From NCBI GenBank assembly GCA_963725665.1, contig CAVRZA010000003.1, positions 192,001 to 256,000 of the forward strand: a stretch of DNA of 64,000 nt, read 5' to 3'. Shown one piece after another: positions 1 to 64,000 of this stretch. The DNA is from an uncultured Actinomycetes bacterium (GTDB lineage Bacteria; Actinomycetota; Thermoleophilia; UBA2241). The position numbers were made by a program, and so were the translations under genes. The number at the start of each line of letters is the position of its first letter. Position 1 is the stretch's first letter. The notes below the pieces were generated by a model, which made no database searches, was not told the DNA's origin, and saw nothing but the letters and a program-made list of their open reading frames with translations.

Positions 1-73
1 ATGCACTACCTGGTACGGGCCTCGAGTGACGAAAGTGTCTAGCGTTCCGGCACTGGGGCAGACTAGGGATGCA

Positions 74-147
74 GGTGACAAAGGCAAACCACTTGTGAGA
101 GTGGGGCGCAAAGCCACAGGGCTCTGTGAGTCGGCTGGGCTGCCGCC
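74..147 (+). ncRNA. c-di-GMP-I (GEMM) riboswitch aptamer in the pilin 5' leader
   Basis: GGCAAACC-ACTT-GTGA-GAGTGG-GGCGCAAAGCC-ACAGGG...GGCTGGGCTGCC follows the class I pattern (GGCAAACC stem, GNRA-type tetraloop, GCAAAGCC junction); about 110 nt upstream of the pilin ATG. Confidence 0.88.
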
Positions 148-254
148 GCAGATGTATCGCACCGTCGAGTCTGTGGTTTGCCAGGAGAGCGCCACAGGCT
201 TTGTTGTTGTGGCGCCTCCCTCGAGATTGAAGCGAGAGGAGGTGACTCAATCAC

Positions 255-655
255 ATGAAGCGTTTCACAAAGCAGGAGGGCTTCACCCTCATCGAGCTGC
301 TGATCGTGATCATCATCATCGGTATCCTCGCTGCGATCGCGATCCCCATGTTCCTCAACCAGAGGGACAAGGCCAAGAACTCGGCCGTCAAGGAGGGCGT
401 CCACTCGCTCCAGGTCGGCGTGCAGAGCTACGCCGTCGACAACAGCGACGTGTATCCCAGCGGCCTGCGTCGCGCGGCCACTGGTCGGCCCAATGGTCGA
501 CAACTGGCCCAAGAACCCGTGGACCGGCGATGCCATGGCGGACGGCACCGCGAAGGGCAACTACACGTACACCACGACCGGCACCCCGCCGGACCACTTT
601 CACGCTGATCGGCCATGTCTCGACCACGCCCACCGGCGACTTCACCGTTCCTTGA
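255..655 (+). CDS. pilA: Type IV major pilin 1 (apparent frameshifts in 3' half)
   Basis: RBS GAGGAGGTGA; class III signal KQEG|[24 protein letters not shown]; continues in other frames as VDNWPKNPWTGDAMADGTAKGNYTY...FTLIGHVSTTPTGDFTVP*. Confidence 0.9.
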
Positions 656-689
656 TGCTCGGGCGACTCTGAGACCGGATGTCTCGCAG

Positions 690-720
690 AGGGGCGGCTC
701 CGTACGGCAGCCGCCCCCTG
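690..720 (+). terminator. GC-rich hairpin after pilin 1
   Basis: GGGGCGGCT...AGCCGCCCC inverted repeat; weak U-tract. Confidence 0.55.
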
Positions 721-742
721 CTCGTCTGCTCAGTGTGCGCCC

Positions 743-769
743 TCATGCAACTTCGACTCCTGCCGATAC
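743..769 (+). promoter_or_regulatory. sigma-28/WhiG-like promoter candidate for pilin 2
   Basis: TCAT-N15-GCCGATAC. Confidence 0.5.
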
Positions 770-900
770 TAGTGCAACGGAACGGCGGCGACTCGGGCGG
801 ACGCGACAGAAGGGTCTTCAGATCCGCATACGCCAGGTCCGTCTACGCTCTGCGTCGCTAGGGCAGACTGACGATGAAGACGGCGCGTGCGGCAGGGGAG

Positions 901-1323
901 GTGATCATCGTGACAGACGACAAGCGCCAACGAGGGTTCACGCTCATCGAGCTCCTCATCGTCATCATCATCATCGGCATCCTGGCTGCGATCGCCATCC
1001 CGATGTTCATCAACCAGCGCGACAAGGCGAAGGACGCCGCGGTCAAGGGTGGCACGCACAACATCGAGCTCGGTATCGGCAGCTGGGCCGTCGACCACAA
1101 CGACGTCTATCCTCCGGTGGCCGAGTTCGCAAGACGGATCCGGGGTCGGGTCGACCCCAGGTCGACCAGTGGCCCAACAACCCCTGGACGAGTGCGCCCA
1201 TGGCGACGAACTCGACGCTGAGGGGCGACTGTGCACTACACGCCGCTGCCGGTCGGGGGACCCTACTCGCACTTCCAGCTCGTGGGCTACGGCACCAACG
1301 GCGCGATCATCACCGCCCCCTGA
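901..1323 (+). CDS. pilA: Type IV major pilin 2 (paralog; apparent frameshifts)
   Basis: RQRG|[32 protein letters not shown]; later frames give [14 protein letters not shown]...[18 protein letters not shown]; start 901 or 910. Confidence 0.88.
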
Positions 1324-1343
1324 CGGCATCCACCTGTTCTGAC

Positions 1344-1370
1344 CGGGCGACCCGCTGCGCGGGTCGCCCC
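1344..1370 (+). terminator. Hairpin after pilin 2
   Basis: GGGCGACCCGC...GCGGGTCGCCC inverted repeat. Confidence 0.5.
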
Positions 1371-1455
1371 GCGTCGCTCTCGGGGCACCCTCCCGCCCAA
1401 GCGTCGATCTCGTGATCCCTCAAGGCCGGCCCCTCCCTCCTCGATAAGGGAACCG

Positions 1456-2809
1456 TTGCGGGCGGGTCCTGCCCGTACCTGGGAGCGGGGATGCGAAGAT
1501 GAGCCAGCCAGCGGGTCTCGACCGGGTCGGCCTGATGGGCGACACCGGCCGCGAAGAACGTTCACGCACTCACCGGCAGGATCGAAACGGCGCTCGCGGT
1601 CGCGGCGAGCGGCGCCTCTGCAGGCGATCGTCTGGATGGCTCTCATCCAGGTCCTGTGGATCCGACAGCTGGGCTACGCGTTCCACAGTCTCTCCGACAC
1701 GCTCGTCTACATCGACTACGCCAGTCGATGGACCGTGCTGCATCGCTTGCCCTACATCGACTTCAAGCTCGAGTACCCGCCGCTCGCGTTGCCGCTGTTG
1801 CTGCTGCCGCCGTCGACTCGGAGTGTCGCCGCCTACGAGCGCTGGTTCAGCGTCGAGATGATCGTGCTCAGCGTGATCACGGCGCTCGTGACCGCCATGC
1901 TGGCGGCGGCCTACTGGCGCCGGACGGGGCGGGTCCTGGCCGCCGGTCTCGCCTTCGCCGCTTGCACGCTGGCCGCCGGCGCCATCATCGCCAACCGCTA
2001 CGACATCTCGGTCGCGCTTGTCGTGGCGGTGACGATGCTCCTGCTGGCGAGCCGCCGCTGGACGGCGGCCGGCGCCGTTTCGGGGCCGGCTTCGCCCTCA
2101 AGCTGACCCCGGTGGTGCTGCTTCCGCTGGCGCTGCTCGTGGCCGACCGGAAGCGTGCGCCGCACGTCGCTCTCGCCTTCGCCGTCGCGTCGGTGCTGCC
2201 GTTCGTGCCCTTCATCTTCAGCGGCCGCGACGGCCTCGTTGTACGTGTTCTCCTACCACGCCGCACGCCCGCTGCAGATCGAGAGTCTGCTCGCGACGCC
2301 CTATCTGCTCGGCCATCTCTTCGGGCGCGACGTGCCCCTCGTCGCTTCGTTCGGCTCGACCAACATCGCGGGCCGCGGGGCCGCCGCACTGGCTGCGCTG
2401 TCGCCGTGGCTCGCTCTTCTCGGCTGTGTTGCTGGTCTACGTCGTCGTCTGGCGGGTGCGCGCGAGGCTTCGCGCGCACCCGCCAGACGTGGCTTTCGCG
2501 GCGCTCGCAGTGGTCCTGGTCGCCGTCTCGCTCGGCAAGGTCCTCTCGCCGCAGTTCCTCATCTGGGTGTTGCCGCTGGTCGCGTTGGTCCTCGTGAGCG
2601 AAGAGACCGGGCGGCGCGTCGTGGGCGCGCTGTGCCTGGCAGCGGTCGCCCTGACCCAGGTCGAGTTCCCGCGCTACTACCACGCACTCGTGCGGCTCGA
2701 GGCCGCCCCCATCGTGATCGTCGCGATGAGGAACGGCCTCCTTCTGGCGGCGGCCATCCTCGCCGTGGTGATCCTGTTGAGAGGGGTCGCGGCGCGACCG
2801 GCGGGCTAG
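1456..2809 (+). CDS. GT-C (GT87/DUF2029-like) membrane glycosyltransferase, frameshifted
   Basis: Motifs LPYIDFKLEYPPLA, NRYD, GFALKLTP, RPLQIES, GKVLSPQFLIW across ORFs 1456-2106 and 2426-2809; start uncertain. Confidence 0.75.
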
Positions 2810-4365
2810 CGCCAGGCCGTGAACACCGTCAGGCGGTGGTAGTAGTCGAAGGCGACCGGCAGGCCGAGCAAGAAGGGGACGAGCGCGACGCAGACGCCGG
2901 CCACGGCCCCGCCGTAGATCCAGGTCGCGGCCGCGCGCGCCGGGGCGTAGCGGGCAAGCACGACAATGACCGTGACGGCGAGCCCGGCGCCGGCGGCCGC
3001 AGCCGCGATCGTCAACGGGAGCGAAGAGGACACGATCCGCCACGCGTGGGCGCTCGCCCAGAGCAGCGGATAGGCGAGCGCTCCGGCCGCTAGGCCCGCC
3101 AGGAACCAGCCCAGCACCGCGCGCCATGACTGGCGCTCGGCCTCCCGAGAGGTCGAGAGAGCAGCGGCGACTGAGACGGCGAGGAACGGCACGACCGGTG
3201 CCAAGTAGTAGATGTAGGTCTGGCGCGAGGTCGCCAAGCCAGGGGAGGTAGAGCGCGGCGACGACGAGAGGCAGGAGCGCGATGCGCAGATCACGCCGGC
3301 GCCACGCCCTCAGGACCAGGACGATCACACAGGGCAGTGACGCCCACCAGAGGAGCGGATTGCCGATGGCCAGCAGGCCCACGGTGCCGTGTGAGCTCTC
3401 GAACCACTTGTACCAGATCGGCGTGGCGTCGAAGATCCAGGTTTCGGGACGCGAGGCGAAGCTCAGGTCGCCGTGTACTCCCCAGCCGAAGGTCGCCATG
3501 TGGCGCTGCAAGCGTGAGCCACTGTCCGAGCGTGTGCCCGGCGATGAAGTAAGCGCCGTAGCTGAGCATGTAGACGGAGAGCGGCAGCACCGTCAGGGCG
3601 GCGACGGTCTGGAAGGAGTGGCGCCTCGGCCTCTCTGAGGGCGACAGGCGGCGCATGACGACGATGACGCAGACCGCGGCCAGGAGGGCAAGGACCCCGG
3701 ACCACTTCGTCGCCACGGCGCAGCCCAGCGCCACTCCCGTCGCCACCAGCCAACCGCGGCTCCATCCGCTGCGCGCATAGGCGAGGGCGAGACAGATCGG
3801 AGAGCGTCGACCAGAGCGCGACCAGGACGTCGAGCACGCCGAGCCGCGACTCGATGATCAACAGCGTGTCGGAGGCGGCCAGCGCCGTGGCGAGCAGGGC
3901 CCATCGCCGGCTGAGGAAGAGCAAGCGCGCCAGGGGGTAGACGAGTGCGATCAAGGCGATGCCGGCGAGCGCCGGCATGAGGCGCCAGCCGAGTGGGCGG
4001 TCGCCGGCGAGGAGCATGCCCGCGGCGATCGTCAGCTTGCCGAGCTCTGGGTGAGCGGCCGACCGTTCGCTGCCGGGCCGCCACGGCTCCTTGCCCGTCG
4101 GTCCGATGTCGCCCTGCAGGATGGCTCGTGCGTCGTGGACGTAGTAGTACTCGTCGAACACGTACGTCGCGAAGCGCGAGAGATCGGCCAGCCGGACGGC
4201 GGCCGACAGCCCCAGGATGAGGGTCAGCACGACGACACGCTCGAGGCTGATGCTGGCGGGGATGCTCGTCGAGCGCGCGGCGAGCCTCTGGCTCGCCGCG
4301 CGCGTGTCGATGGCCGATGCGCTCACGACCGGTGACGGTGTCTTTGTGCCCAAGTCATGGCTCAT
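2806..4365 (-). CDS. Protein O-mannosyltransferase-like (GT39/PMT) glycosyltransferase, frameshifted
   Basis: VFDEYYYVHDA, HPELGKLTIA, GWRLMPALAG, ESRLGVLD, ATKWSG, IGNPLLWW, RQTYIYY motifs in successive minus-strand frames. Confidence 0.82.
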
Positions 4366-4473
4366 TCATCGGCGGCTTGCGGCCGATGGATGACCACATC
4401 GTCGAGACACGATCGAGACGTGCTTGACGATCGTCATTCGGGAGAGCGCCGAAACGGCTACCGGCCTGTCCTC

Positions 4474-4501
4474 TAATGTCTAGTCTCGCCGTTGCCGATA
4501 G
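4474..4501 (+). promoter_or_regulatory. sigma-28/WhiG-like promoter candidate for ABC-pilD operon
   Basis: TAAT-N16-GCCGATAG. Confidence 0.55.
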
Positions 4502-4537
4502 TGGCTACGATCCGTGAACGTCCGTCGTGGAGGGGAG

Positions 4538-5288
4538 GTGGCAGTACTGGTCGAGACAGCTAGGCCGCGCGAAGAGGCGACCGGAGCGCGGCGCTGCGCC
4601 TCGAGGGGCTGCGCAAGGTCGTCAAGACCGGGTTCTGGGCGCGCCGCGTCGAGATCCTGCGCGGCGTCGACCTGACCGTCGAGAGGGCGACGTGTTCGGC
4701 CTGCTGGGCCCCAACGGCGCCGGCAAGACGACCACGCTCAAGGTCGTGCTCGGCCTGATGCGGCCAGCACGGGTGGCGTCGAGCTCACCGTGCCCCGGGA
4801 GCAGATCGGCTACCTGCCGGAGAACCCCTACTTCTACGACTACCTCACCGGCGAGGAGTTCCTGCACTTCTCGGGCCGACTCTTCGAGCTGCCGGCCGGC
4901 GAGCGCGAGGCCAGGGTGCGCGCCTGCTCGGGGAGGTCGGCCTGGAGGACGCGGCCGGCGTGCAGCTGCGCAAGTACTCCAAGGGGATGCTGCAGCGCAT
5001 CGGCATCGCCCAGGCGCTGATCAACGACCCCACGCTCGTGCTTCTCGACGAGCCGATGACCGGTCTCGACCCCATCGGCCGCGTCGAGGTGAAGTCGATC
5101 ATCGAGGGGCTGCCGCGGCGCGGCAAGACGGTCCTCTTCAACTCGCACATCCTGTCCGACGTGGCCGAGCTCTGCACGCGCATCGCCATCATGAAGGCGA
5201 CGGCGGGGTCGTCTGGGAGGGCCGCGTCGAGAGGCCGTCGCGAGTCGGGTGATCTGGAGCGTTCTTCGTGCGGCAGGTGAGCTCGTGA
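4538..5288 (+). CDS. ABC transporter ATP-binding protein (pilus-associated), frameshifted
   Basis: Walker [10 protein letters not shown]; [16 protein letters not shown]; signature YSKGMLQR; [10 protein letters not shown]; NSHILSDV. Confidence 0.85.
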
Positions 5289-6049
5289 ACAAGATGCTCA
5301 CGATCGCCCTCAACACGTTCAAGGAGACGGTGCGCGACCGCATCCTGGCCGTGATCGTGCTGTTCGCCCTGGCATGATCGTCGGGAGCGTCTGGCTCGGG
5401 GCGACCTCAGCCTCGGCCAGGCGGAGCGCATGATGCGCGACTTCGGACTCGTCGCCGTGACGCTGTTCGGCCTCGTCGTGGCCGTGTTCGTGGCCGGCAG
5501 CCTGCTCCGCAAGGAGATCGACAAACGGACCGTCTTCGTGCTCTTCTCGAAGCCGGTCGGCCGCAGCGAGTTCATCGTCGGCAAGTTCCTCGGCCTCGCC
5601 CAGACCATGTTCGTGGTCGTCGCCGGGATGGGACTCTTCCTGTTCGTCACCGTCTGGCACGTGGCGTCACGTCGTCCTCGGGTCGATACTCCTTGCCGCC
5701 TTCTCGTGTTCGTGCAGCTCGTCGTGGTCGTCGCCATCACGATCTTCTTCTCGACGTTCGTCTCGGCCATCCTCGCCAGCGTGGTCGGCGTGTGCGTGTT
5801 CATCGCCGGTCAGCTGAGCCAGAACGTCCTGTCGCTGACCCGCCTCGGGCACAGCGGCTTTCTCAAGGCGGTCTCGTGGGTCGTGTTCGTCGCCGTGCCC
5901 AACCTGACGGCGGTCGACATCAAGGCCGCGGTGGCGGGCGAAGCAGTCTCGCGGCCAGCACGGTGGGGCGTGGGTCGGCTACCTGGCCGCCTACTGCGTC
6001 GTCTGTCTGGTGCTGGCCTCGTCTCGTCTTCCGGCGCAAGGAGTTCTGA
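5285..6049 (+). CDS. ABC-2 type permease (pilus-associated), frameshifted
   Basis: IALNTFKETVRDR N-terminus; KEIDKRTVFVLFSKPVGRSEFIVGKFLG; ends FRRKEF*. Confidence 0.8.
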
Positions 6050-6790
6050 GCCGTGGCCTCGCGCTGGCGGCGTTGGTGATCGTCTGCGCGTCGGCGTGGT
6101 CGCCTTCCAGGCGTCGAGGCCGGCGGCGTCGGGAGCGACGCCCACGTGTTCGTGCCGTCGCCTCGCTTCTTCGACATCTCGCCGCAGCTTCCGCAGCCGG
6201 TCGCCGACGCCTACTGGCTCTAGACGATCCAGTACTACGGCGAGCACGTGAACAGCGACCGCGGCTCGACTCGCTGCGGGCCTCCTCGATTTGGTCACGA
6301 CTCTGAGCCCCCACTTCCGCCAGGCCTACTTCATCGGCTCGTTCGCGTTGCTCGACGCCGGCAGGGCCGACCTGGGTTACGAGCTGCTGAAGCGCGGCTA
6401 CGCCGCGAACCCCGGCGACTGGCGCTTCCCCTTCTACCTGGGCTTCTTCGTCTACACGTTCGGCAGGAAGGAGCTGAAGGACCAGGTCGCCGCGCAGTAC
6501 TATCAGCAGGCGGCGGCGCTGCCGGGGCATCTGCCTTCATGCCGCGGCTCGCGGCCGCCCTGCTGACGAAGTCGGGCACGACGCGAGAAGGCGATGCCAT
6601 GTGGGCGAGCGTCTACGGGCAGGGCGACCTCTACTCTCGGCAGAAGGCCGTCGCCGCGCTCGTGGGCTTCTTGCCCAAGGACAAGACGGCGCGCATGAAG
6701 GCGGTGGCCTCCGTGAAGGACCTCATGTCGCCGCTGGACTTATCATCCGAGCTCGTTCACCGACCTGGGAGTCGGATCCTCGAGATCGCG
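6046..6790 (+). CDS. Pilus-associated TPR-like membrane-anchored protein (frameshifts and an in-frame TAG at 6221)
   Basis: ADAYWL*TIQYYGEH; LSPHFRQAYFIG; LLKRGYAANPGDWRFPFYLGF; boundaries approximate. Confidence 0.6.
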
Positions 6791-6806
6791 GGGCAGGAGC
6801 TCGTTC

Positions 6807-7562
6807 GTGGCGATGGTGGGTGTCTTCGGTCTGCTGATAGGCAGCTTCCTGAACGCCTGCGCCTACCGCATCCCGCGCCACATCAGCATCGCCAAGGGAC
6901 GCTCCTTCTGCCCGCACTGCCACGCGCAGATCCGCGCCTACGACAACGTCCCGGTCGTGAGCTGGATCCTGCTGCGCGGCCGCTGCCGTGACTGCGGTCG
7001 GCCGATCAGCCTGCGCTATCCCCTGGTCGAGGCGCTGACCGGAGGTCTCTTCGCCCTCGTCGCCGCCGTCGACGGTTTCTCCTGGCTCCTGGTGCCGCAT
7101 CTGCTCTTCGTGGCCGCACTGATCCTCGTGGCCGAGATCGACCTCGAGGTGCGGCTCATCCCCGACGTGGTCATCCTGCCGGTGGCCGCCATCGGACTCG
7201 TGCTGATGATCGTGCTCGAGCCGGCCGAGTGGCTGCAATGGGTGGTCGCGGGGGTGGGCGCAGCGCTGTTCCTGTTGACGGCGGCGCTCGTCTACGAGAA
7301 GCTGCGCGGCATGACGGGCATGGGCATGGGCGACGTCAAGATGGCGCTGTGCATGGGGTTCTTCCTCGGCGCCGCGGTCGTCCCGGCGCTCTTCCTCGGG
7401 TTCGTGCTGGGCGCCGTGATCGGCGTGATCCTCATGGTGCGCGTCGGTGGTGACGGCAAGATGGCCATCCCCTTCGGGCCGTTCCTCGCCGCCGGCGCCA
7501 TCATCGCCCTGTTCCTCGGGCAGCCCGCGATCGACCTCTATCTCAACAGCTTCCTGCGCTGA
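6807..7562 (+). CDS. pilD: Prepilin peptidase
   Basis: GSFLNAC-YRIP, RSFCPHC, RGRCRDC, EIDLE and GMGDVK catalytic Asp motifs, IPFGPFL. Confidence 0.95.
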   Translation: MAMVGVFGLLIGSFLNACAYRIPRHISIAKGRSFCPHCHAQIRAYDNVPVVSWILLRGRCRDCGRPISLRYPLVEALTGGLFALVAAVDGFSWLLVPHLLFVAALILVAEIDLEVRLIPDVVILPVAAIGLVLMIVLEPAEWLQWVVAGVGAALFLLTAALVYEKLRGMTGMGMGDVKMALCMGFFLGAAVVPALFLGFVLGAVIGVILMVRVGGDGKMAIPFGPFLAAGAIIALFLGQPAIDLYLNSFLR

Positions 7563-7871
7563 AAGTCGGCACGCCGAGCGCCCGGGGTGCGCTCGTCAAC
7601 CGAGTTCGGCAAGCCGGGCTCGTCAGGCTGAGCCCTTCAGCCCAGACCCCTCAGCTGAGTCTCACGCGCTGAACCGGCCACGAGGCTTCGGCTTCTCGGG
7701 CGAGTGTCACCCGGTCCGCTGGCAAACGTCACCGGCTCGCGCGTCTCCTCCGCTGGCGGCCTCCCGTGTCGACCGCTATTCTGCGGGAGCAACTCTGCCT
7801 CTGGCAGTCCTCTCGCCCCCGACCGGGGCACAGTCTCCACGTCTGGTTCGCTGTTTCTTGGGGAGGTGTCC

Positions 7872-8453
7872 GTGCTCGCTCTGTCCTCGCTGCGCACGCC
7901 CTGGCCGTCCAGGCCGAGCAGTATGCGCTCGCGCGAGGCCAGCGGCAGCGCCGCCGGGATAGCGCGAGCGCGGGGCTTGCTTGGCGAGGCGCGCGCTGTG
8001 CGTGGTTCGTGCAGCCGGGCGGGCTTCACCGCTGTCGAGCTGATGGTCGTCCTCGCCGTGCTCGGCATCTTGGCCGCCGTGACGGTCCCTTCGGCGGCCC
8101 GCGTCCAGGCCGATGCGGCCGCCCGCGCGGCTGCGCAGCGTTTCGCGCTCGTGCTGCGCTCGGCCCAGGCGCGCGCCTGGGCCGACTGCCTGCCGGTCGA
8201 GGTGCGGCTCGACGCCGACGGCTCGTACGAGGTCGTCGAGCGCGCGCCGGCGGGTCCGCTGCTCCTCGAGCAGGGCTCCGCCGGCGCGCGCTCGACGACC
8301 AACTACCCGCTGGGCGGCGTCGAGTTCGGGCCGGCGGGCTGGCCCTGCTCTCTGGTCACGCACCTGCCGAGGGCCGGTTCGTTCGCCTTCCCCGGCGGGG
8401 CCCGGCCGCACTCCGTGACGTTGCAGATGGGTGGGCGCACGAGGTGGCAGTGA
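7872..8453 (+). CDS. Minor pilin (FimT/GspH-like)
   Basis: AG|FTAVELMVVLAVLGILAA; RBS GGGAGG before GTG. Confidence 0.75.
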   Translation: MLALSSLRTPWPSRPSSMRSREASGSAAGIARARGLLGEARAVRGSCSRAGFTAVELMVVLAVLGILAAVTVPSAARVQADAAARAAAQRFALVLRSAQARAWADCLPVEVRLDADGSYEVVERAPAGPLLLEQGSAGARSTTNYPLGGVEFGPAGWPCSLVTHLPRAGSFAFPGGARPHSVTLQMGGRTRWQ

Positions 8454-9080
8454 GCAGGCCGGTCCGAGGGCGTCGAGCGTCCGCCGCGTGCCGCCACGGC
8501 TTCACCCTCGTCGAGGTCGTGATAGCGGCGTCGTTGCTGCTTCTCACTGTGGTCTGCGCGACGCCCCTGCTCATCGGCAGCCAGCGCACTGCCGCGCGCG
8601 AGAGCCGCGCCACCGAGGCGCGAAGGCTGGCGCAGTCTACGGTCGAGCGGCTGCGGAGCCTGCCGTTCGGTCCGGGCGCAGACGGCGACGGCAGCCGAGC
8701 CCGACGGTTGCGTCGTTGCCGCTCTCTTCCCTCACGCAGATCAGGGTCGCAACGGCCCCGACGACTTTCGTCGTGCTCGCCGACGGTGGTCCGTGGCCCG
8801 CCGGGACCTTCGTGACCAGGCGCCGAGTCGGGGATCTACCTGGTCACGACCGAGAGCTCGCTTCGTCGCCGCGACGGCGGGCGGCTTCGCTGCCGTGTCC
8901 ACGACGCGACTCGCGGGGTACGACTCGTCGACCGGCGACGAGCTGCCCTCCGGCGCACTGGTCGTGACGGTGCACGTCTCGTGGATCGAGCACGGGAACG
9001 AACGAGCGGTGACTCGGCACGACACCCTTCTTGACCAGTCGCGCGCAACGACCGAAGTCGCGCTCGCCGCGTCTACCCTG
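8450..9080 (+). CDS. Minor pilin (PilV-like), frameshifted
   Basis: HG|FTLVEVVIAASLLLLTVV, VERLRSLPF, VTVHVSW; 3' end approximate. Confidence 0.7.
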
Positions 9081-9663
9081 ATGGCATCGGTCCGTCGTCT
9101 CTTCGTGCGGTCGCGCCGGACCTCTCGGCTGCGGCGGCGCGCCGTCGGGGTTCACGGCCATCGAGCTGCTCCTCGCGTGCGTCATCGGTGGCCTCGCGCT
9201 GGCGGCGGCGTGGTCATGGCTCTACTCGTCGGCCGCCGCCGGTGGTCGCGAACAACGCCGGCTCGAGGCCGAGACGTCGCTAGCCTTCGTCGAGCGCCTC
9301 ACAGCGGCGGAGCTGAGACGAGCCGCGCTGTTCCTGGCCTCACCCGCGCCCGGCTGCTCTGAGCACAGCGTGTCGTTCGTCGTGGTCGACGACGACGGGA
9401 CGCGCGGACACGGTCACCTACGTCTGGAACCCCGCGACGCGTGTCCTCTGGCGCAAGGCGTCGGGCAGTCACCTGGTGAGCGACGTGACGTCGTTCACGG
9501 TCAGCTACCTCGACGCCGCCGGCTCCGAGCTGGCGCCGCGGGCGGCTCCCTCTCTGCCTCGGAGCTGGCCCGCGTGCACGCTTTGCGACTGTCGCTGACT
9601 CTTTCGTGGGGAGTCGGTCAAGCGAAGGCCTCGTGGGACGTCACGCCCAGAGCCGAGCGCTGA
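9081..9663 (+). CDS. Minor pilin (PilW-like), frameshifted
   Basis: G|FTAIELLLACVIGGLALAAAW at about 9148; start approximate. Confidence 0.65.
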
Positions 9664-10922
9664 ACCGAGCGACTCTTCGCAGACGGCGCCGCGAGCCTTG
9701 CTGCGGCCCCGGCGAGCGCGCTTACGTCATGCTGGCCGCGCTCGTCATCGTCGCCTTGGCGTTCGTCGTCGTCGGAACGTGTCTGGCACTCGTCTCGTCG
9801 GCGACGCGCGTGCGCGCCGCCGACGAGACGAGTGCTCGCGCGCTTGCGCTCGCCGAGACCGGGCTCGCCGACGCGCGCGAGCGCGCCCGCTGGGGATGGG
9901 CCGGTCGTGGGGGGCTCGGCGTCGTCGAACGGCTCGGCGACGTGACCACCGCCGAGGGCGTCTACACGATCACGCTCGAGCGTATCCCCGAGCCCCTGCC
10001 TGCAGGGCCTACCGAGGCCGCGGTTGGGGTATCGAGCCCGAGCCCGGCGTCATCGCCGTCCGTGCTGGCGCCCGATCCCCCGGGAACGCGCTGGTACCGC
10101 GTCGAGGTCGAGGCGACGGCCGGACGCGCTCGTCACCAACTGCGCGCCCTCGTCGTTGTCTCGCCTACGGCGCTGCCTCGAGGTGTAGCCGTGGCTGGCG
10201 ACCTCGAGGCTGCCGATCTCGTCACGGTCGCCGGCAGTGGGGTCTACGTGGCGGGGGATGTTCGCGGACGGGAGCACATCACGCTCGACTCTCCGACCGG
10301 GCTCGACGAGGCTCGTCCGGAGTCGTTTGCGAGCCCAGGGGTGCACGCCGGCGGAGGCATATTCGTCGGCGACGAGGAGGAGCACGCGGGCGGCGCGCCG
10401 CCCGCGTCCGACAGCGACCCGCACGCGGGCGGCGCGCCGCCCGATTCGACCTGGCGTCTGCCGGCGGCGGGCGTGCTGGGCGACCTCGCCACCCACGCCA
10501 CGGGCACCGGTGCCGGTCTTCTCGGCGACGCGCTCCTGCTCGACGCGCTGCCGCCGGCGCCCGATGCCTCGAGCGCCGGCGGCAGCGCCGACGGTGTGAT
10601 CATCGTCGTCCGCGCTCCTGCCTCAGCGGGCGGCATGCGGATCGAGGGCATGCGCCCTGCGCCGCCCGCCGCCTGTGCGCTCACGCTGGTAGTCGAGGGC
10701 GACGCGACGGTCACCGCGCCGGCCGCCATGAGCGGAGAGCTTGTAGTCACCGGCACGCTTTCTGTCGAGATGCCGCTTACGGTGTCGGGCTCCCTCGTGG
10801 CCGGCGCGCTCGCCGTCGCGTCGCCGCTGCACGTTGCCCTCGCGCCCGGGTGGGCGGAGCGGCCGGCGCCGGGGTCGCTGGCCACCACGGTGACCTGGTG
10901 GAGCGATGCGCCGCAGCCCTGA
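9660..10922 (+). CDS. PilX-like minor pilin/assembly protein
   Basis: ERAYVMLAALVIVALAFVVVG followed by ARALALAETGLADA; last of the minor pilin series; start approximate. Confidence 0.6.
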   Translation: MNRATLRRRRREPCCGPGERAYVMLAALVIVALAFVVVGTCLALVSSATRVRAADETSARALALAETGLADARERARWGWAGRGGLGVVERLGDVTTAEGVYTITLERIPEPLPAGPTEAAVGVSSPSPASSPSVLAPDPPGTRWYRVEVEATAGRARHQLRALVVVSPTALPRGVAVAGDLEAADLVTVAGSGVYVAGDVRGREHITLDSPTGLDEARPESFASPGVHAGGGIFVGDEEEHAGGAPPASDSDPHAGGAPPDSTWRLPAAGVLGDLATHATGTGAGLLGDALLLDALPPAPDASSAGGSADGVIIVVRAPASAGGMRIEGMRPAPPAACALTLVVEGDATVTAPAAMSGELVVTGTLSVEMPLTVSGSLVAGALAVASPLHVALAPGWAERPAPGSLATTVTWWSDAPQP

Positions 10923-11023
10923 ACGCACCCGCCGCGGGCCCAGGCCGACCGCTCGACCGAAGGGGCTAACAGCGCTTTGGAGCGAGCACCGTATCGGCGA
11001 GGTCGTGCGGTCGAGCCCATGCC

Positions 11024-11051
11024 TAAAGGAACGGCACGAACCTGCCGACAA
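11024..11051 (+). promoter_or_regulatory. sigma-28/WhiG-like promoter candidate for pilMNO
   Basis: TAAA-N16-GCCGACAA, 36 nt before pilM ATG. Confidence 0.65.
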
Positions 11052-11087
11052 CCTCGCTGAAAGCCACGGCAAGCGGAGAGTGCAGCC

Positions 11088-12194
11088 ATGGGGAAGAGCG
11101 CATTGCGCATAGGCCTCGATCTCGAGCAATCCTCGATCGCGGCCGTCCAGATCAAAAGCAACAAGCAGAGCCAGGTCCTCACCGGCGCGGCGGTGAGGGC
11201 GCTCCCGGAGGGGCTCGTGTTCGAGGGCGAGGTCGTCGATGCCGACGGCTTGGCCGCCGAGCTCAAGTCGTTCTGGAAAGAGGCCAAGCTCACCGGGCGC
11301 CGCGTGAACCTCGGCTTGGCCAACCAGAAGATCGTGGTCCGCACCATGGAGTTCCCGCCCATCGACCAGAGCGAGCTGCGGGCCGCGATCGAGTTCCAGG
11401 CCCAGGAGCACATCCCGATCCCCGTTGAGGAGGCTGTGCTCGACTACCAGGTCCTCGCCACCTACGACGGCGAAGACGGCGCACCACGCCAAAAGGTGCT
11501 GCTCGTCGCGGCGCAAAAGGACATGGTGCGCCAGTTCGTCGAGGTGGCCAAGAAGGCCGGCCTCAGCGTCGAGGGCATCGACCTGCAGGCGTTCGCTCTC
11601 GCCCGGGCGCTCGCGCCCAAGGCCAGCTTCCTCGGCGACGGCGAGAGCGCGAACGGCGACGGGACGGTGGCCCTGGCCAATATCGGCTCCGGGCTGACCA
11701 ATCTCATCGTCAGCGTCAACGGGATCCCCCAGTTCACGCGCGTCATCAATGTCGGCAGCGACACGCTGGTAACGGCGTTGATGACCAATCGCGGGATCGA
11801 GCGGGCCGAGGCCGATCGCCTGCGCATGCAGGTCGGTCTCACCGGCGACGGCGAAGATGACACCTCGGAGCTCACGGTCGAGACGGTGAGCGAGATCCAC
11901 CAGGTGCTCGACCAGTCGAGCGAGGCGTTCGCCGACGAGATCCGCCGTTCGGTCGACTACTACCACACGCAGGAGCACGACGGTTCGATCAGTAAGCTCG
12001 TGCTCAGCGGCGATGGCTCCTTGACGCGCAACATCGCCGCCTACCTGTCGCAGGCGCTGCATCTGCCGGTGGAGACCGGCAACCCTCTGCAAGAGGTAGG
12101 CGAGAACAAGTCGAAGCTCTCAGAGGCAGAGCTCGAGGCAGTGGCCCCCCGGCTCACGATCGCCATCGGGCTGGCGTTGGACGACGAGGAGTAG
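11088..12194 (+). CDS. pilM: Type IV pilus assembly protein PilM
   Basis: Actin-like IGLDL, HIPIPVEEAVLDYQVL, EIRRSVDYY, AIGLAL. Confidence 0.95.
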   Translation: MGKSALRIGLDLEQSSIAAVQIKSNKQSQVLTGAAVRALPEGLVFEGEVVDADGLAAELKSFWKEAKLTGRRVNLGLANQKIVVRTMEFPPIDQSELRAAIEFQAQEHIPIPVEEAVLDYQVLATYDGEDGAPRQKVLLVAAQKDMVRQFVEVAKKAGLSVEGIDLQAFALARALAPKASFLGDGESANGDGTVALANIGSGLTNLIVSVNGIPQFTRVINVGSDTLVTALMTNRGIERAEADRLRMQVGLTGDGEDDTSELTVETVSEIHQVLDQSSEAFADEIRRSVDYYHTQEHDGSISKLVLSGDGSLTRNIAAYLSQALHLPVETGNPLQEVGENKSKLSEAELEAVAPRLTIAIGLALDDEE

Positions 12195-12198
12195 GGCG

Positions 12199-12864
12199 AT
12201 GAAACGCATCAACCTGCTGCCGCCGGGAGAACGGGACAAAGCCTCACGCGAACAGGGCTTGGCCTACGCCCTTCTGGGCCTGGTCGTCCTGGTCGTCGCG
12301 CTAGGGGCCGTGTACCTGATGCTCAACAGGCAGGTGGCCACCAAACAGGACCAGGTGAACGATCTGCAGGCGCAGATCCAGCAGGTCACCGCACAGGTCG
12401 ACGCGCTCAGGTGGGCCGAGGTCCTGCAGCAGCAGCGCGTCAGCATGATGACCACGGCCACGCAGCTCCTCGCCTCCCGTGTCGACTGGTCGAACATCCT
12501 CGAAGAGCTGAGCCTCGTCATCCCCGACCAGGTGGTACTCACCGACCTCACGGCCCAGGTGCCGCAGACGATGCAGCCGACAGTAGGGGGCGCCGCTGCC
12601 AGCACCGCTGCCAGCACCGGCCAGACATCGGGGGCTGACCTCACGCTGTCCGGTCGAGCCGACAACCACGTGAGCGTCGCCAGCTTCATGACTCGTCTGG
12701 GCCTGATGCCGCAGCTCGCCAACGTGCAGCTGATGAGTTCGACCGAGAGCGAAAACGGCGACTACGTGGACTATGTGATCACGGCTAGCCTGCGGCACTT
12801 CGCCCAGCAGCCGCCCGTGGCCCAGCCGGCCACGACGATGACGAGTGCGGGAGGTGCCCAGTGA
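12199..12864 (+). CDS. pilN: Type IV pilus assembly protein PilN
   Basis: RINLLP motif, TM helix, coiled coil, WSNILEELSLVIP. Confidence 0.9.
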   Translation: MKRINLLPPGERDKASREQGLAYALLGLVVLVVALGAVYLMLNRQVATKQDQVNDLQAQIQQVTAQVDALRWAEVLQQQRVSMMTTATQLLASRVDWSNILEELSLVIPDQVVLTDLTAQVPQTMQPTVGGAAASTAASTGQTSGADLTLSGRADNHVSVASFMTRLGLMPQLANVQLMSSTESENGDYVDYVITASLRHFAQQPPVAQPATTMTSAGGAQ

Positions 12865-13520
12865 AAGCCCGCGGCAAGGAGATCTTCATCATCGCCGGCG
12901 TCATCGCTGCCGTAGTCTGCGCCGCGTGGTACTTCCTGTTCCTTAGCCCGACGCGGACGAAGCTCAACGACCTGGGCGCCCAGGTGACCCAGGCGGAACA
13001 GACGCTGAGGGGTGCAAGGCAGGATCTCCTCCGCCTACAGGCCTACGCGAAGGCCGCTCCGCAGACTAAGGCCGATCTGGTGCGCCTCAACAAGATCCTG
13101 CCGTCCGACCTCAACGGCATGCCGTCGGCCATCATCGAACTCAACAAGACGGTCACGGAGTCCGGCCTCGGATTCGTCTCGATCAAGCCCGGCGCGCCGA
13201 CTACCGGCACACCGTTTTCCGTGCAGGCGGCCGATCTAGGGTTCACGGCGGGCTACTTCGACTTCGAGGACTTCCTTTACAGGCTTGAAGGATACGTCGA
13301 GTACCGCAACGCTAACTTCCTCGTCAGCGGCCGTCTCTTCGAAGTCAGCAAGATCCAGATGAGCAAGATGAGCGACAGCTCCGACTTGACAGTCACCGTC
13401 ACCCTCAACGGCTACCAGTGGAACGGCACACCGGCGAGCAGCGGGACCACCGCTCCGACCGGCACGGGTACCGCCACGGCCGCGACCTCGTCAGCAGCGA
13501 GCACGGTAGGTGCACCATGA
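12861..13520 (+). CDS. pilO: Type IV pilus assembly protein PilO
   Basis: N-terminal TM, coiled coil, ILPS, GYFDFEDFLYRLE; follows pilN. Confidence 0.85.
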   Translation: MKARGKEIFIIAGVIAAVVCAAWYFLFLSPTRTKLNDLGAQVTQAEQTLRGARQDLLRLQAYAKAAPQTKADLVRLNKILPSDLNGMPSAIIELNKTVTESGLGFVSIKPGAPTTGTPFSVQAADLGFTAGYFDFEDFLYRLEGYVEYRNANFLVSGRLFEVSKIQMSKMSDSSDLTVTVTLNGYQWNGTPASSGTTAPTGTGTATAATSSAASTVGAP

Positions 13521-14392
13521 GACTCTCTCGACGCTCACTGTTCATCTTCGTCCTCGTGGCCGTCATCGGCGCCTCGCTGGCCGTGGTCGTGGTAAGCGGC
13601 GGCAAGGGCGGAGCGACGACGACGATGGGCTTCTACGGCGACGGCACCCAGGGATCCTCGGTGCTCGCCAGCGACAACGGCACCGACACGCAGGCTACCG
13701 ACTCGTTCGCGGCGGACCCCGCCCAGGAGGAGCCCGTCCTCGACAAGTTCCACAGCAAAGACCCGTTCCGCACCGTCTACAGCGACAGCGCGAGCGGCGG
13801 GACGAGCGGCACGGTCGCAGCGCCGACCGGCGGGGGCACGGCCCAACAGCCCACCTCGGCCGACGTGCGCATCAACGGCACCAACTACGCGGCGGTCAAG
13901 GTGAACGACAAGGTCCCGAGCGGGGATCCGAAGTTCATCGTGACGGGCATCACGTCCTCGGGTGTCACGTTCAGCCTGGTCGAAGGCAACCAGTTCGAGG
14001 ACGGCAGCACCTCGGTCACCGTCGCCGAAGGCCAGGTGGTCGCGGTCAAGGACCAGACGAGCGGCAAGTCGTTCACGCTGGGAGTCGTGAAGCTCAACTA
14101 CGCCGGGACGAGCGGTGGTTCGGGCTCTGGTTCCGGCTCCGGCTCCGGCTCCAGCGTCAGTCAGGCCGGGCACTCGATCAAGGTGCTCAGCATCGACAGC
14201 CAGAACGGCGTCGCGCGTGTGACGCTGGTCGTCGACAGCGTGACGTACGCCGACAAGAAGGTCGGCGCCACGTTCTCGACCGGCTGGGGTCAGATCAAGA
14301 TCGTGAGCATCAATGCCTCGGCTCAGACCGTCGTCATCCTTCAGGGCGACGAGCAGCTCACCCTGCAGGCGGGTCAGTCGTTCGCGAAGTAG
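13517..14392 (+). CDS. Membrane-anchored exported protein in the pilP position
   Basis: N-terminal TM; KDPF motif; two similar beta-rich repeats separated by a GSGSGSGS linker. Confidence 0.65.
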   Translation: MRLSRRSLFIFVLVAVIGASLAVVVVSGGKGGATTTMGFYGDGTQGSSVLASDNGTDTQATDSFAADPAQEEPVLDKFHSKDPFRTVYSDSASGGTSGTVAAPTGGGTAQQPTSADVRINGTNYAAVKVNDKVPSGDPKFIVTGITSSGVTFSLVEGNQFEDGSTSVTVAEGQVVAVKDQTSGKSFTLGVVKLNYAGTSGGSGSGSGSGSGSSVSQAGHSIKVLSIDSQNGVARVTLVVDSVTYADKKVGATFSTGWGQIKIVSINASAQTVVILQGDEQLTLQAGQSFAK

Positions 14393-14415
14393 CCCCTGGC
14401 GACAGTCAAGAAGCA

Positions 14416-14448
14416 CGCGAGGGGCGGCCCGAGAGGCCGCCCCTCGCG
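14416..14448 (+). terminator. Terminator-like hairpin closing the pil locus
   Basis: CGCGAGGGGCGGCC-CGAGA-GGCCGCCCCTCGCG perfect inverted repeat. Confidence 0.7.
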
Positions 14449-14485
14449 TATGTGTCTGCGGCGCCTCATCGTATAAGGTACGGCC

Positions 14486-15655
14486 ATGACGGCGCTCCGC
14501 TACCTCACCGCCGGCGAGTCTCACGGTCCGCAGCTCACCGCGATCGTGGAGGGGTGTCCGTCGCGCCTGCCCCTGCGCGCCGACGACGTCGACCGCGACC
14601 TCGCGCGTCGACAGCTCGGCTACGGCCGCGGTGAGCGGCAGGCGATCGAGCGCGACCAGGTACGCATCGTCTCGGGTGTCCGCTACGGACGCACGACGGG
14701 CGCCCCCGTGACTTTCGTGGTGGAGAACCGCGATCACGCCAACTGGGGAGACAAGCTGGCCGTCGAGGAACCCGCGGTCCGCGCCGAGGTCCTGCGCGCG
14801 CCGCGGCCCGGTCATGCCGACCTGGGGGGAGCCCTCGTGTACGGCCTCGACGACCTGCGCGACGTGATCGAGCGCGCCAGCGCGCGCGAGACGGCGGCGC
14901 GCGTGGCCGTGGGGGCGCTCGCCAAGAGGCTGCTGGCCGAGATCGGCTGTCGCGTGGCGGGCCACGTCGTCGCCATCGGAGCCGTACGCTCGACCGTAGC
15001 GATCGGCGAGGACGTCGCGATCGAAGAGGTCACGCGGGCCGAGGACGACGCCGTCCGCTGCCTCGACCCAGAGGCGAGCCGGGCGATGCGCGCCGCCATC
15101 GACGACGCCCGGGAGCGTGGCGACACGCTCGGCGGCGTCGTCGAGGTCGTCGCCGTGGGCTACCCGCCGGGCGTGGGCAGCTACGCGCAGGCGGACCGCC
15201 GCCTGGGCGGCAAGCTGGCCGCGGCGCTCATGAGCATCAACGCCATCAAGGGTGTCGAGGTCGGGCTCGGGTTCGCCGCGGCCGCGACGCCGGGGTCCGC
15301 CTACCAGGATGAGATCCTCTACTCCGAGGAGCGCGGCTACTACCGCGAGACGAACCGGGCCGGCGGCATCGAGGGCGGCATCTCCACGGGGGCGCCGATC
15401 GTCGTCAGGGCGGCGATGAAGCCCATCTCGACGCTCATGAAGCCTCTGCGCACGGTGGAGCTCGGCACGCATCGTCCGGTCGAAGCGCACGTGGAACGCA
15501 GCGACGTCTGCGCGGTGCCCGCGGCGGGTGTCGTTGCCGAGGCCGCTGTGGCGTTCGCCCTGGCCGCGGCGGCGCTGGAGCGCTTCGGCGGCGAGAGCGT
15601 CGATGAGCTCGTCGCCGCGGTGGATGCCTGCCGCGAACGCGCGCGCACGTTGTGA
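14486..15655 (+). CDS. aroC: Chorismate synthase
   Basis: LRYLTAGESHG, RPGHAD, ERASARETAARVA, AMKPISTL, ERSDVC. Confidence 0.97.
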   Translation: MTALRYLTAGESHGPQLTAIVEGCPSRLPLRADDVDRDLARRQLGYGRGERQAIERDQVRIVSGVRYGRTTGAPVTFVVENRDHANWGDKLAVEEPAVRAEVLRAPRPGHADLGGALVYGLDDLRDVIERASARETAARVAVGALAKRLLAEIGCRVAGHVVAIGAVRSTVAIGEDVAIEEVTRAEDDAVRCLDPEASRAMRAAIDDARERGDTLGGVVEVVAVGYPPGVGSYAQADRRLGGKLAAALMSINAIKGVEVGLGFAAAATPGSAYQDEILYSEERGYYRETNRAGGIEGGISTGAPIVVRAAMKPISTLMKPLRTVELGTHRPVEAHVERSDVCAVPAAGVVAEAAVAFALAAAALERFGGESVDELVAAVDACRERARTL

Positions 15656-15665
15656 GGCTGGATCG

Positions 15666-16223
15666 ATGAGCGACGACGCCGTGCCGACGGGGGATGTCGG
15701 CTCCAGCGCCGGCTCGGGTCGCTCCGTGAGCGTGGCGCTCATCGGCTTCATGGGTGCCGGCAAGAGCGCCGTGGGCAGACTGCTCGCGCGCCGCCTCGGA
15801 GTGCCCTTCAGCGACACCGACGAGCTCGTCGAGCGTCGCCACGGCCCCATCGCCGCCCTCTTCGTCACACGCGGCGAGGCGACGTTCCGTGAGCTCGAGC
15901 GGGAGATCGTCCTCGTGGAGCTGGCACGCGCTGCCGAGGCCGCCGGGGTGGTCTCACTGGGGGGCGGCGCGGTGACGGACGGCGACGTGCGCGAGGCGCT
16001 GACGCGCCTCGCGCACGTCGCCTGGCTCGACGCGCCGCCGCAGGTACTCTTCGGGCGCGCCAACGGCAGCGAGCGGCCCCTGGCGCGCGACCAGGCGTCG
16101 TTCGTCGCCCTCTACGAGCGCCGTCGGCCTCTCTACGAGGCTTGCGCGACGGTGCGAGTGGTCAATGACGGACGGCGCCCCGCCGACGAGGTCGCGACCG
16201 AGCTGGCCGAGGCGGTGGCGTGA
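15666..16223 (+). CDS. aroK: Shikimate kinase
   Basis: LIGFMGAGKS, DTD, GEATFRELE, SLGGG, RPL. Confidence 0.93.
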   Translation: MSDDAVPTGDVGSSAGSGRSVSVALIGFMGAGKSAVGRLLARRLGVPFSDTDELVERRHGPIAALFVTRGEATFRELEREIVLVELARAAEAAGVVSLGGGAVTDGDVREALTRLAHVAWLDAPPQVLFGRANGSERPLARDQASFVALYERRRPLYEACATVRVVNDGRRPADEVATELAEAVA

Positions 16224-17303
16224 TGCGCAGCGTCGTCGCGACGACGAGTCAGGGCGAGTATGAGATCGCCGTCGGCCCGGGCCTCCTGGGCTCGCTGGGC
16301 GTGCGCCTCGCAGACCTCGTGGAGCCGGCGCGCGCCGTGGTCGTGACCGATGAGAACGTCGCGCCGCTGTACCTGGAACCATCGCGCGCGGCGCTTGCAG
16401 GCGCCGGGTTCGAGGTCTCCCACCTCGTCCTGCCGGCCGGCGAGCGGCAGAAGACGCTCGAGCGGGCGCAGGAGATCTACGGCGTGCTCTACGAGCGCGG
16501 TCTGCAGCGCAGTGACGTGATCGTCGCCCTGGGCGGCGGCGTCATCGGCGATCTGGCGGGCTTCGTCGCGGCGACGTTCCTGCGCGGCGTGCGCCTCGCG
16601 CAGGCGCCGACCACGCTGCTGGCCCAGGTCGACGCCGCCATCGGCGGCAAGGTGGCGGTCGACTTCCGCGCCGGCAAGAACTACATCGGCACCTTCTATC
16701 AGCCGCGGATGGTCGTGGCCGATCTCGAGACGCTCGTCACACTGCCCGAGCGTGAGGTCCGCAACGGCTGGGCCGAGGTCGTCAAGTACGCCTTCCTGGT
16801 GGGCGACGACCTCCTCGCCGCCGTGAGCGCAGCTCTCGCGGCGGGAGGTCCTGCCGGGCGAGGAGGTCGTCGCCCGCTGCGCGGCCGAGAAGGTCGCCGT
16901 CGTCGAGCGCGACGAGCGCGAGGAGACGGGGGAGAGGGCCCTCCTCAACCTCGGCCACACCGTCGGCCACGCCGTCGAGGCGGCGGGATCGTTCGCCGGC
17001 TACTCGCACGGTGAGGCGGTCGGGCTGGGTCTGCGCGCTGTGCTGTGGCTCTCGCAGCGCCTCAGCGGCCTGGCCGAAGAGGAGGCTGCGGCGGGCCAGG
17101 CGCTCCTGAGCGCCGCGGGCCTGCCCGAGCACCTCGAGGGAGTCGATCCGGCCGCAGCGGCGGCTCTCACGGCGCGCGACAAGAAGGCCGATCGGCGGGG
17201 CACGCGCTACGTGCTGCTGCACGGTTTCGGACGGCCGCTCGCGGGCTGCGAGGTCGCCCCAGAGCTCGAGGCGGAGGCGCTCAGATGGCTGGCGGCGAGA
17301 TGA
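16223..17303 (+). CDS. aroB: 3-dehydroquinate synthase (frameshift near 16855)
   Basis: [54 protein letters not shown]. Confidence 0.93.
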
Positions 17304-17743
17304 AGGAGCTCTGGCTTCTGCACGGGGTGAACCTCGACATGCTCGGCGCTCGGCCGGCCGAGCACTACGGAGCCCTCACGCTGGCCGAGCTGGAGGAGCG
17401 CGTCGTCGGCCGTGGCGCCGAGCGCGGCTTCACCGTGCGCTGCTTTCAGACGAATCACGAGGGCGAGCTCGTAGAGAAGCTCCACGAGCTCGCCCTCGCG
17501 CCCCCTACTGCGATCGTCATCAACCCCGGCGCCTGGACGCACTACAGCTACGCGATCCGCGACGCCCTCGAGCTCGTCGCGGCGCCGGTGGCCGAGGTGC
17601 ACCTGTCGGCTGTCGACGAGCGCGAGGAGTGGCGCAGGCGCTCGGTCATCGCCGACCTGGCGACGGTGCGTGTGAGCGGCAAGGGGGTAGACGGGTACCT
17701 TGAGGCCGTCGACGCCCTTGCGGCGGCCGCGGGCGTCGGCTGA
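17300..17743 (+). CDS. aroQ: Type II 3-dehydroquinate dehydratase
   Basis: [31 protein letters not shown]. Confidence 0.95.
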
Positions 17744-17797
17744 GGCGCGCCGACCGAAGAGGGCGCTCGCTGAGATGGCTCGCGATACCGGCGGTCG

Positions 17798-19060
17798 GTG
17801 ACGACCCCGCGCCCGAGACGAGGGCGGAGACCAGGATGCGGCGAACCAGTGCGCGCACGAGACGGAGGTGAGCGGACGGTGAACGGGCGAGAGGCGCGGC
17901 GAGTGGGAGCGCAGACCACCCGGGCTGGGGCTGGAGATCCAGGCCGACCGAAGGCGGCGCGACCGGCGAAGACGGCGGCGCCACCCGCGACGGATCGGCT
18001 CGGCCGTCTGCGCGACCTCCTGGACGCGCGCGGTCTCGACGCCGTGCTCGTCAGCGATTCGACCGACGTGCGCTACCTCTCGGGCTTTCGCGGTGAGGAC
18101 ACGACACTGGTCGTCGGCCGTGACGCGGCCTTGATCTGCACCGACTCGCGCTTCTGGGAACAGGTGCGCGAGGAGGTCGCCGGTTTCGAGCTCGTCGCGG
18201 TCGTCGGCGGCGACCTCATCGCCGAGACTGCGACGGTGGCCGACGTGCGCCTCGGTGGCGCCCTCGGTTACCAGGGGGCGCACCTGAGCCACGCCGCCTA
18301 TCGGGTCCTGCGCCGTCGCCATACGGGCCGGCTGCGTGACGTGGGCGATCGCGTGACGCGCCTGCGAGCCGTCAAAGACGACACGGAGCTGGCAGCGATG
18401 CGCCGCGCCGCCGCGGTGACCGATGAGGCGTTGCGCCTGGTCGTCGGCCGCGGCCTCGTGGGACGCGCCGAGGTAGACGTCGCCTGGGACCTGCGCGCCG
18501 AGTACCACCGCCTGGGCGCCGAGGGCGAGGCGTTTCCGGCGATCGTCGCCGCCGGCGCGCACGGGGCGCAGGGGCACGCCATCCCCGGTGAGCGCGCGAT
18601 CGCCGCGGGGGAGCTGGTGGTCATCGACACCGGGGCGCGTGTGGACGGCTACTGCAGCGACATCACGCGCACATTCGCGACCGGTGAAATGGCGCCGGAG
18701 CTGCGCCGGGTCTACGAAGTCGTCCTCGCGGCGCAGCTCGCCGGCCTCGCAGCGGTGCGTCCCGGCGCCCACGGTCGTCACGACGTGGACGCGGCCAGCA
18801 GGGCGGTGATCGAGGCGTCCGGCTACGGCGAGCGTTTCGGGCACGGCACCGGACACGGGGTGGGTCTCGAGGTCCACGAGGCGCCGGGCCTCGGCCGCAC
18901 GCGCGGCAACGCGCTTGCCGCCGGCATGGTCTGCACCGTCGAGCCGGGCGTGTACCTTGAGGGTCTTGCCGGGGTGCGTATCGAGGACACCGTCGTCGTG
19001 ACCGACGACGGCTACGAGGTCTTGACGCGCTTTCCCAAGGAGTTGCAGGTCGTTCGCTGA
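17798..19060 (+). CDS. Xaa-Pro aminopeptidase (M24B)
   Basis: YCSDITRT, HGTGHGVGLEVHE, TVEPGVY, GVRIED; start uncertain. Confidence 0.93.
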   Translation: MTTPRPRRGRRPGCGEPVRARDGGERTVNGREARRVGAQTTRAGAGDPGRPKAARPAKTAAPPATDRLGRLRDLLDARGLDAVLVSDSTDVRYLSGFRGEDTTLVVGRDAALICTDSRFWEQVREEVAGFELVAVVGGDLIAETATVADVRLGGALGYQGAHLSHAAYRVLRRRHTGRLRDVGDRVTRLRAVKDDTELAAMRRAAAVTDEALRLVVGRGLVGRAEVDVAWDLRAEYHRLGAEGEAFPAIVAAGAHGAQGHAIPGERAIAAGELVVIDTGARVDGYCSDITRTFATGEMAPELRRVYEVVLAAQLAGLAAVRPGAHGRHDVDAASRAVIEASGYGERFGHGTGHGVGLEVHEAPGLGRTRGNALAAGMVCTVEPGVYLEGLAGVRIEDTVVVTDDGYEVLTRFPKELQVVR

Positions 19061-19231
19061 GACGATTCGGGGCCGCGGTCTCTCGTGCGACGAGGCGCGG
19101 GACCGAGGTCGCCCCAGACGACTCGCGTGCCGTGATGCGCGAGTTGCCATCCTGTATCATGATGCGACCATCGCGGCCTCCGGACGGCCGAGGGCGCCCC
19201 GGCGAGCCACAGCATCGAGACAAGGGAACGC

Positions 19232-19798
19232 ATGGCGGACGTAGTCTCCACCAACCAGTTCAAGAACGGGATAGCCATCGAGATCGAGGGGGAGAACTTC
19301 ACCATCGTCGAGTTCCAGCACGTCAAGCCCGGCAAAGGCGGCGCCTTCGTGCGCACGAGGGTGAAGAACATCGCCACGGGGGCGGTGCTCGACCGGACCT
19401 TTCGCGCCGGTGAGAAGTTCAGCCGTGTGCACACCCAGTCGCGGCGCATGCAGTATCTCTACTCGACCGAGGACGAGGTCGTGCTGATGAACAACGAGAC
19501 CTACGAGCAAGTGTCGGTGCGTCCGGAGATGGCCAGAGAGGCACTGCGCTGGGTGGTCGAGAACGGCGAGGTCGAGCTGCTCTCCATCAATGGGGTCCCG
19601 TCCTCGGTCGAGCCGCCGACCTTCGTGGAGCTCACCATCACGCACGCCGAGCCGGGATTGCGCGGCGACACGGCTCAGGGCGGTTCGAAGCCCGCCACAC
19701 TCGAGACCGGCGTCGTCGTGCAGGTGCCGCTGTTCATCGACCAGGGCGAGCGCATCAAAGTCGACACGCGCACCGCCGAGTACCTGAGCCGGGTCTAG
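19232..19798 (+). CDS. efp: Elongation factor P
   Basis: [27 protein letters not shown]. Confidence 0.98.
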
Positions 19799-19848
19799 GG
19801 GACGGCGAGGCACAGGAGCGGCGGCGAGCCGGGAGCAGAGGACCTGTA

Positions 19849-21693
19849 GTGCGAGCGAGACGAGTCAGGATCACCGACACCACGCTCCGCGATGCGCACC
19901 AGTCGCTGTGGGCGACGCGCATGCGCACATCGGAGATGATCCCCATCCTCGAGACCATCGACGAGGTGGGCTTCCACTCGGTGGAGTGCTGGGGCGGCGC
20001 CACCTTCGACGCCTGCCTGCGCTACCTCGACGAGGACCCCTGGGAGCGCTTGCGCGTCATCCGTAGGCACATCTCGCGGACGCCGCTCCAGATGCTCCTG
20101 CGCGGGCAGAATCTTGTCGGCTACCGCCACTACGGCGACGATATCGTGCGCCGCTTCGTCTACAAGGCCGCCGAGAACGGCATCGACATCTTCCGCGTCT
20201 TCGACGCGCTGAACGACATCCGCAACCACGAGGTGGCGGCCCAGGCCATCAAGGAGACGGGCAAGCACTACCAGGCGGCGGTCGTCTACACCATCTCTCC
20301 CGTGCACTCGCTCGACCACTACGTCGAGGTCGCTCACCAGCTCGTCGACATGGGCGCCGACTCGGTCTGCATCAAGGACATGGCCGCCCTGCTCAGTCCG
20401 TTCTACGCCGAGCAGCTCATCACGCGACTCAAGGCCGAGATCAACGTGCCCCTCCAGCTCCACTGCCACTACATCGGCGGCCTGGCCCCGATGACGTACT
20501 TGAAGGGCATCGAAGCTGGCGTCGACGTGATCGACACGGCGTCGACCCCGCTCGCCTTCGGCAACTCGCAGCCGGCTACGGAGATGGTCGTCACCTCGCT
20601 CATCGGCACGCCGTACGACACGGAGCTCGACCTCGACAAGCTGTTCGAGGTCGCGAAGTACTTCGACAGGGTGCGCCAGGACGACGGCTTCACGCGCGGA
20701 GTGACCTCACTCACGCACATGCAGGTCTACTCGCACCAGGTCCCCGGCGGCATGATCTCGAACCTCGAGAGCCAGCTGCGCGAGCAGGGCGCGCTCGACC
20801 GTCTGACCGAAGTGCTCGAGGAGATCCCCATCGTGCGTGCCGAGGTGGGCTTCCCGCCCCTGGTCACGCCCATGTCGCAGATCGTCGGCACCCAGGCGGT
20901 CCTCAACGTGCTCTCCGGCAAGCGCTGGCACATCGTCCCCGACGAGATGAAGGCGTACTTGCGGGGGCGCTACGGCAGCGCCCCGGGGCCGCTGTCGCCC
21001 GAGATCGTCGAAAGGGTCCTCGGCGACGAGCAGCCGATACACGTGCGCCCCGGAGCGCTCATCACCGAGACCCTCGAAGGCTACGCCCTCGAGATCGGGG
21101 ATCTGGCACGCTCGGAGGAGGATGTGCTCAGCTACGCCCTCTTTCCGCAGACGGCGCGCACCTATCTCGAGAAGCACCACCTGGGACCCGAATCGGACGT
21201 CTTCGGCACGCATGAGGTGCACTACCTGACCTCGCAGATCCAGACGGCCGTGAGCTCCGGCGCCGAGGACCGCGTGCGCCAGATCCTCTCGATGGTCGAG
21301 GCGAGCAGCGTCGACGAGGTGGTCATCGAGGAGGGCGACCTACGAGTGACGGTGAAGAAGGCCACGCCCGAGGCGCCGCCGGCGGGCGCCGCTTCGTCGT
21401 CGGCAGTGCCCGTGTCTGGGACGGCTGCGCCGTCGGCCGACGACTCGAACGGCTACCATGCGGTACGCTCCCCGATGGTGGCCACCTTCTACCGCTCGCC
21501 TTCACCGTCGGCGCCTCCGTTCGTCGAGGTCGGCGACACCGTGGTGGTGGGGCAGACGCTGTGCATCCTCGAAGCCATGAAGCTCATGAACGAGCTGAGC
21601 GCCGAGGTCGAGGGCGTGATCCGCGAGATCGCCGTCGAGAACGGCCAGCCGGTCGAGTACGGGCAGGTCCTGCTCACCATCGAACCGCTCTGA
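19849..21693 (+). CDS. Pyruvate carboxylase subunit B / OadA-like carboxyltransferase fused to biotin carrier domain
   Basis: [37 protein letters not shown]; C-terminal EAMKLMNE. Confidence 0.9.
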
Positions 21694-21712
21694 CGGCGGG
21701 GATCGCGAAGCT

Positions 21713-22135
21713 GTGACGACCGCGCGTCCCAGCCGCAAGCAAGCCCGGCGGGACGCCCTCTTTGTGCTCTACCAGCTCGAGGTGACGCCGCTCCCGGTGC
21801 GGACGCTGCTCGACAACGTGAAGCTCAGCGAAGGCTACGAGGCCGACGAGTTCACCCGAGGCCTCGTCGAGGGGGTGCTGGCCCAGCGGGAGGAGCTCGA
21901 CGCCGTCCTCGAGAGTCACAGTCGCGACTGGTCGCTGGCGCGCATGGCGCCGCTGGAGCGCAACGTCCTGCGCCTGGCGCTCTATGAGCTGCGCAGCGGC
22001 GTCACGCCGCCCGAGGTGGCCATCGACGAAGCCGTGCGGCTGGCCAAGCGTTATGCGACCGACGAGGCGGGGGCGCTGGTGAACGGCATCCTCGGCGGCG
22101 TCGCGCGCGAAGAGGCAGAAGGGCCGAGGGAGTGA
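21713..22135 (+). CDS. nusB: Transcription antitermination factor NusB
   Basis: WSLARMAPLERNVLRLA, VAIDEAVRLAKRY, VNGILG. Confidence 0.95.
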   Translation: MTTARPSRKQARRDALFVLYQLEVTPLPVRTLLDNVKLSEGYEADEFTRGLVEGVLAQREELDAVLESHSRDWSLARMAPLERNVLRLALYELRSGVTPPEVAIDEAVRLAKRYATDEAGALVNGILGGVAREEAEGPRE

Positions 22136-22335
22136 GGCGCGGAGTGAGCGAGCGGCAGACGAGAGCCGAGGCGCTCGCTCGCGTGCGCGAGATCGCCCAA
22201 CAGCTGCGCGAGCTCGAGGCGCGAGCGGCGGCGGCTTCGTCCGCCGAGGTCGAGCTGAGCCTGCTCGAGCGAGCCGCCGAGCTCGCCGACGAGGCGGCGC
22301 GCCTGCTCGAGGGAGCCGCGGGAGGGCCTTCGTGA
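22132..22335 (+). CDS. Small helical protein, possibly divergent exonuclease VII small subunit
   Basis: Overlapping start/stop with nusB and ispA in the usual xseB position; EALARVREIAQQL pattern. Confidence 0.45.
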   Translation: MRRGVSERQTRAEALARVREIAQQLRELEARAAAASSAEVELSLLERAAELADEAARLLEGAAGGPS

Positions 22336-23267
22336 GCGACATCGCCGAGCCGGCGGACGGCAAGCGGGAGAGCCACGACTCGCAGGCCGAGGGGGAGCCC
22401 GCCTACCCCGAGGCGCTACGTGGCCTGGTCGAGCGCTACCTGCAGACGGTCGACTTCGCGGCGGTGGGGCGCGCCGGGCGGCTGGTCGAGGCCATGCGCT
22501 ACTCGCTGCTTGCGGGCGGCAAACGAATCCGGCCGGTGCTCACGCTGGCGGTCGGCGAGAGCCTCGACCGGCCGCCCGAGCGCCTACTGCCCACGGCGGC
22601 CGCCCTCGAGCTCATCCACACCTACTCGCTGATCCACGACGATCTGCCGGCCATAGACGACGACGAGCTGCGTCGCGGCGTGCCCACCTGTCACGTGGTC
22701 TACGGCGAGGATATCGCCATCCTCGCCGGCGACGGTCTCTTCGCCGAGGCCTTCCGGCTGATCATCGAGCGCCAGGCCGCGCCAGTGGAGACCGTGCTCG
22801 CCGTGCTGGGCGAGATCGTACGTGCAACGGGTGTGCAGGGCATGGTCGGCGGCCAGTACATGGACGTCACGGCCGAAGCGGGGCGCGACGACGACTTGCG
22901 TCTGCTGCACACGCTCAAGACGGGCCGGCTCATCGAAGCGGCTGTGGTGGCCGGCGCGCTCCTCTCGGAGGTCGACGCCGGGGAGTCGCTGGCGCCGTAC
23001 CGCGGCTTCGCGCGCGAGATCGGGCTGCTCTTCCAGATCGTCGACGACATCCTCGACGTGAAAGGCGAGGACGAGGCTCTGGGCAAACCGACCGGCTCCG
23101 ACGAGCGCCTGGCGAAGCTGACCTATGTGTCGCGTCACGGCGTCGAGGGCGCGCAGGCGCTCGCCGGCGAGTGCTACGCGCGCGCCGACGAGCGCCTGCG
23201 CGCCCTCCCGGGGCGCACCGACAGCCTCGCTGCCGTCACCGAGTACATCTACCGGCGCGAGCGCTGA
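22332..23267 (+). CDS. ispA: Polyprenyl (farnesyl) diphosphate synthase
   Basis: GGKRIRP, SLIHDDLPAIDDDELRRG, GQYMD, FQIVDDILD. Confidence 0.95.
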   Translation: MSDIAEPADGKRESHDSQAEGEPAYPEALRGLVERYLQTVDFAAVGRAGRLVEAMRYSLLAGGKRIRPVLTLAVGESLDRPPERLLPTAAALELIHTYSLIHDDLPAIDDDELRRGVPTCHVVYGEDIAILAGDGLFAEAFRLIIERQAAPVETVLAVLGEIVRATGVQGMVGGQYMDVTAEAGRDDDLRLLHTLKTGRLIEAAVVAGALLSEVDAGESLAPYRGFAREIGLLFQIVDDILDVKGEDEALGKPTGSDERLAKLTYVSRHGVEGAQALAGECYARADERLRALPGRTDSLAAVTEYIYRRER

Positions 23268-23332
23268 GAGCTGCGCCGCCGGACGCAGGGCGGCCGCCGG
23301 CCGTCGCGGTCGGCGACCATCTCTCGTTAGGC

Positions 23333-23764
23333 TCAATCGGCGGCGGTGAACGTCAGCGAGTCCTTGCCGTCGGCGTCCTTGAGCACCAGCGTGTCGCCCC
23401 TGACCGCATAGGATCTGGCCGCTTCGAGGCGGCGCACATAGGCCTGTTCGGCCTTCATCGCCGCCTCCGATCCGGCCATCATGGTGCTGGCGATCGGCCC
23501 CGCCGTGAAGGCGCCGCTGCCGTCGCGCTCGTAGGGTCCGGAGTAGCTGTTGACACCGCTGTTGCCCGAGACCGTGGATGCGTCGAACGCGGCGCTGATC
23601 GTGACGTCCGCCGGCCACGAGAAGCTCTCCGACCACCCCGTGAGCTTCCAGCTCGTGCCCTTCAACGCCGCCTGCTCCTCTTTCGAGCACGCGGAGACGA
23701 CGATCATCGCGATCACCGCCGTGGCCACGCAGGTCGCGAGAACGACGGTCCTATTCGTATTCAT
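23333..23764 (-). CDS. META-domain lipoprotein
   Basis: Lipobox VSAC; LKGTSWKL, SGNSGVNSYSGPY, ASTMMAG. Confidence 0.85.
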   Translation of the reverse strand: MNTNRTVVLATCVATAVIAMIVVSACSKEEQAALKGTSWKLTGWSESFSWPADVTISAAFDASTVSGNSGVNSYSGPYERDGSGAFTAGPIASTMMAGSEAAMKAEQAYVRRLEAARSYAVRGDTLVLKDADGKDSLTFTAAD

Positions 23765-23841
23765 GCATCCCCCTGTCGTTTGCACCTGCCGCCACGGCCC
23801 GCCAACGGGCCGGCGAGACCCGATGCTATACTCCCCCGAGC

Positions 23842-25722
23842 ATGAGCGTCCTGCCTACGATCTCCTCGCCGCGCGATCTGCACCGCCTCTCGGAGCGCGA
23901 GCTCGCTCTGCTCTGTGACGAGATCCGCGAGCTCATCGTCTCGTGCGTCAGCGAGACGGGCGGTCACCTCGCCGCGAGCCTGGGGGTCGTCGAGCTCACC
24001 GTCGCCCTGCACAGCGTCCTGGAAAGCCCTCGCGACAAGATCGTCTGGGATGTGGGGCACCAGACCTACGCCCACAAGATCCTCACCGGGCGTGCCGAGC
24101 AGTTCCACACCATCCGCCAGCACGGGGGCCTGTCCGGCTTCCCGTCCCGGCGGGAGTCCGAACACGACATCGTCGGCACCGGTCACGCCTCGACGTCGAT
24201 AGCCTACGGGCTGGGCATCGTCGAGGCTGCGAGGCTGGCCCGGGAACGCCGCGGGCACGTCGTATGCGTGCTCGGAGACGGGGCGCTGACGGGCGGCGTC
24301 GCCTTCGAGGCGCTGAACCAGGCCGGCCACCTAAAGACGCCGCTCGTCGTGGTGCTCAACGACAACGAGATGTCGATCAAGCCCAACGTCGGCGCCATGC
24401 AGCTCTATCTCAACCGGCTGCGCCTCGACCCGGCTCTGACGAAGATCCGCGAGGAGATGGAACGCAGCATCGCGCGTCTGCCGGCCATCGGCGCGCGCGC
24501 CTACAGTCTCGGCAAGGACGTCAAGGAGAGCATGAAAGCGCTCATCGTCCCGGGCATGCTCTTCGAGGAAATGGGCTTCGCCTACATCGGGGTCGTCGAC
24601 GGACACGACCTGCGCGCGCTGCGTGAGAGCATCCGGCAGGCGATCGACACCGAGCGTCCGGTGCTGGTGCACGTCAAGACGGTCAAAGGTAAGGGCTACA
24701 GTCCGGCCGAACGGCGTCCGAGCGAGTTCCACGGCACGGGACCCTTCTTCGTGGGCAACGGTGAGACGAAGAGCCGCGATGCCGGCACCACCTACACGCA
24801 GGCCTTCGGAGAGGCTCTGCTGCGCGAGGCGCGCGAGGATGTGCGTATCGTCGCCATCACGGCGGCCATGGCACAGGGCACAGGGCTCGACCGGTTCGAG
24901 GCCGAGCTCCCGGATCGTTTCTACGACGTCGGCATCGCCGAGGAGCACGCCGTCGTCTTCGCCGGCGGTCTCGCCTTGGCCGGTATGAAGCCGGTCGTCG
25001 CCGTCTACTCCACGTTCCTGCAGCGCGCCTTCGACATGCTGATCCAGGACGTCGGCCTGCAAGGTCTGCCGGTGGTCTTCGCCGTCGACCGCGCCGGGCT
25101 GGTAGGAGACGACGGACCGACGCACCACGGCGCCTTCGACCTCTCCTACCTGCGTCTCGTCCCCGGTCTCGTCGTCATGGCCCCTTCGAGCCAGGTCGAG
25201 CTACAGCACATGCTGCACACGGCGCTGAGGATCGGTCGTCCCGTCGCGCTGCGCTACCCGCGCGGCCTGGCGGCGCCTTTCAGCGTGCCGGCGCGACTCC
25301 AGACTCTTCCCGTCGGCAAGGCCAACGTGCTCGAGGCGGGCTCCGGCGTCGCCCTGCTCGGCATCGGCACCGGCGTCGATATCGCAAGCCGCGCTGCGCT
25401 CCTGTTGCGCGAGGCAGGAGTGACCCCCACCGTCGTCGACGCGCGTTTCGTGAAACCGCTCGACGGTGAGCTGCTGAACGATCTCGCCCAGACCCACGAC
25501 CGCATCGTGACGATCGAGGAGAACAGCCTGGTCGGGGGCTTCGGGAGCGCGGTCGCCGAGCATCTCGCACAGACTCCCGTGAGCGTGGCCCGCTTCGGAT
25601 TGCCCGACCACTTCGTGCGTCACGGCGACCGCGACCTCCTGCTGGCCGAGGTCGGCCTCACGCCGGAGGCCGTCGTCGCTAGCATCCTCGAGCGGCGGCC
25701 GGGCTACGCGCACGTCCCCTGA
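23842..25722 (+). CDS. dxs: 1-deoxy-D-xylulose-5-phosphate synthase
   Basis: GGHLAASLG, WDVGHQ, GDGALTGG...NDN, DRAGLVGDDGPTH. Confidence 0.98.
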   Translation: MSVLPTISSPRDLHRLSERELALLCDEIRELIVSCVSETGGHLAASLGVVELTVALHSVLESPRDKIVWDVGHQTYAHKILTGRAEQFHTIRQHGGLSGFPSRRESEHDIVGTGHASTSIAYGLGIVEAARLARERRGHVVCVLGDGALTGGVAFEALNQAGHLKTPLVVVLNDNEMSIKPNVGAMQLYLNRLRLDPALTKIREEMERSIARLPAIGARAYSLGKDVKESMKALIVPGMLFEEMGFAYIGVVDGHDLRALRESIRQAIDTERPVLVHVKTVKGKGYSPAERRPSEFHGTGPFFVGNGETKSRDAGTTYTQAFGEALLREAREDVRIVAITAAMAQGTGLDRFEAELPDRFYDVGIAEEHAVVFAGGLALAGMKPVVAVYSTFLQRAFDMLIQDVGLQGLPVVFAVDRAGLVGDDGPTHHGAFDLSYLRLVPGLVVMAPSSQVELQHMLHTALRIGRPVALRYPRGLAAPFSVPARLQTLPVGKANVLEAGSGVALLGIGTGVDIASRAALLLREAGVTPTVVDARFVKPLDGELLNDLAQTHDRIVTIEENSLVGGFGSAVAEHLAQTPVSVARFGLPDHFVRHGDRDLLLAEVGLTPEAVVASILERRPGYAHVP

Positions 25723-25725
25723 CCT

Positions 25726-26526
25726 GTGCGCCGCCGGCTCGACGTGGTGCTCGTCGACCGCGGACTTCTGCCGACCCGCGCCCAGGCGCGCGCGGCGATC
25801 CTCGCCGGCGAGGTGACGGTCGGCGGCGCGGTCGTCGACAAGCCGGGGTCGCTCGTCGACGACCGCGCGGCCGTGTCGCTGGCCGAGCGGCCACGCTGGG
25901 TATCGCGTGGCGGCGAGAAGCTGGACTACGCCCTGCGCGCGCTCGACATCGACGTCGCCGGCGAGGACGCCTGCGACCTAGGGAGCTCCACGGGAGGGTT
26001 CGTCGACCGGCTGCTCGCCGGTGGGGTGCGCTCGGTCTGCGCCGTGGACGTGGGCTACGGACAGCTCGACTGGGCTCTGCGCAACGACCCGCGCGTGACC
26101 GTGCTCGAGCGCACCAACGCGCGCGACCTGACGCCTGATCGTCTCCCTGTGGCGCCGTCGTTCGTCACCGCCGACGTCTCGTTCATCTCCCTGACCCTGG
26201 CTCTGGGCCCTGTGCTAGAATGCGCCCGCGACGGCGCCCGCGGCCTCGTGCTCGTCAAGCCGCAGTTCGAGGCGGGCCGCGGGCAGGTCGGCAAAGGCGG
26301 CGTCGTGCGCGACCCGGTGGTGCACCGCGAGGTGCTGCTCCGGGTCGCGACGTGGCTCGAGGAGCGTGGCTGGGCCGTCGTCGGCCTGTGCGACTCGGGG
26401 CTGCCAGGACCCAAGGGGAACGTGGAGTACTTCATCTACTTCTGCGATGCGCGCTCGCCCGTCGCCGGCGCTCGCCTCTCACTCGACGACGCCGTGCGAC
26501 GCGCCGTCGAGGCGGCTCATGGCTGA
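25726..26526 (+). CDS. tlyA: TlyA family RNA methyltransferase
   Basis: S4 domain, VSRGGEKL, DLGSSTGGF, DVSFISL, KPQFE, GNVEY. Confidence 0.95.
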   Translation: MRRRLDVVLVDRGLLPTRAQARAAILAGEVTVGGAVVDKPGSLVDDRAAVSLAERPRWVSRGGEKLDYALRALDIDVAGEDACDLGSSTGGFVDRLLAGGVRSVCAVDVGYGQLDWALRNDPRVTVLERTNARDLTPDRLPVAPSFVTADVSFISLTLALGPVLECARDGARGLVLVKPQFEAGRGQVGKGGVVRDPVVHREVLLRVATWLEERGWAVVGLCDSGLPGPKGNVEYFIYFCDARSPVAGARLSLDDAVRRAVEAAHG

Positions 26527-27395
26527 GCCGCCGCTGCGGCGCGTCGCCGTCCTCACCAAGGGCTACGCGCCGGCGACCGCTGCCGTTCTGCGAGAGCTGG
26601 GCGCGGCCGGGCGGGAGTGGGGCGTCGAGCTCTCGCTGCCCGAGCACGAGTGGACCAAGCATGAGATGGGCGACGCACGAGGGCTTCGCGCGCGTCGCCG
26701 ACGACGAGATCGCCGCTGCCGACGCCTGCCTCGTGCTCGGCGGCGACGGCACGGTCTTGCGCGCCTTGGGACGTCTCATGGGCAGCGGCGTGCCCACCGT
26801 GGGTGTCAACTTCGGCCAGGTCGGGTTCCTCGCCGCGCTCAAGAAGGAGACGTGGCGCGAGGAGCTGCCGCCTATCCTCGCCGGCCACTATCGCGTCATC
26901 GACTTGACGACGCTCGAGGCACGGCATGAAGGGCAGCGTTTCCAGGCGGTCAACGATGTGGTCCTCTCGCGCGTCACGCCGCGCCACGTGCTGCAGTTGA
27001 GCTACGAGGTCTCCGGGATCCATGTGGGCGAGATGCTGTGCGACGGCATGATCGTCGCCTCGCCGGCCGGCTCGACCGCCTACAACCTCTCCTGCGACGG
27101 GCCGCTGGTGGTCTGGGACGCCAACGTGCTCGTGCTGAACTTCATCGCCCCGCACTCGCTCGGCTTCAGGCCCCTGGTGTTGCGCCCCGACCACGTCGTG
27201 CGGGTGCGCAACGTGTCGCCCCACGACGAGGCCGAGATCATCGTCGACGGCGCCATCGTCGACCGCGTCTGCTGCGGCCACAGCGTCGAGATGACCACGG
27301 CAGAGCCCCGCGCCCGCCTGCTCATCAAGGAGGGCGGCTCGTTCTACGGCAACGTCGAGGAGAAGCTCTTCAACCGCTCGCGCTACGCGCTCTAG
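26519..27395 (+). CDS. nadK: NAD kinase (frameshift near 26670)
   Basis: LGGDGTVL, NFGQVGFL, VND, ASPAGSTAYNLS. Confidence 0.92.
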
Positions 27396-27399
27396 AGGC

Positions 27400-29154
27400 A
27401 TGCTCGCCGAGCTCGCCATCGACGACCTCGTCCTCATCGCCGAGGCGCGGCTCGCCCTCTCGCCCGGCCTCAACGTGATCACCGGCGAGACCGGCGCCGG
27501 CAAGTCGCTGCTGGCGCAGGCCATCGGCCTGCTGCTCGGCGACAGGGCCGACGAGAGCCTCGTCCGTCAAGGCGCCAGCCGGGCCCTGGTGCAGGCTGTG
27601 TTCGAATCGGGCGCGGGGTCGCGCACAGGGAGGGGCGCGGGTGCCCCGCGCGAGCTGGCGGTATCGCGCCAGGTGCCGCGCGAGGGCCGTTCGCGCGTGT
27701 ACGTCGACGGCGTGGTGTCGTCGGCCGCGGCCGTCGAGACGGCCCTGCGCGATCGCGTCGCGTTCTACGGCCAGCTCGAGCACGCCAAGCTGCTGCAGCT
27801 CGACCGCCAGCTCGACCTGCTCGACGCCGCCGCGCCCGTCAGCATCGGACCGCTGCTGGCGTCGTACGGCGAGACGTACGCGGCTGCGCAGCGCCTCGAG
27901 CACGAGCTCGAGGCGCTGCGCAGCCGCGACCGCGACCGCGACCGTGAGCTCGACCTGCTGCGCTTCCAGATCGGCGAGCTCGAGGCGGCGGCGCTCGAAC
28001 CGGGCGAGGACGACCGCGTGGCGCAGGAGCGTGAGCGTCTGCGCCACGCCGAGAAGTTGCTCGAGCGGGTGTCGGGAGCCCTGCGGTTGCTGTCGGCGGG
28101 CGACGAGGGCGGCGCCGTCGACGGCCTGCGCGTGGCCGAGCGTCTGGTGAGCGAGGCGGCCGGCCACGACCAGGCGCTCGCCGAGGTGGCCGGCCGCCTG
28201 GCGTCGCTGAGCGCCGAGGCCGACGACGCCCTGAGTGCACTGCAGGCGTACCTGGAAGGACTCGACCTCGATCCCGCGCATCGCGACGCGGTGGAGCTGC
28301 GCTACGACACGCTGCAGGCTCTGAAGCGCAAGTACAGACTCGCTACAAGCGATGAGCTCCTCGCCTACGTCGACGAGGACCGGCAGCGACTGGCGGCGCT
28401 CGAGACGGCGGAGCACGACGAGGGCGAGCTGACGAAGTCCCTCGCGCAGGCTCGCGCGGCCGCGGTCGCCGCGGCGACGGAGCTGAGCGCTGCGCGAGCC
28501 GCCGCAGCTCCCGGCTTCGCCGCCGCGGTCGAGGAGGAGCTGCGCGAGCTCGCCATGCCGCATGCACGCTTCGAGGTCAAGCTGGTGCCGCGTGGGCCCA
28601 AGGCAGGAGGCGATGGCGACGACGCAGCCGGCGCGGGCGACGTGGCCGACGACGCAGCCGGCGCGGCCGGCGCCGACCTCGGTCCCCACGGCGCCGAGGA
28701 GGCCGAGTTCCTCTTCTCGGCCAACCCGGGCGTCCCGCTGCGTCCGCTACGCGACACGGCCTCGGGTGGTGAGCTCTCGCGCGCCATGCTGGCCATCAGA
28801 AGCACGGTGACGCTGGGCAACGACGTCGAGACGCTGATCTTCGACGAGGTCGACACCGGTATCGGGGGTGTGACGGCGAGCGCGCTCGGCGAACGCCTCG
28901 CGCGCCTCGCCGCCGCCACGCAGATCGTCTGCATCACCCATCTGCCCCAGCTCGTGGCGTTCGCCGATCGCCACTTCGCCATCACCAAGGTCACGGACGC
29001 CGAGGCCGGCATCACCCAGACCGTGGTCCAGGAGGTCGAGGGAGAGGCGCGCATCGCGGAGCTGTGTCGGATGCTCGGGGCGTCCCCCGACGACGAGGCG
29101 GCTCGCAGCCACGCTCTGGCCCTCCTCGACAGGGCCCGGCAGACGACCTCCTGA
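27400..29154 (+). CDS. recN: DNA repair protein RecN
   Basis: TGETGAGKS, SANPG, ASGGELSR, FDEVDTGIGG, ITHLPQ. Confidence 0.96.
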   Translation: MLAELAIDDLVLIAEARLALSPGLNVITGETGAGKSLLAQAIGLLLGDRADESLVRQGASRALVQAVFESGAGSRTGRGAGAPRELAVSRQVPREGRSRVYVDGVVSSAAAVETALRDRVAFYGQLEHAKLLQLDRQLDLLDAAAPVSIGPLLASYGETYAAAQRLEHELEALRSRDRDRDRELDLLRFQIGELEAAALEPGEDDRVAQERERLRHAEKLLERVSGALRLLSAGDEGGAVDGLRVAERLVSEAAGHDQALAEVAGRLASLSAEADDALSALQAYLEGLDLDPAHRDAVELRYDTLQALKRKYRLATSDELLAYVDEDRQRLAALETAEHDEGELTKSLAQARAAAVAAATELSAARAAAAPGFAAAVEEELRELAMPHARFEVKLVPRGPKAGGDGDDAAGAGDVADDAAGAAGADLGPHGAEEAEFLFSANPGVPLRPLRDTASGGELSRAMLAIRSTVTLGNDVETLIFDEVDTGIGGVTASALGERLARLAAATQIVCITHLPQLVAFADRHFAITKVTDAEAGITQTVVQEVEGEARIAELCRMLGASPDDEAARSHALALLDRARQTTS

Positions 29155-29495
29155 CCGTCTCTCACTCGCTCGTCTGGTACTGTGCGAGGCTCCGTCTTCT
29201 CCTGCGGTGTCGGCGTTCACATCCGGCGGCGACGCCTTGCGTCGGCCGCCGGGCCCTCTGCTATACTCACTCCCCGAAGTGAAGTCGGGGACGATCGGGC
29301 ATAGTGGCGCGCCGGTCCGTTGTGGGTTGACGGGCGCGGCCCCGGCCCCTGCTGGCCGGTCTGAGACTCCCTCGCGACCCTCCCCCAGTCTTGCCGTTGG
29401 CGTGCGCCGTGCTGAATGCACGTCCGCCGCGTCGGTGGCGTGTCGACGCGCGTGGGCTCGTCACGACCATGGGCAGGCCCCGCTGATCACGATGA

Positions 29496-31148
<1,653 letters not shown>

Positions 31149-31235
31149 GCGCGGTCGGAACGACCACAGGCGGCGCGGGCGTTCCGTCCGAGCCGGTGAC
31201 CCGGCGGCCGAGCGGCTGGGTGAAGGACGGCCGCG

Positions 31236-32348
31236 GTGAGTGAGCTGCTCGACCTCTTCCTGCGCCTTGCCGAGACTCCCTCGCCCTCCGGGCACGAGCG
31301 CGCCGTCGCCGACTTGGTGCTCGCCCACGTGCGCGGCAGCGGGCTTGCTCCCGTCGAAGACGACAGCGCCGCAAAGACGGGCGCCGGCTGCGGCAACATC
31401 AATGTGGTCGTCGAGGGGCGTGGGGAGGGTGTGCCGATACTCATCGGTGCCCACCTCGACACAGTCGCCGTCGCAGGACCCATCCGGGCCGTGGTCGACG
31501 GCGGGGTCGTGCGCAGCGAGGGCGACACGATCCTCGGCGCCGACAACAAGTGTGCCTGCGCCATCGGGCTGCTCCTGCTGCGCGACCTTGCCCGCGAGGC
31601 GCCGCCGGGCCGCGTCGAGGTCGTCTTCTCGACGTGCGAAGAGGTGGGCCTGCGCGGCGCCAAAGCGTTCGATCTCGGCGCCGCGCAGGCCCGCGCCGGC
31701 TTCGTGTTCGACTCGAGCGGGCCGCTCGGCGAGGTGATCACCGCCGCGCCTTCGCAGAAGAGCCTGGTGGCCGAGTTCCACGGCGTGGCCGCGCACGCCG
31801 GCATCGCGCCCGAGGAGGGCCGCAGCGCGATCGCCGCCGCCGGGCGGGCGATCGCGCTCATGGACCTCGGGCGCATCGACGAGATGACCACCGCCAACGT
31901 TGGCGTCATCGAGGGCGGCGTGGCGATCAACATCGTGCCCGAGTGGTGCACGCTGCGCGGCGAGGCGCGCAGCCGCGACGAGGAGCGCCTTGCGCGCCAA
32001 GTCGGGCGCATGGTCGACGCCGTCACGCTGGGCGCGAACGAGGTCGGGGTCGACGTGACGACGACCGTGATCGACGAGTACCGGAGCTTCTCGCTCCCTC
32101 CCGAAGCCCTGCCGGTGCGTATCGCGCAGGAGGCTCTGCGGCAGGTAGGCATCGAGCCGCGCCTCGCAGCGACGGGCGGCGGCTCCGACGTCAACGTCTA
32201 CAACGAGAAGGGCCTGCCCAGCGTGAACCTGAGCGTGGGTATGGAGAAGGTGCACACGCACGACGAGTACCTGCCGGTCGAGCGGCTCGAGCAGGCGTAC
32301 GAGGTCGCGCGGGCCCTCGTGCGCGTCGCCGGCGCCACGGCTCTCTGA
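31236..32348 (+). CDS. M20 family peptidase (peptidase T-like)
   Basis: AHLDTV, GADNK, CEEVGL, AAHAG, GGSD, VHTHDE. Confidence 0.9.
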   Translation: MSELLDLFLRLAETPSPSGHERAVADLVLAHVRGSGLAPVEDDSAAKTGAGCGNINVVVEGRGEGVPILIGAHLDTVAVAGPIRAVVDGGVVRSEGDTILGADNKCACAIGLLLLRDLAREAPPGRVEVVFSTCEEVGLRGAKAFDLGAAQARAGFVFDSSGPLGEVITAAPSQKSLVAEFHGVAAHAGIAPEEGRSAIAAAGRAIALMDLGRIDEMTTANVGVIEGGVAINIVPEWCTLRGEARSRDEERLARQVGRMVDAVTLGANEVGVDVTTTVIDEYRSFSLPPEALPVRIAQEALRQVGIEPRLAATGGGSDVNVYNEKGLPSVNLSVGMEKVHTHDEYLPVERLEQAYEVARALVRVAGATAL

Positions 32349-32358
32349 GGCGCCCCCC

Positions 32359-33318
32359 GTGTCCGGCCGAGACCTCATCCCCTGCTCCGACCCCGCCCTC
32401 GCCGACTTCCTCGAGCACCTCGAGTTCGAGCGTACCTTGAGTCCCCACACCGTGAGCGCGTACCGGCACGACCTGGAGTCGTTCGTCGGTTTTCTCGCTG
32501 CTCTCGGCCGCGAGCCTGCGACCTACCGCGAGGGCGACGTGCGCTCGTACTTCGACGGTCCCGGCGGCGACGGATCGGCGAGCAGCGTGGCCCGGCGCAT
32601 GGCCGCGGTGCGCGGCTTCTGCCGCTTCCTCGTGCGCGAGGACAGACTCGAGCGCGACCCATCGGCTGGACTCAGGACGCCGAAACGCCCGCAGGCGCTG
32701 CCTGAGGTGCTCTCGGTCGACGAGGTCGAGGCACTCATCGCGCGTGCGGCCCTTCCCGGTGATCTGGGACAGCGTGACCTGGCTCTGATCGAGCTGCTCT
32801 ACGGCTGCGGCTTGCGCGCCTCCGAGATCGTCACCCTCCGCCTCGCCGACGTCGATCTCGAAGCTGGCCTGCTGCGCTGCGTTGGCAAGGGCGACAAGGA
32901 GCGGGTGGTCCCCATCGGCAGCCACGCGGCGGCCGCCGTGCGCCGCTACGTCGGCGGCGGCCGCCGCGTCCTCCTTCGCGGGCGCCGCCGCGACGAGCTC
33001 TTCGTGAACGCGCGCGGCGCTCCCCTCACGCGGCAGGGACTGCACTACCTCGTGCGACGTTTCGTGGAGCGCGCGGCCCTCGACCGCCACGTGAGCCCGC
33101 ACAGCTTCCGTCACTCGTTCGCCACCCACCTGCTGGCCGCCGGCGCCGACTTGCGCAGCGTGCAGGAGATGCTCGGGCACGCCGATGTGGCCACGACGCA
33201 GATCTACACGCACGTGACGGTGGAGCATCTGCGCGAGACCTACTTCGCCACCCATCCGCGGGCGCGCAGGCGGGGGCCGGGGCCCGAGGTGACGTCGGAC
33301 CGGGAGGCGACGCCGTGA
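32359..33318 (+). CDS. xerD: Site-specific tyrosine recombinase XerD
   Basis: LLYGCGLRASE, GKGDKER, SPHSFRHSFATHLL, LGHADVATTQIYTHV. Confidence 0.88.
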   Translation: MSGRDLIPCSDPALADFLEHLEFERTLSPHTVSAYRHDLESFVGFLAALGREPATYREGDVRSYFDGPGGDGSASSVARRMAAVRGFCRFLVREDRLERDPSAGLRTPKRPQALPEVLSVDEVEALIARAALPGDLGQRDLALIELLYGCGLRASEIVTLRLADVDLEAGLLRCVGKGDKERVVPIGSHAAAAVRRYVGGGRRVLLRGRRRDELFVNARGAPLTRQGLHYLVRRFVERAALDRHVSPHSFRHSFATHLLAAGADLRSVQEMLGHADVATTQIYTHVTVEHLRETYFATHPRARRRGPGPEVTSDREATP

Positions 33319-34451
33319 GCAAGGCTTTCGTCTGTGTGCTCGATGGTGTCGGTGCCGGGGAGCTGCCGGACGCGGCGGCCTTCGGCGATGCCGGCGCCAA
33401 CACCCTGCTGCACACGCTGCAGCGCACGCGCGTCGCGCTGCCCAACCTCGGCACCCTGGGCCTCGGCGAGGCCGTGGGCTACCCCCTCGGTCCTGCCCGC
33501 TCCGACGCGACCTTCGGGCGCCTGCTTGAAAGGGCGCCCGGCAAGGACACGACCACCGGGCACTGGGAGATGATGGGGCTCGTCCTGGAGCATGCCTTCC
33601 CGACCTACCCGCACGGCTTCCCGCCGGAGGTCGTCGAGCCGTTCGAGGCCGCCGTCGGTCGCCGCGTGCTGGGCAACAAGCCGGCCTCGGGCACCGGCAT
33701 CATCGACGAGCTCGGCGCCGAGCACATCGCCACCGGCAGGCCGATCCTCTACACGTCGGCCGACTCCGTGTTCCAGCTCGCCTGCCACGAGGAGGTCGTC
33801 TCCGTCGTGCAGCTCTACGACTGGTGCCTCGCGGCGCGCGGCCTGCTGGCCGGGCGGCACGGCGTCGGGCGGGTCATCGCCAGGCCCTTCGTGGGCCGCC
33901 CCGGCGCCTTCGAGCGCACGCGCAACCGGCGCGACTTCTCGCTGCCGCCGTCGGGGCCGACCTACCTCGACCTGCTGGCCGAGCGCGGCGTGCCGGTCGT
34001 CGGCGTGGGCAAGATCGGCGAGATCTTCACCATGCGCGGCATCGGGGAGAGCCATCACATGGAGTCCAACGGCGACGGATTACGCCAGAGTTTGAGCCTC
34101 CTACGCCGGCTCGAGCATGGGTTCCTCTACACCAACCTGGTCGACTTCGACATGATCTGGGGTCACCGCAACGACGTCGAGGGCTTCGCCGCCGGCCTCG
34201 CCGAGGTCGATAGCTTCGTGCCCGAGCTTGTCGCCGCGCTGGGGGCGGATGATCTGCTCATCTTCTGCGCCGACCACGGCGTCGACCCGACGACCGAGGG
34301 TTACGACCACACACGGGAGTACTCGCCTCTGGCGGCGCTCGGCCTCGGGGGCGGACGCTACGACGGGCTGCTCGAGGACGTCGGCGCGACGGTCTTCCAG
34401 CGCCTCGTGGGGGAGCAGCCGCCGCTCATCGGCTCGGTCATCGGCTCATGA
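33315..34451 (+). CDS. deoB: Phosphopentomutase
   Basis: VLDGVGAG, GKDTTTGHWE, YTSADSV, NLVDFD, GHRND, HTREY. Confidence 0.95.
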   Translation: MSKAFVCVLDGVGAGELPDAAAFGDAGANTLLHTLQRTRVALPNLGTLGLGEAVGYPLGPARSDATFGRLLERAPGKDTTTGHWEMMGLVLEHAFPTYPHGFPPEVVEPFEAAVGRRVLGNKPASGTGIIDELGAEHIATGRPILYTSADSVFQLACHEEVVSVVQLYDWCLAARGLLAGRHGVGRVIARPFVGRPGAFERTRNRRDFSLPPSGPTYLDLLAERGVPVVGVGKIGEIFTMRGIGESHHMESNGDGLRQSLSLLRRLEHGFLYTNLVDFDMIWGHRNDVEGFAAGLAEVDSFVPELVAALGADDLLIFCADHGVDPTTEGYDHTREYSPLAALGLGGGRYDGLLEDVGATVFQRLVGEQPPLIGSVIGS

Positions 34452-35203
34452 CGAGTGACGTCGCCGACGGAGCGACGGTCCGCGCGCTCGTGTCGGGTGA
34501 AGGGATCGCGGCCCACAGCGCGGTCGTCTTCGGCTCGGGGCTCGCCGTGGTGCCCGCCGGCGCAGACGTCGACGGCGAGCTCGACTACGCTGCTCTGGGA
34601 TGGCCGGAGCTCGGGGTCGAGGGGCACGCGGGCCGGCTTGTCGTGGTGACGCTCCAGGGCAAGCGCGTGTTGCTCGCTTGCGGGCGACCGCACCTCTATG
34701 AGGGCTGGTCGAGCGAGGAACTGGCGCGACCCGTATCCGATCTCGCCTCGTGGGGGGTCCGCCGCCTGCTGGTGACGAACGCCTGCGGGGGCTTGAGCGC
34801 GCGCACGCCGCCGGGCTCGGTGGTGGTCGTCGATGAGGTGGTCGACCTGCAAGAAGCGCCGGCGGTTGAGCCAGAGGTGCTGCCGGCGTCGAGCCCGGCG
34901 TGGGCCGCGCGCTGTGTGGAGCGGCTGGCGCCGTGGTTCCCCGTGGTGCGCGGGCGCTACGTCGCCGTACCGGGCCCGCAGTTCGAGACCGCGGCCGAGG
35001 CGCGCTGGCTGGCGGGCTACGGCGACGCCGTCGGCATGTCGACGGCGCCCGAGGTGCGCGCGGCGCGCGAGCACGGCCTTGAGATGGCCGTGCTCGCGCT
35101 GGTAGTCAATCGCTCGGGCGCTTCCGTGGGGCACGACGAGGTCCTCGTGGCGGCGCGTGGGATGGCCGCGCGGCTGCGCGAGGCCCTCCCGGCGATCCTG
35201 TAG
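34448..35203 (+). CDS. punA: Purine nucleoside phosphorylase
   Basis: FGSGL, GHAG, GRPHLYEG, TNACG, GPQFET, VGMST. Confidence 0.88.
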   Translation: MTSDVADGATVRALVSGEGIAAHSAVVFGSGLAVVPAGADVDGELDYAALGWPELGVEGHAGRLVVVTLQGKRVLLACGRPHLYEGWSSEELARPVSDLASWGVRRLLVTNACGGLSARTPPGSVVVVDEVVDLQEAPAVEPEVLPASSPAWAARCVERLAPWFPVVRGRYVAVPGPQFETAAEARWLAGYGDAVGMSTAPEVRAAREHGLEMAVLALVVNRSGASVGHDEVLVAARGMAARLREALPAIL

Positions 35204-35264
35204 GCGGGTCCGGGTTCCAGGGCCGGAGAGGCGCGAGGAGTCGAGGGAAGAAGCGGAGGCCGGG

Positions 35265-36587
35265 TTGGACGTGGTGCGCGACATCATCGCCTTCAAGCGT
35301 GACGGCGGCGAGCTCGACGAAGAGAAGCTCGCCGCCTTCGTGCGCGGCGTCGTCGACGGCTCGATCGCCACCTATCAGGCAAGCGCCCTCCTCATGGCGA
35401 TCGTCCTGCGCGGCTTCAGCCGCGGCGAGACGATCGCTCTTGCGCACGCCATGGTGGCCAGCGGCAAGACTCTCGACCTCTCGGCCGTGCGCCGCCCTGT
35501 GCTCGACAAGCACTCGAGCGGGGGCGTGGGCGACAAGGTGACGCTCGCCCTGGCGCCGCTGGTCGCCGCCTGCGGCGGCGTCTTCGGCAAGATGTCGGGC
35601 CGCGGCCTCGGGCACACCGGCGGCACGCTCGACAAGCTGGAGTCGATCCCGGGCTTCCGCGTGCAGCTCTCGCAGGGCGAGTTCCTCCATCAGCTCGAGC
35701 GCATCGGCGTCGCCGTCACGGCGCAGAGCGAGCGCATCGTGCCCGCCGACCGCATCCTGTACGCGCTGCGCGACGTCACGGCCACGGTCGAGAACGACGG
35801 TCTCATCGCGGCCAGCATCATGGCGAAGAAGATCGCCACCGGCACGGCGGCCATCGTGCTCGACCTCAAGGTGGGCCGCGGGGCCTTCATGCGCGACCTC
35901 GAGCAGGCGCAGGACCTCGCCGGGCTGTGCGCCGCCGTCGGCGCCTTCTATGGGCGGCCGGTCACCTCGTTCTTCACCGCCATGGACGCGCCGCTCGGCC
36001 TCGCCGTCGGCAACCGGCTCGAGGTCGAGGAGGCCTGGCAGGTGCTCAACGACGGTGGACCGCCCGATGTGCGCGAGCTCGTGCTCACCCTCGCCGGCGC
36101 GCTGCTCGCTCTCTCGGACCTGGGTCTCACCGAGGAGGAAGGGCGAGCGCGCGCGGAGCGCGCGCTCGCCCAGGGCGCCGCGGCGGAGGTCTTCCAGCGC
36201 TGGTGCGCCTCGCAGGGCGGGACCTGGCGCAGGGGCGACGGTCACCACCTCGGCGCCGCGGAGGCGCGTGCAGAGCGCGACGGGTACGTGACCAAGGTCG
36301 ACGCGTTGCTGGTCGGGCGGGCGGCCCAGGCGGCGGGTGCCGGCCGCCAACGCGTCGACGACGTCATCGACCACGCGGCCGGCGTCGTGCTTGCGCACAA
36401 GCCCGGCGACGCGGTCGATGCCGGTGAGCTGCTGGCGACCGCCTACGCCCGCGAGACGGCGCGCAGGCGGGCGGCCGGTGCGCTGCTTGCGCAGGCGTTC
36501 AACGTCGGCGGCGACGCGCCGGAGCCGGCCCCGCTCGTGCTCGGGAGGATGCGGCACGAAGCGGCGTCCGGCGTCGACGGGGAGTGA
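35265..36587 (+). CDS. pdp: Pyrimidine-nucleoside/thymidine phosphorylase
   Basis: DKHSSGGVGDK, KMSGRGLGHTGGTLDKLESIPG, LYALRDVT; TTG start after GGAGG. Confidence 0.93.
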   Translation: MDVVRDIIAFKRDGGELDEEKLAAFVRGVVDGSIATYQASALLMAIVLRGFSRGETIALAHAMVASGKTLDLSAVRRPVLDKHSSGGVGDKVTLALAPLVAACGGVFGKMSGRGLGHTGGTLDKLESIPGFRVQLSQGEFLHQLERIGVAVTAQSERIVPADRILYALRDVTATVENDGLIAASIMAKKIATGTAAIVLDLKVGRGAFMRDLEQAQDLAGLCAAVGAFYGRPVTSFFTAMDAPLGLAVGNRLEVEEAWQVLNDGGPPDVRELVLTLAGALLALSDLGLTEEEGRARAERALAQGAAAEVFQRWCASQGGTWRRGDGHHLGAAEARAERDGYVTKVDALLVGRAAQAAGAGRQRVDDVIDHAAGVVLAHKPGDAVDAGELLATAYARETARRRAAGALLAQAFNVGGDAPEPAPLVLGRMRHEAASGVDGE

Positions 36588-36629
36588 GCGTGCGGCCCGA
36601 CGGTGGTAGCGGCAGGGGGCGGGCCGGCG

Positions 36630-36998
36630 TCAGCCCGACGTGTCGACGCGTCCGCTGTGATCGCGCCGGCGGCTGCGGGCATCGGCCAGGGTGATGACGG
36701 CCGCAGGCGTGCCGGAGGCTTCGGCTTGCGTCTCGTCGCGCTGCGCCGAGCCTCCGCGTCGGTGTCTCAGGAGACGCGCGCCCAGCCTGCCGCCCACGAG
36801 CTGGCCGGCGACGCAGGCGCTGACCGTGAACGGGATGAAGGTGTACGAGTAACCGGCCGCCATGCGCAGCAGGAAGATGAACGGGATGGGCACGTGGATG
36901 GAGAGGAACCACCATAGCGAGTATCTGCGTGTCGTGATGCGCCACACGCCGAAGGGCAGCGTGATCGCAAAGACGGCGGCTATGAGGGCAAAGGCCAT
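36630..36998 (-). CDS. Small membrane protein
   Basis: Hydrophobic ORF with LPFGVWR...WWFLSIHVPIPFI. Confidence 0.7.
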   Translation of the reverse strand: MAFALIAAVFAITLPFGVWRITTRRYSLWWFLSIHVPIPFIFLLRMAAGYSYTFIPFTVSACVAGQLVGGRLGARLLRHRRGGSAQRDETQAEASGTPAAVITLADARSRRRDHSGRVDTSG

Positions 36999-37216
36999 GG
37001 GTCAGAGGGATCGGTCGTGGGGACGCATCGACGACAGTATAGCGGACTTAGGCAGTCCGGTACTCGGCCGCCCGTTTCTCCGGGTGCGCTGGTGACCGGC
37101 CAAGGCCTCTGCGCTGGCGGCGGGCGGCGCGTCTCGCGCCGCCGGCCGCCCGGATGTCTCCGTCGACCCCCTGGCCCAGCCACACGGGCGGTCACGGTCA
37201 GCGCTAAGGAGGCGAC

Positions 37217-37786
37217 GTGCGCGTCGTAGGGGGCGCGTGGCGCGGCCGAGCGCTCAAAGCGCCACCCGGCCGCGCCACGCGCCCCACTTCCGACAAGGTG
37301 CGCGAGGCCGTCTTCGACGTACTCGAGTCGCTCCTGCGCGAGGAGGCCGCAGGGTGGGACGGCCAAGCGGTGCTCGACCTCTTCGCCGGCAGCGGCGCCC
37401 TGGGCATCGAGGCGCTCAGCCGTGGCGCGCCGCGCTGCACCTTCGTCGAGCGCGCGCGGCCGGTGCTGAGCGCCCTGCGCGAGAACCTGGCGCGCGTCGG
37501 CGGCGACGAGGCACGAGCGCGCCTCGTCGCCGCCGACGCGCGCCAGGCCCTGCAGGCTGACGCTGCCGACGCAACTGTGTATACTCTCGTCCTCGTGGAC
37601 CCGCCCTATGCCCGGTACGCCGCGGTCGAGCGGGACCTCGCCCGGCTCCTTCCGCGCGTGCTTGCGCCGGGTGCGCTCATCGTTGTCGAGACGGCGGCAG
37701 GACAGGCCGTGGATCTTCCCTGGAGGGAGAGGAGAGTGAAGGTGTACGGGGACACGAAAGTAGTCTTCCTCGAGGCCGACGCCTGA
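37217..37786 (+). CDS. rsmD: 16S rRNA m2G966 methyltransferase
   Basis: TRPTSDKVREA, LDLFAGSGALGIEALSRGA, DPPY. Confidence 0.95.
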   Translation: MRVVGGAWRGRALKAPPGRATRPTSDKVREAVFDVLESLLREEAAGWDGQAVLDLFAGSGALGIEALSRGAPRCTFVERARPVLSALRENLARVGGDEARARLVAADARQALQADAADATVYTLVLVDPPYARYAAVERDLARLLPRVLAPGALIVVETAAGQAVDLPWRERRVKVYGDTKVVFLEADA

Positions 37787-38283
37787 TGCCGCAGGACGCC
37801 ACCGCTATCTGTCCGGGCACCTTCGATCCCGTCACCGTCGGTCACATCGACATCATCACTCGCGGCGCGCAGACTTTCCGCACTGTGGTCGTCGGGCTCA
37901 TCGAGACGCCGCTGCGTAAGCAGCCCCTCTTCAGCGCCGACGAGCGCGAGCAGTTCCTGCGTCAAGCGCTCGCGCATCTGCCCAACGTCGAGGTCGAGCG
38001 CTTCAACACGCTCGTCGTCGAGTTCGCCCACAAGTGGAAGGCGGGCGCCATCCTCAAGGGTCTGCGGGCCATCTCGGACTTCGAGTATGAGTTCGCCATG
38101 GCGCAGATGAATAGGAAGCTGGCCCCCGACATCGAAACTATCTACATGATGGCATCCCCCGAATACAGCTACCTGAGCTCGAGCGGGGTGAAGGAGATCG
38201 CCACCTTCGGCGGCTCCGTCGCGGACCTCGTGCCGCCGATCGTCGCGAGCCGCTTCGCCGAGCTGTTCCCGAGGGAGGGCTAA
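37786..38283 (+). CDS. coaD: Pantetheine-phosphate adenylyltransferase
   Basis: PGTFDPVTVGH, KGLRAISDFEYE, LSSSGVKE. Confidence 0.97.
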   Translation: MPQDATAICPGTFDPVTVGHIDIITRGAQTFRTVVVGLIETPLRKQPLFSADEREQFLRQALAHLPNVEVERFNTLVVEFAHKWKAGAILKGLRAISDFEYEFAMAQMNRKLAPDIETIYMMASPEYSYLSSSGVKEIATFGGSVADLVPPIVASRFAELFPREG

Positions 38284-38310
38284 AAGGGCCCGCCAGGAGG
38301 TGCTCGACGA

Positions 38311-38772
38311 ATGGACGTCCTCGTACTGATCGACAAGCTCGACGACTTGATCCACAACGCGCGCTCTGTGCCCCTCACCGACAGCGTGATGCTCGACCGT
38401 GAGGAGATCTACGATCTGCTCGACCAGATGCGTTCGACCATCCCCGAGGAGATCAAGCAGGCGCGCTGGATCGTCAAGGAGCGCCAGGAGATGCTGGCTG
38501 AAGCCAAGACGGAGGCCGAACGCATCCAGGCCGAGGCGCAGGAGAAGGCCGAGCAGGCCGCCAGCGAGACCGAGGTCGTGCGCCTGGCGGAGAAGAACGC
38601 GCAGAAGATCATCGAGGACGCGCGCGACCGTGAGCGCGAGATCAGGCTCGGCGCCGAAGACTACGCCGACGAAGTCCTCAACAACCTCGAGGTGAATCTC
38701 GAGAAGTTCCTCGCCGCCGTGCGGCGCGGCCGCGAGCGGCTGCAGGGCCGCGAGGAAGAGGCGCAGATCTAG
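38311..38772 (+). CDS. Conserved coiled-coil protein downstream of coaD
   Basis: IPEEIKQARWIVKERQEML...GAEDYADEVL; conserved coaD-DUF177 context. Confidence 0.85.
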   Translation: MDVLVLIDKLDDLIHNARSVPLTDSVMLDREEIYDLLDQMRSTIPEEIKQARWIVKERQEMLAEAKTEAERIQAEAQEKAEQAASETEVVRLAEKNAQKIIEDARDREREIRLGAEDYADEVLNNLEVNLEKFLAAVRRGRERLQGREEEAQI

Positions 38773-38814
38773 CGTCGGCGTTTCTCCCCGTACGCTACCG
38801 GGAAGCCGTTCGTC

Positions 38815-39279
38815 ATGCGACGGTTCGATCTGCGTTCCCTGTCGTTCGGCCGTTCCGACCAGGCCGCGTGCCGTCTGCCGGTCGAGCTCGATCCCCTCGT
38901 CCTCGGCGGCGAGCGCTACGCAGTGCCCGGCGATCGGGTCGACCTCTCGCTCGCGGCCTCACGCGTGGGCGCGAAGCTCGTGTTGCAGGGAGCCTTCTCG
39001 GCCCGGCTCCACGGCGCCTGCGCCCGCTGTCTCGGCGACGTCGACCTGGCTCTCGACGTGGGCGGGACCGAGTACGTGGCCGACGGCGAGTCCCAGGGAG
39101 TGGAGGAGGGGGAGGAGGCCTACGTGCGTGGCTTCCAGCTCCAGGCGGACCGCTGGGCCCGCGACCTGCTCGCCGACGCTCTGCCGGCGCGGCTCCTCTG
39201 CCGCGAGGACTGCCGCGGCCTGTGCCCCGTGTGCGGAGCGGACCTGAACGAGGCCGGTGAGGCGCACGGTCACGAGTGA
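38815..39279 (+). CDS. DUF177/YceD family protein
   Basis: CARCL and LCREDCRGLCPVCGADLN; precedes rpmF. Confidence 0.9.
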   Translation: MRRFDLRSLSFGRSDQAACRLPVELDPLVLGGERYAVPGDRVDLSLAASRVGAKLVLQGAFSARLHGACARCLGDVDLALDVGGTEYVADGESQGVEEGEEAYVRGFQLQADRWARDLLADALPARLLCREDCRGLCPVCGADLNEAGEAHGHE

Positions 39280-39355
39280 CGACGCTGGCCGGTCGGTGGA
39301 CGCGGAGCGACCGCTTCGGCTATACTCCCGCGTTTGCAGCCCACGAGGAGACGAG

Positions 39356-39538
39356 ATGCCCGTTCCCAAAAGGAAGACGTCGCAGAGGAAACGCGACCAG
39401 CGGCGCGCGCAGCAGAAGCTGGACGCCGCGCAGCTCAGCTACTGTCCGCAGTGTCACAGCCCCAAGCTGCCTCACCGCGTCTGCCCCAAGTGCGGCACCT
39501 ACAAGGGGCGCGAGATCATCCCCATGGAGCAGAAGTAG
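39356..39538 (+). CDS. rpmF: 50S ribosomal protein L32 (zinc-binding form)
   Basis: MPVPKRKTS, CPQC, PHRVCPKCGTYKG. Confidence 0.97.
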   Translation: MPVPKRKTSQRKRDQRRAQQKLDAAQLSYCPQCHSPKLPHRVCPKCGTYKGREIIPMEQK

Positions 39539-39640
39539 GGTCCTCCGCACTTCGCTGCTGATATCCTGTACGCGGGGCCGCTCGACCCCGGGGTGACGCC
39601 GGCGGGCGACGGCGCCCGCAACCGAACCGGGTGTGGTGTG

Positions 39641-40702
39641 ATGAGATCTGTCTACGTGGCCTCGACGGAGGGTAGCGGAGGCAAGACCACCCTCTCGCTC
39701 GGTCTCGCCCTGGCTCTTCGTCACCGCGGCATCGCCGCAGGCTACTTCAAGCCCGTCGGTCTCCTGCCCCAGCGGACCGATACCCACCTCGTCGACGAGG
39801 ACGCGGCCTTCGCGGCCGGGCTCCTCGGTCTCGACGACGCGCTGGAGGACATCTGCCCCGTCGTCCTCGACGAGCGAGCGCTGCACGACGTGCTCACCGG
39901 TTCCGACGTCGACGCCATGGCGCGCGTCGAGGCCGCCTTCAGGCGCGTGAGCGAAGGCAAGGACATGGTCGTCTGCGAGGGTCTGGGTGAGATCTGGCAG
40001 GGACGCTTTCTGCGTACCAGCGGCGCCGACGTGGTGCAGCAGCTCGATCTCAAGGCGCTCCTCGTGGCCAAGTTCGCCGGCGCGCGCCTGCTCGACGACA
40101 TCGCCTACGTGAAGGACGGCCTGCGGGCGCGCCTGTTGGGAGTGATCTTCAACATGGTGCCGGAGGCGCGGCTGGCCGTTGTCGAGAACGAGTACAAGCC
40201 GTATCTCTACGGGCAAGGCATCGCGACCTACGGTGTGATCCTCACCGACAAGCGCCTGCTCGCCGTGACGGTGGGCGAGGTCGCCCACGCGCTCGAGGGG
40301 ACCTACGTGTGTGGCGAGGAGTACGAACACGCCCTCGTCGAGAGCTACATGATCGGCGCCATGAGCCCCGAGCACGCGCTGCGCTTCTTCGAGAAGGAGG
40401 ACCACAAGGCCGTCATCGTCGGCGGCGACCGTGCCGAGCTGATCCTGGCCGCACTCGAGACGGCGACGGCGGTCGTCGTGCTCACCGGCGACTACGTGCC
40501 CAGCCCGGCGGTGCTGAGCCGCGCCGAGGAGCTCGGCGTGCCGATGATATCGGTCGCCTTCGACACGGTGACGGCGGCTGAGGGCGTGCGCCGTCTCTTT
40601 GGCCGCCTGCGCGTGAACGACCCGGCCAAGATCGACCTGGTGGCGCGTATCGTCGCGGAACGCGTCGACCTCACACGGCTGATCAGCGATCTCGGCAAAT
40701 GA
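39641..40702 (+). CDS. Pta N-terminal-like (BioD-like plus DRTGG) protein
   Basis: GSGGKTT, GYFKPVG, VVCEG, IVGGDR, VLTG; no Pta catalytic domain. Confidence 0.85.
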   Translation: MRSVYVASTEGSGGKTTLSLGLALALRHRGIAAGYFKPVGLLPQRTDTHLVDEDAAFAAGLLGLDDALEDICPVVLDERALHDVLTGSDVDAMARVEAAFRRVSEGKDMVVCEGLGEIWQGRFLRTSGADVVQQLDLKALLVAKFAGARLLDDIAYVKDGLRARLLGVIFNMVPEARLAVVENEYKPYLYGQGIATYGVILTDKRLLAVTVGEVAHALEGTYVCGEEYEHALVESYMIGAMSPEHALRFFEKEDHKAVIVGGDRAELILAALETATAVVVLTGDYVPSPAVLSRAEELGVPMISVAFDTVTAAEGVRRLFGRLRVNDPAKIDLVARIVAERVDLTRLISDLGK

Positions 40703-41805
40703 GCCGCGACGAGCTCCTGACGCCTCATGAGGTACACGAGCGCCTGACACGCGTTGCCAGTGACGTGACGGTCACCGTGGCGCTCGACGCGGCCGGTGGC
40801 GACAACGCGCCCGCCGAGGTCGTGAAGGGCGCCCTCGCCGTCGTCGGCGAGCGTCTGCGCGTGCTCCTCGTCGGTCCCGAAGAGAAGCTGCGCTCCCTGT
40901 CCGGCGTGTCGGGCAACCCGTTCATCGACATCGTGCACGCGCCCGATCTCATCGGCGCCAGCGACGAGCCGACCAAGGCGGTGCGCGGCAAGCCCGACTC
41001 CTCGCTCGTTGTGGCCGCAAGGCTGGTGGCCGAAGGCAGGGCAGACGCCTGCGTCTCGGCCGGCAACACGGGGGCGGTCGTCGTCGCCGGGCTCCTCCAC
41101 GTGCGGCGCATGAAGGGCGTCCTGCGACCGGCGATCTGCCAGCTGATGCCGGCGGTGCCTCTGCCCGTGGTACTGCTCGACGTCGGTGCCAACGCCGAGG
41201 TGCGGCCCGAGCACCTGCGTCAGTTCGCCGTCATGGGTCAGGTCTTCGCTAGCGAGGTGGTAGGCCTGCCAGACCCCCAGGTCGGACTCCTTTCGATCGG
41301 CGAGGAGCCGACCAAGGGGACGCCGGTCGTGATCGAGGCGCACAGGCTCTTGAGCGACGATCCCGCGGTCAACTTCTACGGCAACGTCGAGGGCTACGAC
41401 ATCATGGCGCGCGTCGTCGATGTGATCGTGACTGACGGCTTCAGTGGCAACGTGGCCTTGAAGGTGACGGAGGGCACGGCGAGGGTGATCCTCACGGAGA
41501 TCCGCAGCGCCGTGACTGGGTCCTGGCGAGCCAAGGTGGGAGCCTTGATCATGGCTCCCGACCTGCGCCGCATCCGCTCGGCGCTCGACCCCGAGGACTA
41601 CGGCGGCTCGTACCTCCTGGGTCTCAACGCCCCCGTCGTGATCGCCCACGGCAACTCACGTGCGCGCGGCATCGGCAACGCCGTAAGGACGGCGTCGCGG
41701 GCGGTGACGAGCAGCCTTCTACAGACGATCGCCGAACGGCTCGCCACTGCCGGTGCCGTTGCCAACGCCGAGCCGGCAGCGAGCGAGGTCGAGAGCCCCT
41801 CATGA
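40699..41805 (+). CDS. plsX: Phosphate acyltransferase PlsX
   Basis: ALDAAGGDNAP, SAGNTGA, LDVGAN, IGEEPTKG, DGFSGN. Confidence 0.96.
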   Translation: MSRDELLTPHEVHERLTRVASDVTVTVALDAAGGDNAPAEVVKGALAVVGERLRVLLVGPEEKLRSLSGVSGNPFIDIVHAPDLIGASDEPTKAVRGKPDSSLVVAARLVAEGRADACVSAGNTGAVVVAGLLHVRRMKGVLRPAICQLMPAVPLPVVLLDVGANAEVRPEHLRQFAVMGQVFASEVVGLPDPQVGLLSIGEEPTKGTPVVIEAHRLLSDDPAVNFYGNVEGYDIMARVVDVIVTDGFSGNVALKVTEGTARVILTEIRSAVTGSWRAKVGALIMAPDLRRIRSALDPEDYGGSYLLGLNAPVVIAHGNSRARGIGNAVRTASRAVTSSLLQTIAERLATAGAVANAEPAASEVESPS

Positions 41806-41947
41806 CGCCGCAGGGAGAGCCGCGACGGCCCTGGCGGCCGCGCGGGACAAGTCGCGTGATGGACATCGTAGCCTCACGACCGTGCGCCTGTTGCCCCTCC
41901 AGGGTTTCTGGTACAGTTACGCGCACACTCAAGGCCGGAGGTAGTCG

Positions 41948-42190
41948 ATGACGAGAGAAGAGATCTTCGAGCAGGTCAAGGTCATCCTGGTCGATACGCT
42001 GAGCGTTGACGAGGACAAGGTGACGATGGACGCTCGCTTCCAGGAAGACCTGGAGACCGATTCGCTCGATCTCGTGGAGCTCGTCATGACGATGGAGGAG
42101 AAGTTCGGCATCAAGATCACGGATGAGGAAGCGGCTGAGATCAAGACAGTCGGCGACGCCGTCGACTTCGTCCAGAAGCGCATCTCCTAG
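41948..42190 (+). CDS. acpP: Acyl carrier protein
   Basis: [14 protein letters not shown]. Confidence 0.97.
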
Positions 42191-42223
42191 TCCTCGGGCC
42201 CATGGGGAAGGGGGTCGCCTCCC

Positions 42224-43306
42224 GTGAGCGGGAGACGACCCCTTTTCTCTGGCGGCCGACGCGGCAAGCACTGGCGCCTCTTGGCGCTGGCGCAGCAGCT
42301 CGACGCCGAGACGGTGCGCCAGGTGTTCACGCACTCCTCCTGGGTGAGCGAGCGTGGTCGCTCCTACGAGCGCCTCGAGTTCCTCGGCGACAGCGTCTTG
42401 AGCCTCGCGGTGACGACCGACCTCTACCGGCGCTTTCCGGGACACAGCGAGGGGCACCTGGCGCGGCTGCGCGCCTACGTCGTCAGCCGTGCGACGTGCG
42501 CCAAGGTCGCCAAGGAGCTCGGCCTCGACCGCCTTCTGGGCGAGGTCGGCGCCGACCACGAGGCCAGCGAGCTCGACCAGCTCATGGCCAACCAGAACGT
42601 GCTCGCCGACGTGACTGAGTCGCTGATCGGCGCGCTCTACCTCACCTTCGGTTTCGACGCCGTGCGTCCCGGGGTGGTCGAGGCGTTCGCCGAACACATC
42701 GACTACGCCGAGAAGAGCTACGTCGACTTCAAGACCGAGCTGCAGGAGCAGCTTGCCAAGCAGGGCACGTCGGTCAACTACGCCCTAGTAGGCTTCAGCG
42801 GACCGGCGCACGAGCGTCACTTCACCGTCGAGGCGGTCGTCGACGGCGAGACGCTCGGCCGAGGCGTCGGGCCCAGCAAGAAGCGCGCCGAACAGGAGGC
42901 CGCCGCTCAGGCCATGGCCGAGCTGGCCCGGCGCGCGAAGCGTCGAGGCCGGCGCGTGCGCTTGCTGGGGCCGGCGCGCAAGACGGCCGGTGCGCGAGCG
43001 GAGGCCGCCGCAGACGCGGCGGAGTGGCCGGAGGGGGCGGAGGGTTCGGAGGAGACCGAGGGAGCGGCGATCGAGCACGAGCCAGAGCCGGAGCCGGGCC
43101 GACGGGCGGAGGAGCCCGCGACGGAGTCGCAGGGCGCTGCGGCTGCCTCAGCCGACTCGGACGTCGCCGGCGGACCGCCGGGCGAGGCTGCTCCTCCAGG
43201 ACCGGCCAAGCCGGCGGTCGAACCGGGCACCGCTACGGCGCGGCGACGAGGCGGACGCGGCCGCTCTCGGCGGCGTCGGTCGAGCGGGGAGGCGACTGAG
43301 TCCTGA
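42224..43306 (+). CDS. rnc: Ribonuclease III with low-complexity C-terminal tail
   Basis: ERLEFLGDSVL, dsRBD DFKTELQE...SKKRAEQEAA. Confidence 0.94.
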   Translation: MSGRRPLFSGGRRGKHWRLLALAQQLDAETVRQVFTHSSWVSERGRSYERLEFLGDSVLSLAVTTDLYRRFPGHSEGHLARLRAYVVSRATCAKVAKELGLDRLLGEVGADHEASELDQLMANQNVLADVTESLIGALYLTFGFDAVRPGVVEAFAEHIDYAEKSYVDFKTELQEQLAKQGTSVNYALVGFSGPAHERHFTVEAVVDGETLGRGVGPSKKRAEQEAAAQAMAELARRAKRRGRRVRLLGPARKTAGARAEAAADAAEWPEGAEGSEETEGAAIEHEPEPEPGRRAEEPATESQGAAAASADSDVAGGPPGEAAPPGPAKPAVEPGTATARRRGGRGRSRRRRSSGEATES

Positions 43307-46300
43307 TGTACCTGCGCGCCGTGCGCCTCAAAGGCTTCAAGTCCTTTCCCCTGCAGACCGAGCTCGTCTTCGAGCCCGGGATCGCCGTGGTCATAGGTCC
43401 CAACGGCAGCGGCAAGAGCAACATCGCCGACGCGGTCATGTGGGTGCTCGGTGAGCAGAGCCCGACGACCGTCCGGGGCTCGTCGATGCAGGACATGATC
43501 TTCGCCGGGAGCGACGGCCGGCGAGCGAGCGGCAGCGCGGAGGTCGAGCTCACGTTCGACAACGGCGACGGCGCGCTGTCGCTGCCGACCCCCGAGGTCA
43601 GCATCGGGCGGCGCGTGCGTCGCGACGGCGAGGCGACCTACTTCATCAACCGTTCGCCGTGTCGCCTGACCGACGTCGTCGAGCTGGTGGCCGAGGTCGG
43701 CCTGGGCAAGGAGATGCACTCCATCGTCGGGCAGGGCAAGGTGGAGTCGCTGCTCGCTGCCAAGCCGGTCGACCGCCGCGCGCTGGTCGAGGAGGCCGCC
43801 GGTCTGGGACGGTACAAGCGTCGGCGCGAGCGGGCCGAGCTCAAGCTGCGCGAGGTGGCGCGCAACTTGGAACGCGCGCGCGAGACCGAACGCGAGGCGG
43901 CCACCCGCCTCGCTCCCCTGCGCCGGCAGGCGAACGCCGCCGAGCTCTCGCGCGCCCTCGAGACCGAGCTCTCGGAGATCGAGGCCCGGCTGCTTGCCGG
44001 CGAGCTCGAAGAGGTCGCCGGGCGCGCCGACGCCGAGCGCGCCGCCCTCGACGAGGCTGCGGCCGGCAGGGCCCTGGTCGACGAGCGGCTGCGCGAGACG
44101 GCGTCACAACGGCGGGCTGACGACGAGCGTTTCGCGCGCGAGCTTGAGGAACGCGAGCGCCGCCGGCAGCGCGCCGTTCGCGCTCGCTACCTTGGAGACC
44201 GCATCGAGAGCTGCGTGCGTCTGACTGCTCAGCGCGGCGCGCTCCTCGAAGAGGTCGAGCGCGCCGCGCGCGGCGAGGTCGAGCGTCTGCGGGCCGAGCT
44301 GGCGCTGACCGCCGCTCGGCCGGCAAGCGACGACGACGATGCCGACGTCGAGGCCGGTCTGGCGGCGGCGCTCGCCGCCGCCGAGAGCGCCCACGACGAC
44401 GCCGCAAGGGAGCTGGCGACCGCACGGCGGGTGCAGGCGGAGGCGCGCGGCGAGCGTGACCACCTGACCGCCGAACGCGAGAACACCGCGGCTCGAGCGC
44501 AGCGGCTGCGCGAACGCGTGCGCGAGCTCGACGAGGCGGCCGCGCTCGCGTCGGCGCAGACTGAGAGCGCGCGCGACCAGGCGGCCGGGCGCCGGGCGGC
44601 GTTCATCGCCGGCGCGGCACGGAGGAGGCGGCGCGCGCCGCCGAGACGCGGGCCGAGGCGGCGGCGCGCGCCGCCGAGACGCGCGTGTCGGCCGCCAGGT
44701 CGGCACTGAGGGACGCTGAGGAGGATCTGCACGCTCTGACCGCCGAGAGGCGCGCGCTGGAGCTAGAGCTCGAGCACCTCACCGCCGGCCTGCGCGACCT
44801 CGACGAGGTCGGTACCGCCGTGCTCGAGGTGACCGGCGCCTTCCCGGGGGCCGCGGTCCTGGCGCAGGTGGTCGGCTGCGAGCGCGGCTACGAGAAGGCG
44901 CTGGCCGCCGCTCTGGCTCAGAGTCCGGGGGCCATCGCCGTGCCGCGCTCGCTCGACGGCTGGTCGCTACTGGCGGCGCTGCGCCAGGCGGGCGTCTCGC
45001 TTGCCCGTCTCCTGGTGCCCGTGAGGCGCGAGGAGGCGGCGGCCTTCCCCGGGGCGGCGCCGCTGCTCGACAAGGTCACCGTCGACGGCGAGGAGCTGGA
45101 GGAGTTCCTCGCCGGTGTCGTCGTGGTCGACGATCTGCGCGCGGTGCCCGATGGTTTCGACGGTCTCGCGGTGACGCTCGAGGGAGCCTACTACCGACCA
45201 CGTGCCGGTGAGCTCGGGTTGGCTGCGGGCGTGCCGGCGGCGGTGGTGCTCGAGCGGCGTTCGCGTGCGAGCGAGCTCGAGGCGAGGCTGGCTGCCACGC
45301 GCGCCAGCGAGCTGCGCGAGCAGCCGGTCGTGGCGCGCCTGCGTGATGATGGCGACGCTGCCGACGAGGCGCGGCGTGAGCTCGAGGGCGCGCTCGAGAA
45401 GGCGCGCGTCGAGGGACGCCGCGTGGCCGCCCAGCGGCGCGCGCTCGAGGACGAAGTGAACGCCCTCGAGGCCGGCGTGGGGCAGGCCGAACGGGCGCGA
45501 GACGCTTCGCTGGCCGAGGCCGACGCCGCTCGCGCCGACGTCGTGGCGCTCGAGGCGCGCGATGCGGAGCTCCTTATGAGGCTCGACACGCTTGCACCCG
45601 CCGTCGCCGCGGCCGAGTCGGCCGCGGCGGCCGCCGAGGAGCGTCATGAGGTCGCGCTGTCGGCCGTCACCACGGCCCGGGTCGAGCATGATTCTTACAA
45701 GGCACGCCAAAGCCAGGCCCAAGAGGAGCGGGCGCGGGCGCTCGCTCGTCAGGCGAGCGCTCGCGCCCGCCTCGAGGAGCTCGAACGCCGTCTGCGCGGC
45801 ATCCCCGCTACGCGCGAGGCCTCGGGCGAGCTGGCCGCCGCGCTGGCCGCCGCCCGCGCCCGCGCCGCGGCGCTGGCCGAACGGCTCGAGTCGCAGGCCG
45901 GCGACCTCGACGCTCTGCCGCGGCGCGAGGAGTCGCGCCGCCTCGCCGAGCGCGAGGTCGAACTGCGACAGGAGGCGGAGGCGCTGGGCGAGCGGCGCGC
46001 GGCCGCTCAGGTGGAGCTGACGCACGTCGAGGAGCGGCGGGCCGAGCTCGCCCAGCGCCTCGACGCCATCGCCGAACGGCTCGAGCGGGCCTCGTTCGCG
46101 CCGCCGGCCGACGAGGACGAGGCGCGGGCGCTGCGCGCCCGCGCCGAACGCCTCGCGCGACGGCGCGACGGCCTCGGCCCCGTCAACCCGCTGGCCGAGG
46201 CGGAGTGCGCGGAGCTCGACGAGAGGGTGGGCTTCCTCCGCGAGCAGGTGCGCGACCTGGAGCGGTCGAGCGGCGAGCTGCAGGAGCTGATCGCCGAACT

Positions 46301-46913
46301 GACGGGCCGCATCGACGACGACTTCAGTGAGACGCTGACGGTGGTGGCGGACCAGTTCGAGAAGATGTGCGCCATCCTGTTCCCCGGCGGCCGCGGCAGG
46401 CTGCTGCTCGTCGAGGCCGAAGGCGACGAGCCCGGCGGGGTGGGCATCGAGGTCAAGCCGGCGCGCAAGCTGGGCAAGAAGCTGGGCCTGCTCTCGGGCG
46501 GCGAGCGCGCGCTGGTGGCGATCGCCTTCCTCATGGCCCTCATGCTGGCTCGCCCCAGCCCGTTCTACATCCTCGACGAGATCGAGGCGGCGCTCGACGA
46601 CATCAATATCGGGCGTTTCGTCTCGCTGCTGCGGGAATACCGCGACCGCACGCAGTTCGTCATCGTCACCCATCAGAAGCGCACCATGGAGGCGGCTGAT
46701 GTGCTCTACGGCGTGACGATGGGGCCCGACGGCGCCTCACACGTCGTGAGCGCGCGCATGGCGGAACAGGAGATCGAGGCCGAGGAGGCCGCCGGGCCCA
46801 GGGCGGCGCGAACGGCTGAGACGCAGGCTGAGCCGCCCGGCGTGGGGTCGGCGGCGGTAGCCATGGTGAGACTCGACGACGACGCCGGAGCGCCGGTGGA
46901 CGAGGTGGACTAG
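43306..46913 (+). CDS. smc: Chromosome segregation protein SMC (one frameshift near 44600-44690)
   Basis: GFKSF, GPNGSGKSN in ORF 43306-44709; LGPVN, LSGGE, LDEIEAALD in ORF 44685-46913. Confidence 0.93.
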
Positions 46914-47918
46914 GTGGAGTGGCACGAAACGTTCAAGGGCGTCTCGGCTCAGGCCGAGGCGGCGGCGGCCGTCGAGGAGGAGCGCGAGCGCGCCGGTCTC
47001 TTCAGGCGCTTCCGCGACAACCTCGGCAAGGCCCGCGCCACGCTGCGCGACCACTTCCGCACCATCCTCTTCGACAGGCTCGACGAGGAAGTCTGGGAGC
47101 AGGTCGAGGAGGCGCTCATCTTCGCCGACGTGGGCGTCGACGCGACCGTGAAGATCGTCGCGCAGCTCGAGCAGCGCGCCGCGGAGGGCGCCATCGAGTC
47201 GCGCGAGCAGCTCTTCGAGGCGCTGGCCGACGTGGTGGCGACGATGCTGCGTCCACCCGACCCCGATGACCAGCTCATCGACGTCAGCGGCGACCCCTCG
47301 GTCATCCTGATCGTGGGCGTCAACGGTACGGGCAAGACGACGACCATCGGCAAGCTCGCCTACCGGCTCCATCAACTCGGAAAGTCGCCGCTCATGGTGG
47401 CCGCCGACACCTTCCGCGCCGCGGCTGTCGAACAGTTGAGCGAGTGGGCCGACCGGGTCGGCTGCGAGATCGTCAAGCAGGCCCAGGGCAGCGACCCGGC
47501 GGCGGTCGTCTACGACGGTATCGCCGCCGCCCGTTCGCGCGACCACGACGTGGTCATCGTCGATACCGCGGGGCGTCTGCACACGCAGGTCAACCTCATG
47601 CGCGAGCTCGAGAAGGTGAGGCGGGTGGTCGAGAAGCAGGTCCCGTTGGGGCCGGTCGAGACGCTGCTCGTCATCGACGCGACGACGGGCCAGAACGGGC
47701 TGCGCCAGGCCGAGGTCTTCCGCGAGGCCGTCGATGTGACGGGGGTCGTGCTGACGAAGCTCGACGGCACGGCCAAGGGCGGCATCGTCGTGGCCATCCA
47801 CGAGACGCTGGGCATCCCCATCAAGCTGATCGGCGTGGGGGAGAAGCTCGACGAATTGCGCCCCTTCGACGCCGAGCAGTACGCGCGCGCGGTCTTCGGC
47901 GGCGACGCCGCCGATTAG
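46914..47918 (+). CDS. ftsY: SRP receptor FtsY
   Basis: GVNGTGKTTT, DTFRAAA, DTAGRL, TKLDGTAKGG. Confidence 0.97.
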   Translation: MEWHETFKGVSAQAEAAAAVEEERERAGLFRRFRDNLGKARATLRDHFRTILFDRLDEEVWEQVEEALIFADVGVDATVKIVAQLEQRAAEGAIESREQLFEALADVVATMLRPPDPDDQLIDVSGDPSVILIVGVNGTGKTTTIGKLAYRLHQLGKSPLMVAADTFRAAAVEQLSEWADRVGCEIVKQAQGSDPAAVVYDGIAAARSRDHDVVIVDTAGRLHTQVNLMRELEKVRRVVEKQVPLGPVETLLVIDATTGQNGLRQAEVFREAVDVTGVVLTKLDGTAKGGIVVAIHETLGIPIKLIGVGEKLDELRPFDAEQYARAVFGGDAAD

Positions 47919-47997
47919 AGCGCTAGAGGCGCCCGGCGGGCATACTACGATGAGTGGGTCCACCCGATGTGAACCTCCCAAGCGAGGATAGTGCGAG

Positions 47998-49323
47998 ATG
48001 TTCGAATCCTTGACCGAACGCCTACAGGGCGCCCTCGGCGAGCTGCGTGGGCACGGCAAGCTGAGCGCCCCAGACATCGACAGGGCGATGCGCGAGATCC
48101 GCCTGGCGCTGCTCGAGGCCGACGTGAACTTCAAGGTGGTGCGCGAGTTCGTCGCCCACGTGAAGGAGCGCGCCCTGGGGCAGGAGGTGATGGAGAGCCT
48201 CACGCCGGCCCAGCAGGTGGTCAAGATCGTCAACGAGGAGCTGACCGCTCTGATGGGCGCCGGCGACTCCAAGCTCGCCTTCAGCGGCCGGCCACCGACG
48301 GTGATCCTCATGGCCGGCCTGCAGGGCTCGGGCAAGACGACGGCCTGCGCCAAGCTTGCGACCTTCCTCAAGAAGGACGGCAAGCGGCCGGTGCTCGTGG
48401 CCGCCGACGTCTATCGTCCGGCGGCCATCGACCAGCTCGTCGCCCTCGCCGCGCGTGCCGACGTGCCCGTCTACGCGCCCGGTGGCGATGTGGACCCCGT
48501 CGACATCGCCAAACAGGGGGTCGAGTTCGCGCGCGAGAAGGGCGACGTGGCCATCATCGACACCGCTGGGCGACTGCACATCGACGAGGTGCTCATGGAC
48601 GAGCTGGTGCGCATCCGCAAGGAGGTCAAGCCGCACAACATCCTCCTCGTCGTCGACGCCATGACCGGCCAGGACGCCGTCAACGCCGCCGAGCAGTTCA
48701 AGCAGCGCGTCGACATCGACGGCGTGGTCCTGACCAAGCTCGACGGCGACGCGCGCGGCGGCGCCGCCCTCAGCGTGCGCGCCGTCACCGGCAAGCCGAT
48801 CAAGTTCGCCAGCACCGGGGAGAAGCTCGGCGACCTCGACTACTTCCATCCCGACCGCATGGCCTCGCGCATCTTGGGCATGGGCGACGTCCTCTCGCTC
48901 ATCGAGCGCGCGCAGGAGAACATCGACGAGACGCAGGCGGCGCAGATGGAGGAGCGCCTGCGCAAGGCCGAGTTCACCTTCGATGACTTCCTCGTGCAGA
49001 TGAAGCAGGTGCGCAAGATGGGATCCCTGTCGAGCATCATCGGCATGCTGCCCGGCATCCCTGGCATGAAGCAGCTCAAGAATGTGCAGGTCGACGACAA
49101 ACAGCTCGACCGCATCGAGGCTATGGTGCTCTCGATGACGCCTGACGAGCGCCGCCATCCGGAGATCATCGATGGCAGCCGACGCCAGCGCATCGCGCGC
49201 GGCAGCGGCCACACGGTGCAGGACGTCAACGCTCTGCTCAAGCAGTTCCGCGAGATGCAGAAGATGGTCAAGCAGCTCGCCGGCGGCAAGATGCCGAAGC
49301 TCGGCCCGGGGATGCCGTTCTAG
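47998..49323 (+). CDS. ffh: Signal recognition particle protein Ffh
   Basis: GLQGSGKTT, DTAGR, TKLDGDARGG, Met-rich M domain. Confidence 0.98.
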   Translation: MFESLTERLQGALGELRGHGKLSAPDIDRAMREIRLALLEADVNFKVVREFVAHVKERALGQEVMESLTPAQQVVKIVNEELTALMGAGDSKLAFSGRPPTVILMAGLQGSGKTTACAKLATFLKKDGKRPVLVAADVYRPAAIDQLVALAARADVPVYAPGGDVDPVDIAKQGVEFAREKGDVAIIDTAGRLHIDEVLMDELVRIRKEVKPHNILLVVDAMTGQDAVNAAEQFKQRVDIDGVVLTKLDGDARGGAALSVRAVTGKPIKFASTGEKLGDLDYFHPDRMASRILGMGDVLSLIERAQENIDETQAAQMEERLRKAEFTFDDFLVQMKQVRKMGSLSSIIGMLPGIPGMKQLKNVQVDDKQLDRIEAMVLSMTPDERRHPEIIDGSRRQRIARGSGHTVQDVNALLKQFREMQKMVKQLAGGKMPKLGPGMPF

Positions 49324-49450
49324 GGGCACGGCGCCGGGTGGCTCGGCGTTGCGGGCGCGAGGCCGAGCGCATACTATGGTACGGTTCTCCATCGGCCCGG
49401 CCGAGAACTGGTTACGACTGTTGTAGCGGATCCCTAAAGAGGTGTGGTCA

Positions 49451-49696
49451 GTGGCAGTACGCATGAGGCTGAGCAGGGTCGGCAGCACCAAGAACCCCAT
49501 CTACCGCATCGTCATCGCCGACGCGCGCGCTCCGCGCGACGGCCGTTTCATCGCGACGATCGGTCACTACAACCCGCAGGTCGACCCGTCCTCCATCGAC
49601 ATCGACAAGGCCAAAGCGAGCGAGTGGTTGAAGAAGGGCGCCCAGCCGAGCAGGACCGTGAAACGGCTGCTGGCGCGCCAGGGCATCGACACCTAG
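49451..49696 (+). CDS. rpsP: 30S ribosomal protein S16
   Basis: AVRMRLSRVG, YRIVIADARAPRDGRF, GAQPS. Confidence 0.97.
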   Translation: MAVRMRLSRVGSTKNPIYRIVIADARAPRDGRFIATIGHYNPQVDPSSIDIDKAKASEWLKKGAQPSRTVKRLLARQGIDT

Positions 49697-49726
49697 CCGG
49701 CGCAGACACGTCGAGGCGGGAGGCGG

Positions 49727-49963
49727 TTGATGTTGAAAGACCTGCTCGAATACCTGGCCAAGGCGCTCGTGGATAAGCCTGACGAGGTCCACGTCGAGGT
49801 GACGGAGACCGACACGACGATCGTGCTCGAGCTGACGGTCGCCAAGGACGACGTCGGCAAGGTCATCGGCAAGCAGGGGCGCATCGCGCGGGCGCTGCGC
49901 ACGATCATCAAGGCGAGCGCGGTGCGCGACGGCAAGCGCGCCATCGTCGAGATCGTCGACTGA
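49727..49963 (+). CDS. khpA: KH domain RNA-binding protein
   Basis: DDVGKVIGKQGRIARALR; between rpsP and rimM. Confidence 0.92.
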   Translation: MMLKDLLEYLAKALVDKPDEVHVEVTETDTTIVLELTVAKDDVGKVIGKQGRIARALRTIIKASAVRDGKRAIVEIVD

Positions 49964-49973
49964 CGCCCGAGCC

Positions 49974-50468
49974 ATGGCCGGTCTGTGGGCCTTCGCCACC
50001 GTGGGGCGAGCCCACGGCCTGCACGGTGAGATCTACCTCGACCTCCTGCCCGGCGGCCTCGACTACCTGACCAGGGGGTCGTCGTTCTCTATCGACGGGG
50101 GCGGCGGTCGGGTCACGCCCGTGCGCCTCGCGCGCACGGGCGGCACCGACCGCCGCCCTCTCGCGCGTCTCGACATCGCCGAGACGATCGACGAGGCGCG
50201 CGCCCTGCACGGCACGGTGCTCTACGCGCAGGCCGACGAGCTCGACGAAGGCGTCGATCACTTCCTGGTGAGCGAGCTCGTCGGCCTGCGCGTAGTCTCG
50301 GGCGAGACCGACCTGGGCGAGGTACGCGGGGTGCTCATGAACCCGGCTCACGACATCCTCGAGATCGGCGGCGAGGGCCGCGAGACGGTGCTCGTGCCGC
50401 TGGTGAAGGAGCTCGTCGAGGTCGACCGCGAGCGCGGCGTCGTGATCGTGAAAGAGGGTCTCCTGTGA
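49974..50468 (+). CDS. rimM: Ribosome maturation factor RimM
   Basis: GRAHGLHGE, ELVGLRV, AHDILEI, VLVPLV. Confidence 0.92.
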   Translation: MAGLWAFATVGRAHGLHGEIYLDLLPGGLDYLTRGSSFSIDGGGGRVTPVRLARTGGTDRRPLARLDIAETIDEARALHGTVLYAQADELDEGVDHFLVSELVGLRVVSGETDLGEVRGVLMNPAHDILEIGGEGRETVLVPLVKELVEVDRERGVVIVKEGLL

Positions 50469-51148
50469 AGTTCGACGTCTTCACGCTCTTCCCCGAGGCC
50501 TTCTCCTGGTTCCTGCAGCAGGTGCACGTACAGCGGGCACGCGAGCTGGGCGCCGAGTTCCGCCTCTGTAACTACCGCGACTACACGCCGCTGCGCCACG
50601 GGCAGGTCGACGACACCCCTTACGGGGGCGGCGCCGGCATGGTGTTGCGCATCGACGTCGTGGGCGCCGCTCTGGAGGCCGTCTACGGCATCGACTGCGT
50701 GCAGGTGAAGGCGGACAGGCGCGTCGTCGAGCTGACGCCCCGCGGGCGCCAGCTCGACGACGCGCTCGCCGGCGAGTTGGCCCAGGGCGACCTGTGCCTC
50801 CTCTGCGGGCGCTACGAGGGTATCGACGAGCGCGTGCGCGAGCTGGTGAACGACCGCGTGTCGATCGGGCCGTACGTTCTCTCCGGCGGAGAGATCGCCG
50901 CCGCGGCCCTCCTCGACGCGGTCGTGCGCAAGATCGAGGGCGCCGTATCCAACCCGGAGAGCGTGAGCTCCGACTCGTTCGCGCCCGGCCTGGCGGGAGC
51001 GCTGGAACACCCGCACTACACGCGGCCGGCGGAGTTCCACGGCTGGCGCGTGCCGGACGTTCTGCTCAGCGGTGACCATGCCGAGATCGAGCGCTGGCGG
51101 CGCGGCAACCTCGGCGGGCAGCCCCCAGACAAGAAGTCCGACCGCTGA
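50465..51148 (+). CDS. trmD: tRNA (guanine-N1)-methyltransferase
   Basis: DDTPYGGGAGMV, CGRYEGIDER, SIGPYVLSGGE, HYTRP. Confidence 0.97.
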   Translation: MKFDVFTLFPEAFSWFLQQVHVQRARELGAEFRLCNYRDYTPLRHGQVDDTPYGGGAGMVLRIDVVGAALEAVYGIDCVQVKADRRVVELTPRGRQLDDALAGELAQGDLCLLCGRYEGIDERVRELVNDRVSIGPYVLSGGEIAAAALLDAVVRKIEGAVSNPESVSSDSFAPGLAGALEHPHYTRPAEFHGWRVPDVLLSGDHAEIERWRRGNLGGQPPDKKSDR

Positions 51149-51329
51149 TTACGCAAGCGCGTCGCGCAGAGCACACGGTGCGGGTGGACGTTCGACGGAT
51201 CGCACCTCGACCTCGCTCGTCCGCGTTTCGTCGCCGTGGCGGTCCGCGGTCTGTGTCGAGGCGGTGCCGGTCGGGTACCTTGTGGCCCAGACGAAGCGGC
51301 GTGAGAAGCGATGAGGAGGTGAGGTCTGC

Positions 51330-51542
51330 TTGGCGTTGACCGTGTATACGAAGGTAGGCTGCACAGCGTGCGAGGCGCTAGTGAGAGACTTGAAGGCGCG
51401 AGACGTGCCGTATCGGCTGGTCGATATCGACCGCTCGCCCGGCGGCGCGCAGGAACTCTCTCACCTGACCGGAGGCAGGCCGACAGTGCCCACCGTAGTT
51501 GACGAGGACGGCGAAGTGCTGCTCGGTTTCGGCAACACCTGA
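51330..51542 (+). CDS. Glutaredoxin-like protein (possible C-terminal Sec)
   Basis: RBS GAGGAGGTGA; YTKVGCTAC, TVPTV, ends GFGNT-TGA. Confidence 0.8.
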   Translation: MALTVYTKVGCTACEALVRDLKARDVPYRLVDIDRSPGGAQELSHLTGGRPTVPTVVDEDGEVLLGFGNT

Positions 51543-51678
51543 GGAGGAGACCGTGGCCTGCGTCGGCGGCTCTGGCTGGCCGAACGCAGGCGTCGGCGCG
51601 CGTGACGCGCTGGATCAACTCACCAAGCGGTGCGCCGCGCAGCGCCAGTGCATCGCTTCGCTGCTCAGGCGCGACCCT

Positions 51679-51713
51679 AGGGGTGGGCGGCAAGGGACGA
51701 GCCGCCCACCCTC
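51679..51713. terminator. Hairpin between convergent genes
   Basis: GGGTGGGCGGC...GCCGCCCACCC inverted repeat. Confidence 0.6.
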
Positions 51714-51723
51714 TATGCGTCGG

Positions 51724-52507
51724 TCACGAAGGCTTGCTCGAATAGGTCGCCACGCGCCTCGCGTGTTCTTCTAGGCCGATCGGACAGGCGTCGTGACAGA
51801 TGAGGCACTCGTGGCTCCCACGCGGCGAGTAGTGTCCCGCCCACTTCTGCCAGGCCTTGTTGGGCTCGGCCAGCATCTCCTGCGGGACGATGCACTTCCA
51901 GAAGTCGACCTTCTTGCCGGGCTCCACGCCTTGCGATGGACCGGGGATGATGGCCCCCGTGGGGCAGGCCCTGACGCACAGCTCGCAGTCGCCACAGAGG
52001 TCCCTCGCGAACGGCTCGTCGTAGGGCAGAGCCGCGTCGGTGACCACGCAGCACCAGCGCACGCGCGGGCCAAGCAGTCGGGGTGACGCACAGGGTCTGC
52101 TTGCCGATCCACCCCAGACCGCCCATCGTGGCGGCGGCCTTCGCGTGCACGAAATGGGTGACGGCAGTCTTGTGCCCGGCGTCTCTCACGGCCTCTGCGA
52201 AGCGGTGAGCGCGGGCCTCGGTCAGCTCGTAGTAGAGATTGTAGTACTGCGATCCCGGCACGTCGTCGAAGGGGATGGCACCGTCGGGCAGCACGGACGT
52301 CACGACGGTGTTGAGCATCGTGTCCCAGATGTGCATGCCGAGCACGATGACGCTCTTCGCACCGTCGAGGAACCCGTTTGGCACCTCCAGGCAGCGATGC
52401 GGCGGAAACGGGACCGCAGCAAGCTTCTCGGCGTCGACGACGCCGAAGAACTCGAACCCATGGTCCGCTGCCTCGGCCCGCAATCGTTCCTTCAGGTCAG
52501 GCGACAC
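51724..52507 (-). CDS. QueG/reductive-dehalogenase-like 4Fe-4S dicluster protein (frameshift near 52075)
   Basis: AKSVIVLGM, KAAATMGGLGWIGK, CGDCELCVRACPTGAI, CLICHDACPIG. Confidence 0.82.
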
Positions 52508-52805
52508 GACACGACCTCACTTCCTCTACGCGCAGTGCGCTGGTCTAGAACCTGTCCACATGATGGCGGGCGCGGCGGCTTCGGTGCGGCCGCCTTCACT
52601 CCCTCGACGCGATCGTTGAGCGTCGAAACGTGCCTGCATGGCGGCATTATAGTCCGCGGTGCGCGGCCGTCTACCTCGCTCCAAGATGCGGGCCGTGGAG
52701 CGCTCCGAGTCCAGGGGCCACGCACACCGTCCTCTGGCAGGGCGCAGCCCGACTCGCTAGACTCCCGCTGCCGCGGTAGGGCCCTCTGCCACCGTGAAGG
52801 TCGCA

Positions 52806-53306
52806 ATGAGGCTCTTCGGCAAACCCGATATCGAGCAGATGAGGCGCGATGGCGACATCGCAGGCCTTGTCCACTGGGCTGACTTCCGTAGGGACCAGAG
52901 CCTGAGTCGCGCCGCGGTAGCGGCTTTGCGCGAGAACGTCTACGCGGTCGTGGAGCGTCTGTTCGACACCGCTGTCTGGGCTCACGCGCACAGGGGGCCA
53001 GGCCGCAGGGGTCTGTCACCTTCGGGGGTGCATCGGCTCAACGAGATCACGGTCGCCTTGCGCAAGATCGGTCCGCCCGCCGTCGCTCCTCTCGCCGATT
53101 CGGTCCGCCTGTACGGCGACTACGGGGACCCCGACGAGCACATGCGATTCCTCTACTTCGCCCTGGTCTTTGACGTGTTGCAGAAGATAGGACGTCCGGC
53201 GGCGAACGAGTTGCGTGACCTCGCCGAAGGCGCAGATCCCGATGTCCGCGAGCATGCGCAGGAGGCGTTGAGCAAGCTCGAAGCACGAGGTCAGCTTGAC
53301 GACTGA
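52806..53306 (+). CDS. HEAT-repeat-like hypothetical protein
   Basis: FGKPDIEQM..DIAGL, ALRKIGPPAVAPL, DPDVREHAQEALSKL. Confidence 0.7.
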   Translation: MRLFGKPDIEQMRRDGDIAGLVHWADFRRDQSLSRAAVAALRENVYAVVERLFDTAVWAHAHRGPGRRGLSPSGVHRLNEITVALRKIGPPAVAPLADSVRLYGDYGDPDEHMRFLYFALVFDVLQKIGRPAANELRDLAEGADPDVREHAQEALSKLEARGQLDD

Positions 53307-53519
53307 TGAAGAGGTCGTGGTCGCCGTTCGCGCATCCTGGCCCTCATCGCGGGAGTGGGCGACACTTGCTGCACGGCGGCGGCTGAAGGCCGGCTTGTCC
53401 CCTGCTGTGGCTGCCACGCCGAGCCCCGGCGATCCCTGATCCGGCGTGCCGTAGCCGACGGCACCCGGGCTTGGCAGTGAGGCTCCAGATTGCGCCACAG
53501 CGTCTTCCCTCGCATACCG

Positions 53520-53550
53520 TTGACCGGGGGGTATAGCATTGCAATAGAAT
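53520..53550 (+). promoter_or_regulatory. sigma-70-type promoter candidate upstream of mtmB
   Basis: TTGACC-N19-TAGAAT in an AT-richer patch; spacer is long and includes a G run. Confidence 0.35.
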
Positions 53551-53956
53551 TCACGTACACATTGGAGCCGTCACCGGCCGTTCGTTGGACGATGTGTCAC
53601 GGAGCGATTCGACGGGCGGCGAGGCGACTCCAACTGTTAGTTCTGCGTACGGAACCAAGGTTCGAACGCGACGGTTCCGGTCGGCATGCATTGGCGCTTG
53701 ATGGGGCGAGAACGCGATGGCTGCAAGGTCGCAGACGGATCATTCCACGTTGTCTCGAGGTCGCGTTCCCCCGCCCGGGCGGTCTCGAATCGACCGCCTT
53801 CCAGTACGACCACGGTCGTAGAACCTTTTGGCGCAAAGTGCGACAGGAGAGCGAGAGGCGTCGTTGGTCACCGCTCTCACGCCGAGGAGGTGATGTCATC
53901 CCGAGAAGGCTGACCGGCCGAAGGAAGAGCAGTGAATCCCGAAAGGAGGGAGTCAC

Positions 53957-55366
53957 GTGGCGAGAACTACCAAGGCCCTGCCCGAGCGCATGACGGTGTT
54001 TCATGCCTGGGAGCGCGCGCGGAGAGGTCCCAAGGTCGACGAGAAGACGTGGGATTTCGAGGTCATCCCCAAGACGGCGACTCGTCTGAAGGAGAAGTAC
54101 GGGATCAAGATGGACAAGAAGGTCATGATCCCGACCGATCCCGACATCATGAAGCGGCTCTACGAGGCCGGCCTCGAGATGCTCGTCGAGACCGGCGTGT
54201 ACATCATCGAGACCGGCCGTGTCGTGAAGTACACCAAGGATGAGGTGCTCTTCACCGTTGCTCAAGCGCCGAAGCACGCCATCATCGGCGAGGGGGCACT
54301 GCACTACCGGCCGCTCGTACCGAGGGCGTGGAACAGCACGACGCCGCCGATCATCCAGGGCGGCCCGACCGGCGCGCCCTGCAGCGAGCAGCACTTCCTC
54401 GGCATCCACGAGTCGTACGCCAAGGAAGGCATCGTCGACTGCATCGTCGACGGCGTGCTCGAGAAGATCAACGGCTACAACCCGGCCCCGGAGAGCCCCG
54501 CCGAGGTGTGGGCCTCCAAGCAGGAGATGTTCCTGGTCCGCCAGGCCCAGGCCAAGGCCTGTCGCTTAGGGATGGGGTTGTAGGGCGCCGAGACGCCTCT
54601 CGGGGCGGCGGCCATCGTTGCAGCCGATTTTCCCGGCGGCATGCGGGCCACTGACAACCACGAGGTGTCCCAGCTTAATGAGCTGAAGATGGAAGCCGGA
54701 GGCTGGCAATTCGTCGCTCATTACGCACTAGCTGGCGACATCATCATGGATGAGCAGATGCCCATTTTCGGCGGCTTTGCCGGTGGTCTCGAGGAGACGA
54801 CCATCGTCAACGTTGCCACCCACCTCAACGCCTTCGTCATGAACCAGGCGACCTGGCACCTCGACGGACCCGTCCACATGCGCTGGGGCAACACCACCGC
54901 CAGGGAGGTTCTGGCAGTGGCCGGCCACGGCCAGCGGGCGATCGAGGAGCATTGGCCGGATCTCATGACGGGCAACCAGTACTACCCCACCGCCGGCCCG
55001 GGCACCGTGATGTGCCTGCTAGAGACGGCGGCGCAGGCCATCACCGACACCTGCAGCGGGCGCGAAGTGGTGTCGGGCGTCGCGTCGGCCAAGGGCGTGA
55101 AGCTCGACAAGACCACCGGCCTGGAGGCGCGCTTCATGGGCGAGGTCTGCCACGCTGTGGCCGGCATGCCCCTGGACCAGATCAACGAGATCCTCGATGC
55201 TCTGGTGGCCAAGTACGAGGGTGACTACCTGACGGCGGATGAAGGCAAGACCTACGCCGAGTGCTACGACACCGACAAGGTCGTCCCCAACGATGAGTAC
55301 CTGGCAGTGTACGACGAGGCCGTTGCGATCATGAAGGATCTCGGCGTCAGCTACAAACTGTGGTAA
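53957..55366 (+). CDS. mtmB: Monomethylamine:corrinoid methyltransferase with in-frame TAG (pyrrolysine) at codon 209; 469 aa on readthrough
   Basis: ORFs 53957-54583 and 54641-55366 share one frame, separated only by TAG 54581-54583; context RLGMGL-O-GAETPL matches MtmB GRPGMG-x-O-GPETS; also QGGPTG, SQLNELK, EQMPIFGGFAGG, WHLDGPVH, GPGTVMCLLE; RBS AAGGAGGG. Confidence 0.95.
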
Positions 55367-55479
55367 AGGAGCATGTGACTTCAGGCACGGCGAGGATGCA
55401 GGTGTTCTGGTCTGGAACAAGCTCCGCCTCGCCGCGCGGACATCGCCCCGGAGGCCGAGATCGAGGAGGCAAGTGAGCA

Positions 55480-56124
55480 ATGGCAAACGAGGAGTTGATC
55501 AAAGAAGCGCGTGCGGCGCTTCTTACGACCGACAAAGCCAAGGCTGAGGACGTCGCCAAACGAGCCATAGCCGCAGGCATGGATCCGGGCGATATCATGC
55601 AGAATGGCTTCGTCGCCGGCATCCGTGAGCTCGGCGAGAAGTTCGACAAGGGCGAGGTCTTCCTGCCCGAGTTGATGCTTGCGGCCGAGGCCATGGAAGC
55701 CGCCATGGAGATCTGCAACGCGGCCCTGCCCGAGGGCAAGAGCGAGACACGCGGTGTCGTCGTCATCGGCACCGTGGAGGGCGACGTGCACGACATCGGC
55801 AAGGCTGTCGTGATCGCCTATCTGCGCGCCAACGGGTACGACGTCCATGACGTCGGGAAGGACGTGCCGCCGCAGGACTTCATCGACAAGGCGGTTGAGG
55901 TCAACGCCGACGTCATCGGCGCGAGCGCTCTGCTGACGGCCACGCTGGCCGTGCAGGGCGAGATCGAGGAGTACCTCAAGGAGGCCGGCCTACGCGGCAA
56001 GTTCAAGACGATCGTGGGCGGTGCCACCTGCACGCAGGGCTGGGCCGACAAGATCGGAGCCGACGCGTACGCGAAGGATGCCAGCGACGCGCTGCAGAAG
56101 ATCGGCGAACTCGTCGGACGCTGA
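55480..56124 (+). CDS. mtmC: Cognate methylamine corrinoid protein
   Basis: B12-binding GTVEGDVHDIGK, GASALLT, IVGGA, IGADAY; directly after mtmB. Confidence 0.9.
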   Translation: MANEELIKEARAALLTTDKAKAEDVAKRAIAAGMDPGDIMQNGFVAGIRELGEKFDKGEVFLPELMLAAEAMEAAMEICNAALPEGKSETRGVVVIGTVEGDVHDIGKAVVIAYLRANGYDVHDVGKDVPPQDFIDKAVEVNADVIGASALLTATLAVQGEIEEYLKEAGLRGKFKTIVGGATCTQGWADKIGADAYAKDASDALQKIGELVGR

Positions 56125-56160
56125 AGCGGCGTCGAGCTGCAGTAGGATATCAGTGAACAA

Positions 56161-56202
56161 GGGGGCGCCCCGGCCGACGAGAGTCGGCTGGGGCGCCCCC
56201 CC
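56161..56202 (+). terminator. Long hairpin after mtmC
   Basis: GGGGGCGCCCCGGCCGAC-GAGA-GTCGGCTGGGGCGCCCCC. Confidence 0.7.
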
Positions 56203-56256
56203 GTATGACAGTCTTCGGACGGATTGCCGGCAAGGTTCGCGCTGAGGAGGGCAGCG

Positions 56257-57483
56257 GTGGCACAGGTCAATGCAGGAGACACAGCCTTCGTCCTCATCAG
56301 CGCCGCCCTCGTGGCGCTGATGACACCGGCTATCGCCTTCTTCTACGGCGGGCTGGTGAGGCGCAAGAACTTCTTGTCGATCATGATGCAGAGCTTCATC
56401 TCGATGGGCATCGTGACGGCCATCTGGGTCGCCGTCGGCTACTCGCTGGTCTTCTCCGGCGATGTCTGGGGCATCATCGGCAACCTCGATTGGGCCGGCC
56501 TACACGGCGTCGGCCAAGCTCCGGGTCCGTGGGCGCCGACCATCCCTGCGCTGGCGCACTTCGACTTCCAGGAGATGATCGCCATCTTCACGCCGGCTCT
56601 GATCACCGGCGCCTTCGCCGATCGGGTGAACTTCAAGAGCTACCTCTGGTTTCTCGTGCTCTGGAGCCTGCTGGCCTACATCCCGCTGGCGCACTGGGTG
56701 CGTGGCGGTGGTTTCCTCGACCAGTGGGGCGCAGAGGACTTCGCTGGCGGCCTGGTGGTCCACGTGAGCGCCGGGTTCGCTGCACTGGCGTCGGTGTACG
56801 TCGTGGGCAAGCGCAGGTTCTTGCCCGGCGAGCGTACGTTGCCGCACAACATCTCTTTCGTGGCGATCGGCACGGCCCTGCTCTGGCTCGGCTGGTTCGG
56901 CTTCAACGGAGGGAGTGCACTGGCGGCCAACGGAATCGCCGCGCAGGCATTCGTGAACACCGACATCGCGGGCTCGATCGCCATGTGCACCTGGCTTGCG
57001 CTCACGTGGCTCCGCAACGGCAAGCCGAGCCTCGTCGGCGCCCTCACGGGAGCGATCAGCGGACTGGTGTGCATCACCCCTGCGGCCGGGTTCGTCCCGA
57101 CCTGGTCGGCATTCGTCTTCGGCGCAGCCGCGGGCGTCGTCTGCTACTACGCGATAGTCGTCAAGCAGAGGATGGAGTGGGACGACGCGCTCGACGTCTG
57201 GGCGGTCCACGGTGTCGGCGGGATACTGGGCACCCTGCTGCTCGGTGTCTTCGGCTTCGCTGCGGTCAATGCCGCCGGCTCCGATGGGCTGTTGGCAGGG
57301 GACGCGGCCTTCTTCGGGGTGCAGCTCGTCTCCGCTGTGATCGCCGCCGGCTACTCCTTCGCGGTGACGTACCTGATCCTCAGGCTGCTCAACCACTTCC
57401 AGCCCGTGCGCGTGCCCGACGCCGTGGAGCAGAGGGGCCTCGACGCCGAGATGCACGGCGAGGAGGCCTACCACCTGACTTGA
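56257..57483 (+). CDS. amtB: Ammonium transporter (Amt family)
   Basis: GDTAFVLISAALVALMTP, DFAGGLVVH, WFGFNGGS, ITPAAG, DDALDVWAVHGVGG; GTG start after GAGGAGGG. Confidence 0.95.
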   Translation: MAQVNAGDTAFVLISAALVALMTPAIAFFYGGLVRRKNFLSIMMQSFISMGIVTAIWVAVGYSLVFSGDVWGIIGNLDWAGLHGVGQAPGPWAPTIPALAHFDFQEMIAIFTPALITGAFADRVNFKSYLWFLVLWSLLAYIPLAHWVRGGGFLDQWGAEDFAGGLVVHVSAGFAALASVYVVGKRRFLPGERTLPHNISFVAIGTALLWLGWFGFNGGSALAANGIAAQAFVNTDIAGSIAMCTWLALTWLRNGKPSLVGALTGAISGLVCITPAAGFVPTWSAFVFGAAAGVVCYYAIVVKQRMEWDDALDVWAVHGVGGILGTLLLGVFGFAAVNAAGSDGLLAGDAAFFGVQLVSAVIAAGYSFAVTYLILRLLNHFQPVRVPDAVEQRGLDAEMHGEEAYHLT

Positions 57484-57543
57484 GCTGCCCGAAGCCGTGT
57501 TCCCGCGGTGGAAAGCCGCCCGCGACTCCGCTAGCCTGAGCTC

Positions 57544-58338
57544 GTGGAGAGCGAGCTTCCTACCCTGGGAGTCGAGCTTGTCGGCGATGGACTCGGCCCG
57601 TTCGACGACATCGAGTTCATTGGCAGCGGCAGGTTTGCGGAGACGTACCGCGTTGTGCGTGACGACGACGAGTACGTGCTCAAGGTCTGCCACTTCATCC
57701 CGCGCATACCGCAGGAGCTCTGGGAACATGAGCTCGAGGCGCTGCGGCGCGTGAGACACCCGAACGTCATGGCATTCCGCGCCGCAGGGCACCTGCGAGC
57801 CCAGGGCAAGACGTACCCCTTCATGGAGTGCGAGTACATCGACGGCCGCGACGTGAGAGGGATGATCGCCGCCGGGCTGCGACCGGAGGATCCGTCGGCA
57901 CTGCGGGAGTTCTTCGCAGGCCTCCTGCGCGGCGTGGCGGAGCTCCACGACCTGGGCATCCTGCATCGCGACATCAGGCCGGCCAACGTGGCCCTGCGGG
58001 GCGGCCACTGGCAGAAACCCGTGCTGCTCGACTTCGGCCTGGCTCAGACCTACGTCGTCTCGGCGGCGCAGCAGCGCCTCTCGCTGGGCGAGCGGCGGCG
58101 GGATCTTGTTGCCCTCGCCGAGGTCGTGTACGAGGTCGGGGCGGGACGACCTCCCGTCCACGAACCACGGGCCGCCCGGACCCTCGCCACGCGGGTGCGG
58201 CGGCGTGCTCTGGTCGACCCACGCAGGCTCTCGCCGCTGTTCGCGGACGACGTCGCCGAGGTCGTCGTCCGTCTGTTGTCTCGCGGGCAGTCGCGCTCGG
58301 GGGCCGATGAGGCGTTGCGAGAGCTGGAGGAGTCCTAG
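57544..58338 (+). CDS. Ser/Thr protein kinase-like protein with reduced C-lobe
   Basis: IGSGRFAETY, VLK, HPNV, HRDIRPANV, LDFGLA; no APE motif. Confidence 0.75.
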   Translation: MESELPTLGVELVGDGLGPFDDIEFIGSGRFAETYRVVRDDDEYVLKVCHFIPRIPQELWEHELEALRRVRHPNVMAFRAAGHLRAQGKTYPFMECEYIDGRDVRGMIAAGLRPEDPSALREFFAGLLRGVAELHDLGILHRDIRPANVALRGGHWQKPVLLDFGLAQTYVVSAAQQRLSLGERRRDLVALAEVVYEVGAGRPPVHEPRAARTLATRVRRRALVDPRRLSPLFADDVAEVVVRLLSRGQSRSGADEALRELEES

Positions 58339-58431
58339 GGACGATCACGCAGCTCCCGGACCTGGCAACGAATCGCCGTCGCGCGCTCAGAACGCGGCAC
58401 TCGGACGGTGCGTGACAGACAGCACAAGCCG

Positions 58432-58460
58432 TTGCAATGCCCCGGGCCATTGTGTACAGT
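58432..58460 (+). promoter_or_regulatory. sigma-70-type promoter candidate for the permease cluster
   Basis: TTGCAA-N17-TACAGT with TG extension. Confidence 0.55.
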
Positions 58461-58711
58461 GCGCGCATCCTCGCACGATACGCCCATCGGGGCCCCAAAG
58501 CCCGCCGTCGAAGGGGGATGGTGTCGTACGGGTCTCTCAGGCTCGATGAGGGGAGGTCGCCAGACGAGAGCTTCCGCACCCAGTGAACGCTGAGGGCTCG
58601 GCAAAAGCTGCCGGCCCCTCACCCGCCTCGCTCTCCCGAAACCGCGCGTCTGTCGCGCCGCCGGAGGAGGTCGGGCGGGCCGACCATTTCGGGCAAGTGA
58701 AAGGGGGACAC

Positions 58712-59125
58712 TTGAGTCGTACCGAAGCCGACCTCGCCGTCGAGCAAGCTGTCGCTGCCGAGGCGAAGAGAGGCACCCACGATCCACGCATCGAGAAGAC
58801 GTACCGACGGGACGTGATCACGATCTACACGTTCGTGATCGCCCTGTTGTTCACACTCTGGGCAGTGTTCTTCTTCGTCGTGAATCCCAACGTCCAGGAC
58901 AACACCCTGCGCTGGCTCATGATCGGCCTGGGCATATTCGCCTCCGTCTTCAACGCCACGGGGATGATCCAGAACACCCGGCGCCTCAAGCAGGAGGCGG
59001 TACGCTTCTACTCCCAGGACCTGTTCTGGCAGGACCAGAAGAAGCTGCAGAAGGAGTACGCGAAACAAGAGCACGAGATGTACCTGAGGCAGAAGAACGT
59101 GGACAAGGGGGCGACCGATGCCTGA
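58712..59125 (+). CDS. Small two-TM membrane protein (permease cluster gene 1)
   Basis: TTG after AAGGGGG; two hydrophobic helices; coding-like codon usage. Confidence 0.75.
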   Translation: MSRTEADLAVEQAVAAEAKRGTHDPRIEKTYRRDVITIYTFVIALLFTLWAVFFFVVNPNVQDNTLRWLMIGLGIFASVFNATGMIQNTRRLKQEAVRFYSQDLFWQDQKKLQKEYAKQEHEMYLRQKNVDKGATDA

Positions 59126-59282
59126 ACACGACGACGAGTGGATCCCGTATCAGGGATACCAGGAGCCGAAGCAGCACGTGTTCTGGCAGGTGTTCGATGT
59201 GGTCTTCATCCTGGCCCTCTGCTACGTCTGCCTGCTCGTGCCGATCCTGCTGGCCGGCAAAGTCCTGGTCGGGGGGGACTGA
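59118..59282 (+). CDS. 54-aa single-TM protein (permease cluster gene 2; below the ORF track cutoff)
   Basis: RBS AAGGGGG; MPEHDDEWIPYQGYQEPKQHVFWQVFDVVFILALCYVCLLVPILLAGKVLVGGD*; overlaps previous stop. Confidence 0.7.
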   Translation: MPEHDDEWIPYQGYQEPKQHVFWQVFDVVFILALCYVCLLVPILLAGKVLVGGD

Positions 59283-59309
59283 TCATGGCTCCTGCGATCA
59301 TGAGAAGGA

Positions 59310-59594
59310 GTGGGTCAGTCCGCCGTGGATGTCGGCAGATTGTGGTTCTCTGTGCTTGCGACCCTGGGCAGCCTGATGATGCTGGCCATCGTCGTAGCCC
59401 CGGCTCTGGCCGCGGGGAAGGTCCCGACGTGGGAGCTCTCGAAGGAGAAGGCCCCCGAGCTGGACTACACGCTCAGTCTCGGCACGGCCGTCCTTACCTT
59501 CGGGCTCCTGATCGCCTTTTTCGTCATGCTCTTCGTGCTGTCGGAGAGGGAGTTCAAGGGCGTGATCAACGAGCGCTTCGGACCGAAGAAGTGA
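59310..59594 (+). CDS. Small membrane protein (permease cluster gene 3)
   Basis: Two hydrophobic segments, ends SEREFKGVINERFGPKK; start uncertain. Confidence 0.7.
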   Translation: MGQSAVDVGRLWFSVLATLGSLMMLAIVVAPALAAGKVPTWELSKEKAPELDYTLSLGTAVLTFGLLIAFFVMLFVLSEREFKGVINERFGPKK

Positions 59595-59613
59595 GAAGGG
59601 TGGTGTCATCGCT

Positions 59614-59883
59614 GTGAGTATCGAAGAGGTCATGAACTACGTGGCATGGGCGGTGAGCATCGCCATTATCGCGTGGATGGTGATTGACGCCCTGCGCGTC
59701 GAGGTGACCTACGACCGAGACCTGCTCGTCAGCTCGGTAGAAGGCGAGATCGAGAAGGAGATCCTCTCGTCTGACGAGGAAGCCACGCTCAAGAGGCATG
59801 CGTCCGACTGGGCGGCGGAATACACCGAAGTCGAGGCGGAAGCGCGAAAGGCCGAGCAAGCGCCGCCCGGAGGAGGGTCCTGA
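59614..59883 (+). CDS. Small single-TM protein (permease cluster gene 4)
   Basis: NYVAWAVSIAIIAWMVIDALRV...LLVSSVEG; stop overlaps permease ATG. Confidence 0.75.
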   Translation: MSIEEVMNYVAWAVSIAIIAWMVIDALRVEVTYDRDLLVSSVEGEIEKEILSSDEEATLKRHASDWAAEYTEVEAEARKAEQAPPGGGS

Positions 59884-61276
59884 TGGCAGCTGAAGCGCCT
59901 GCGGTCACCGCCGCAAGACCGAAGCGCCTGAGCCTGCTGCGCGTCCTCGGCCCCTGCACATCTGGGGTCTCGGCGTGGGCATCGTGCTCGTGGGCGAGTT
60001 CATGGGTTGGAACTTCACGGTGGCCAAGGGCGGAGTGTTCGGCGCGCTCGTCGCCTGCTGGTTCAGCGGCATCCTCTACTCCTGCGTCGCCATGATCGAC
60101 TCCGAGGTGAGCTCGACGGTGGCCTCGGCCGGTGGCCAGTACGCGCAGGCGAAGCACATCCTCGGCCCCTCGGCCGCCTTCAACCTGGCTCTGTTCATCA
60201 TCTTCGAGTACGTGATGCTCGAGGCCGGCGACGCCATCGTGATCGGCGCCATCATGGAGAAGCTCAGCGCGAACTTCAGCGCGACGGCCTGGGTCATCCT
60301 GACCATCGCCATCCTGTCGTTCCTCAACTACCGCGGCGTGACGTTGGCGCTGACCGTCAACTACATCATCACGGCCATCGCCTTCATCACGATCCTCCTC
60401 CTCCTCTTCGGGAACTGGGGGAACTTCTTCACCCAATACCTATTCACGGCCGATATCGGCGGCAGGAATCCCGAGATGCCGTACGGCTGGCTCGGCATCC
60501 TCGCCGCGCTGCAGTTCGGCATCTGGTATTACCTGGGCATCGAAGGCACCTGCCAGACGGCTGAGGAGTGCCGCTCCGCTCCGCGCGCGCTGCCGATCGG
60601 CACGATGTCTGGGCTCGTCACGCTGCTGATCGCCGCCACCATCACCTGGTACGTCGCTACCGGCCTGGTCGACTGGGTGACGCTCGGATCATCGGCGTAC
60701 CCGCTCTACGACGCGGCGCTGAACACGAGTAAGGACTGGCTCATCGTGGCGCTGTTCATCGGCACTGTGTTGAGCTGTCTGGCGTCGGCTAACGGCTGCA
60801 TCAACGACGCCTCGCGGGCCTGGTTCGCCATGGGACGCGACCAGTTCGTGCCGCGCTTCTTCGGCGGCGTGCACCCGCGCTACAAGACGCCGTACCGCTC
60901 GATCCTGTTTCTGATCCCCATCGCCATGGCCTTCGGGTACACGGGGTTGCTCGACCAGGTGATCACCTTCTCGATCATCTCGGGCTGTTTGATATACGCC
61001 GTCATGCCCCTCAACATCATCCGTTTCCGCAGGCTCTATCCGATGGGCTCCATCAGGCGGGGCTACGTCTACCCCTTCCATCCCTGGCCGGCGTTCGTGC
61101 TCGCTCTCTTCGTAGCGCTCACGTTCATCGCCGTCTACTTCGGCTACTGGCGCAACCTGGTCGGGGCCATGGCCTTCTATATCCTCGCCTCGATCTGGTT
61201 CACCTTCCACCGCTACAGGATGGTGGATCGCTCCAAGCTCTACACCATGCCCTGGCCGCGGCCTAAGGGATACTGA
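59883..61276 (+). CDS. APC-superfamily amine permease, putative methylamine permease (frameshift near 59955)
   Basis: LLRVLGP/HIWGLGVGIVLVGEFMGWNF, SAGGQY, WYYLGIEG, ASANGCINDASR, HPRYKTPYR; about 12 TMs. Confidence 0.88.
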
Positions 61277-61302
61277 GGATCCGGCCGGCAAGGGAGGGCA
61301 GG

Positions 61303-61758
61303 ATGTTCGAGACGATACTAGTAGCAACAGATGGCTCGCACTCGGCGGGGAAGGCCGTCGACTTCGCGGTGGAGCTCGCCAAGAGCCATGGTTCCAAGCT
61401 CGTGATCTGCACCGTCACACGAGAGCGGCTGGCGACGATCGACAGGGACCCCGGCGAGCCCAATCCGCCCGACGTCGACCCGAGAGCATCGCTGAGTCGC
61501 GGTCAGGCCGACCAATCGGCGGAGGTTCTGCGCCGAGGCGAGCAGGCGGCCAAGGCAGCGGGCCTGGGGAACTACGATCTGCGCGAGATCTACGGCACGA
61601 ACACAGGCGCCACCATCGTGAAGGAAGCCGAAGCGATGGGAGCCGACCACATCGTCGTCGGCTCTGTCGGGGAGACCGGCCTCGCCAGGCTGCTCATGGG
61701 TTCCGTGGCGGCGAGCGTGGTGCATCACGCCCACTGTCCGGTGACGGTGGTGCGGTAA
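61303..61758 (+). CDS. Universal stress protein
   Basis: ILVATDGS, IVVGSVG, MGSVAASVVHHAHCPVTVVR. Confidence 0.93.
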   Translation: MFETILVATDGSHSAGKAVDFAVELAKSHGSKLVICTVTRERLATIDRDPGEPNPPDVDPRASLSRGQADQSAEVLRRGEQAAKAAGLGNYDLREIYGTNTGATIVKEAEAMGADHIVVGSVGETGLARLLMGSVAASVVHHAHCPVTVVR

Positions 61759-61800
61759 GTGACTGGAGGGCCACAGCCGCAACACGGCGCGCGGTAGGTC

Positions 61801-62466
61801 ATGGAGTTTGACCTGCTCTGGAAGGGCGCCGTGGTCGCGGCTGTGGCCCTCTTCTTCGTCTGGCGCCTCCTGAGGGTCCAACAAAGCGATCAGGCGACGA
61901 AGGCGCACATGCTCGACGAGCTCCTGCCGGAGGTCGAGCGGGCCGCGTGGACGTGGAGCCCCTGGCATTATCCCCGCCTCGACGGGATGCTTGACGGGTA
62001 TCCCGCTCGCTTCGACCTTCTGTCCGACACCCTTGTGACGCGCTCACTGCCCACGCTCTGGCTACAGCTGCGCTGGGCACTGCCTCACGAGGGCTGCTTC
62101 TGCGTGACCATCGACCCGACCGGCGCCGAGTTCTTCTCCAACGATGCCGACTGCGGTCGCCTTCTGCCGACGCCGAGCTCCTGGGGGGTGAGGGCGGAGA
62201 TCCATGCCGACGGCAGCGGGGGCGCGCTCCTGCGCCGCCTGTCCGCCCTCGATCTGAGCTCCTACCCCTCGGTCAAGCAGCTTTCCGTGGTAGAGGGTGA
62301 GCTCAGGCTGACCGTGCGTTGCGCCCGCGGGGAGCTGCAGATCTACCGGGTGATGCGCGCCGCGAAGTTCCCTCCCGACTGCGTTTCCCCAAGCATCGTG
62401 GCGGAGACGTTGTCTTTGGCGCGTGCGGCCCGAGACGTCCTGACGGCAGAACGAGAGGCGGGATGA
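61801..62466 (+). CDS. Membrane-anchored hypothetical protein
   Basis: N-terminal TM; YPRLDG, DTLVTRSLPTLWL; in operon with next gene. Confidence 0.7.
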   Translation: MEFDLLWKGAVVAAVALFFVWRLLRVQQSDQATKAHMLDELLPEVERAAWTWSPWHYPRLDGMLDGYPARFDLLSDTLVTRSLPTLWLQLRWALPHEGCFCVTIDPTGAEFFSNDADCGRLLPTPSSWGVRAEIHADGSGGALLRRLSALDLSSYPSVKQLSVVEGELRLTVRCARGELQIYRVMRAAKFPPDCVSPSIVAETLSLARAARDVLTAEREAG

Positions 62467-63092
62467 GCGCCGGCGCATCACGACCGAAGAAGAAGTCGCA
62501 ACGACCGGCCAGGCCGGCAGGCGAGATCCGCAAGCCTTACCCCGTGTGGCTCGTCACCACCGCGGCCTTCCTGCTGCCGGGCAGCGGCCAGATGCTGAAC
62601 GGTTTTCCCGTGCGAGGGATCATCATGCAGTTCTTCATGATCGTCCTCGGGTTTGTCACGTACAAGATCAGCAGCCCCGACATCTCGTTCATCGGCCGGT
62701 TCGCCGGCGGCATCTTCGTGTACGTCTTCTCGGTCATCGACGCCAACACCGTGGCGAAGCGCGCCATGGCTGCGTGGGAACGGATGGGTGAGGGCGGCGG
62801 CGGAGCCGGGAGCGGGCCCACGTCGTCCGGTCGGCGCCCCAATAAGGATCGAGAGCCGCAGAAAGGCGCCAAACCGTCGCGGCGCCGCGTCCAGGGGGAG
62901 GGCGAGACGCGGCAACGACCGCCGGTGCGGACCAAGCCAACGAAGCCGACGAACCCGACCAAGCCAACGAAGCCGAAGAACTCGACGAACCAGACGAAGC
63001 CAACGAGGCCTCCCGGCGAGCCCCCCCTCAAGGGGGGCGGAGGCGTCCGCGTGGCACTCGCTGCGCGCGGGGAGTCAACAGGAGTGAGCTGA
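62463..63092 (+). CDS. Membrane protein with basic repetitive tail
   Basis: LLPGSGQMLNGFPVRG, SFIGRFAGGIFVYVFSVIDA; ATG overlaps previous stop. Confidence 0.75.
   Translation: MSAGASRPKKKSQRPARPAGEIRKPYPVWLVTTAAFLLPGSGQMLNGFPVRGIIMQFFMIVLGFVTYKISSPDISFIGRFAGGIFVYVFSVIDANTVAKRAMAAWERMGEGGGGAGSGPTSSGRRPNKDREPQKGAKPSRRRVQGEGETRQRPPVRTKPTKPTNPTKPTKPKNSTNQTKPTRPPGEPPLKGGGGVRVALAARGESTGVS
62931..63011 (+). repeat. Degenerate 9-nt coding tandem repeat (T-K/N-P units)
   Basis: ACCAAGCCA ACGAAGCCG ACGAACCCG ACCAAGCCA ACGAAGCCG... Confidence 0.8.
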
Positions 63093-63182
63093 GCGCCGGC
63101 CGACGCGTCTGCGGATCCGGCCGGCCTGGGTATACTCTTTTAGTACGGCAACGAGCTTGGGACTTCGGAAGTGAATGCAGAG

Positions 63183-64000
63183 GTGTCACCTCCGCACGAC
63201 GCAGGGGACACCTCCGGTAACCCAGATCCCAGGCGGATCGCCCCATTCCTGTCTCACCACCCGCTTCTCGAGGGCCTTAGCCGTGACGATCGCGAGAGAA
63301 TGGCCGAGATGGTCGTCGTGCGTTGCGTGCCGGCGGGCGAGTCGGTCCTCGTCGAGGGCGGGCCGCCAGGTACGTATCTCTTCGTCGTCGTGGAAGGGTC
63401 GATGGAAGTCCTGGCCGGGGGCCTTGTCGTCGACGTGCTGACGAGTGGGGAGGTGTTCGGCGCCCCGACCCTGGTCACGGGTCTTGCCCCAGGGTTCTCG
63501 GTTCGCGCGCGCGAAGGCTCGACGTTGTATCTCGTCCCTCGAGAGGCGGCGATCGAGCTGCTCCTTCGCCCTGAGGGGGTCGCATTCGTGGTGGCGTCCT
63601 TGCGAGACCGGCTCGTTCACACCTCGCGGACGTTCAGATCGGTCGCCGACCCGCGGAGCGTTCCCGTTTCTTCTCTCATCCGTCGCGCGCCTGTCATCTG
63701 CCAGGCCGACACGCCCATTCGCGACGTGGCCATGATCATGAGCCAGGAGGTCGTAGCCGCTGTCCTCGTGGAGACCCGCCAGGGTCTCGGCATCGTCACC
63801 GACGCCGATCTGCGCGACAGAGTACTGGCCGCTGGATTGTCGGCGCATGCTCCGGTCGGCTCGATCACGACCACTCCGGTCCGCACCATCAGCGCCGAGC
63901 GCCTGGCGCCCGAGGCGAGCATCGAGATGATGCAAGCCGGCATCAACCATCTGGTCGTCATCGATGCCGCTGGTGGCGTGCTCGGCATCGTTTCGGCCGG
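63183..64000 (+). CDS. cNMP-binding plus CBS-pair protein (likely DUF294 nucleotidyltransferase-like), truncated by window end
   Basis: Frame open from GTG 63183 to the end: FLSHHPLL, YLFVVVEGSMEV, GEVFG, LGIVTDADLRDRV, INHLVV. Confidence 0.8.
   Translation, partial: MSPPHDAGDTSGNPDPRRIAPFLSHHPLLEGLSRDDRERMAEMVVVRCVPAGESVLVEGGPPGTYLFVVVEGSMEVLAGGLVVDVLTSGEVFGAPTLVTGLAPGFSVRAREGSTLYLVPREAAIELLLRPEGVAFVVASLRDRLVHTSRTFRSVADPRSVPVSSLIRRAPVICQADTPIRDVAMIMSQEVVAAVLVETRQGLGIVTDADLRDRVLAAGLSAHAPVGSITTTPVRTISAERLAPEASIEMMQAGINHLVVIDAAGGVLGIVSA

Follow-up and report, generated by a model that had tools for sequence, protein, structure and literature searches.

The window, a stretch of 64,000 nucleotides in which all coordinates below are given, carries at 53957-55366 a single reading frame on the plus strand, which runs from a GTG start at 53957 to a TAA codon at 55364-55366. 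This frame, mtmB, heads a cluster in which mtmC, an Amt transporter and, further downstream, a permease follow. The features of the locus are listed here.

53944..53949, plus strand: Shine-Dalgarno sequence AGGAGG, 7 nt 5' of the mtmB GTG, read from the sequence
53957..55366, plus strand: mtmB, monomethylamine:corrinoid methyltransferase (PF05369), 469 codons with one in-frame TAG and a TAA end
54578..54580, plus strand: TTG, a rare Leu codon, immediately before the Pyl codon; a candidate context element whose function is putative
54581..54583, plus strand: TAG codon, assigned to pyrrolysine (residue 209) by alignment to M. barkeri MtmB1
54581..54680, plus strand: stretch matching Rfam PYLIS_1 by sequence (57.8 bits), the RNA structure being unsupported
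55480..56124, plus strand: mtmC, cognate corrinoid (B12-binding) protein (Pfam B12-binding and B12-binding_2; TIGR02370 pyl_corrinoid)
56224..57483, plus strand: Amt-family ammonium/methylammonium transporter (PF00909, 372 bits; TIGR00836, 418 bits against a cut-off of 343)
57544..58338, plus strand: short gene for a kinase-like protein of 264 aa (PF00069, 65 bits, confined to the N-terminal region of the profile)
58583..59125, plus strand: orf180, with no Pfam or NCBIfam match
59975..61276, plus strand: APC-family permease, candidate monomethylamine permease, MtmP-like (PF00324, PF13520)
61303..61758, plus strand: universal stress protein (PF00582, 115 bits)

The initial annotation had described two same-frame ORFs parted by one TAG, together with a 469-aa read-through product and the context RLGMGL-TAG-GAETPL, and it had suggested comparing this product with the MtmB family model and with the Pyl site. 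Re-reading the frame, we found exactly one internal stop, the TAG at 54581-54583, and the same product and context. Specifically, the joined product matches the Pfam MtmB family with 633.2 bits (E 3e-190), and the match extends end to end, residues 12-463 corresponding to profile positions 1-449 of 450; a search of NCBIfam returned no model matching MtmB. In addition, the structures of M. barkeri MtmB1 (PDB 1tv2/1l2q) match the read-through product with an E value of 1.4e-151, and in the structure-sequence alignment the TAG lies opposite residue 202 in chain 1tv2_A (as counted along the alignment), which is the Pyl position.

Downstream of mtmB, the product of mtmC scores 228.9 bits against pyl_corrinoid (cut-off 215.3), and mtmC directly follows mtmB in 7/7 loci of the host's family. 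The Amt protein would act in methylammonium uptake or NH4+ export. Matches of the kinase-like gene to NCBIfam kinase models are weak, all of them under the cut-offs. A homologue of orf180, 56-60% identical, is found directly after mtmC in two relatives (G084 and G065). In Thermincola, a 58% identical homologue of the permease is flanked by the two mtmCB copies. The nearest gene for a pterin-binding methyltransferase (C3:264225-265139) lies about 17 kb from mtmB, on the same contig and outside the operon.

The TAG is the sole in-gene TAG, in one shared column, in all 26 Pyl-type MtmB genes compared (the host's own, 10 family copies, 4 from other bacteria and 11 archaeal). The host genome also carries two TAG-less MtmB paralogues, scoring just 227-298 bits, with Tyr or Ile at the Pyl column and the G-x-ET motif lost; mtmB retains both the UAG and this motif, which also sets it apart from non-Pyl superfamily members such as the MtgB-type MttB homologues. 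The one-TAG mtmB copies of the 10 other family genomes are 68-73% identical to that of the host and form with it one clade in which the host copy is basal (SH-like support 1.0), in a tree that agrees with the structure of the family. The nearest MtmB proteins outside the host's class, from Thermincola and from a Thermodesulfovibrionales MAG, reach 62-63% identity. PylSc was found in 43/46 sampled genomes of the family and one-TAG mtbB in 27/30. As judged from these gene comparisons, the Pyl trait is real and common to the host's family as a whole, with evident purifying selection over time.

A search of the genome for the pyl genes, which had also been suggested, recovered the whole set: the assembly, 97.5% complete, contains tRNA-Pyl(CUA), pylSc, pylSn, pylB, pylC and pylD, with every protein gene above its curated cut-off (PylSc, TIGR02367, 314.6 bits against 178; PylSn, TIGR03912, 119.9 against 51; PylB, 448 against 348; PylC, 339 against 248; PylD, 212 against 150). 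The tRNA-Pyl(cta), located by ARAGORN at C6:343702-343774, has the 6-bp anticodon stem, the 3-nt variable loop and the 5-nt D loop that are hallmarks of tRNA-Pyl. The genes pylB-pylC-pylD-pylT form one contiguous unit; pylSc and pylSn lie 45 kb away from it, on opposite strands, and between these two are a corrinoid-protein gene and a radical-SAM gene.

Besides mtmB, 13 more methylamine methyltransferase genes of the genome bear a TAG, 14 in all, and the TAG occupies one column per family in 8/8 mtbB and in the 5 mttB genes; about 25 TAG-less genes of the MttB family are also present. The expectation that bacterial Pyl occurs mainly in MttB thus does not apply to this host, whose Pyl codons are distributed over 8 mtbB, 5 mttB and 1 mtmB. 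The proposal that the host decodes UAG as the 22nd amino acid, on the other hand, is supported by the alignment of the Pyl site and by the full pyl gene set, and from these observations we infer that pyrrolysine is inserted at the mtmB UAG, a codon most likely decoded in this way by the host. Monomethylamine:corrinoid methyl transfer by MtmB, and pyrrolysine in the mature protein, are predictions made from sequence.

RF1 is kept in the genome and TAG terminates about 39% of the genes (908/2355 filtered ORFs). Therefore, the decoding of UAG appears to be ambiguous or conditional, and, if decoding is not under regulation, a truncated MtmB of 208 aa must arise as well. TAG-ended genes showed no backup stops behind them: the next TGA/TAA follows at a median of 64 codons after TAG versus 55 after TGA. 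A Pyl-linked depletion of TAG was likewise absent in a comparison of one genome of each kind, which amounts to no statistical test: TAG makes up 26.9% of the stops in a sample from a Pyl-less genus-mate (G018; 400 kb, 242 ORFs). The corresponding shares are 34.8% in a genus-mate with Pyl (G014; 204 ORFs) and 38.7% in the host. Since many genes of the host truly end in TAG, we propose that the pyl genes may be conditionally expressed.

A stem-loop 3' of the UAG, named PYLIS, has been proposed for archaeal mtmB and is not required according to a review (PMC8211752). The match of the host to PYLIS_1 remains under the gathering score of 70, and in the host as well as in all 13 bacterial relatives (46-79 bits in the latter) the matches begin at the TAG. 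The pairing is not maintained in the 13 bacterial sequences, with 59.5% of cells paired versus a shuffle mean of 62.4%; no covariation is supported among them, a single double change being observed, and the host fold at this stretch is not unusual (z-score -1.5). We therefore rejected a PYLIS element and read the matches as conservation of coding sequence. Since PYLIS is no defining feature of Pyl decoding, the assignment of the host to the Pyl-decoding organisms stands despite this result.

The codon directly 5' of the TAG showed a different picture. TTG accounts for 5.6% of Leu codons genome-wide; of the 14 Pyl genes of the host, 10 have Leu at position -1, and 9 of these 10 use TTG. UUR occupies this position in 14/14 bacterial mtmB genes, and the -1 codon is UUG (or UUA) Leu in the mtmB and mtbB genes of the family and AUA Ile in mtmB of Methanosarcinales. 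With the other conserved columns of the same alignments as a same-tree control, the -1 codon is under site-specific synonymous constraint. Avoidance of CTAG was considered as the source of this bias and rejected, because CTG-TAG and ATT-TAG make no CTAG and yet are absent, while GTC-TAG occurs. A non-exhaustive search, which included the available parts of PMC12626013, PMC13663744 and PMC8211752, returned no earlier report of a rare -1 codon before a Pyl-UAG.

As a tentative idea, which we put forward with more doubt than confidence, Pyl-UAG codons could be marked by an overlooked cis signal directly on their 5' side, a rare codon that is fixed there and is served by a minor tRNA. The minor tRNA in the P site, or a pause, might weaken RF1 at the A-site UAG and so favour Pyl-tRNA. 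If true, the rare codon would help to explain how full-length Pyl enzymes are made in a genome with so many TAG-ended genes and no PYLIS element. In any case, the fixed rare -1 codon offers a simple hypothesis, open to direct test, on a long-standing question: how a Pyl-UAG gains preference over a stop-UAG.

Among the alternatives to active decoding, the one that survives best holds that the genes are intact and that Pyl decoding is inactive or very inefficient, so that mostly truncated MtmB would be made by a relic system. The heavy use of TAG as a stop with no backup behind it is compatible with this, as is the dispersal of the pyl genes outside a single cassette; a complete and yet non-functional Pyl set has moreover been described in an archaeon, the B. 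weybense genes having failed to complement (PMC12626013). We nevertheless consider a relic improbable, as fourteen genes keep their TAG under evident purifying selection across genera, the fixed rare -1 codon makes sense only if UAG is decoded, and expression of Pyl-encoding mttB and mtbB by Actinobacteriota MAGs has been reported from peat (Ellenbogen et al. 2023; PMC10805028).

It is less plausible still that the mtmB block or the pyl genes come from another organism, through mis-binning or a chimeric contig, and that the host itself is without Pyl decoding. The assembly consists of 12 contigs with an estimated contamination of 5%, and a 2.8-kb stretch of atypical composition (window 51150-53950) lies between trmD and mtmB; its three ORFs have no Pfam match, and the stretch has no Rfam match, no repeat within the genome and no nucleotide similarity in the flanks of relatives. 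Against a foreign origin, mtmB shares its 299-kb contig with ffh, rpsP and trmD, the family relatives carry the same genes and the MtmB tree fits the family. A chimeric join is also unlikely because the Pyl-related genes are spread over several contigs, with TAG-bearing methyltransferase genes on C1, C2, C3 and C4 and the pyl set on C6 (578 kb), and these contigs are alike in composition (GC 0.68).

Equally implausible, finally, is the view that the TAG is a nonsense mutation or a sequencing error and mtmB a pseudogene: TAG is indeed a frequent normal stop in a genome with RF1, but here it sits at the catalytic Pyl column of every homologue compared, 13 other genes show the same pattern, the product matches its family model at full length, both halves have a GC3 (0.90 and 0.85) usual for genes of the host genome and are thus no chance ORFs, and the site is spanned, with at least 31 letters on either side, by contigs from three other studies (X5, X6 and X13). 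No substitution falls at 54581-54583 among the differences listed (40 of 236), which lends weak support to the codon. RNA-library contigs (X13) cover mtmB, a type of coverage that is no proof of transcription. The runs holding mtmB are peat, wetland and soil metagenomes.

The host had been described as actinobacterium-like. Actinomycetota are marked by an insertion of about 100 nt in domain III of the 23S rRNA, in the region of helix 54; a large insert of this kind was not found in model positions 1160-1844 of the host, which are colinear with a largest insert of about 22 nt near 1763, the whole gene measuring 3001 nt versus 2925 model positions. WhiB (PF02467) is absent from all 41 genomes of the host's family and class (0/41), with a positive Corynebacterium control, and a search for Spo0A, made for the same placement, was negative. 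The Ffh protein of the host is 71% identical to that of a MAG titled 'Actinomycetes bacterium', and 55-62% to those of two Firmicutes and of a Thermodesulfovibrionales MAG; by coordinate matching, genomes from the host's own family and class are among the relatives listed for the 'Actinomycetes bacterium' MAG. Since Coriobacteriales have been reported without any actinobacterial signature genes (PMC4255298), the absence of WhiB leaves Coriobacteriia possible. The actinobacterium-like description is therefore plausible in its kinship to a MAG filed by NCBI under Actinomycetes, and is not backed by WhiB or the 23S insert; these data fit, and do not prove, a Coriobacteriia-like deep branch.

Taking these results together, it is very probable that window 53957-55366 is a functional mtmB whose single internal UAG is translated as pyrrolysine, with the machinery described above and the following methyl route. 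The host would make Pyl from lysine by PylB, PylC and PylD, and the split synthetase PylSc plus PylSn would charge it onto tRNA-Pyl(CUA), allowing the ribosome to insert Pyl at UAG in competition with RF1. Pyl209 would then activate monomethylamine so that its methyl group passes to the Co(I) corrinoid of the neighbouring MtmC, with release of ammonium. A pterin-binding methyltransferase of the MtgA/MeTr type would move the methyl group to tetrahydrofolate, from where it may enter the Wood-Ljungdahl pathway to give acetyl-CoA or be oxidised. Activases of the RamA/RACo type would re-reduce the oxidised corrinoid, and the Amt transporter and the APC permease would import the substrate and/or export ammonium. 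Genes for AcsB, RACo/RamA and pterin-binding methyltransferases were found in the genome, and AcsB together with the latter points to Wood-Ljungdahl as the sink for the methyl groups; their route and the roles of the transporters are putative.

By comparing this system with those already known, it appears closest in its enzyme to M. barkeri MtmB1, the founding Pyl enzyme (PDB 1NTH, 1L2Q, 1TV2-4), which belongs to the same family over its full length. The host MtmB is about 51-53% identical to the copies of Methanosarcinales, its UAG has the same place in G-M-G-x-Pyl-G-x-E-T, and the cognate corrinoid protein adjoins in both. Unlike M. barkeri, the host is bacterial, has its PylS in split form and lacks methanogenesis; the methyl acceptor is presumably THF with the Wood-Ljungdahl pathway rather than CoM, the gene order is mtmB-mtmC versus the M. 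barkeri-type mtmC-mtmB, TAG is a common stop, and the -1 codon is UUG for Leu instead of AUA for Ile. In its machinery, the host resembles the Pyl systems of Firmicutes and Deltaproteobacteria (Desulfitobacterium, Acetohalobium arabaticum, Thermincola, Bilophila), which share the split pylSc/pylSn, tRNA-Pyl(CUA) and pylBCD and keep TAG as an ordinary stop. It differs from them in the dispersal of its pyl genes, which in Desulfitobacterium form a contiguous pylTScBCDSn cassette, and in a much larger load of Pyl genes, 14 with 8 of them mtbB. In A. arabaticum, Prat 2012 reportedly described TMA-dependent expression.

Pyl in Actinobacteria is already published, and the system of the host is of a known kind. 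According to Guo et al. 2022 (PMC9630628), every bacterial PylRS has the PylSn+PylSc form, and two Actinobacteria are among 81 bacterial PylRS genomes. The host lineage may already be listed in the supplements of PMC10805028 or PMC9630628. In the parts available, these accounts of Actinobacteriota do not deal with mtmB (the term 'mtmb' has 0 occurrences in PMC10805028), family-wide conservation, gene layout or codon context.

In conclusion, Pyl-dependent use of mono-, di- and trimethylamine would be a lifestyle conserved throughout the family, in an anaerobic bacterial lineage of high GC that lives in peat, wetland and soil. This methylamine capacity is invisible in routine annotation, because standard gene calling splits all 14 Pyl genes. 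The genome would also serve well as a natural example of ambiguous UAG decoding, with RF1, a common TAG stop and neither backup stops nor a PYLIS structure. In its habitats, the host lineage probably competes with methylotrophic methanogens for methane precursors.

The initial annotation had described the monomethylamine methyltransferase gene (mtmB) as two ORFs in one frame, split by a single TAG and giving 469 aa upon read-through. Rereading of the window sequence confirmed both this description and the coordinates:

53957-55366, + strand: mtmB, GTG start, TAA end, one internal stop

Specifically, a Shine-Dalgarno sequence (AGGAGG) lies 7 bases upstream of the GTG, the frame is interrupted by a single stop codon (TAG, 54581-54583, context RLGMGL-TAG-GAETPL), and the two halves of the gene show GC3 values of 0.90 and 0.85, the strong third-position GC bias typical of the host's real genes. 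When aligned to the MtmB family, as had been proposed, the 469-residue read-through product gave a full-length Pfam match (633.2 bits, E 3e-190, profile 1-449 of 450), and it matched the M. barkeri MtmB1 structures 1tv2 and 1l2q with E 1.4e-151. The TAG stands opposite residue 202 of the M. barkeri chain by our own count, which is the pyrrolysine (Pyl) position. In addition, the sole in-gene TAG falls in one common column in all 26 MtmB genes aligned (the host gene, 10 family copies, 4 other bacterial and 11 archaeal genes), while two TAG-less MtmB paralogues of the host carry Tyr or Ile in this column and have lost the G-x-ET motif.

These paralogues are full-length (C11:266044-267399, +, and C4:197079-198440, -; 298 and 227 bits); a third TAG-less copy, at C4:222297-223123, is fragmented, and similar TAG-less copies occur in the relatives G096, G074 and G100. 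Contigs from three other studies (peat, wetland and soil) bridge the TAG site of mtmB, and no change at the TAG appears among the differences listed for them, which lends weak support to its authenticity.

The decoding genes that the initial annotation called for, namely pylT(CUA), pylSc, pylSn and pylBCD, were all found in the host genome (3.73 Mb, 12 contigs, GC 0.68, completeness 97.5%, contamination 5%), in which the window corresponds to C3:192001-256000, the proteins scoring above their cut-offs:

C6:343702-343774, - strand: tRNA-Pyl(CUA), 6-bp anticodon stem, 3-nt variable loop, 5-nt D loop
directly upstream of tRNA-Pyl, same strand: pylD, 212 bits (cut-off 150)
upstream of tRNA-Pyl with pylD and pylB, same strand: pylC, 339 bits (cut-off 248)
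upstream of tRNA-Pyl with pylD and pylC, same strand: pylB, 448 bits (cut-off 348)
C6:296212-297084, + strand: pylSc, 314.6 bits (cut-off 178)
C6:298890-299291, - strand: pylSn, 119.9 bits (cut-off 51)

The pylSc and pylSn genes, on opposite strands and with a corrinoid-protein gene and a radical-SAM gene between them, lie about 45 kb from tRNA-Pyl and pylBCD, so that the gene set is complete but dispersed. Pyl insertion in the host MtmB is predicted. The release factor RF1 is kept (490 bits, cut-off 423).

The PylSc match of the family member G010 (51% complete), at C9:10153-10875, contains one in-frame TAG, so that the gene could be a pseudogene, the TAG an assembly error, or PylS itself Pyl-dependent. 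A RamA/RACo-type corrinoid activase gene of the host (C11:277489-278214, -) contains one in-frame TGA, as does its homologue in the relative G003, and a tRNA-Sec(TCA) is located at C11:550041-550138; the activase may be a selenoprotein, and the host would then employ the 21st amino acid in addition to the 22nd.

The host carries 14 Pyl genes in total, on contigs C1 to C4. Besides mtmB, eight dimethylamine methyltransferase (mtbB) family genes have one TAG each in a single column (DGL-TAG-VGxGD), and five trimethylamine methyltransferase (mttB) family genes have it in another common column (AGx-TAG-GDxK); a sixth MttB match was rejected, its TAG being only an upstream stop. A chimeric join is argued against by the distribution of Pyl genes over several contigs, by uniform composition and by the fact that the 299-kb mtmB contig also carries ffh, rpsP and trmD.

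A second Pyl cluster (locus L117, C3:259379-263501) starts 3.4 kb beyond the window end and comprises an mtbB with one TAG, an MtbC-like corrinoid protein and an APC permease; beyond it, on the opposite strand, comes a pterin-binding methyltransferase gene (C3:264225-265139). One of the eight mtbB copies, at C2:503975-505331, directly after another at C2:502569-503924 and thus a tandem duplicate, is frameshifted near its 3' end (profile 4-402 and 403-462 in different frames).

TAG also serves as an ordinary stop. Among 2355 host ORFs, which are crude GC3-filtered calls and not gene predictions, TAG ends 38.6%, TGA 55.8% and TAA 5.6%; no earlier backup stops were found behind the TAG-ended ORFs (median 64 vs 55 codons), and 4 of the 14 Pyl genes use TAG as their own terminal stop. 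TAG makes up 26.9% of stops in a Pyl-less genus-mate sample and 34.8% in a Pyl-bearing one, which gives no indication that TAG is depleted. The host is similar in this respect to Pyl bacteria like A. arabaticum, whose code expansion is reportedly conditional. An Rfam PYLIS_1 match beginning at the mtmB TAG (57.8 bits, gathering score 70) was rejected as an RNA element: its pairs are not maintained across 13 bacterial sequences and its fold is unremarkable, and the match reflects coding conservation.

The codon directly 5' of the Pyl-TAG (-1 codon) is under constraint. In the host it is TTG in 9 of 14 Pyl genes, that is, in 9 of the 10 with Leu there, TTG and TTA representing 5.6% and 0.3% of the 92,835 host Leu codons. 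UUR occupies this position in every one of the 14 bacterial mtmB genes (TTG 11, TTA 3). Among 33 distinct mtbB genes of the family, all 30 with Leu at -1 have TTG there, and the other three have TAC; TTG accounts for only 3.8% of their 1681 other Leu codons, and the Gly and Val codons flanking the Pyl site vary synonymously. In 67 archaeal mtmB genes, ATA is found in 52/52 Ile cases (12.4% of 1973 other Ile codons), with no codon bias in the 15 Val cases.

Because the genes are related, the -1 column was compared with every other conserved Leu/Ile column in the same alignments. TTG is fixed at -1 alone of 22 Leu columns in family mtbB (next highest 19%), and ATA at -1 alone of 20 Ile columns in archaeal mtmB (next highest 39%; 53/53 under slightly different de-duplication). 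In bacterial mtmB, UUR is also fixed at one other Leu column, +41 from the Pyl codon (13/13; TTG 11, TTA 2), where the host, by residue count, is apparently the sole sequence of 14 lacking Leu. CTAG avoidance was rejected as a cause, since it cannot explain the bias. A literature search brought up no earlier account of such a rule. We hypothesise that a rare -1 codon could favour Pyl-tRNA over RF1.

The counts over relatives come from samples of related genomes and are not independent trials. Of the 46 genomes sampled from the host's GTDB family, 43 have a PylSc above the cut-off, against 7/46 in a second family and 0/158 across ten other families of the class. One-TAG mtbB occurs in 27/30 other family genomes (1-11 copies each). 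The mtmB gene is patchier: 10/88 other family genomes have one-TAG copies, 11 in total at 68-73% identity, and two further ones have fragments. In the MtmB tree (FastTree, LG+gamma), the family copies group together with support 1.0, the host's copy being basal among them. This clade is sister to a class-mate MAG (0.999), and next to Thermincola plus Thermodesulfovibrionales (0.992); it is separate from Methanosarcinales. Thus mtmB is old and mostly vertically kept in the lineage.

The mtmB of a Tissierellaceae MAG (L094, 2011-bp contig) nests inside the Methanosarcinales clade and not with the bacterial copies, which points either to recent transfer or to an archaeal contig that was binned wrongly. 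PylSc, mtbB and mtmB are all missing from G009 and G018, two nearly closed genomes (1.7-1.8 Mb, 1-2 contigs, 98% complete) of the otherwise Pyl-rich genus g10 in the host's family, which suggests that the entire Pyl lifestyle was lost secondarily along with genome reduction.

The view of the host as actinobacterium-like is plausible. Its Ffh is 71% identical to that of a MAG titled 'Actinomycetes bacterium', among whose relatives, matched by coordinates, are genomes from both the host's family and its class. WhiB was found in 0 of 41 family and class genomes searched, and no large insert was seen in the host 23S rRNA (positions 1160-1844); Spo0A was not found in the host. Chandra and Chater (PMC4255298) state that Coriobacteriales are devoid of every actinobacterial signature gene, and a deep-branching class of Actinomycetota resembling Coriobacteriia would be consistent with all of this.

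Pyl in Actinobacteria is already published, and the host's system belongs to a known kind. Of the 81 bacterial PylRS genomes counted by Guo et al. 2022 (PMC9630628), all of split type, two belong to Actinobacteria, a figure repeated in PMC11764691; peat Actinobacteriota MAGs express Pyl-encoding mttB and mtbB (Ellenbogen et al. 2023, PMC10805028), and such genes are frequently misannotated (Kivenson and Giovannoni, PMC7593587). The passages compared are silent on mtmB in the host lineage, on Pyl being nearly universal within a single bacterial family, on the scattered arrangement of the pyl genes, on the inverted mtmBC order and on the -1 codon rule; one review states that a cis context for Pyl-UAG was not found. 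The host lineage may already figure in supplements of published Pyl surveys.

Upstream of mtmB, the 2.8 kb separating it from trmD (window 51150-53950; GC3 0.66-0.76) lack an ORF of usual coding signature. Neither Pfam nor Rfam matched this stretch, which is not repeated anywhere else in the genome and resembles nothing in the flanks of relatives. Downstream, the locus continues as follows:

downstream of mtmB, + strand: mtmC, cognate corrinoid protein, TIGR02370 above cut-off
downstream of mtmC, + strand: Amt-family transporter, 418 bits
57544-58338, + strand: kinase-like gene, 264 aa, N-terminal half of protein kinase domain only (65 bits)
after the kinase-like gene, + strand: orf180, no family match
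between orf180 and the APC permease, + strand: two small ORFs
downstream of the small ORFs, + strand: APC permease, 58% identical to a Thermincola homologue
after the APC permease, + strand: universal stress protein

The order mtmB-mtmC is found in 7/7 family loci, whereas mtmC precedes mtmB in the class-mate MAG, Thermincola, a Thermodesulfovibrionales MAG and archaea. The Thermincola permease homologue sits between that organism's two mtmCB copies, and two family genomes likewise have orf180 after mtmC. At the matching position in G084 and G065 the kinase-like ORF and amt are missing, orf180 standing directly after mtmC; the kinase-like ORF itself matches a methylation-associated defence-system kinase only weakly (73.5 bits, cut-off 460).

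The host also encodes AcsB, next to a RACo activase and an AcsE-like pterin-binding gene; another RamA-like gene and two more pterin-binding genes are present as well, one of the latter at C3:264351-264965. From these and the locus genes we infer a route from methylammonium to the Wood-Ljungdahl pathway: methylammonium would be taken up by the putative transporters, MtmB(Pyl) would methylate Co(I)-MtmC, and a pterin-binding methyltransferase would form methyl-THF, which would then enter the Wood-Ljungdahl pathway.

Follow-up and report, generated by a model that had tools for sequence, protein, structure and literature searches.

A pyrrolysine-type methylamine island with a candidate multi-protein methylamine transporter in an uncultured soil actinobacterium

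An uncultured soil actinobacterium of the class Thermoleophilia carries its methylamine genes within a single island of 22 kb that separates trmD from rplS. With moderate confidence, we interpret this island as serving mono- and dimethylamine use by an anaerobic, non-methanogenic organism, with uptake through a transporter made up of an MtmP-type permease and small proteins. The permease and five small proteins are encoded by a six-gene cassette that is widespread and, from its sequence relationships and genomic context, may account for methylamine uptake in bacteria and methanogens, for which the system has long been missing. A literature search found no paper on this cassette.

Results

The window, by which we mean the whole stretch of 64,000 nucleotides that was analyzed, contains the left two-thirds of the island (G000:C3:243149-265191; Table 1). 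Of 23 loci in relatives, 19 have trmD and rplS within 400 nt of each other, as opposed to 22 kb in the present genome, and the GC content of the island (65.5%) is lower than that of the genome (68.4%). Because trmD and rplS are neighbors in most relatives, and because of its lower GC, we read the island as an insertion; gene order and composition suggest that it is acquired. Past the window end, the island also holds mtbB (with a TAG codon) and mtbC along with a second permease, of the NF053774 family. A fragmented copy of the DUF294 gene lies in the same part (L111 1743-3055), and an MtmB homolog on contig C4 is broken into three pieces. A preliminary description of the region had listed mtmB-mtmC, amt, a kinase, four small membrane genes, an APC permease, usp, and two further membrane genes, all in one orientation. 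This list stands, with all genes on the plus strand, except that the small membrane genes upstream of the permease number three. The supposed fourth (ORF 59883-60095) was rejected, as it is the permease's true N-terminus, shifted by a one-base frame change.

Table 1. Features of the island and its borders (window positions unless a contig coordinate is given)
Feature	Position	Strand	Description
trmD	ends 51148		left border of the island
island left part	51149..53956		directly after trmD
glutaredoxin-like gene	51330-51542	+	Pfam match, island left part
4Fe-4S protein	51724-52062	-	Pfam match, island left part
unknown ORF	52794-53306	+	island left part
mtmB	53957..55366	+	pyrrolysine-type monomethylamine:corrinoid methyltransferase; in-frame TAG 54581-54583
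mtmC	55480..56124	+	cognate corrinoid protein; Pfam B12-binding and B12-binding_2
amt	56224..57483	+	PF00909 372 bits; TIGR00836 418 bits vs 343
Ser/Thr-kinase-like gene	57544..58338	+	Pkinase 65 bits; small, soluble
m180, cassette protein 1	58583..59125	+	2-TM hairpin, conserved cytoplasmic ends (alignments, TM scan)
m94, cassette protein 2	59310..59594	+	signal-like N-terminus, variable linker, one TM
m89, cassette protein 3	59614..59883	+	single TM
MtmP-type APC permease (EAT-related)	59883..61276	+	ATG 59883 in one frame; other frame open from GTG 59975
usp	61303..61758	+	universal stress protein family, PF00582 115 bits; inside cassette
m221, cassette protein 4	61801..62466	+	N-terminal TM anchor and alpha/beta domain
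m257, cassette protein 5	62463..63092	+	ATG 62463 overlaps m221 stop (ATGA)
terminator-like hairpin with T-run	63115..63131	+	3' of m257; consensus match only (search of region: 9 sites found vs 5.1 expected)
cNMP-binding/CBS/DUF294 nucleotidyltransferase gene	63171..64000	+	runs past window end, continues L111 2-979
rplS	G000:C3:265192-265521		22 kb from trmD

The demethylation genes can be recognized directly, and their chemistry is that predicted from their families. The single in-frame TAG of mtmB, which had gone unmentioned in the preliminary description, falls at position 196 of the Pfam MtmB profile, with positions 1-195 matched before it and 197-449 after it, and aligns with K202 of Methanosarcina barkeri MtmB1 (chains 1tv2_A/1l2q_A, 508.8 bits). 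The genome has complete pyrrolysine machinery, scattered over three places on contig C6 (pylBCD-pylT, pylSc, and pylSn), and its own pylT/pylS/pylBCD would read the UAG as pyrrolysine. The product of mtmC scores 228.9 bits against TIGR02370 (cutoff, 215.3) and carries the D-V-H-D-I-G motif. Acting on monomethylamine, MtmB would methylate the Co(I) corrinoid carried by MtmC, with release of ammonium.

The idea that the methyl group passes on to tetrahydrofolate (THF), by way of a second methyltransferase and an activator lying outside the window, is borne out at the level of gene content. A methyl-THF:corrinoid methyltransferase (NF005719, 294 bits versus a cutoff of 259) is located in the same island, approximately 8.2-9.1 kb past the end of the window, with a second, 100% identical copy on contig C6, and there are two RamA/RACo-type activators in the genome. 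In addition, we found an acs cluster (CODH, ACS, two CdhD-type subunits, RACo, and MeTr) and genes for MTHFR (metF), FTHFS (fhs), and FolD. A profile search of the whole genome returned no MtbA above the cutoff. The predicted route is one in which the island's methyltransferase would hand the methyl group to THF, after which it could either be taken up by the Wood-Ljungdahl enzymes (MeTr/CoFeSP/ACS) and made into acetyl-CoA or be oxidized via MetF-FolD-Fhs; oxidized corrinoid would be re-reduced by the RamA/RACo-type activases.

Between mtmC and the cassette are amt and a kinase-like gene. Amt proteins carry methylammonium as well as ammonium, and family membership suggests that this one is a channel for ammonium, possibly methylammonium. 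It has a paralog on contig C1 (77.6% nucleotide identity); no glnK adjoins it, the genome's only P-II gene being on contig C4. The kinase-like protein has visible HRD and DFG motifs and no transmembrane segment in a TM scan. Among 200 other genomes of the class, a single one has an ortholog, and there too amt and the cassette adjoin it; this makes the amt-kinase pair rare (2 of 201 class genomes, the other being G013). The pair is a lineage-specific add-on that may provide either a second, channel-type route for methylammonium or a means to recapture or release the ammonium that MtmB produces.

The permease starts at an ATG that is preceded by GGAGG and overlaps the m89 stop as TGATG. At a run of C residues (59951-59954), the window is one base short, changing the frame, while all 14 relatives have a single open frame. 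This raises the alternative of a transporter part in decay in this genome, with a real frame change and uptake via amt alone. The intact genes of the 14 relatives speak for that scenario, as do the fragmented DUF294 copy and the three-piece MtmB homolog. Nevertheless, the frame change sits at a homopolymer run, the remaining 433 codons are open and 78-82% identical to orthologs, and all five partner genes are intact, so we regard decay as quite unlikely. The permease is approximately 45% (44-45%) identical to the permease whose gene immediately follows mtmB in 31 of the 78 methanogen loci, and 60% identical to one encoded next to gmaS-mgsABC in Methyloversatilis universalis FAM5. In a phylogenetic tree, the bacterial clade stands apart from the methanogen clade (SH-aLRT of 100 for the split). 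Judged by sequence, methanogen MtmP has its bacterial counterpart in this permease.

The five partner proteins are small and membrane associated. No Pfam or NCBIfam family matched m180, m94, or m221. The conserved core of m180 begins near residue 55, so its real start may be later than the one in Table 1. Alignments revealed a conserved tail in m94 (SEKEFK..FGPK) and an invariant acidic tail in m89 (ETTYD..LLVSS.EGEIE); m257 has a conserved membrane core of about 90 aa with a PG.GQ..NG motif and a low-complexity tail. An earlier start for m257, at 62319, was rejected in favor of ATG 62463. When the genome was searched with an HMM for each small protein, only the copies in the cassette matched. 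The m180-m94-m89-permease-m221 block has identical order in 14 of 14 loci, and in a wider survey order was kept in 80 of 80 loci from four phyla. There, m180, m94, and m89 were upstream of the permease in every locus, m221 was present in 78, m257 in 75, and usp in 30, where it separates the permease from m221. Such recurrence places the arrangement far from chance. Stop/start overlaps between cassette genes, in the window and in relatives, suggest translational coupling, which means that the proteins are probably physically associated.

The predicted structure of m221 (pLDDT 85.6) offers a further clue. VIA-align matched it to 7tut_4 (Z 12.7), 6t84_A (Z 11.9; rmsd 3.2 over 148 of 178 residues), and 9i78_4 (Z 10.8), with the next match at 7.4; Foldseek returned no match for the model at E <= 0.001. 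On this model, m221 has a TtfA/CCDC47-like fold and could be a membrane-anchored accessory or assembly factor. Structure 6T84 is TtfA, an accessory factor of the MmpL3 transporter, and 7TUT chain 4 is CCDC47 of the multipass translocon. That modeled resemblance to general membrane-protein helpers, along with a usp gene within the block, would also fit a scheme in which the five proteins have a separate membrane function (e.g., envelope stress or pH/ammonia handling) and travel with the permease without being its subunits. We consider this very unlikely given the fixed order, tight spacing, and overlaps across all 80 loci, the confinement of HMM matches in this genome to the cassette, and the retention of one partner by methanogens in which the other four were lost or never present.

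That partner is m89. An HMM search identified an m89 relative of 30-45 codons immediately before mtmP for 29 of the 32 MtmP copies from Methanosarcinaceae. All 29 matches were 75-105 nt upstream of the MtmP match, and only ORFs before mtmP were hit; in a reverse search with an HMM of the methanogen micro-ORFs, the m89 ORF was the sole match in the whole genome. Third codon positions of the methanogen ORFs vary in 24 of 24 codons, versus 14 first and 10 second positions. Individual E-values are weak (0.002-0.22) and the similarity covers a transmembrane stretch. The m89 relative before mtmP is new here. HMMs for m180, m94, m221, and m257 had no match in the 78 methanogen loci. Since a shortened form precedes mtmP in methanogens, m89 appears to be the oldest partner of the permease.

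Genomic context points to monomethylamine as the substrate. Catabolic genes for this compound lie within 7 kb of the cassette in 65 of the 80 loci: N-methylglutamate genes in 57, Mtm/corrinoid genes in 7 (one with pylBCD), and mau (methylamine dehydrogenase) in 1. In the actinobacterial loci, mtmB or mtbB adjoins the cassette in 11 of 12, and the 12th has a corrinoid gene at a contig end. Within the class sample, 5 of 6 genomes with a permease ortholog also have a TAG-containing mtmB, and the locus of the sixth stops at a contig break. No ortholog occurs in 6 of 11 genomes with TAG-containing mtmB, two of which (G019 and G032) have different transporters in well-assembled loci. Pyrrolysine-type methylamine use therefore does not require the cassette. 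This co-occurrence, along with the acceptor route, lends support to the preliminary proposal of import and demethylation for anaerobic, non-methanogenic methylamine use, as far as gene content can indicate it.

Alternatively, the cassette might carry or sense another small amine (ethanolamine, dimethylamine, or ammonium) or act as a methylamine transceptor, with bulk uptake left to Amt or free-base diffusion. The best curated family for the permease is the ethanolamine permease TIGR00908 (profile positions 4-429 of 442), and in 15 of the 80 loci every methylamine gene that was probed is missing from the surrounding 7 kb. Furthermore, amt adjoins the cassette here and in G013 and could perform uptake by itself; USP, kinase, and DUF294 signaling genes are grouped around the cassette; and, in the passage concerned, Pseudomonas sp. 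C5pp has a gmas-mgsABC-amt operon whose amt is termed the methylamine transporter (PMC8292978). Yet, the TIGR00908 cutoff of 381.75 bits is missed widely (an intact ortholog scores 210 and the window fragment 184), the annotated flanks showed no eut genes, and the island's dimethylamine genes have a different permease of their own. Three chemically unrelated monomethylamine pathways adjoin the cassette, and the substrate is their sole shared feature. On balance, another substrate or a sensing role seems unlikely to us.

Discussion

Our preferred reading is that methylammonium would enter through a multi-protein secondary transporter, in which the MtmP-type APC permease acts with m180, m94, m89, m221, and m257, and whose activity is probably tuned by the USP. 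The closest known counterparts are the mtmCB(P) units found in Methanosarcinaceae, where MtmP is a putative permease and the structure of MtmB1 is 1NTH/1L2Q. Their MtmB shares 50-53% identity with ours and has its UAG at the corresponding residue, and they share an adjoining corrinoid protein, an MtmP-type permease, and a small single-TM gene directly before it. However, gene order is C-B there and B-C here, methanogens use coenzyme M as the acceptor via MtbA whereas the present route would use THF (Pterin_bind methyltransferase), and the bacterial-clade permease brings four more partner proteins.

Pyrrolysine-dependent methylamine use is also found in Firmicutes such as Acetohalobium and Desulfitobacterium. 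Like other pyrrolysine-using, non-methanogenic bacteria, our genome combines the Pyl machinery, TAG-containing methyltransferases, and genes for methyl-THF and the Wood-Ljungdahl pathway, but its Pyl genes are scattered and its methylamine genes sit in a datable trmD-rplS insertion. Actinobacteriota genomes from Stordalen Mire express Pyl-type mttB and mtbB, the only two named in the passages concerned (PMC10805028), whereas our focus is mtmB.

Precedents also exist for parts of the proposed transporter. The ethanolamine permease Eat (EAT family, APC superfamily), the best curated model, likewise has a small primary amine cation as its substrate; Eat is not known to depend on partner proteins. 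TtfA and CCDC47 resemble m221 in having an N-terminal membrane anchor, a T3SS-chaperone/YbjN-type alpha/beta domain, and a C-terminal helix, although sequence identity is 7-9% and the partner transporter of m221 belongs to another superfamily. In Methanosarcina mazei, sORF_05 is a translated, membrane-bound micro-protein from a dimethylamine operon with the trimethylamine permease MM_1691, and its authors speculate, in the part of the paper concerned, that it is a permease subunit (PMC11456600). As with m89, a micro-protein in a methylamine operon adjoins an APC-type methylamine permease, but that permease belongs, as does the second one of the island, to the TMA/DMA type. Finally, the N-methylglutamate cluster of FAM5 (gmaS, mgsABC, and mgdABCD) has the same six-gene cassette directly after mgsC (locus L182). 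The passage concerned refers to "co-clustered conserved proteins," unnamed in its text, that were induced 6-10-fold on methylamine (PMC5023235). That pathway is aerobic and glutamate mediated and needs no corrinoid or pyrrolysine, in contrast to the island described here.

Results

Our analysis upholds the gene row of the preliminary description, in which mtmB, mtmC, amt, a kinase, four small membrane genes, an APC permease, usp and two further membrane genes were read in one direction, although small corrections are needed (see table). The window has a G+C content of 64 to 77%, mostly 65 to 73%, and therefore contains many shadow ORFs; the genes of this row were picked out by codon-position GC together with homology, and all are on the + strand. 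High-GC shadow ORFs such as those at 56205-57539 (+), 56500-58161 (-) and 59138-59617 (+) were rejected as noncoding on their codon-position GC and lack of homology. A tRNA scan found no tRNA gene in the window.

Features of the methylamine gene row in the window and of the DNA directly after it (L111)
Feature	Coordinates	Strand	Remarks
mtmB	53957-55366	+	one in-frame TAG
mtmC	55480-56124	+	corrinoid protein, TIGR02370
amt	56224-57483	+	
Pkinase-like gene	57544-58338	+	264 codons
m180	58583-59125	+	small membrane-protein gene
m94	59310-59594	+	small membrane-protein gene
m89	59614-59883	+	small membrane-protein gene
APC permease	ends 61276	+	true N terminus is ORF 59883-60095
usp	61303-61758	+	
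m221	61801-62466	+	
m257	62463-63092	+	
Terminator-like hairpin	63115-63131		after m257; consensus match only
cNMP/CBS/DUF294 gene	63171-64000		runs off window; continues in L111
Methyl-THF:corrinoid methyltransferase	L111 8228-9139	-	outside window, 3.5 kb from mtbB(TAG)-mtbC

The fourth small membrane gene had been misread: it is the beginning of the permease, whose ATG sits behind GGAGG and overlaps the m89 stop (TGATG), and in all 14 relatives compared, one reading frame covers the homologous N-terminal residues and the remainder of the permease. The window sequence is one base short at a run of C (59951-59954), and the resulting frame change is either an assembly error or a real lesion. 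Contigs of four public runs over the region are short pieces of relatives, 92 to 99% alike, none of which bridges 59940-59965. No RNA run is listed among the public data sets that contain the region; a library that is labeled metatranscriptomic and flagged as probably DNA has pieces over mtmB, mtmC and the permease, from which we draw no inference. On the 3' side of the row lies a pair of cNMP/CBS/DUF294 nucleotidyltransferase-type genes (window 63171-64000 and L111 2-3055), the second of which is fragmented into a CBS piece (L111 1743-2282) and a DUF294_C piece (L111 2495-3055).

The permease and five partner proteins form a cassette that is conserved far beyond this genome. All five partners are present in the window in the order m180-m94-m89-permease-m221-m257, and five relatives have the same order adjoining mtmB/mtmC, mtbB/mtbC or both. 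A search with an m180 alignment returned 14 loci, 12 of them actinobacterial (including contigs of those five relatives) and 2 from Gemmatimonadales metagenome-assembled genomes (MAGs), and the order was kept in every one; mtmB or mtbB stood beside the cassette in 11 of the 12 actinobacterial loci, while the Gemmatimonadales cassettes follow N-methylglutamate genes (Glu_synthase-type MgsC, SoxA/GCV_T-type and DAO-type subunits, and GS-type GmaS). A search with a mixed permease alignment returned at least 575 relatives. Among the best 80 loci, HMMs placed m180, m94 and m89 upstream in order in all 80 (the weakest match, m180 in locus L231, had an E value of 0.079), with m221 (78 loci), m257 (75) and usp (30) downstream of the permease. 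The nearest loci belong to Thermoleophilia, Gaiellales and Actinomycetota MAGs, and the carriers include Methyloversatilis universalis FAM5, Methylophaga, Methylotenera, Methylobacillus, Paraburkholderia, Paracoccus, Hyphomicrobium, Methyloceanibacter, Roseovarius nubinhibens and a Desulfosporosinus.

The metabolic neighborhood of the cassette points to its substrate. Within 7 kb, 57 of the 80 loci have N-methylglutamate genes, 7 have Mtm/corrinoid genes (six Thermoleophilia and the Desulfosporosinus, whose locus also has PylD_N and PylB/PylC-like radical-SAM and ATP-grasp genes), and 1, in Hyphomicrobium, has methylamine dehydrogenase genes (mauE, mauA and amicyanin); the remaining 15 have none of these. 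Because the three neighboring pathways share only their substrate, the cassette would handle monomethylamine, and this is our main argument for an assignment that is strong but purely comparative. Scores against the ethanolamine permease model (Eat, TIGR00908) fall below its cutoff of 381.75 bits, at 210.4 bits for an intact orthologue and 184.5 bits for the window fragment. In the Hyphomicrobium sp. D-2 locus (L219 4091-9125), the cassette lies behind mauE, a mauD-like gene, mauA and amicyanin, and two tandem permease copies (5047-6582 and 7001-8383) stand between m89 and m221.

None of the five small proteins belongs to a Pfam or NCBIfam family: Pfam at an E value of ≤0.1 gave only sub-threshold noise for 27 small proteins, and NCBIfam gave nothing for 14 small proteins or ORFs. 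In m180, two helices form a hairpin whose cytoplasmic ends are basic and conserved. The signal-like N terminus of m94 is followed by a variable linker, a single helix and a tail that is conserved; m89 is one helix with an invariant acidic tail; and about 90 residues of m257 make up a conserved membrane core. The model of m221 (pLDDT 85.6, pTM 0.81) combines an N-terminal helix with an alpha/beta domain. m221 had no sequence-family match at an E value of ≤0.1 and no Foldseek match to the PDB at an E value of ≤0.001. Its nearest solved structures were chain 4 of 7TUT, a multipass translocon, at Z 12.7; TtfA, an accessory factor of MmpL3, at Z 11.9 (rmsd 3.2 over 148 aligned residues, identity 7%); and, at Z 10.8, one chain of the SND3 translocon. 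Type III chaperone/YbjN-like folds came next, clearly apart, at Z 7.4 and below. Stop and start codons overlap in the window (TGATG, ATGA) and in relatives, which fits the cassette proteins being made together.

Part of the cassette has counterparts in methanogens. MtmP has no curated model, and we defined it as the product of the gene after mtmB in Methanosarcinaceae. The window permease is of MtmP type by both sequence and position: it lies in one unit with mtmBC, it shares an N-terminal motif with MtmP, and its residues 1-432 are 44 to 45% identical to the MtmP of 31 out of 78 Methanosarcinaceae loci. A tree of 111 sequences places all 32 archaeal copies on one side of a branch (SH-aLRT 100), and the Thermoleophilia permeases fall within the bacterial side, next to Gemmatimonadales copies (SH-aLRT 99). 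The island thus combines a bacterial type of transporter with methyltransferases of the Pyl type, whose identity to their methanogen counterparts is about 52%.

An m89-like protein also appears to be encoded in methanogens. The m89 HMM picked out 29 small ORFs in methanogen loci, all 29 on the same strand and 75 to 105 nt before the start of the MtmP match, a spacing at which they stop right at the start codon of mtmP; of the 32 MtmP copies, 29 are preceded in this way. These ORFs encode 30 to 45 residues with one helix and keep the (nearly) invariant N, W and D-A positions of m89. Single E values were weak (0.002 to 0.22). The reverse HMM, run against six frames of the genome under study, matched exactly one ORF, m89 (E value 0.075), and in bacterial loci it matched m89 ORFs only (3 in one search; 25 of 80 loci in a wider one). 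Within a 24-codon core of the methanogen ORFs, all 24 third positions vary, versus 14 first and 10 second positions, and synonymous codon differences outnumber nonsynonymous ones (3,126 versus 1,943), a pattern that we read as that of a translated gene. HMMs for m180, m94 and m221 had no match at an E value of ≤1 in the 78 methanogen loci.

In the window, the cassette is part of what gene order and base composition indicate is an inserted island. trmD ends at window position 51148, and rplS follows only after 22 kb (contig C3, 265192-265521), right after the island methyltransferase, whereas the two genes are within 400 nt of each other in 19 of 23 relatives' loci; the G+C content of the island is 65.5%, versus 68.4% for the genome. 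Among 201 genomes of the class, our own included, 11 have a TAG-type mtmB and 6 have an orthologue of the permease (at least 79% identity). Five genomes have both; in the sixth permease genome (G013), the contig with the cassette breaks off within a corrinoid gene. The other six TAG-mtmB genomes showed no such permease, and in neither of the two that we inspected, G019 and G032, did the retrieved flanks contain amt, the kinase or the cassette. By themselves, these two relatives would count against the preliminary interpretation, a view that the wider locus searches reverse.

These two relatives have other neighbors. The G032 island (L100) reads mtmB(TAG)-mtmC-mtbB(TAG)-usp-MtaA-like-pylS-pylB-(pylC)-pylD-SSF-mttB(TAG)-mtbB(TAG); it holds usp and has an SSF transporter instead of the APC cassette. 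In G019, a member of the same family, genes for OTCase and a DDAH/arginine-deiminase-like protein directly precede mtmB(TAG)-mtmC (L098 10298-14495), and there methylated arginine may be converted to citrulline and monomethylamine, feeding MtmB. An amino-acid-kinase (carbamate-kinase-like) gene lies 8 kb upstream of that block.

Several lines of evidence indicate that the window mtmB is a genuine pyrrolysine enzyme gene. Its product matches PF05369 over profile positions 1-195 before the TAG (224.9 bits) and 197-449 after it (386.1 bits), and read across the TAG it scores 630.7 bits as a full-length family member. This TAG (54581-54583) is the only in-frame stop and aligns with K202 of the Methanosarcina barkeri MtmB1 chains 1tv2_A/1l2q_A (508.8 bits), a residue that we take to be pyrrolysine. 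At 3.73 Mb in 12 contigs and 97.5% completeness, the genome has pylT, the gene for tRNA-Pyl, with anticodon CTA; genes just upstream encode PylB (448.5 bits; NCBIfam cutoff 348.2), PylC (338.4; 248.3) and PylD (211; 150), and PylS is split into PylSc (314.6; 178) and PylSn (119.9; 51). The window MtmB is predicted to transfer the methyl group of monomethylamine to a corrinoid protein, whose gene adjoins.

The genome also holds two intact and one fragmented non-Pyl MtmB homologues and, besides the TAG-containing mtbB just past the window, three further mtbB-like stretches. The MttB family is matched 31 times, and six of these matches contain one in-frame TAG. The MttB-family and mtbB-like matches, distributed over contigs C1, C2, C4, C6, C9 and C11, make a corrinoid methyltransferase and pyrrolysine set that is unusually large for an actinobacterium. 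A tRNA-SeC gene on C11 (550041-550138) suggests that selenocysteine is used in this genome alongside pyrrolysine.

The preliminary description had proposed methyl transfer to tetrahydrofolate (THF) and looked to the rest of the genome for a second methyltransferase, an activator and folate and acetyl-CoA genes, all of which are present. The DNA directly after the window (L111) first completes the DUF294 gene and then carries the fragmented DUF294-type gene, mtbB (TAG), mtbC and a permease, followed by usp and a methyltransferase on the opposite strand. The latter matches NF005719 (MeTr/MtgA/MtqA-like) at 294.2 bits (cutoff 259) and has a 100% identical protein copy on C6 (L114 8969-9769; 99.3% over 828 nt), so that the C3 and C6 copies are either a recent duplication or an assembly repeat. 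Elsewhere are an acs cluster (CODH, ACS, two CdhD-type subunits, RACo and MeTr), a second RamA/RACo-type gene near a non-Pyl MtmB homologue, and genes for MTHFR and FTHFS, with FolD adjoining the latter; as far as gene presence goes, the Wood-Ljungdahl set is there (CODH/ACS, CoFeSP, MeTr, MetF, FolD and Fhs). No MtbA-type methylcobamide:CoM methyltransferase in the genome scored above cutoff, the closest URO-D-family protein reaching 85.6 bits against 244. Because methyl-THF methyltransferase and folate genes are present and MtbA is not found above cutoff, the methyl group most likely goes to THF, from which oxidation and acetyl-CoA are both compatible fates.

The island encodes two other candidate transporters. 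The permease after mtbB-mtbC (L111 5825-7498, 558 residues) scores as an equivalog of NF053774, the Methylocella trimethylamine N-oxide (TMAO) permease model (747.8 bits; cutoff 690). Since it also shares about 31% identity with the permease that follows mtbB in methanogens, the family may carry di- or trimethylamine as well. TmoP has been named as a TMAO permease (PMC4543880). The island amt could serve either methylammonium entry or ammonium handling. The amt of a gmas-mgsABC-amt operon has been called a methylamine transporter (PMC8292978). The AmtB-GlnK pairing is not seen here: no P-II gene stands beside amt, the only P-II match in the genome is on C4, and the Pkinase-like gene follows amt where GlnK could stand. 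The amt-kinase pair occurs in one other genome (G013) of 200 in the class, again beside the cassette. Upstream of m180, G013 has an additional m221-like gene that is more divergent (34% identity; L141 6681-7274).

Discussion

In soils, wetlands and oceans, much carbon and nitrogen is exchanged as methylamines, which are also direct precursors of methane, yet to our knowledge the route by which monomethylamine enters cells is not settled. The preliminary description interpreted the region as a methylamine module of a nonmethanogenic organism, and our results support this: methyl-acceptor genes are present, and the cassette recurs beside methylamine genes. A pyrrolysine-using soil actinobacterium of this kind would compete with methanogens for methylamine.

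What the cassette does as a whole is a more speculative matter. We tentatively suggest, while regarding it as somewhat short of probable, that it constitutes a new prokaryotic secondary transporter, in which an APC permease works only in complex with dedicated microproteins, the m89-type partner being ancient and common to methanogenic archaea and bacteria. Such a system would provide general high-affinity methylammonium uptake to both aerobic (N-methylglutamate, methylamine dehydrogenase) and anaerobic (pyrrolysine/corrinoid) users. The cassette is a testable candidate with genetically tractable carriers (Methyloversatilis, Paracoccus and Methanosarcina) and putatively a naturally occurring example of conserved microproteins acting as partners of an APC transporter.

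Previous work has touched on parts of this picture. Methylamine induced the N-methylglutamate genes of strain FAM5 together with homologues of amino-acid permeases and "co-clustered conserved proteins"; the accessible text of that study leaves the co-clustered proteins unnamed (PMC5023235). Actinobacteriota MAGs from a thawing mire express Pyl-type mttB and mtbB, which means that Pyl-dependent methylamine use is reported for the phylum, but not, in the portion of that article available, mtmB or an island (PMC10805028). A literature search on Thermoleophilia and pyrrolysine found no relevant paper. MtmP is seldom named in the searched literature, and open full-text articles (subscription papers being outside the scope of the search) yielded no description of the cassette or of an APC-type methylamine permease with partner proteins. 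The locus joins what were previously separate: the putative archaeal MtmP, the unnamed proteins beside bacterial N-methylglutamate genes and a pyrrolysine-using soil actinobacterium.

Set against known systems, the two parts of the region differ. The methyltransferase part belongs to a known kind of system, while the transporter part is an undescribed multigene variant of the APC permease system. A parallel to its small proteins can be found in the dimethylamine operon of Methanosarcina mazei, which encodes a small membrane protein that its authors speculatively regard as a trimethylamine permease subunit (PMC11456600).
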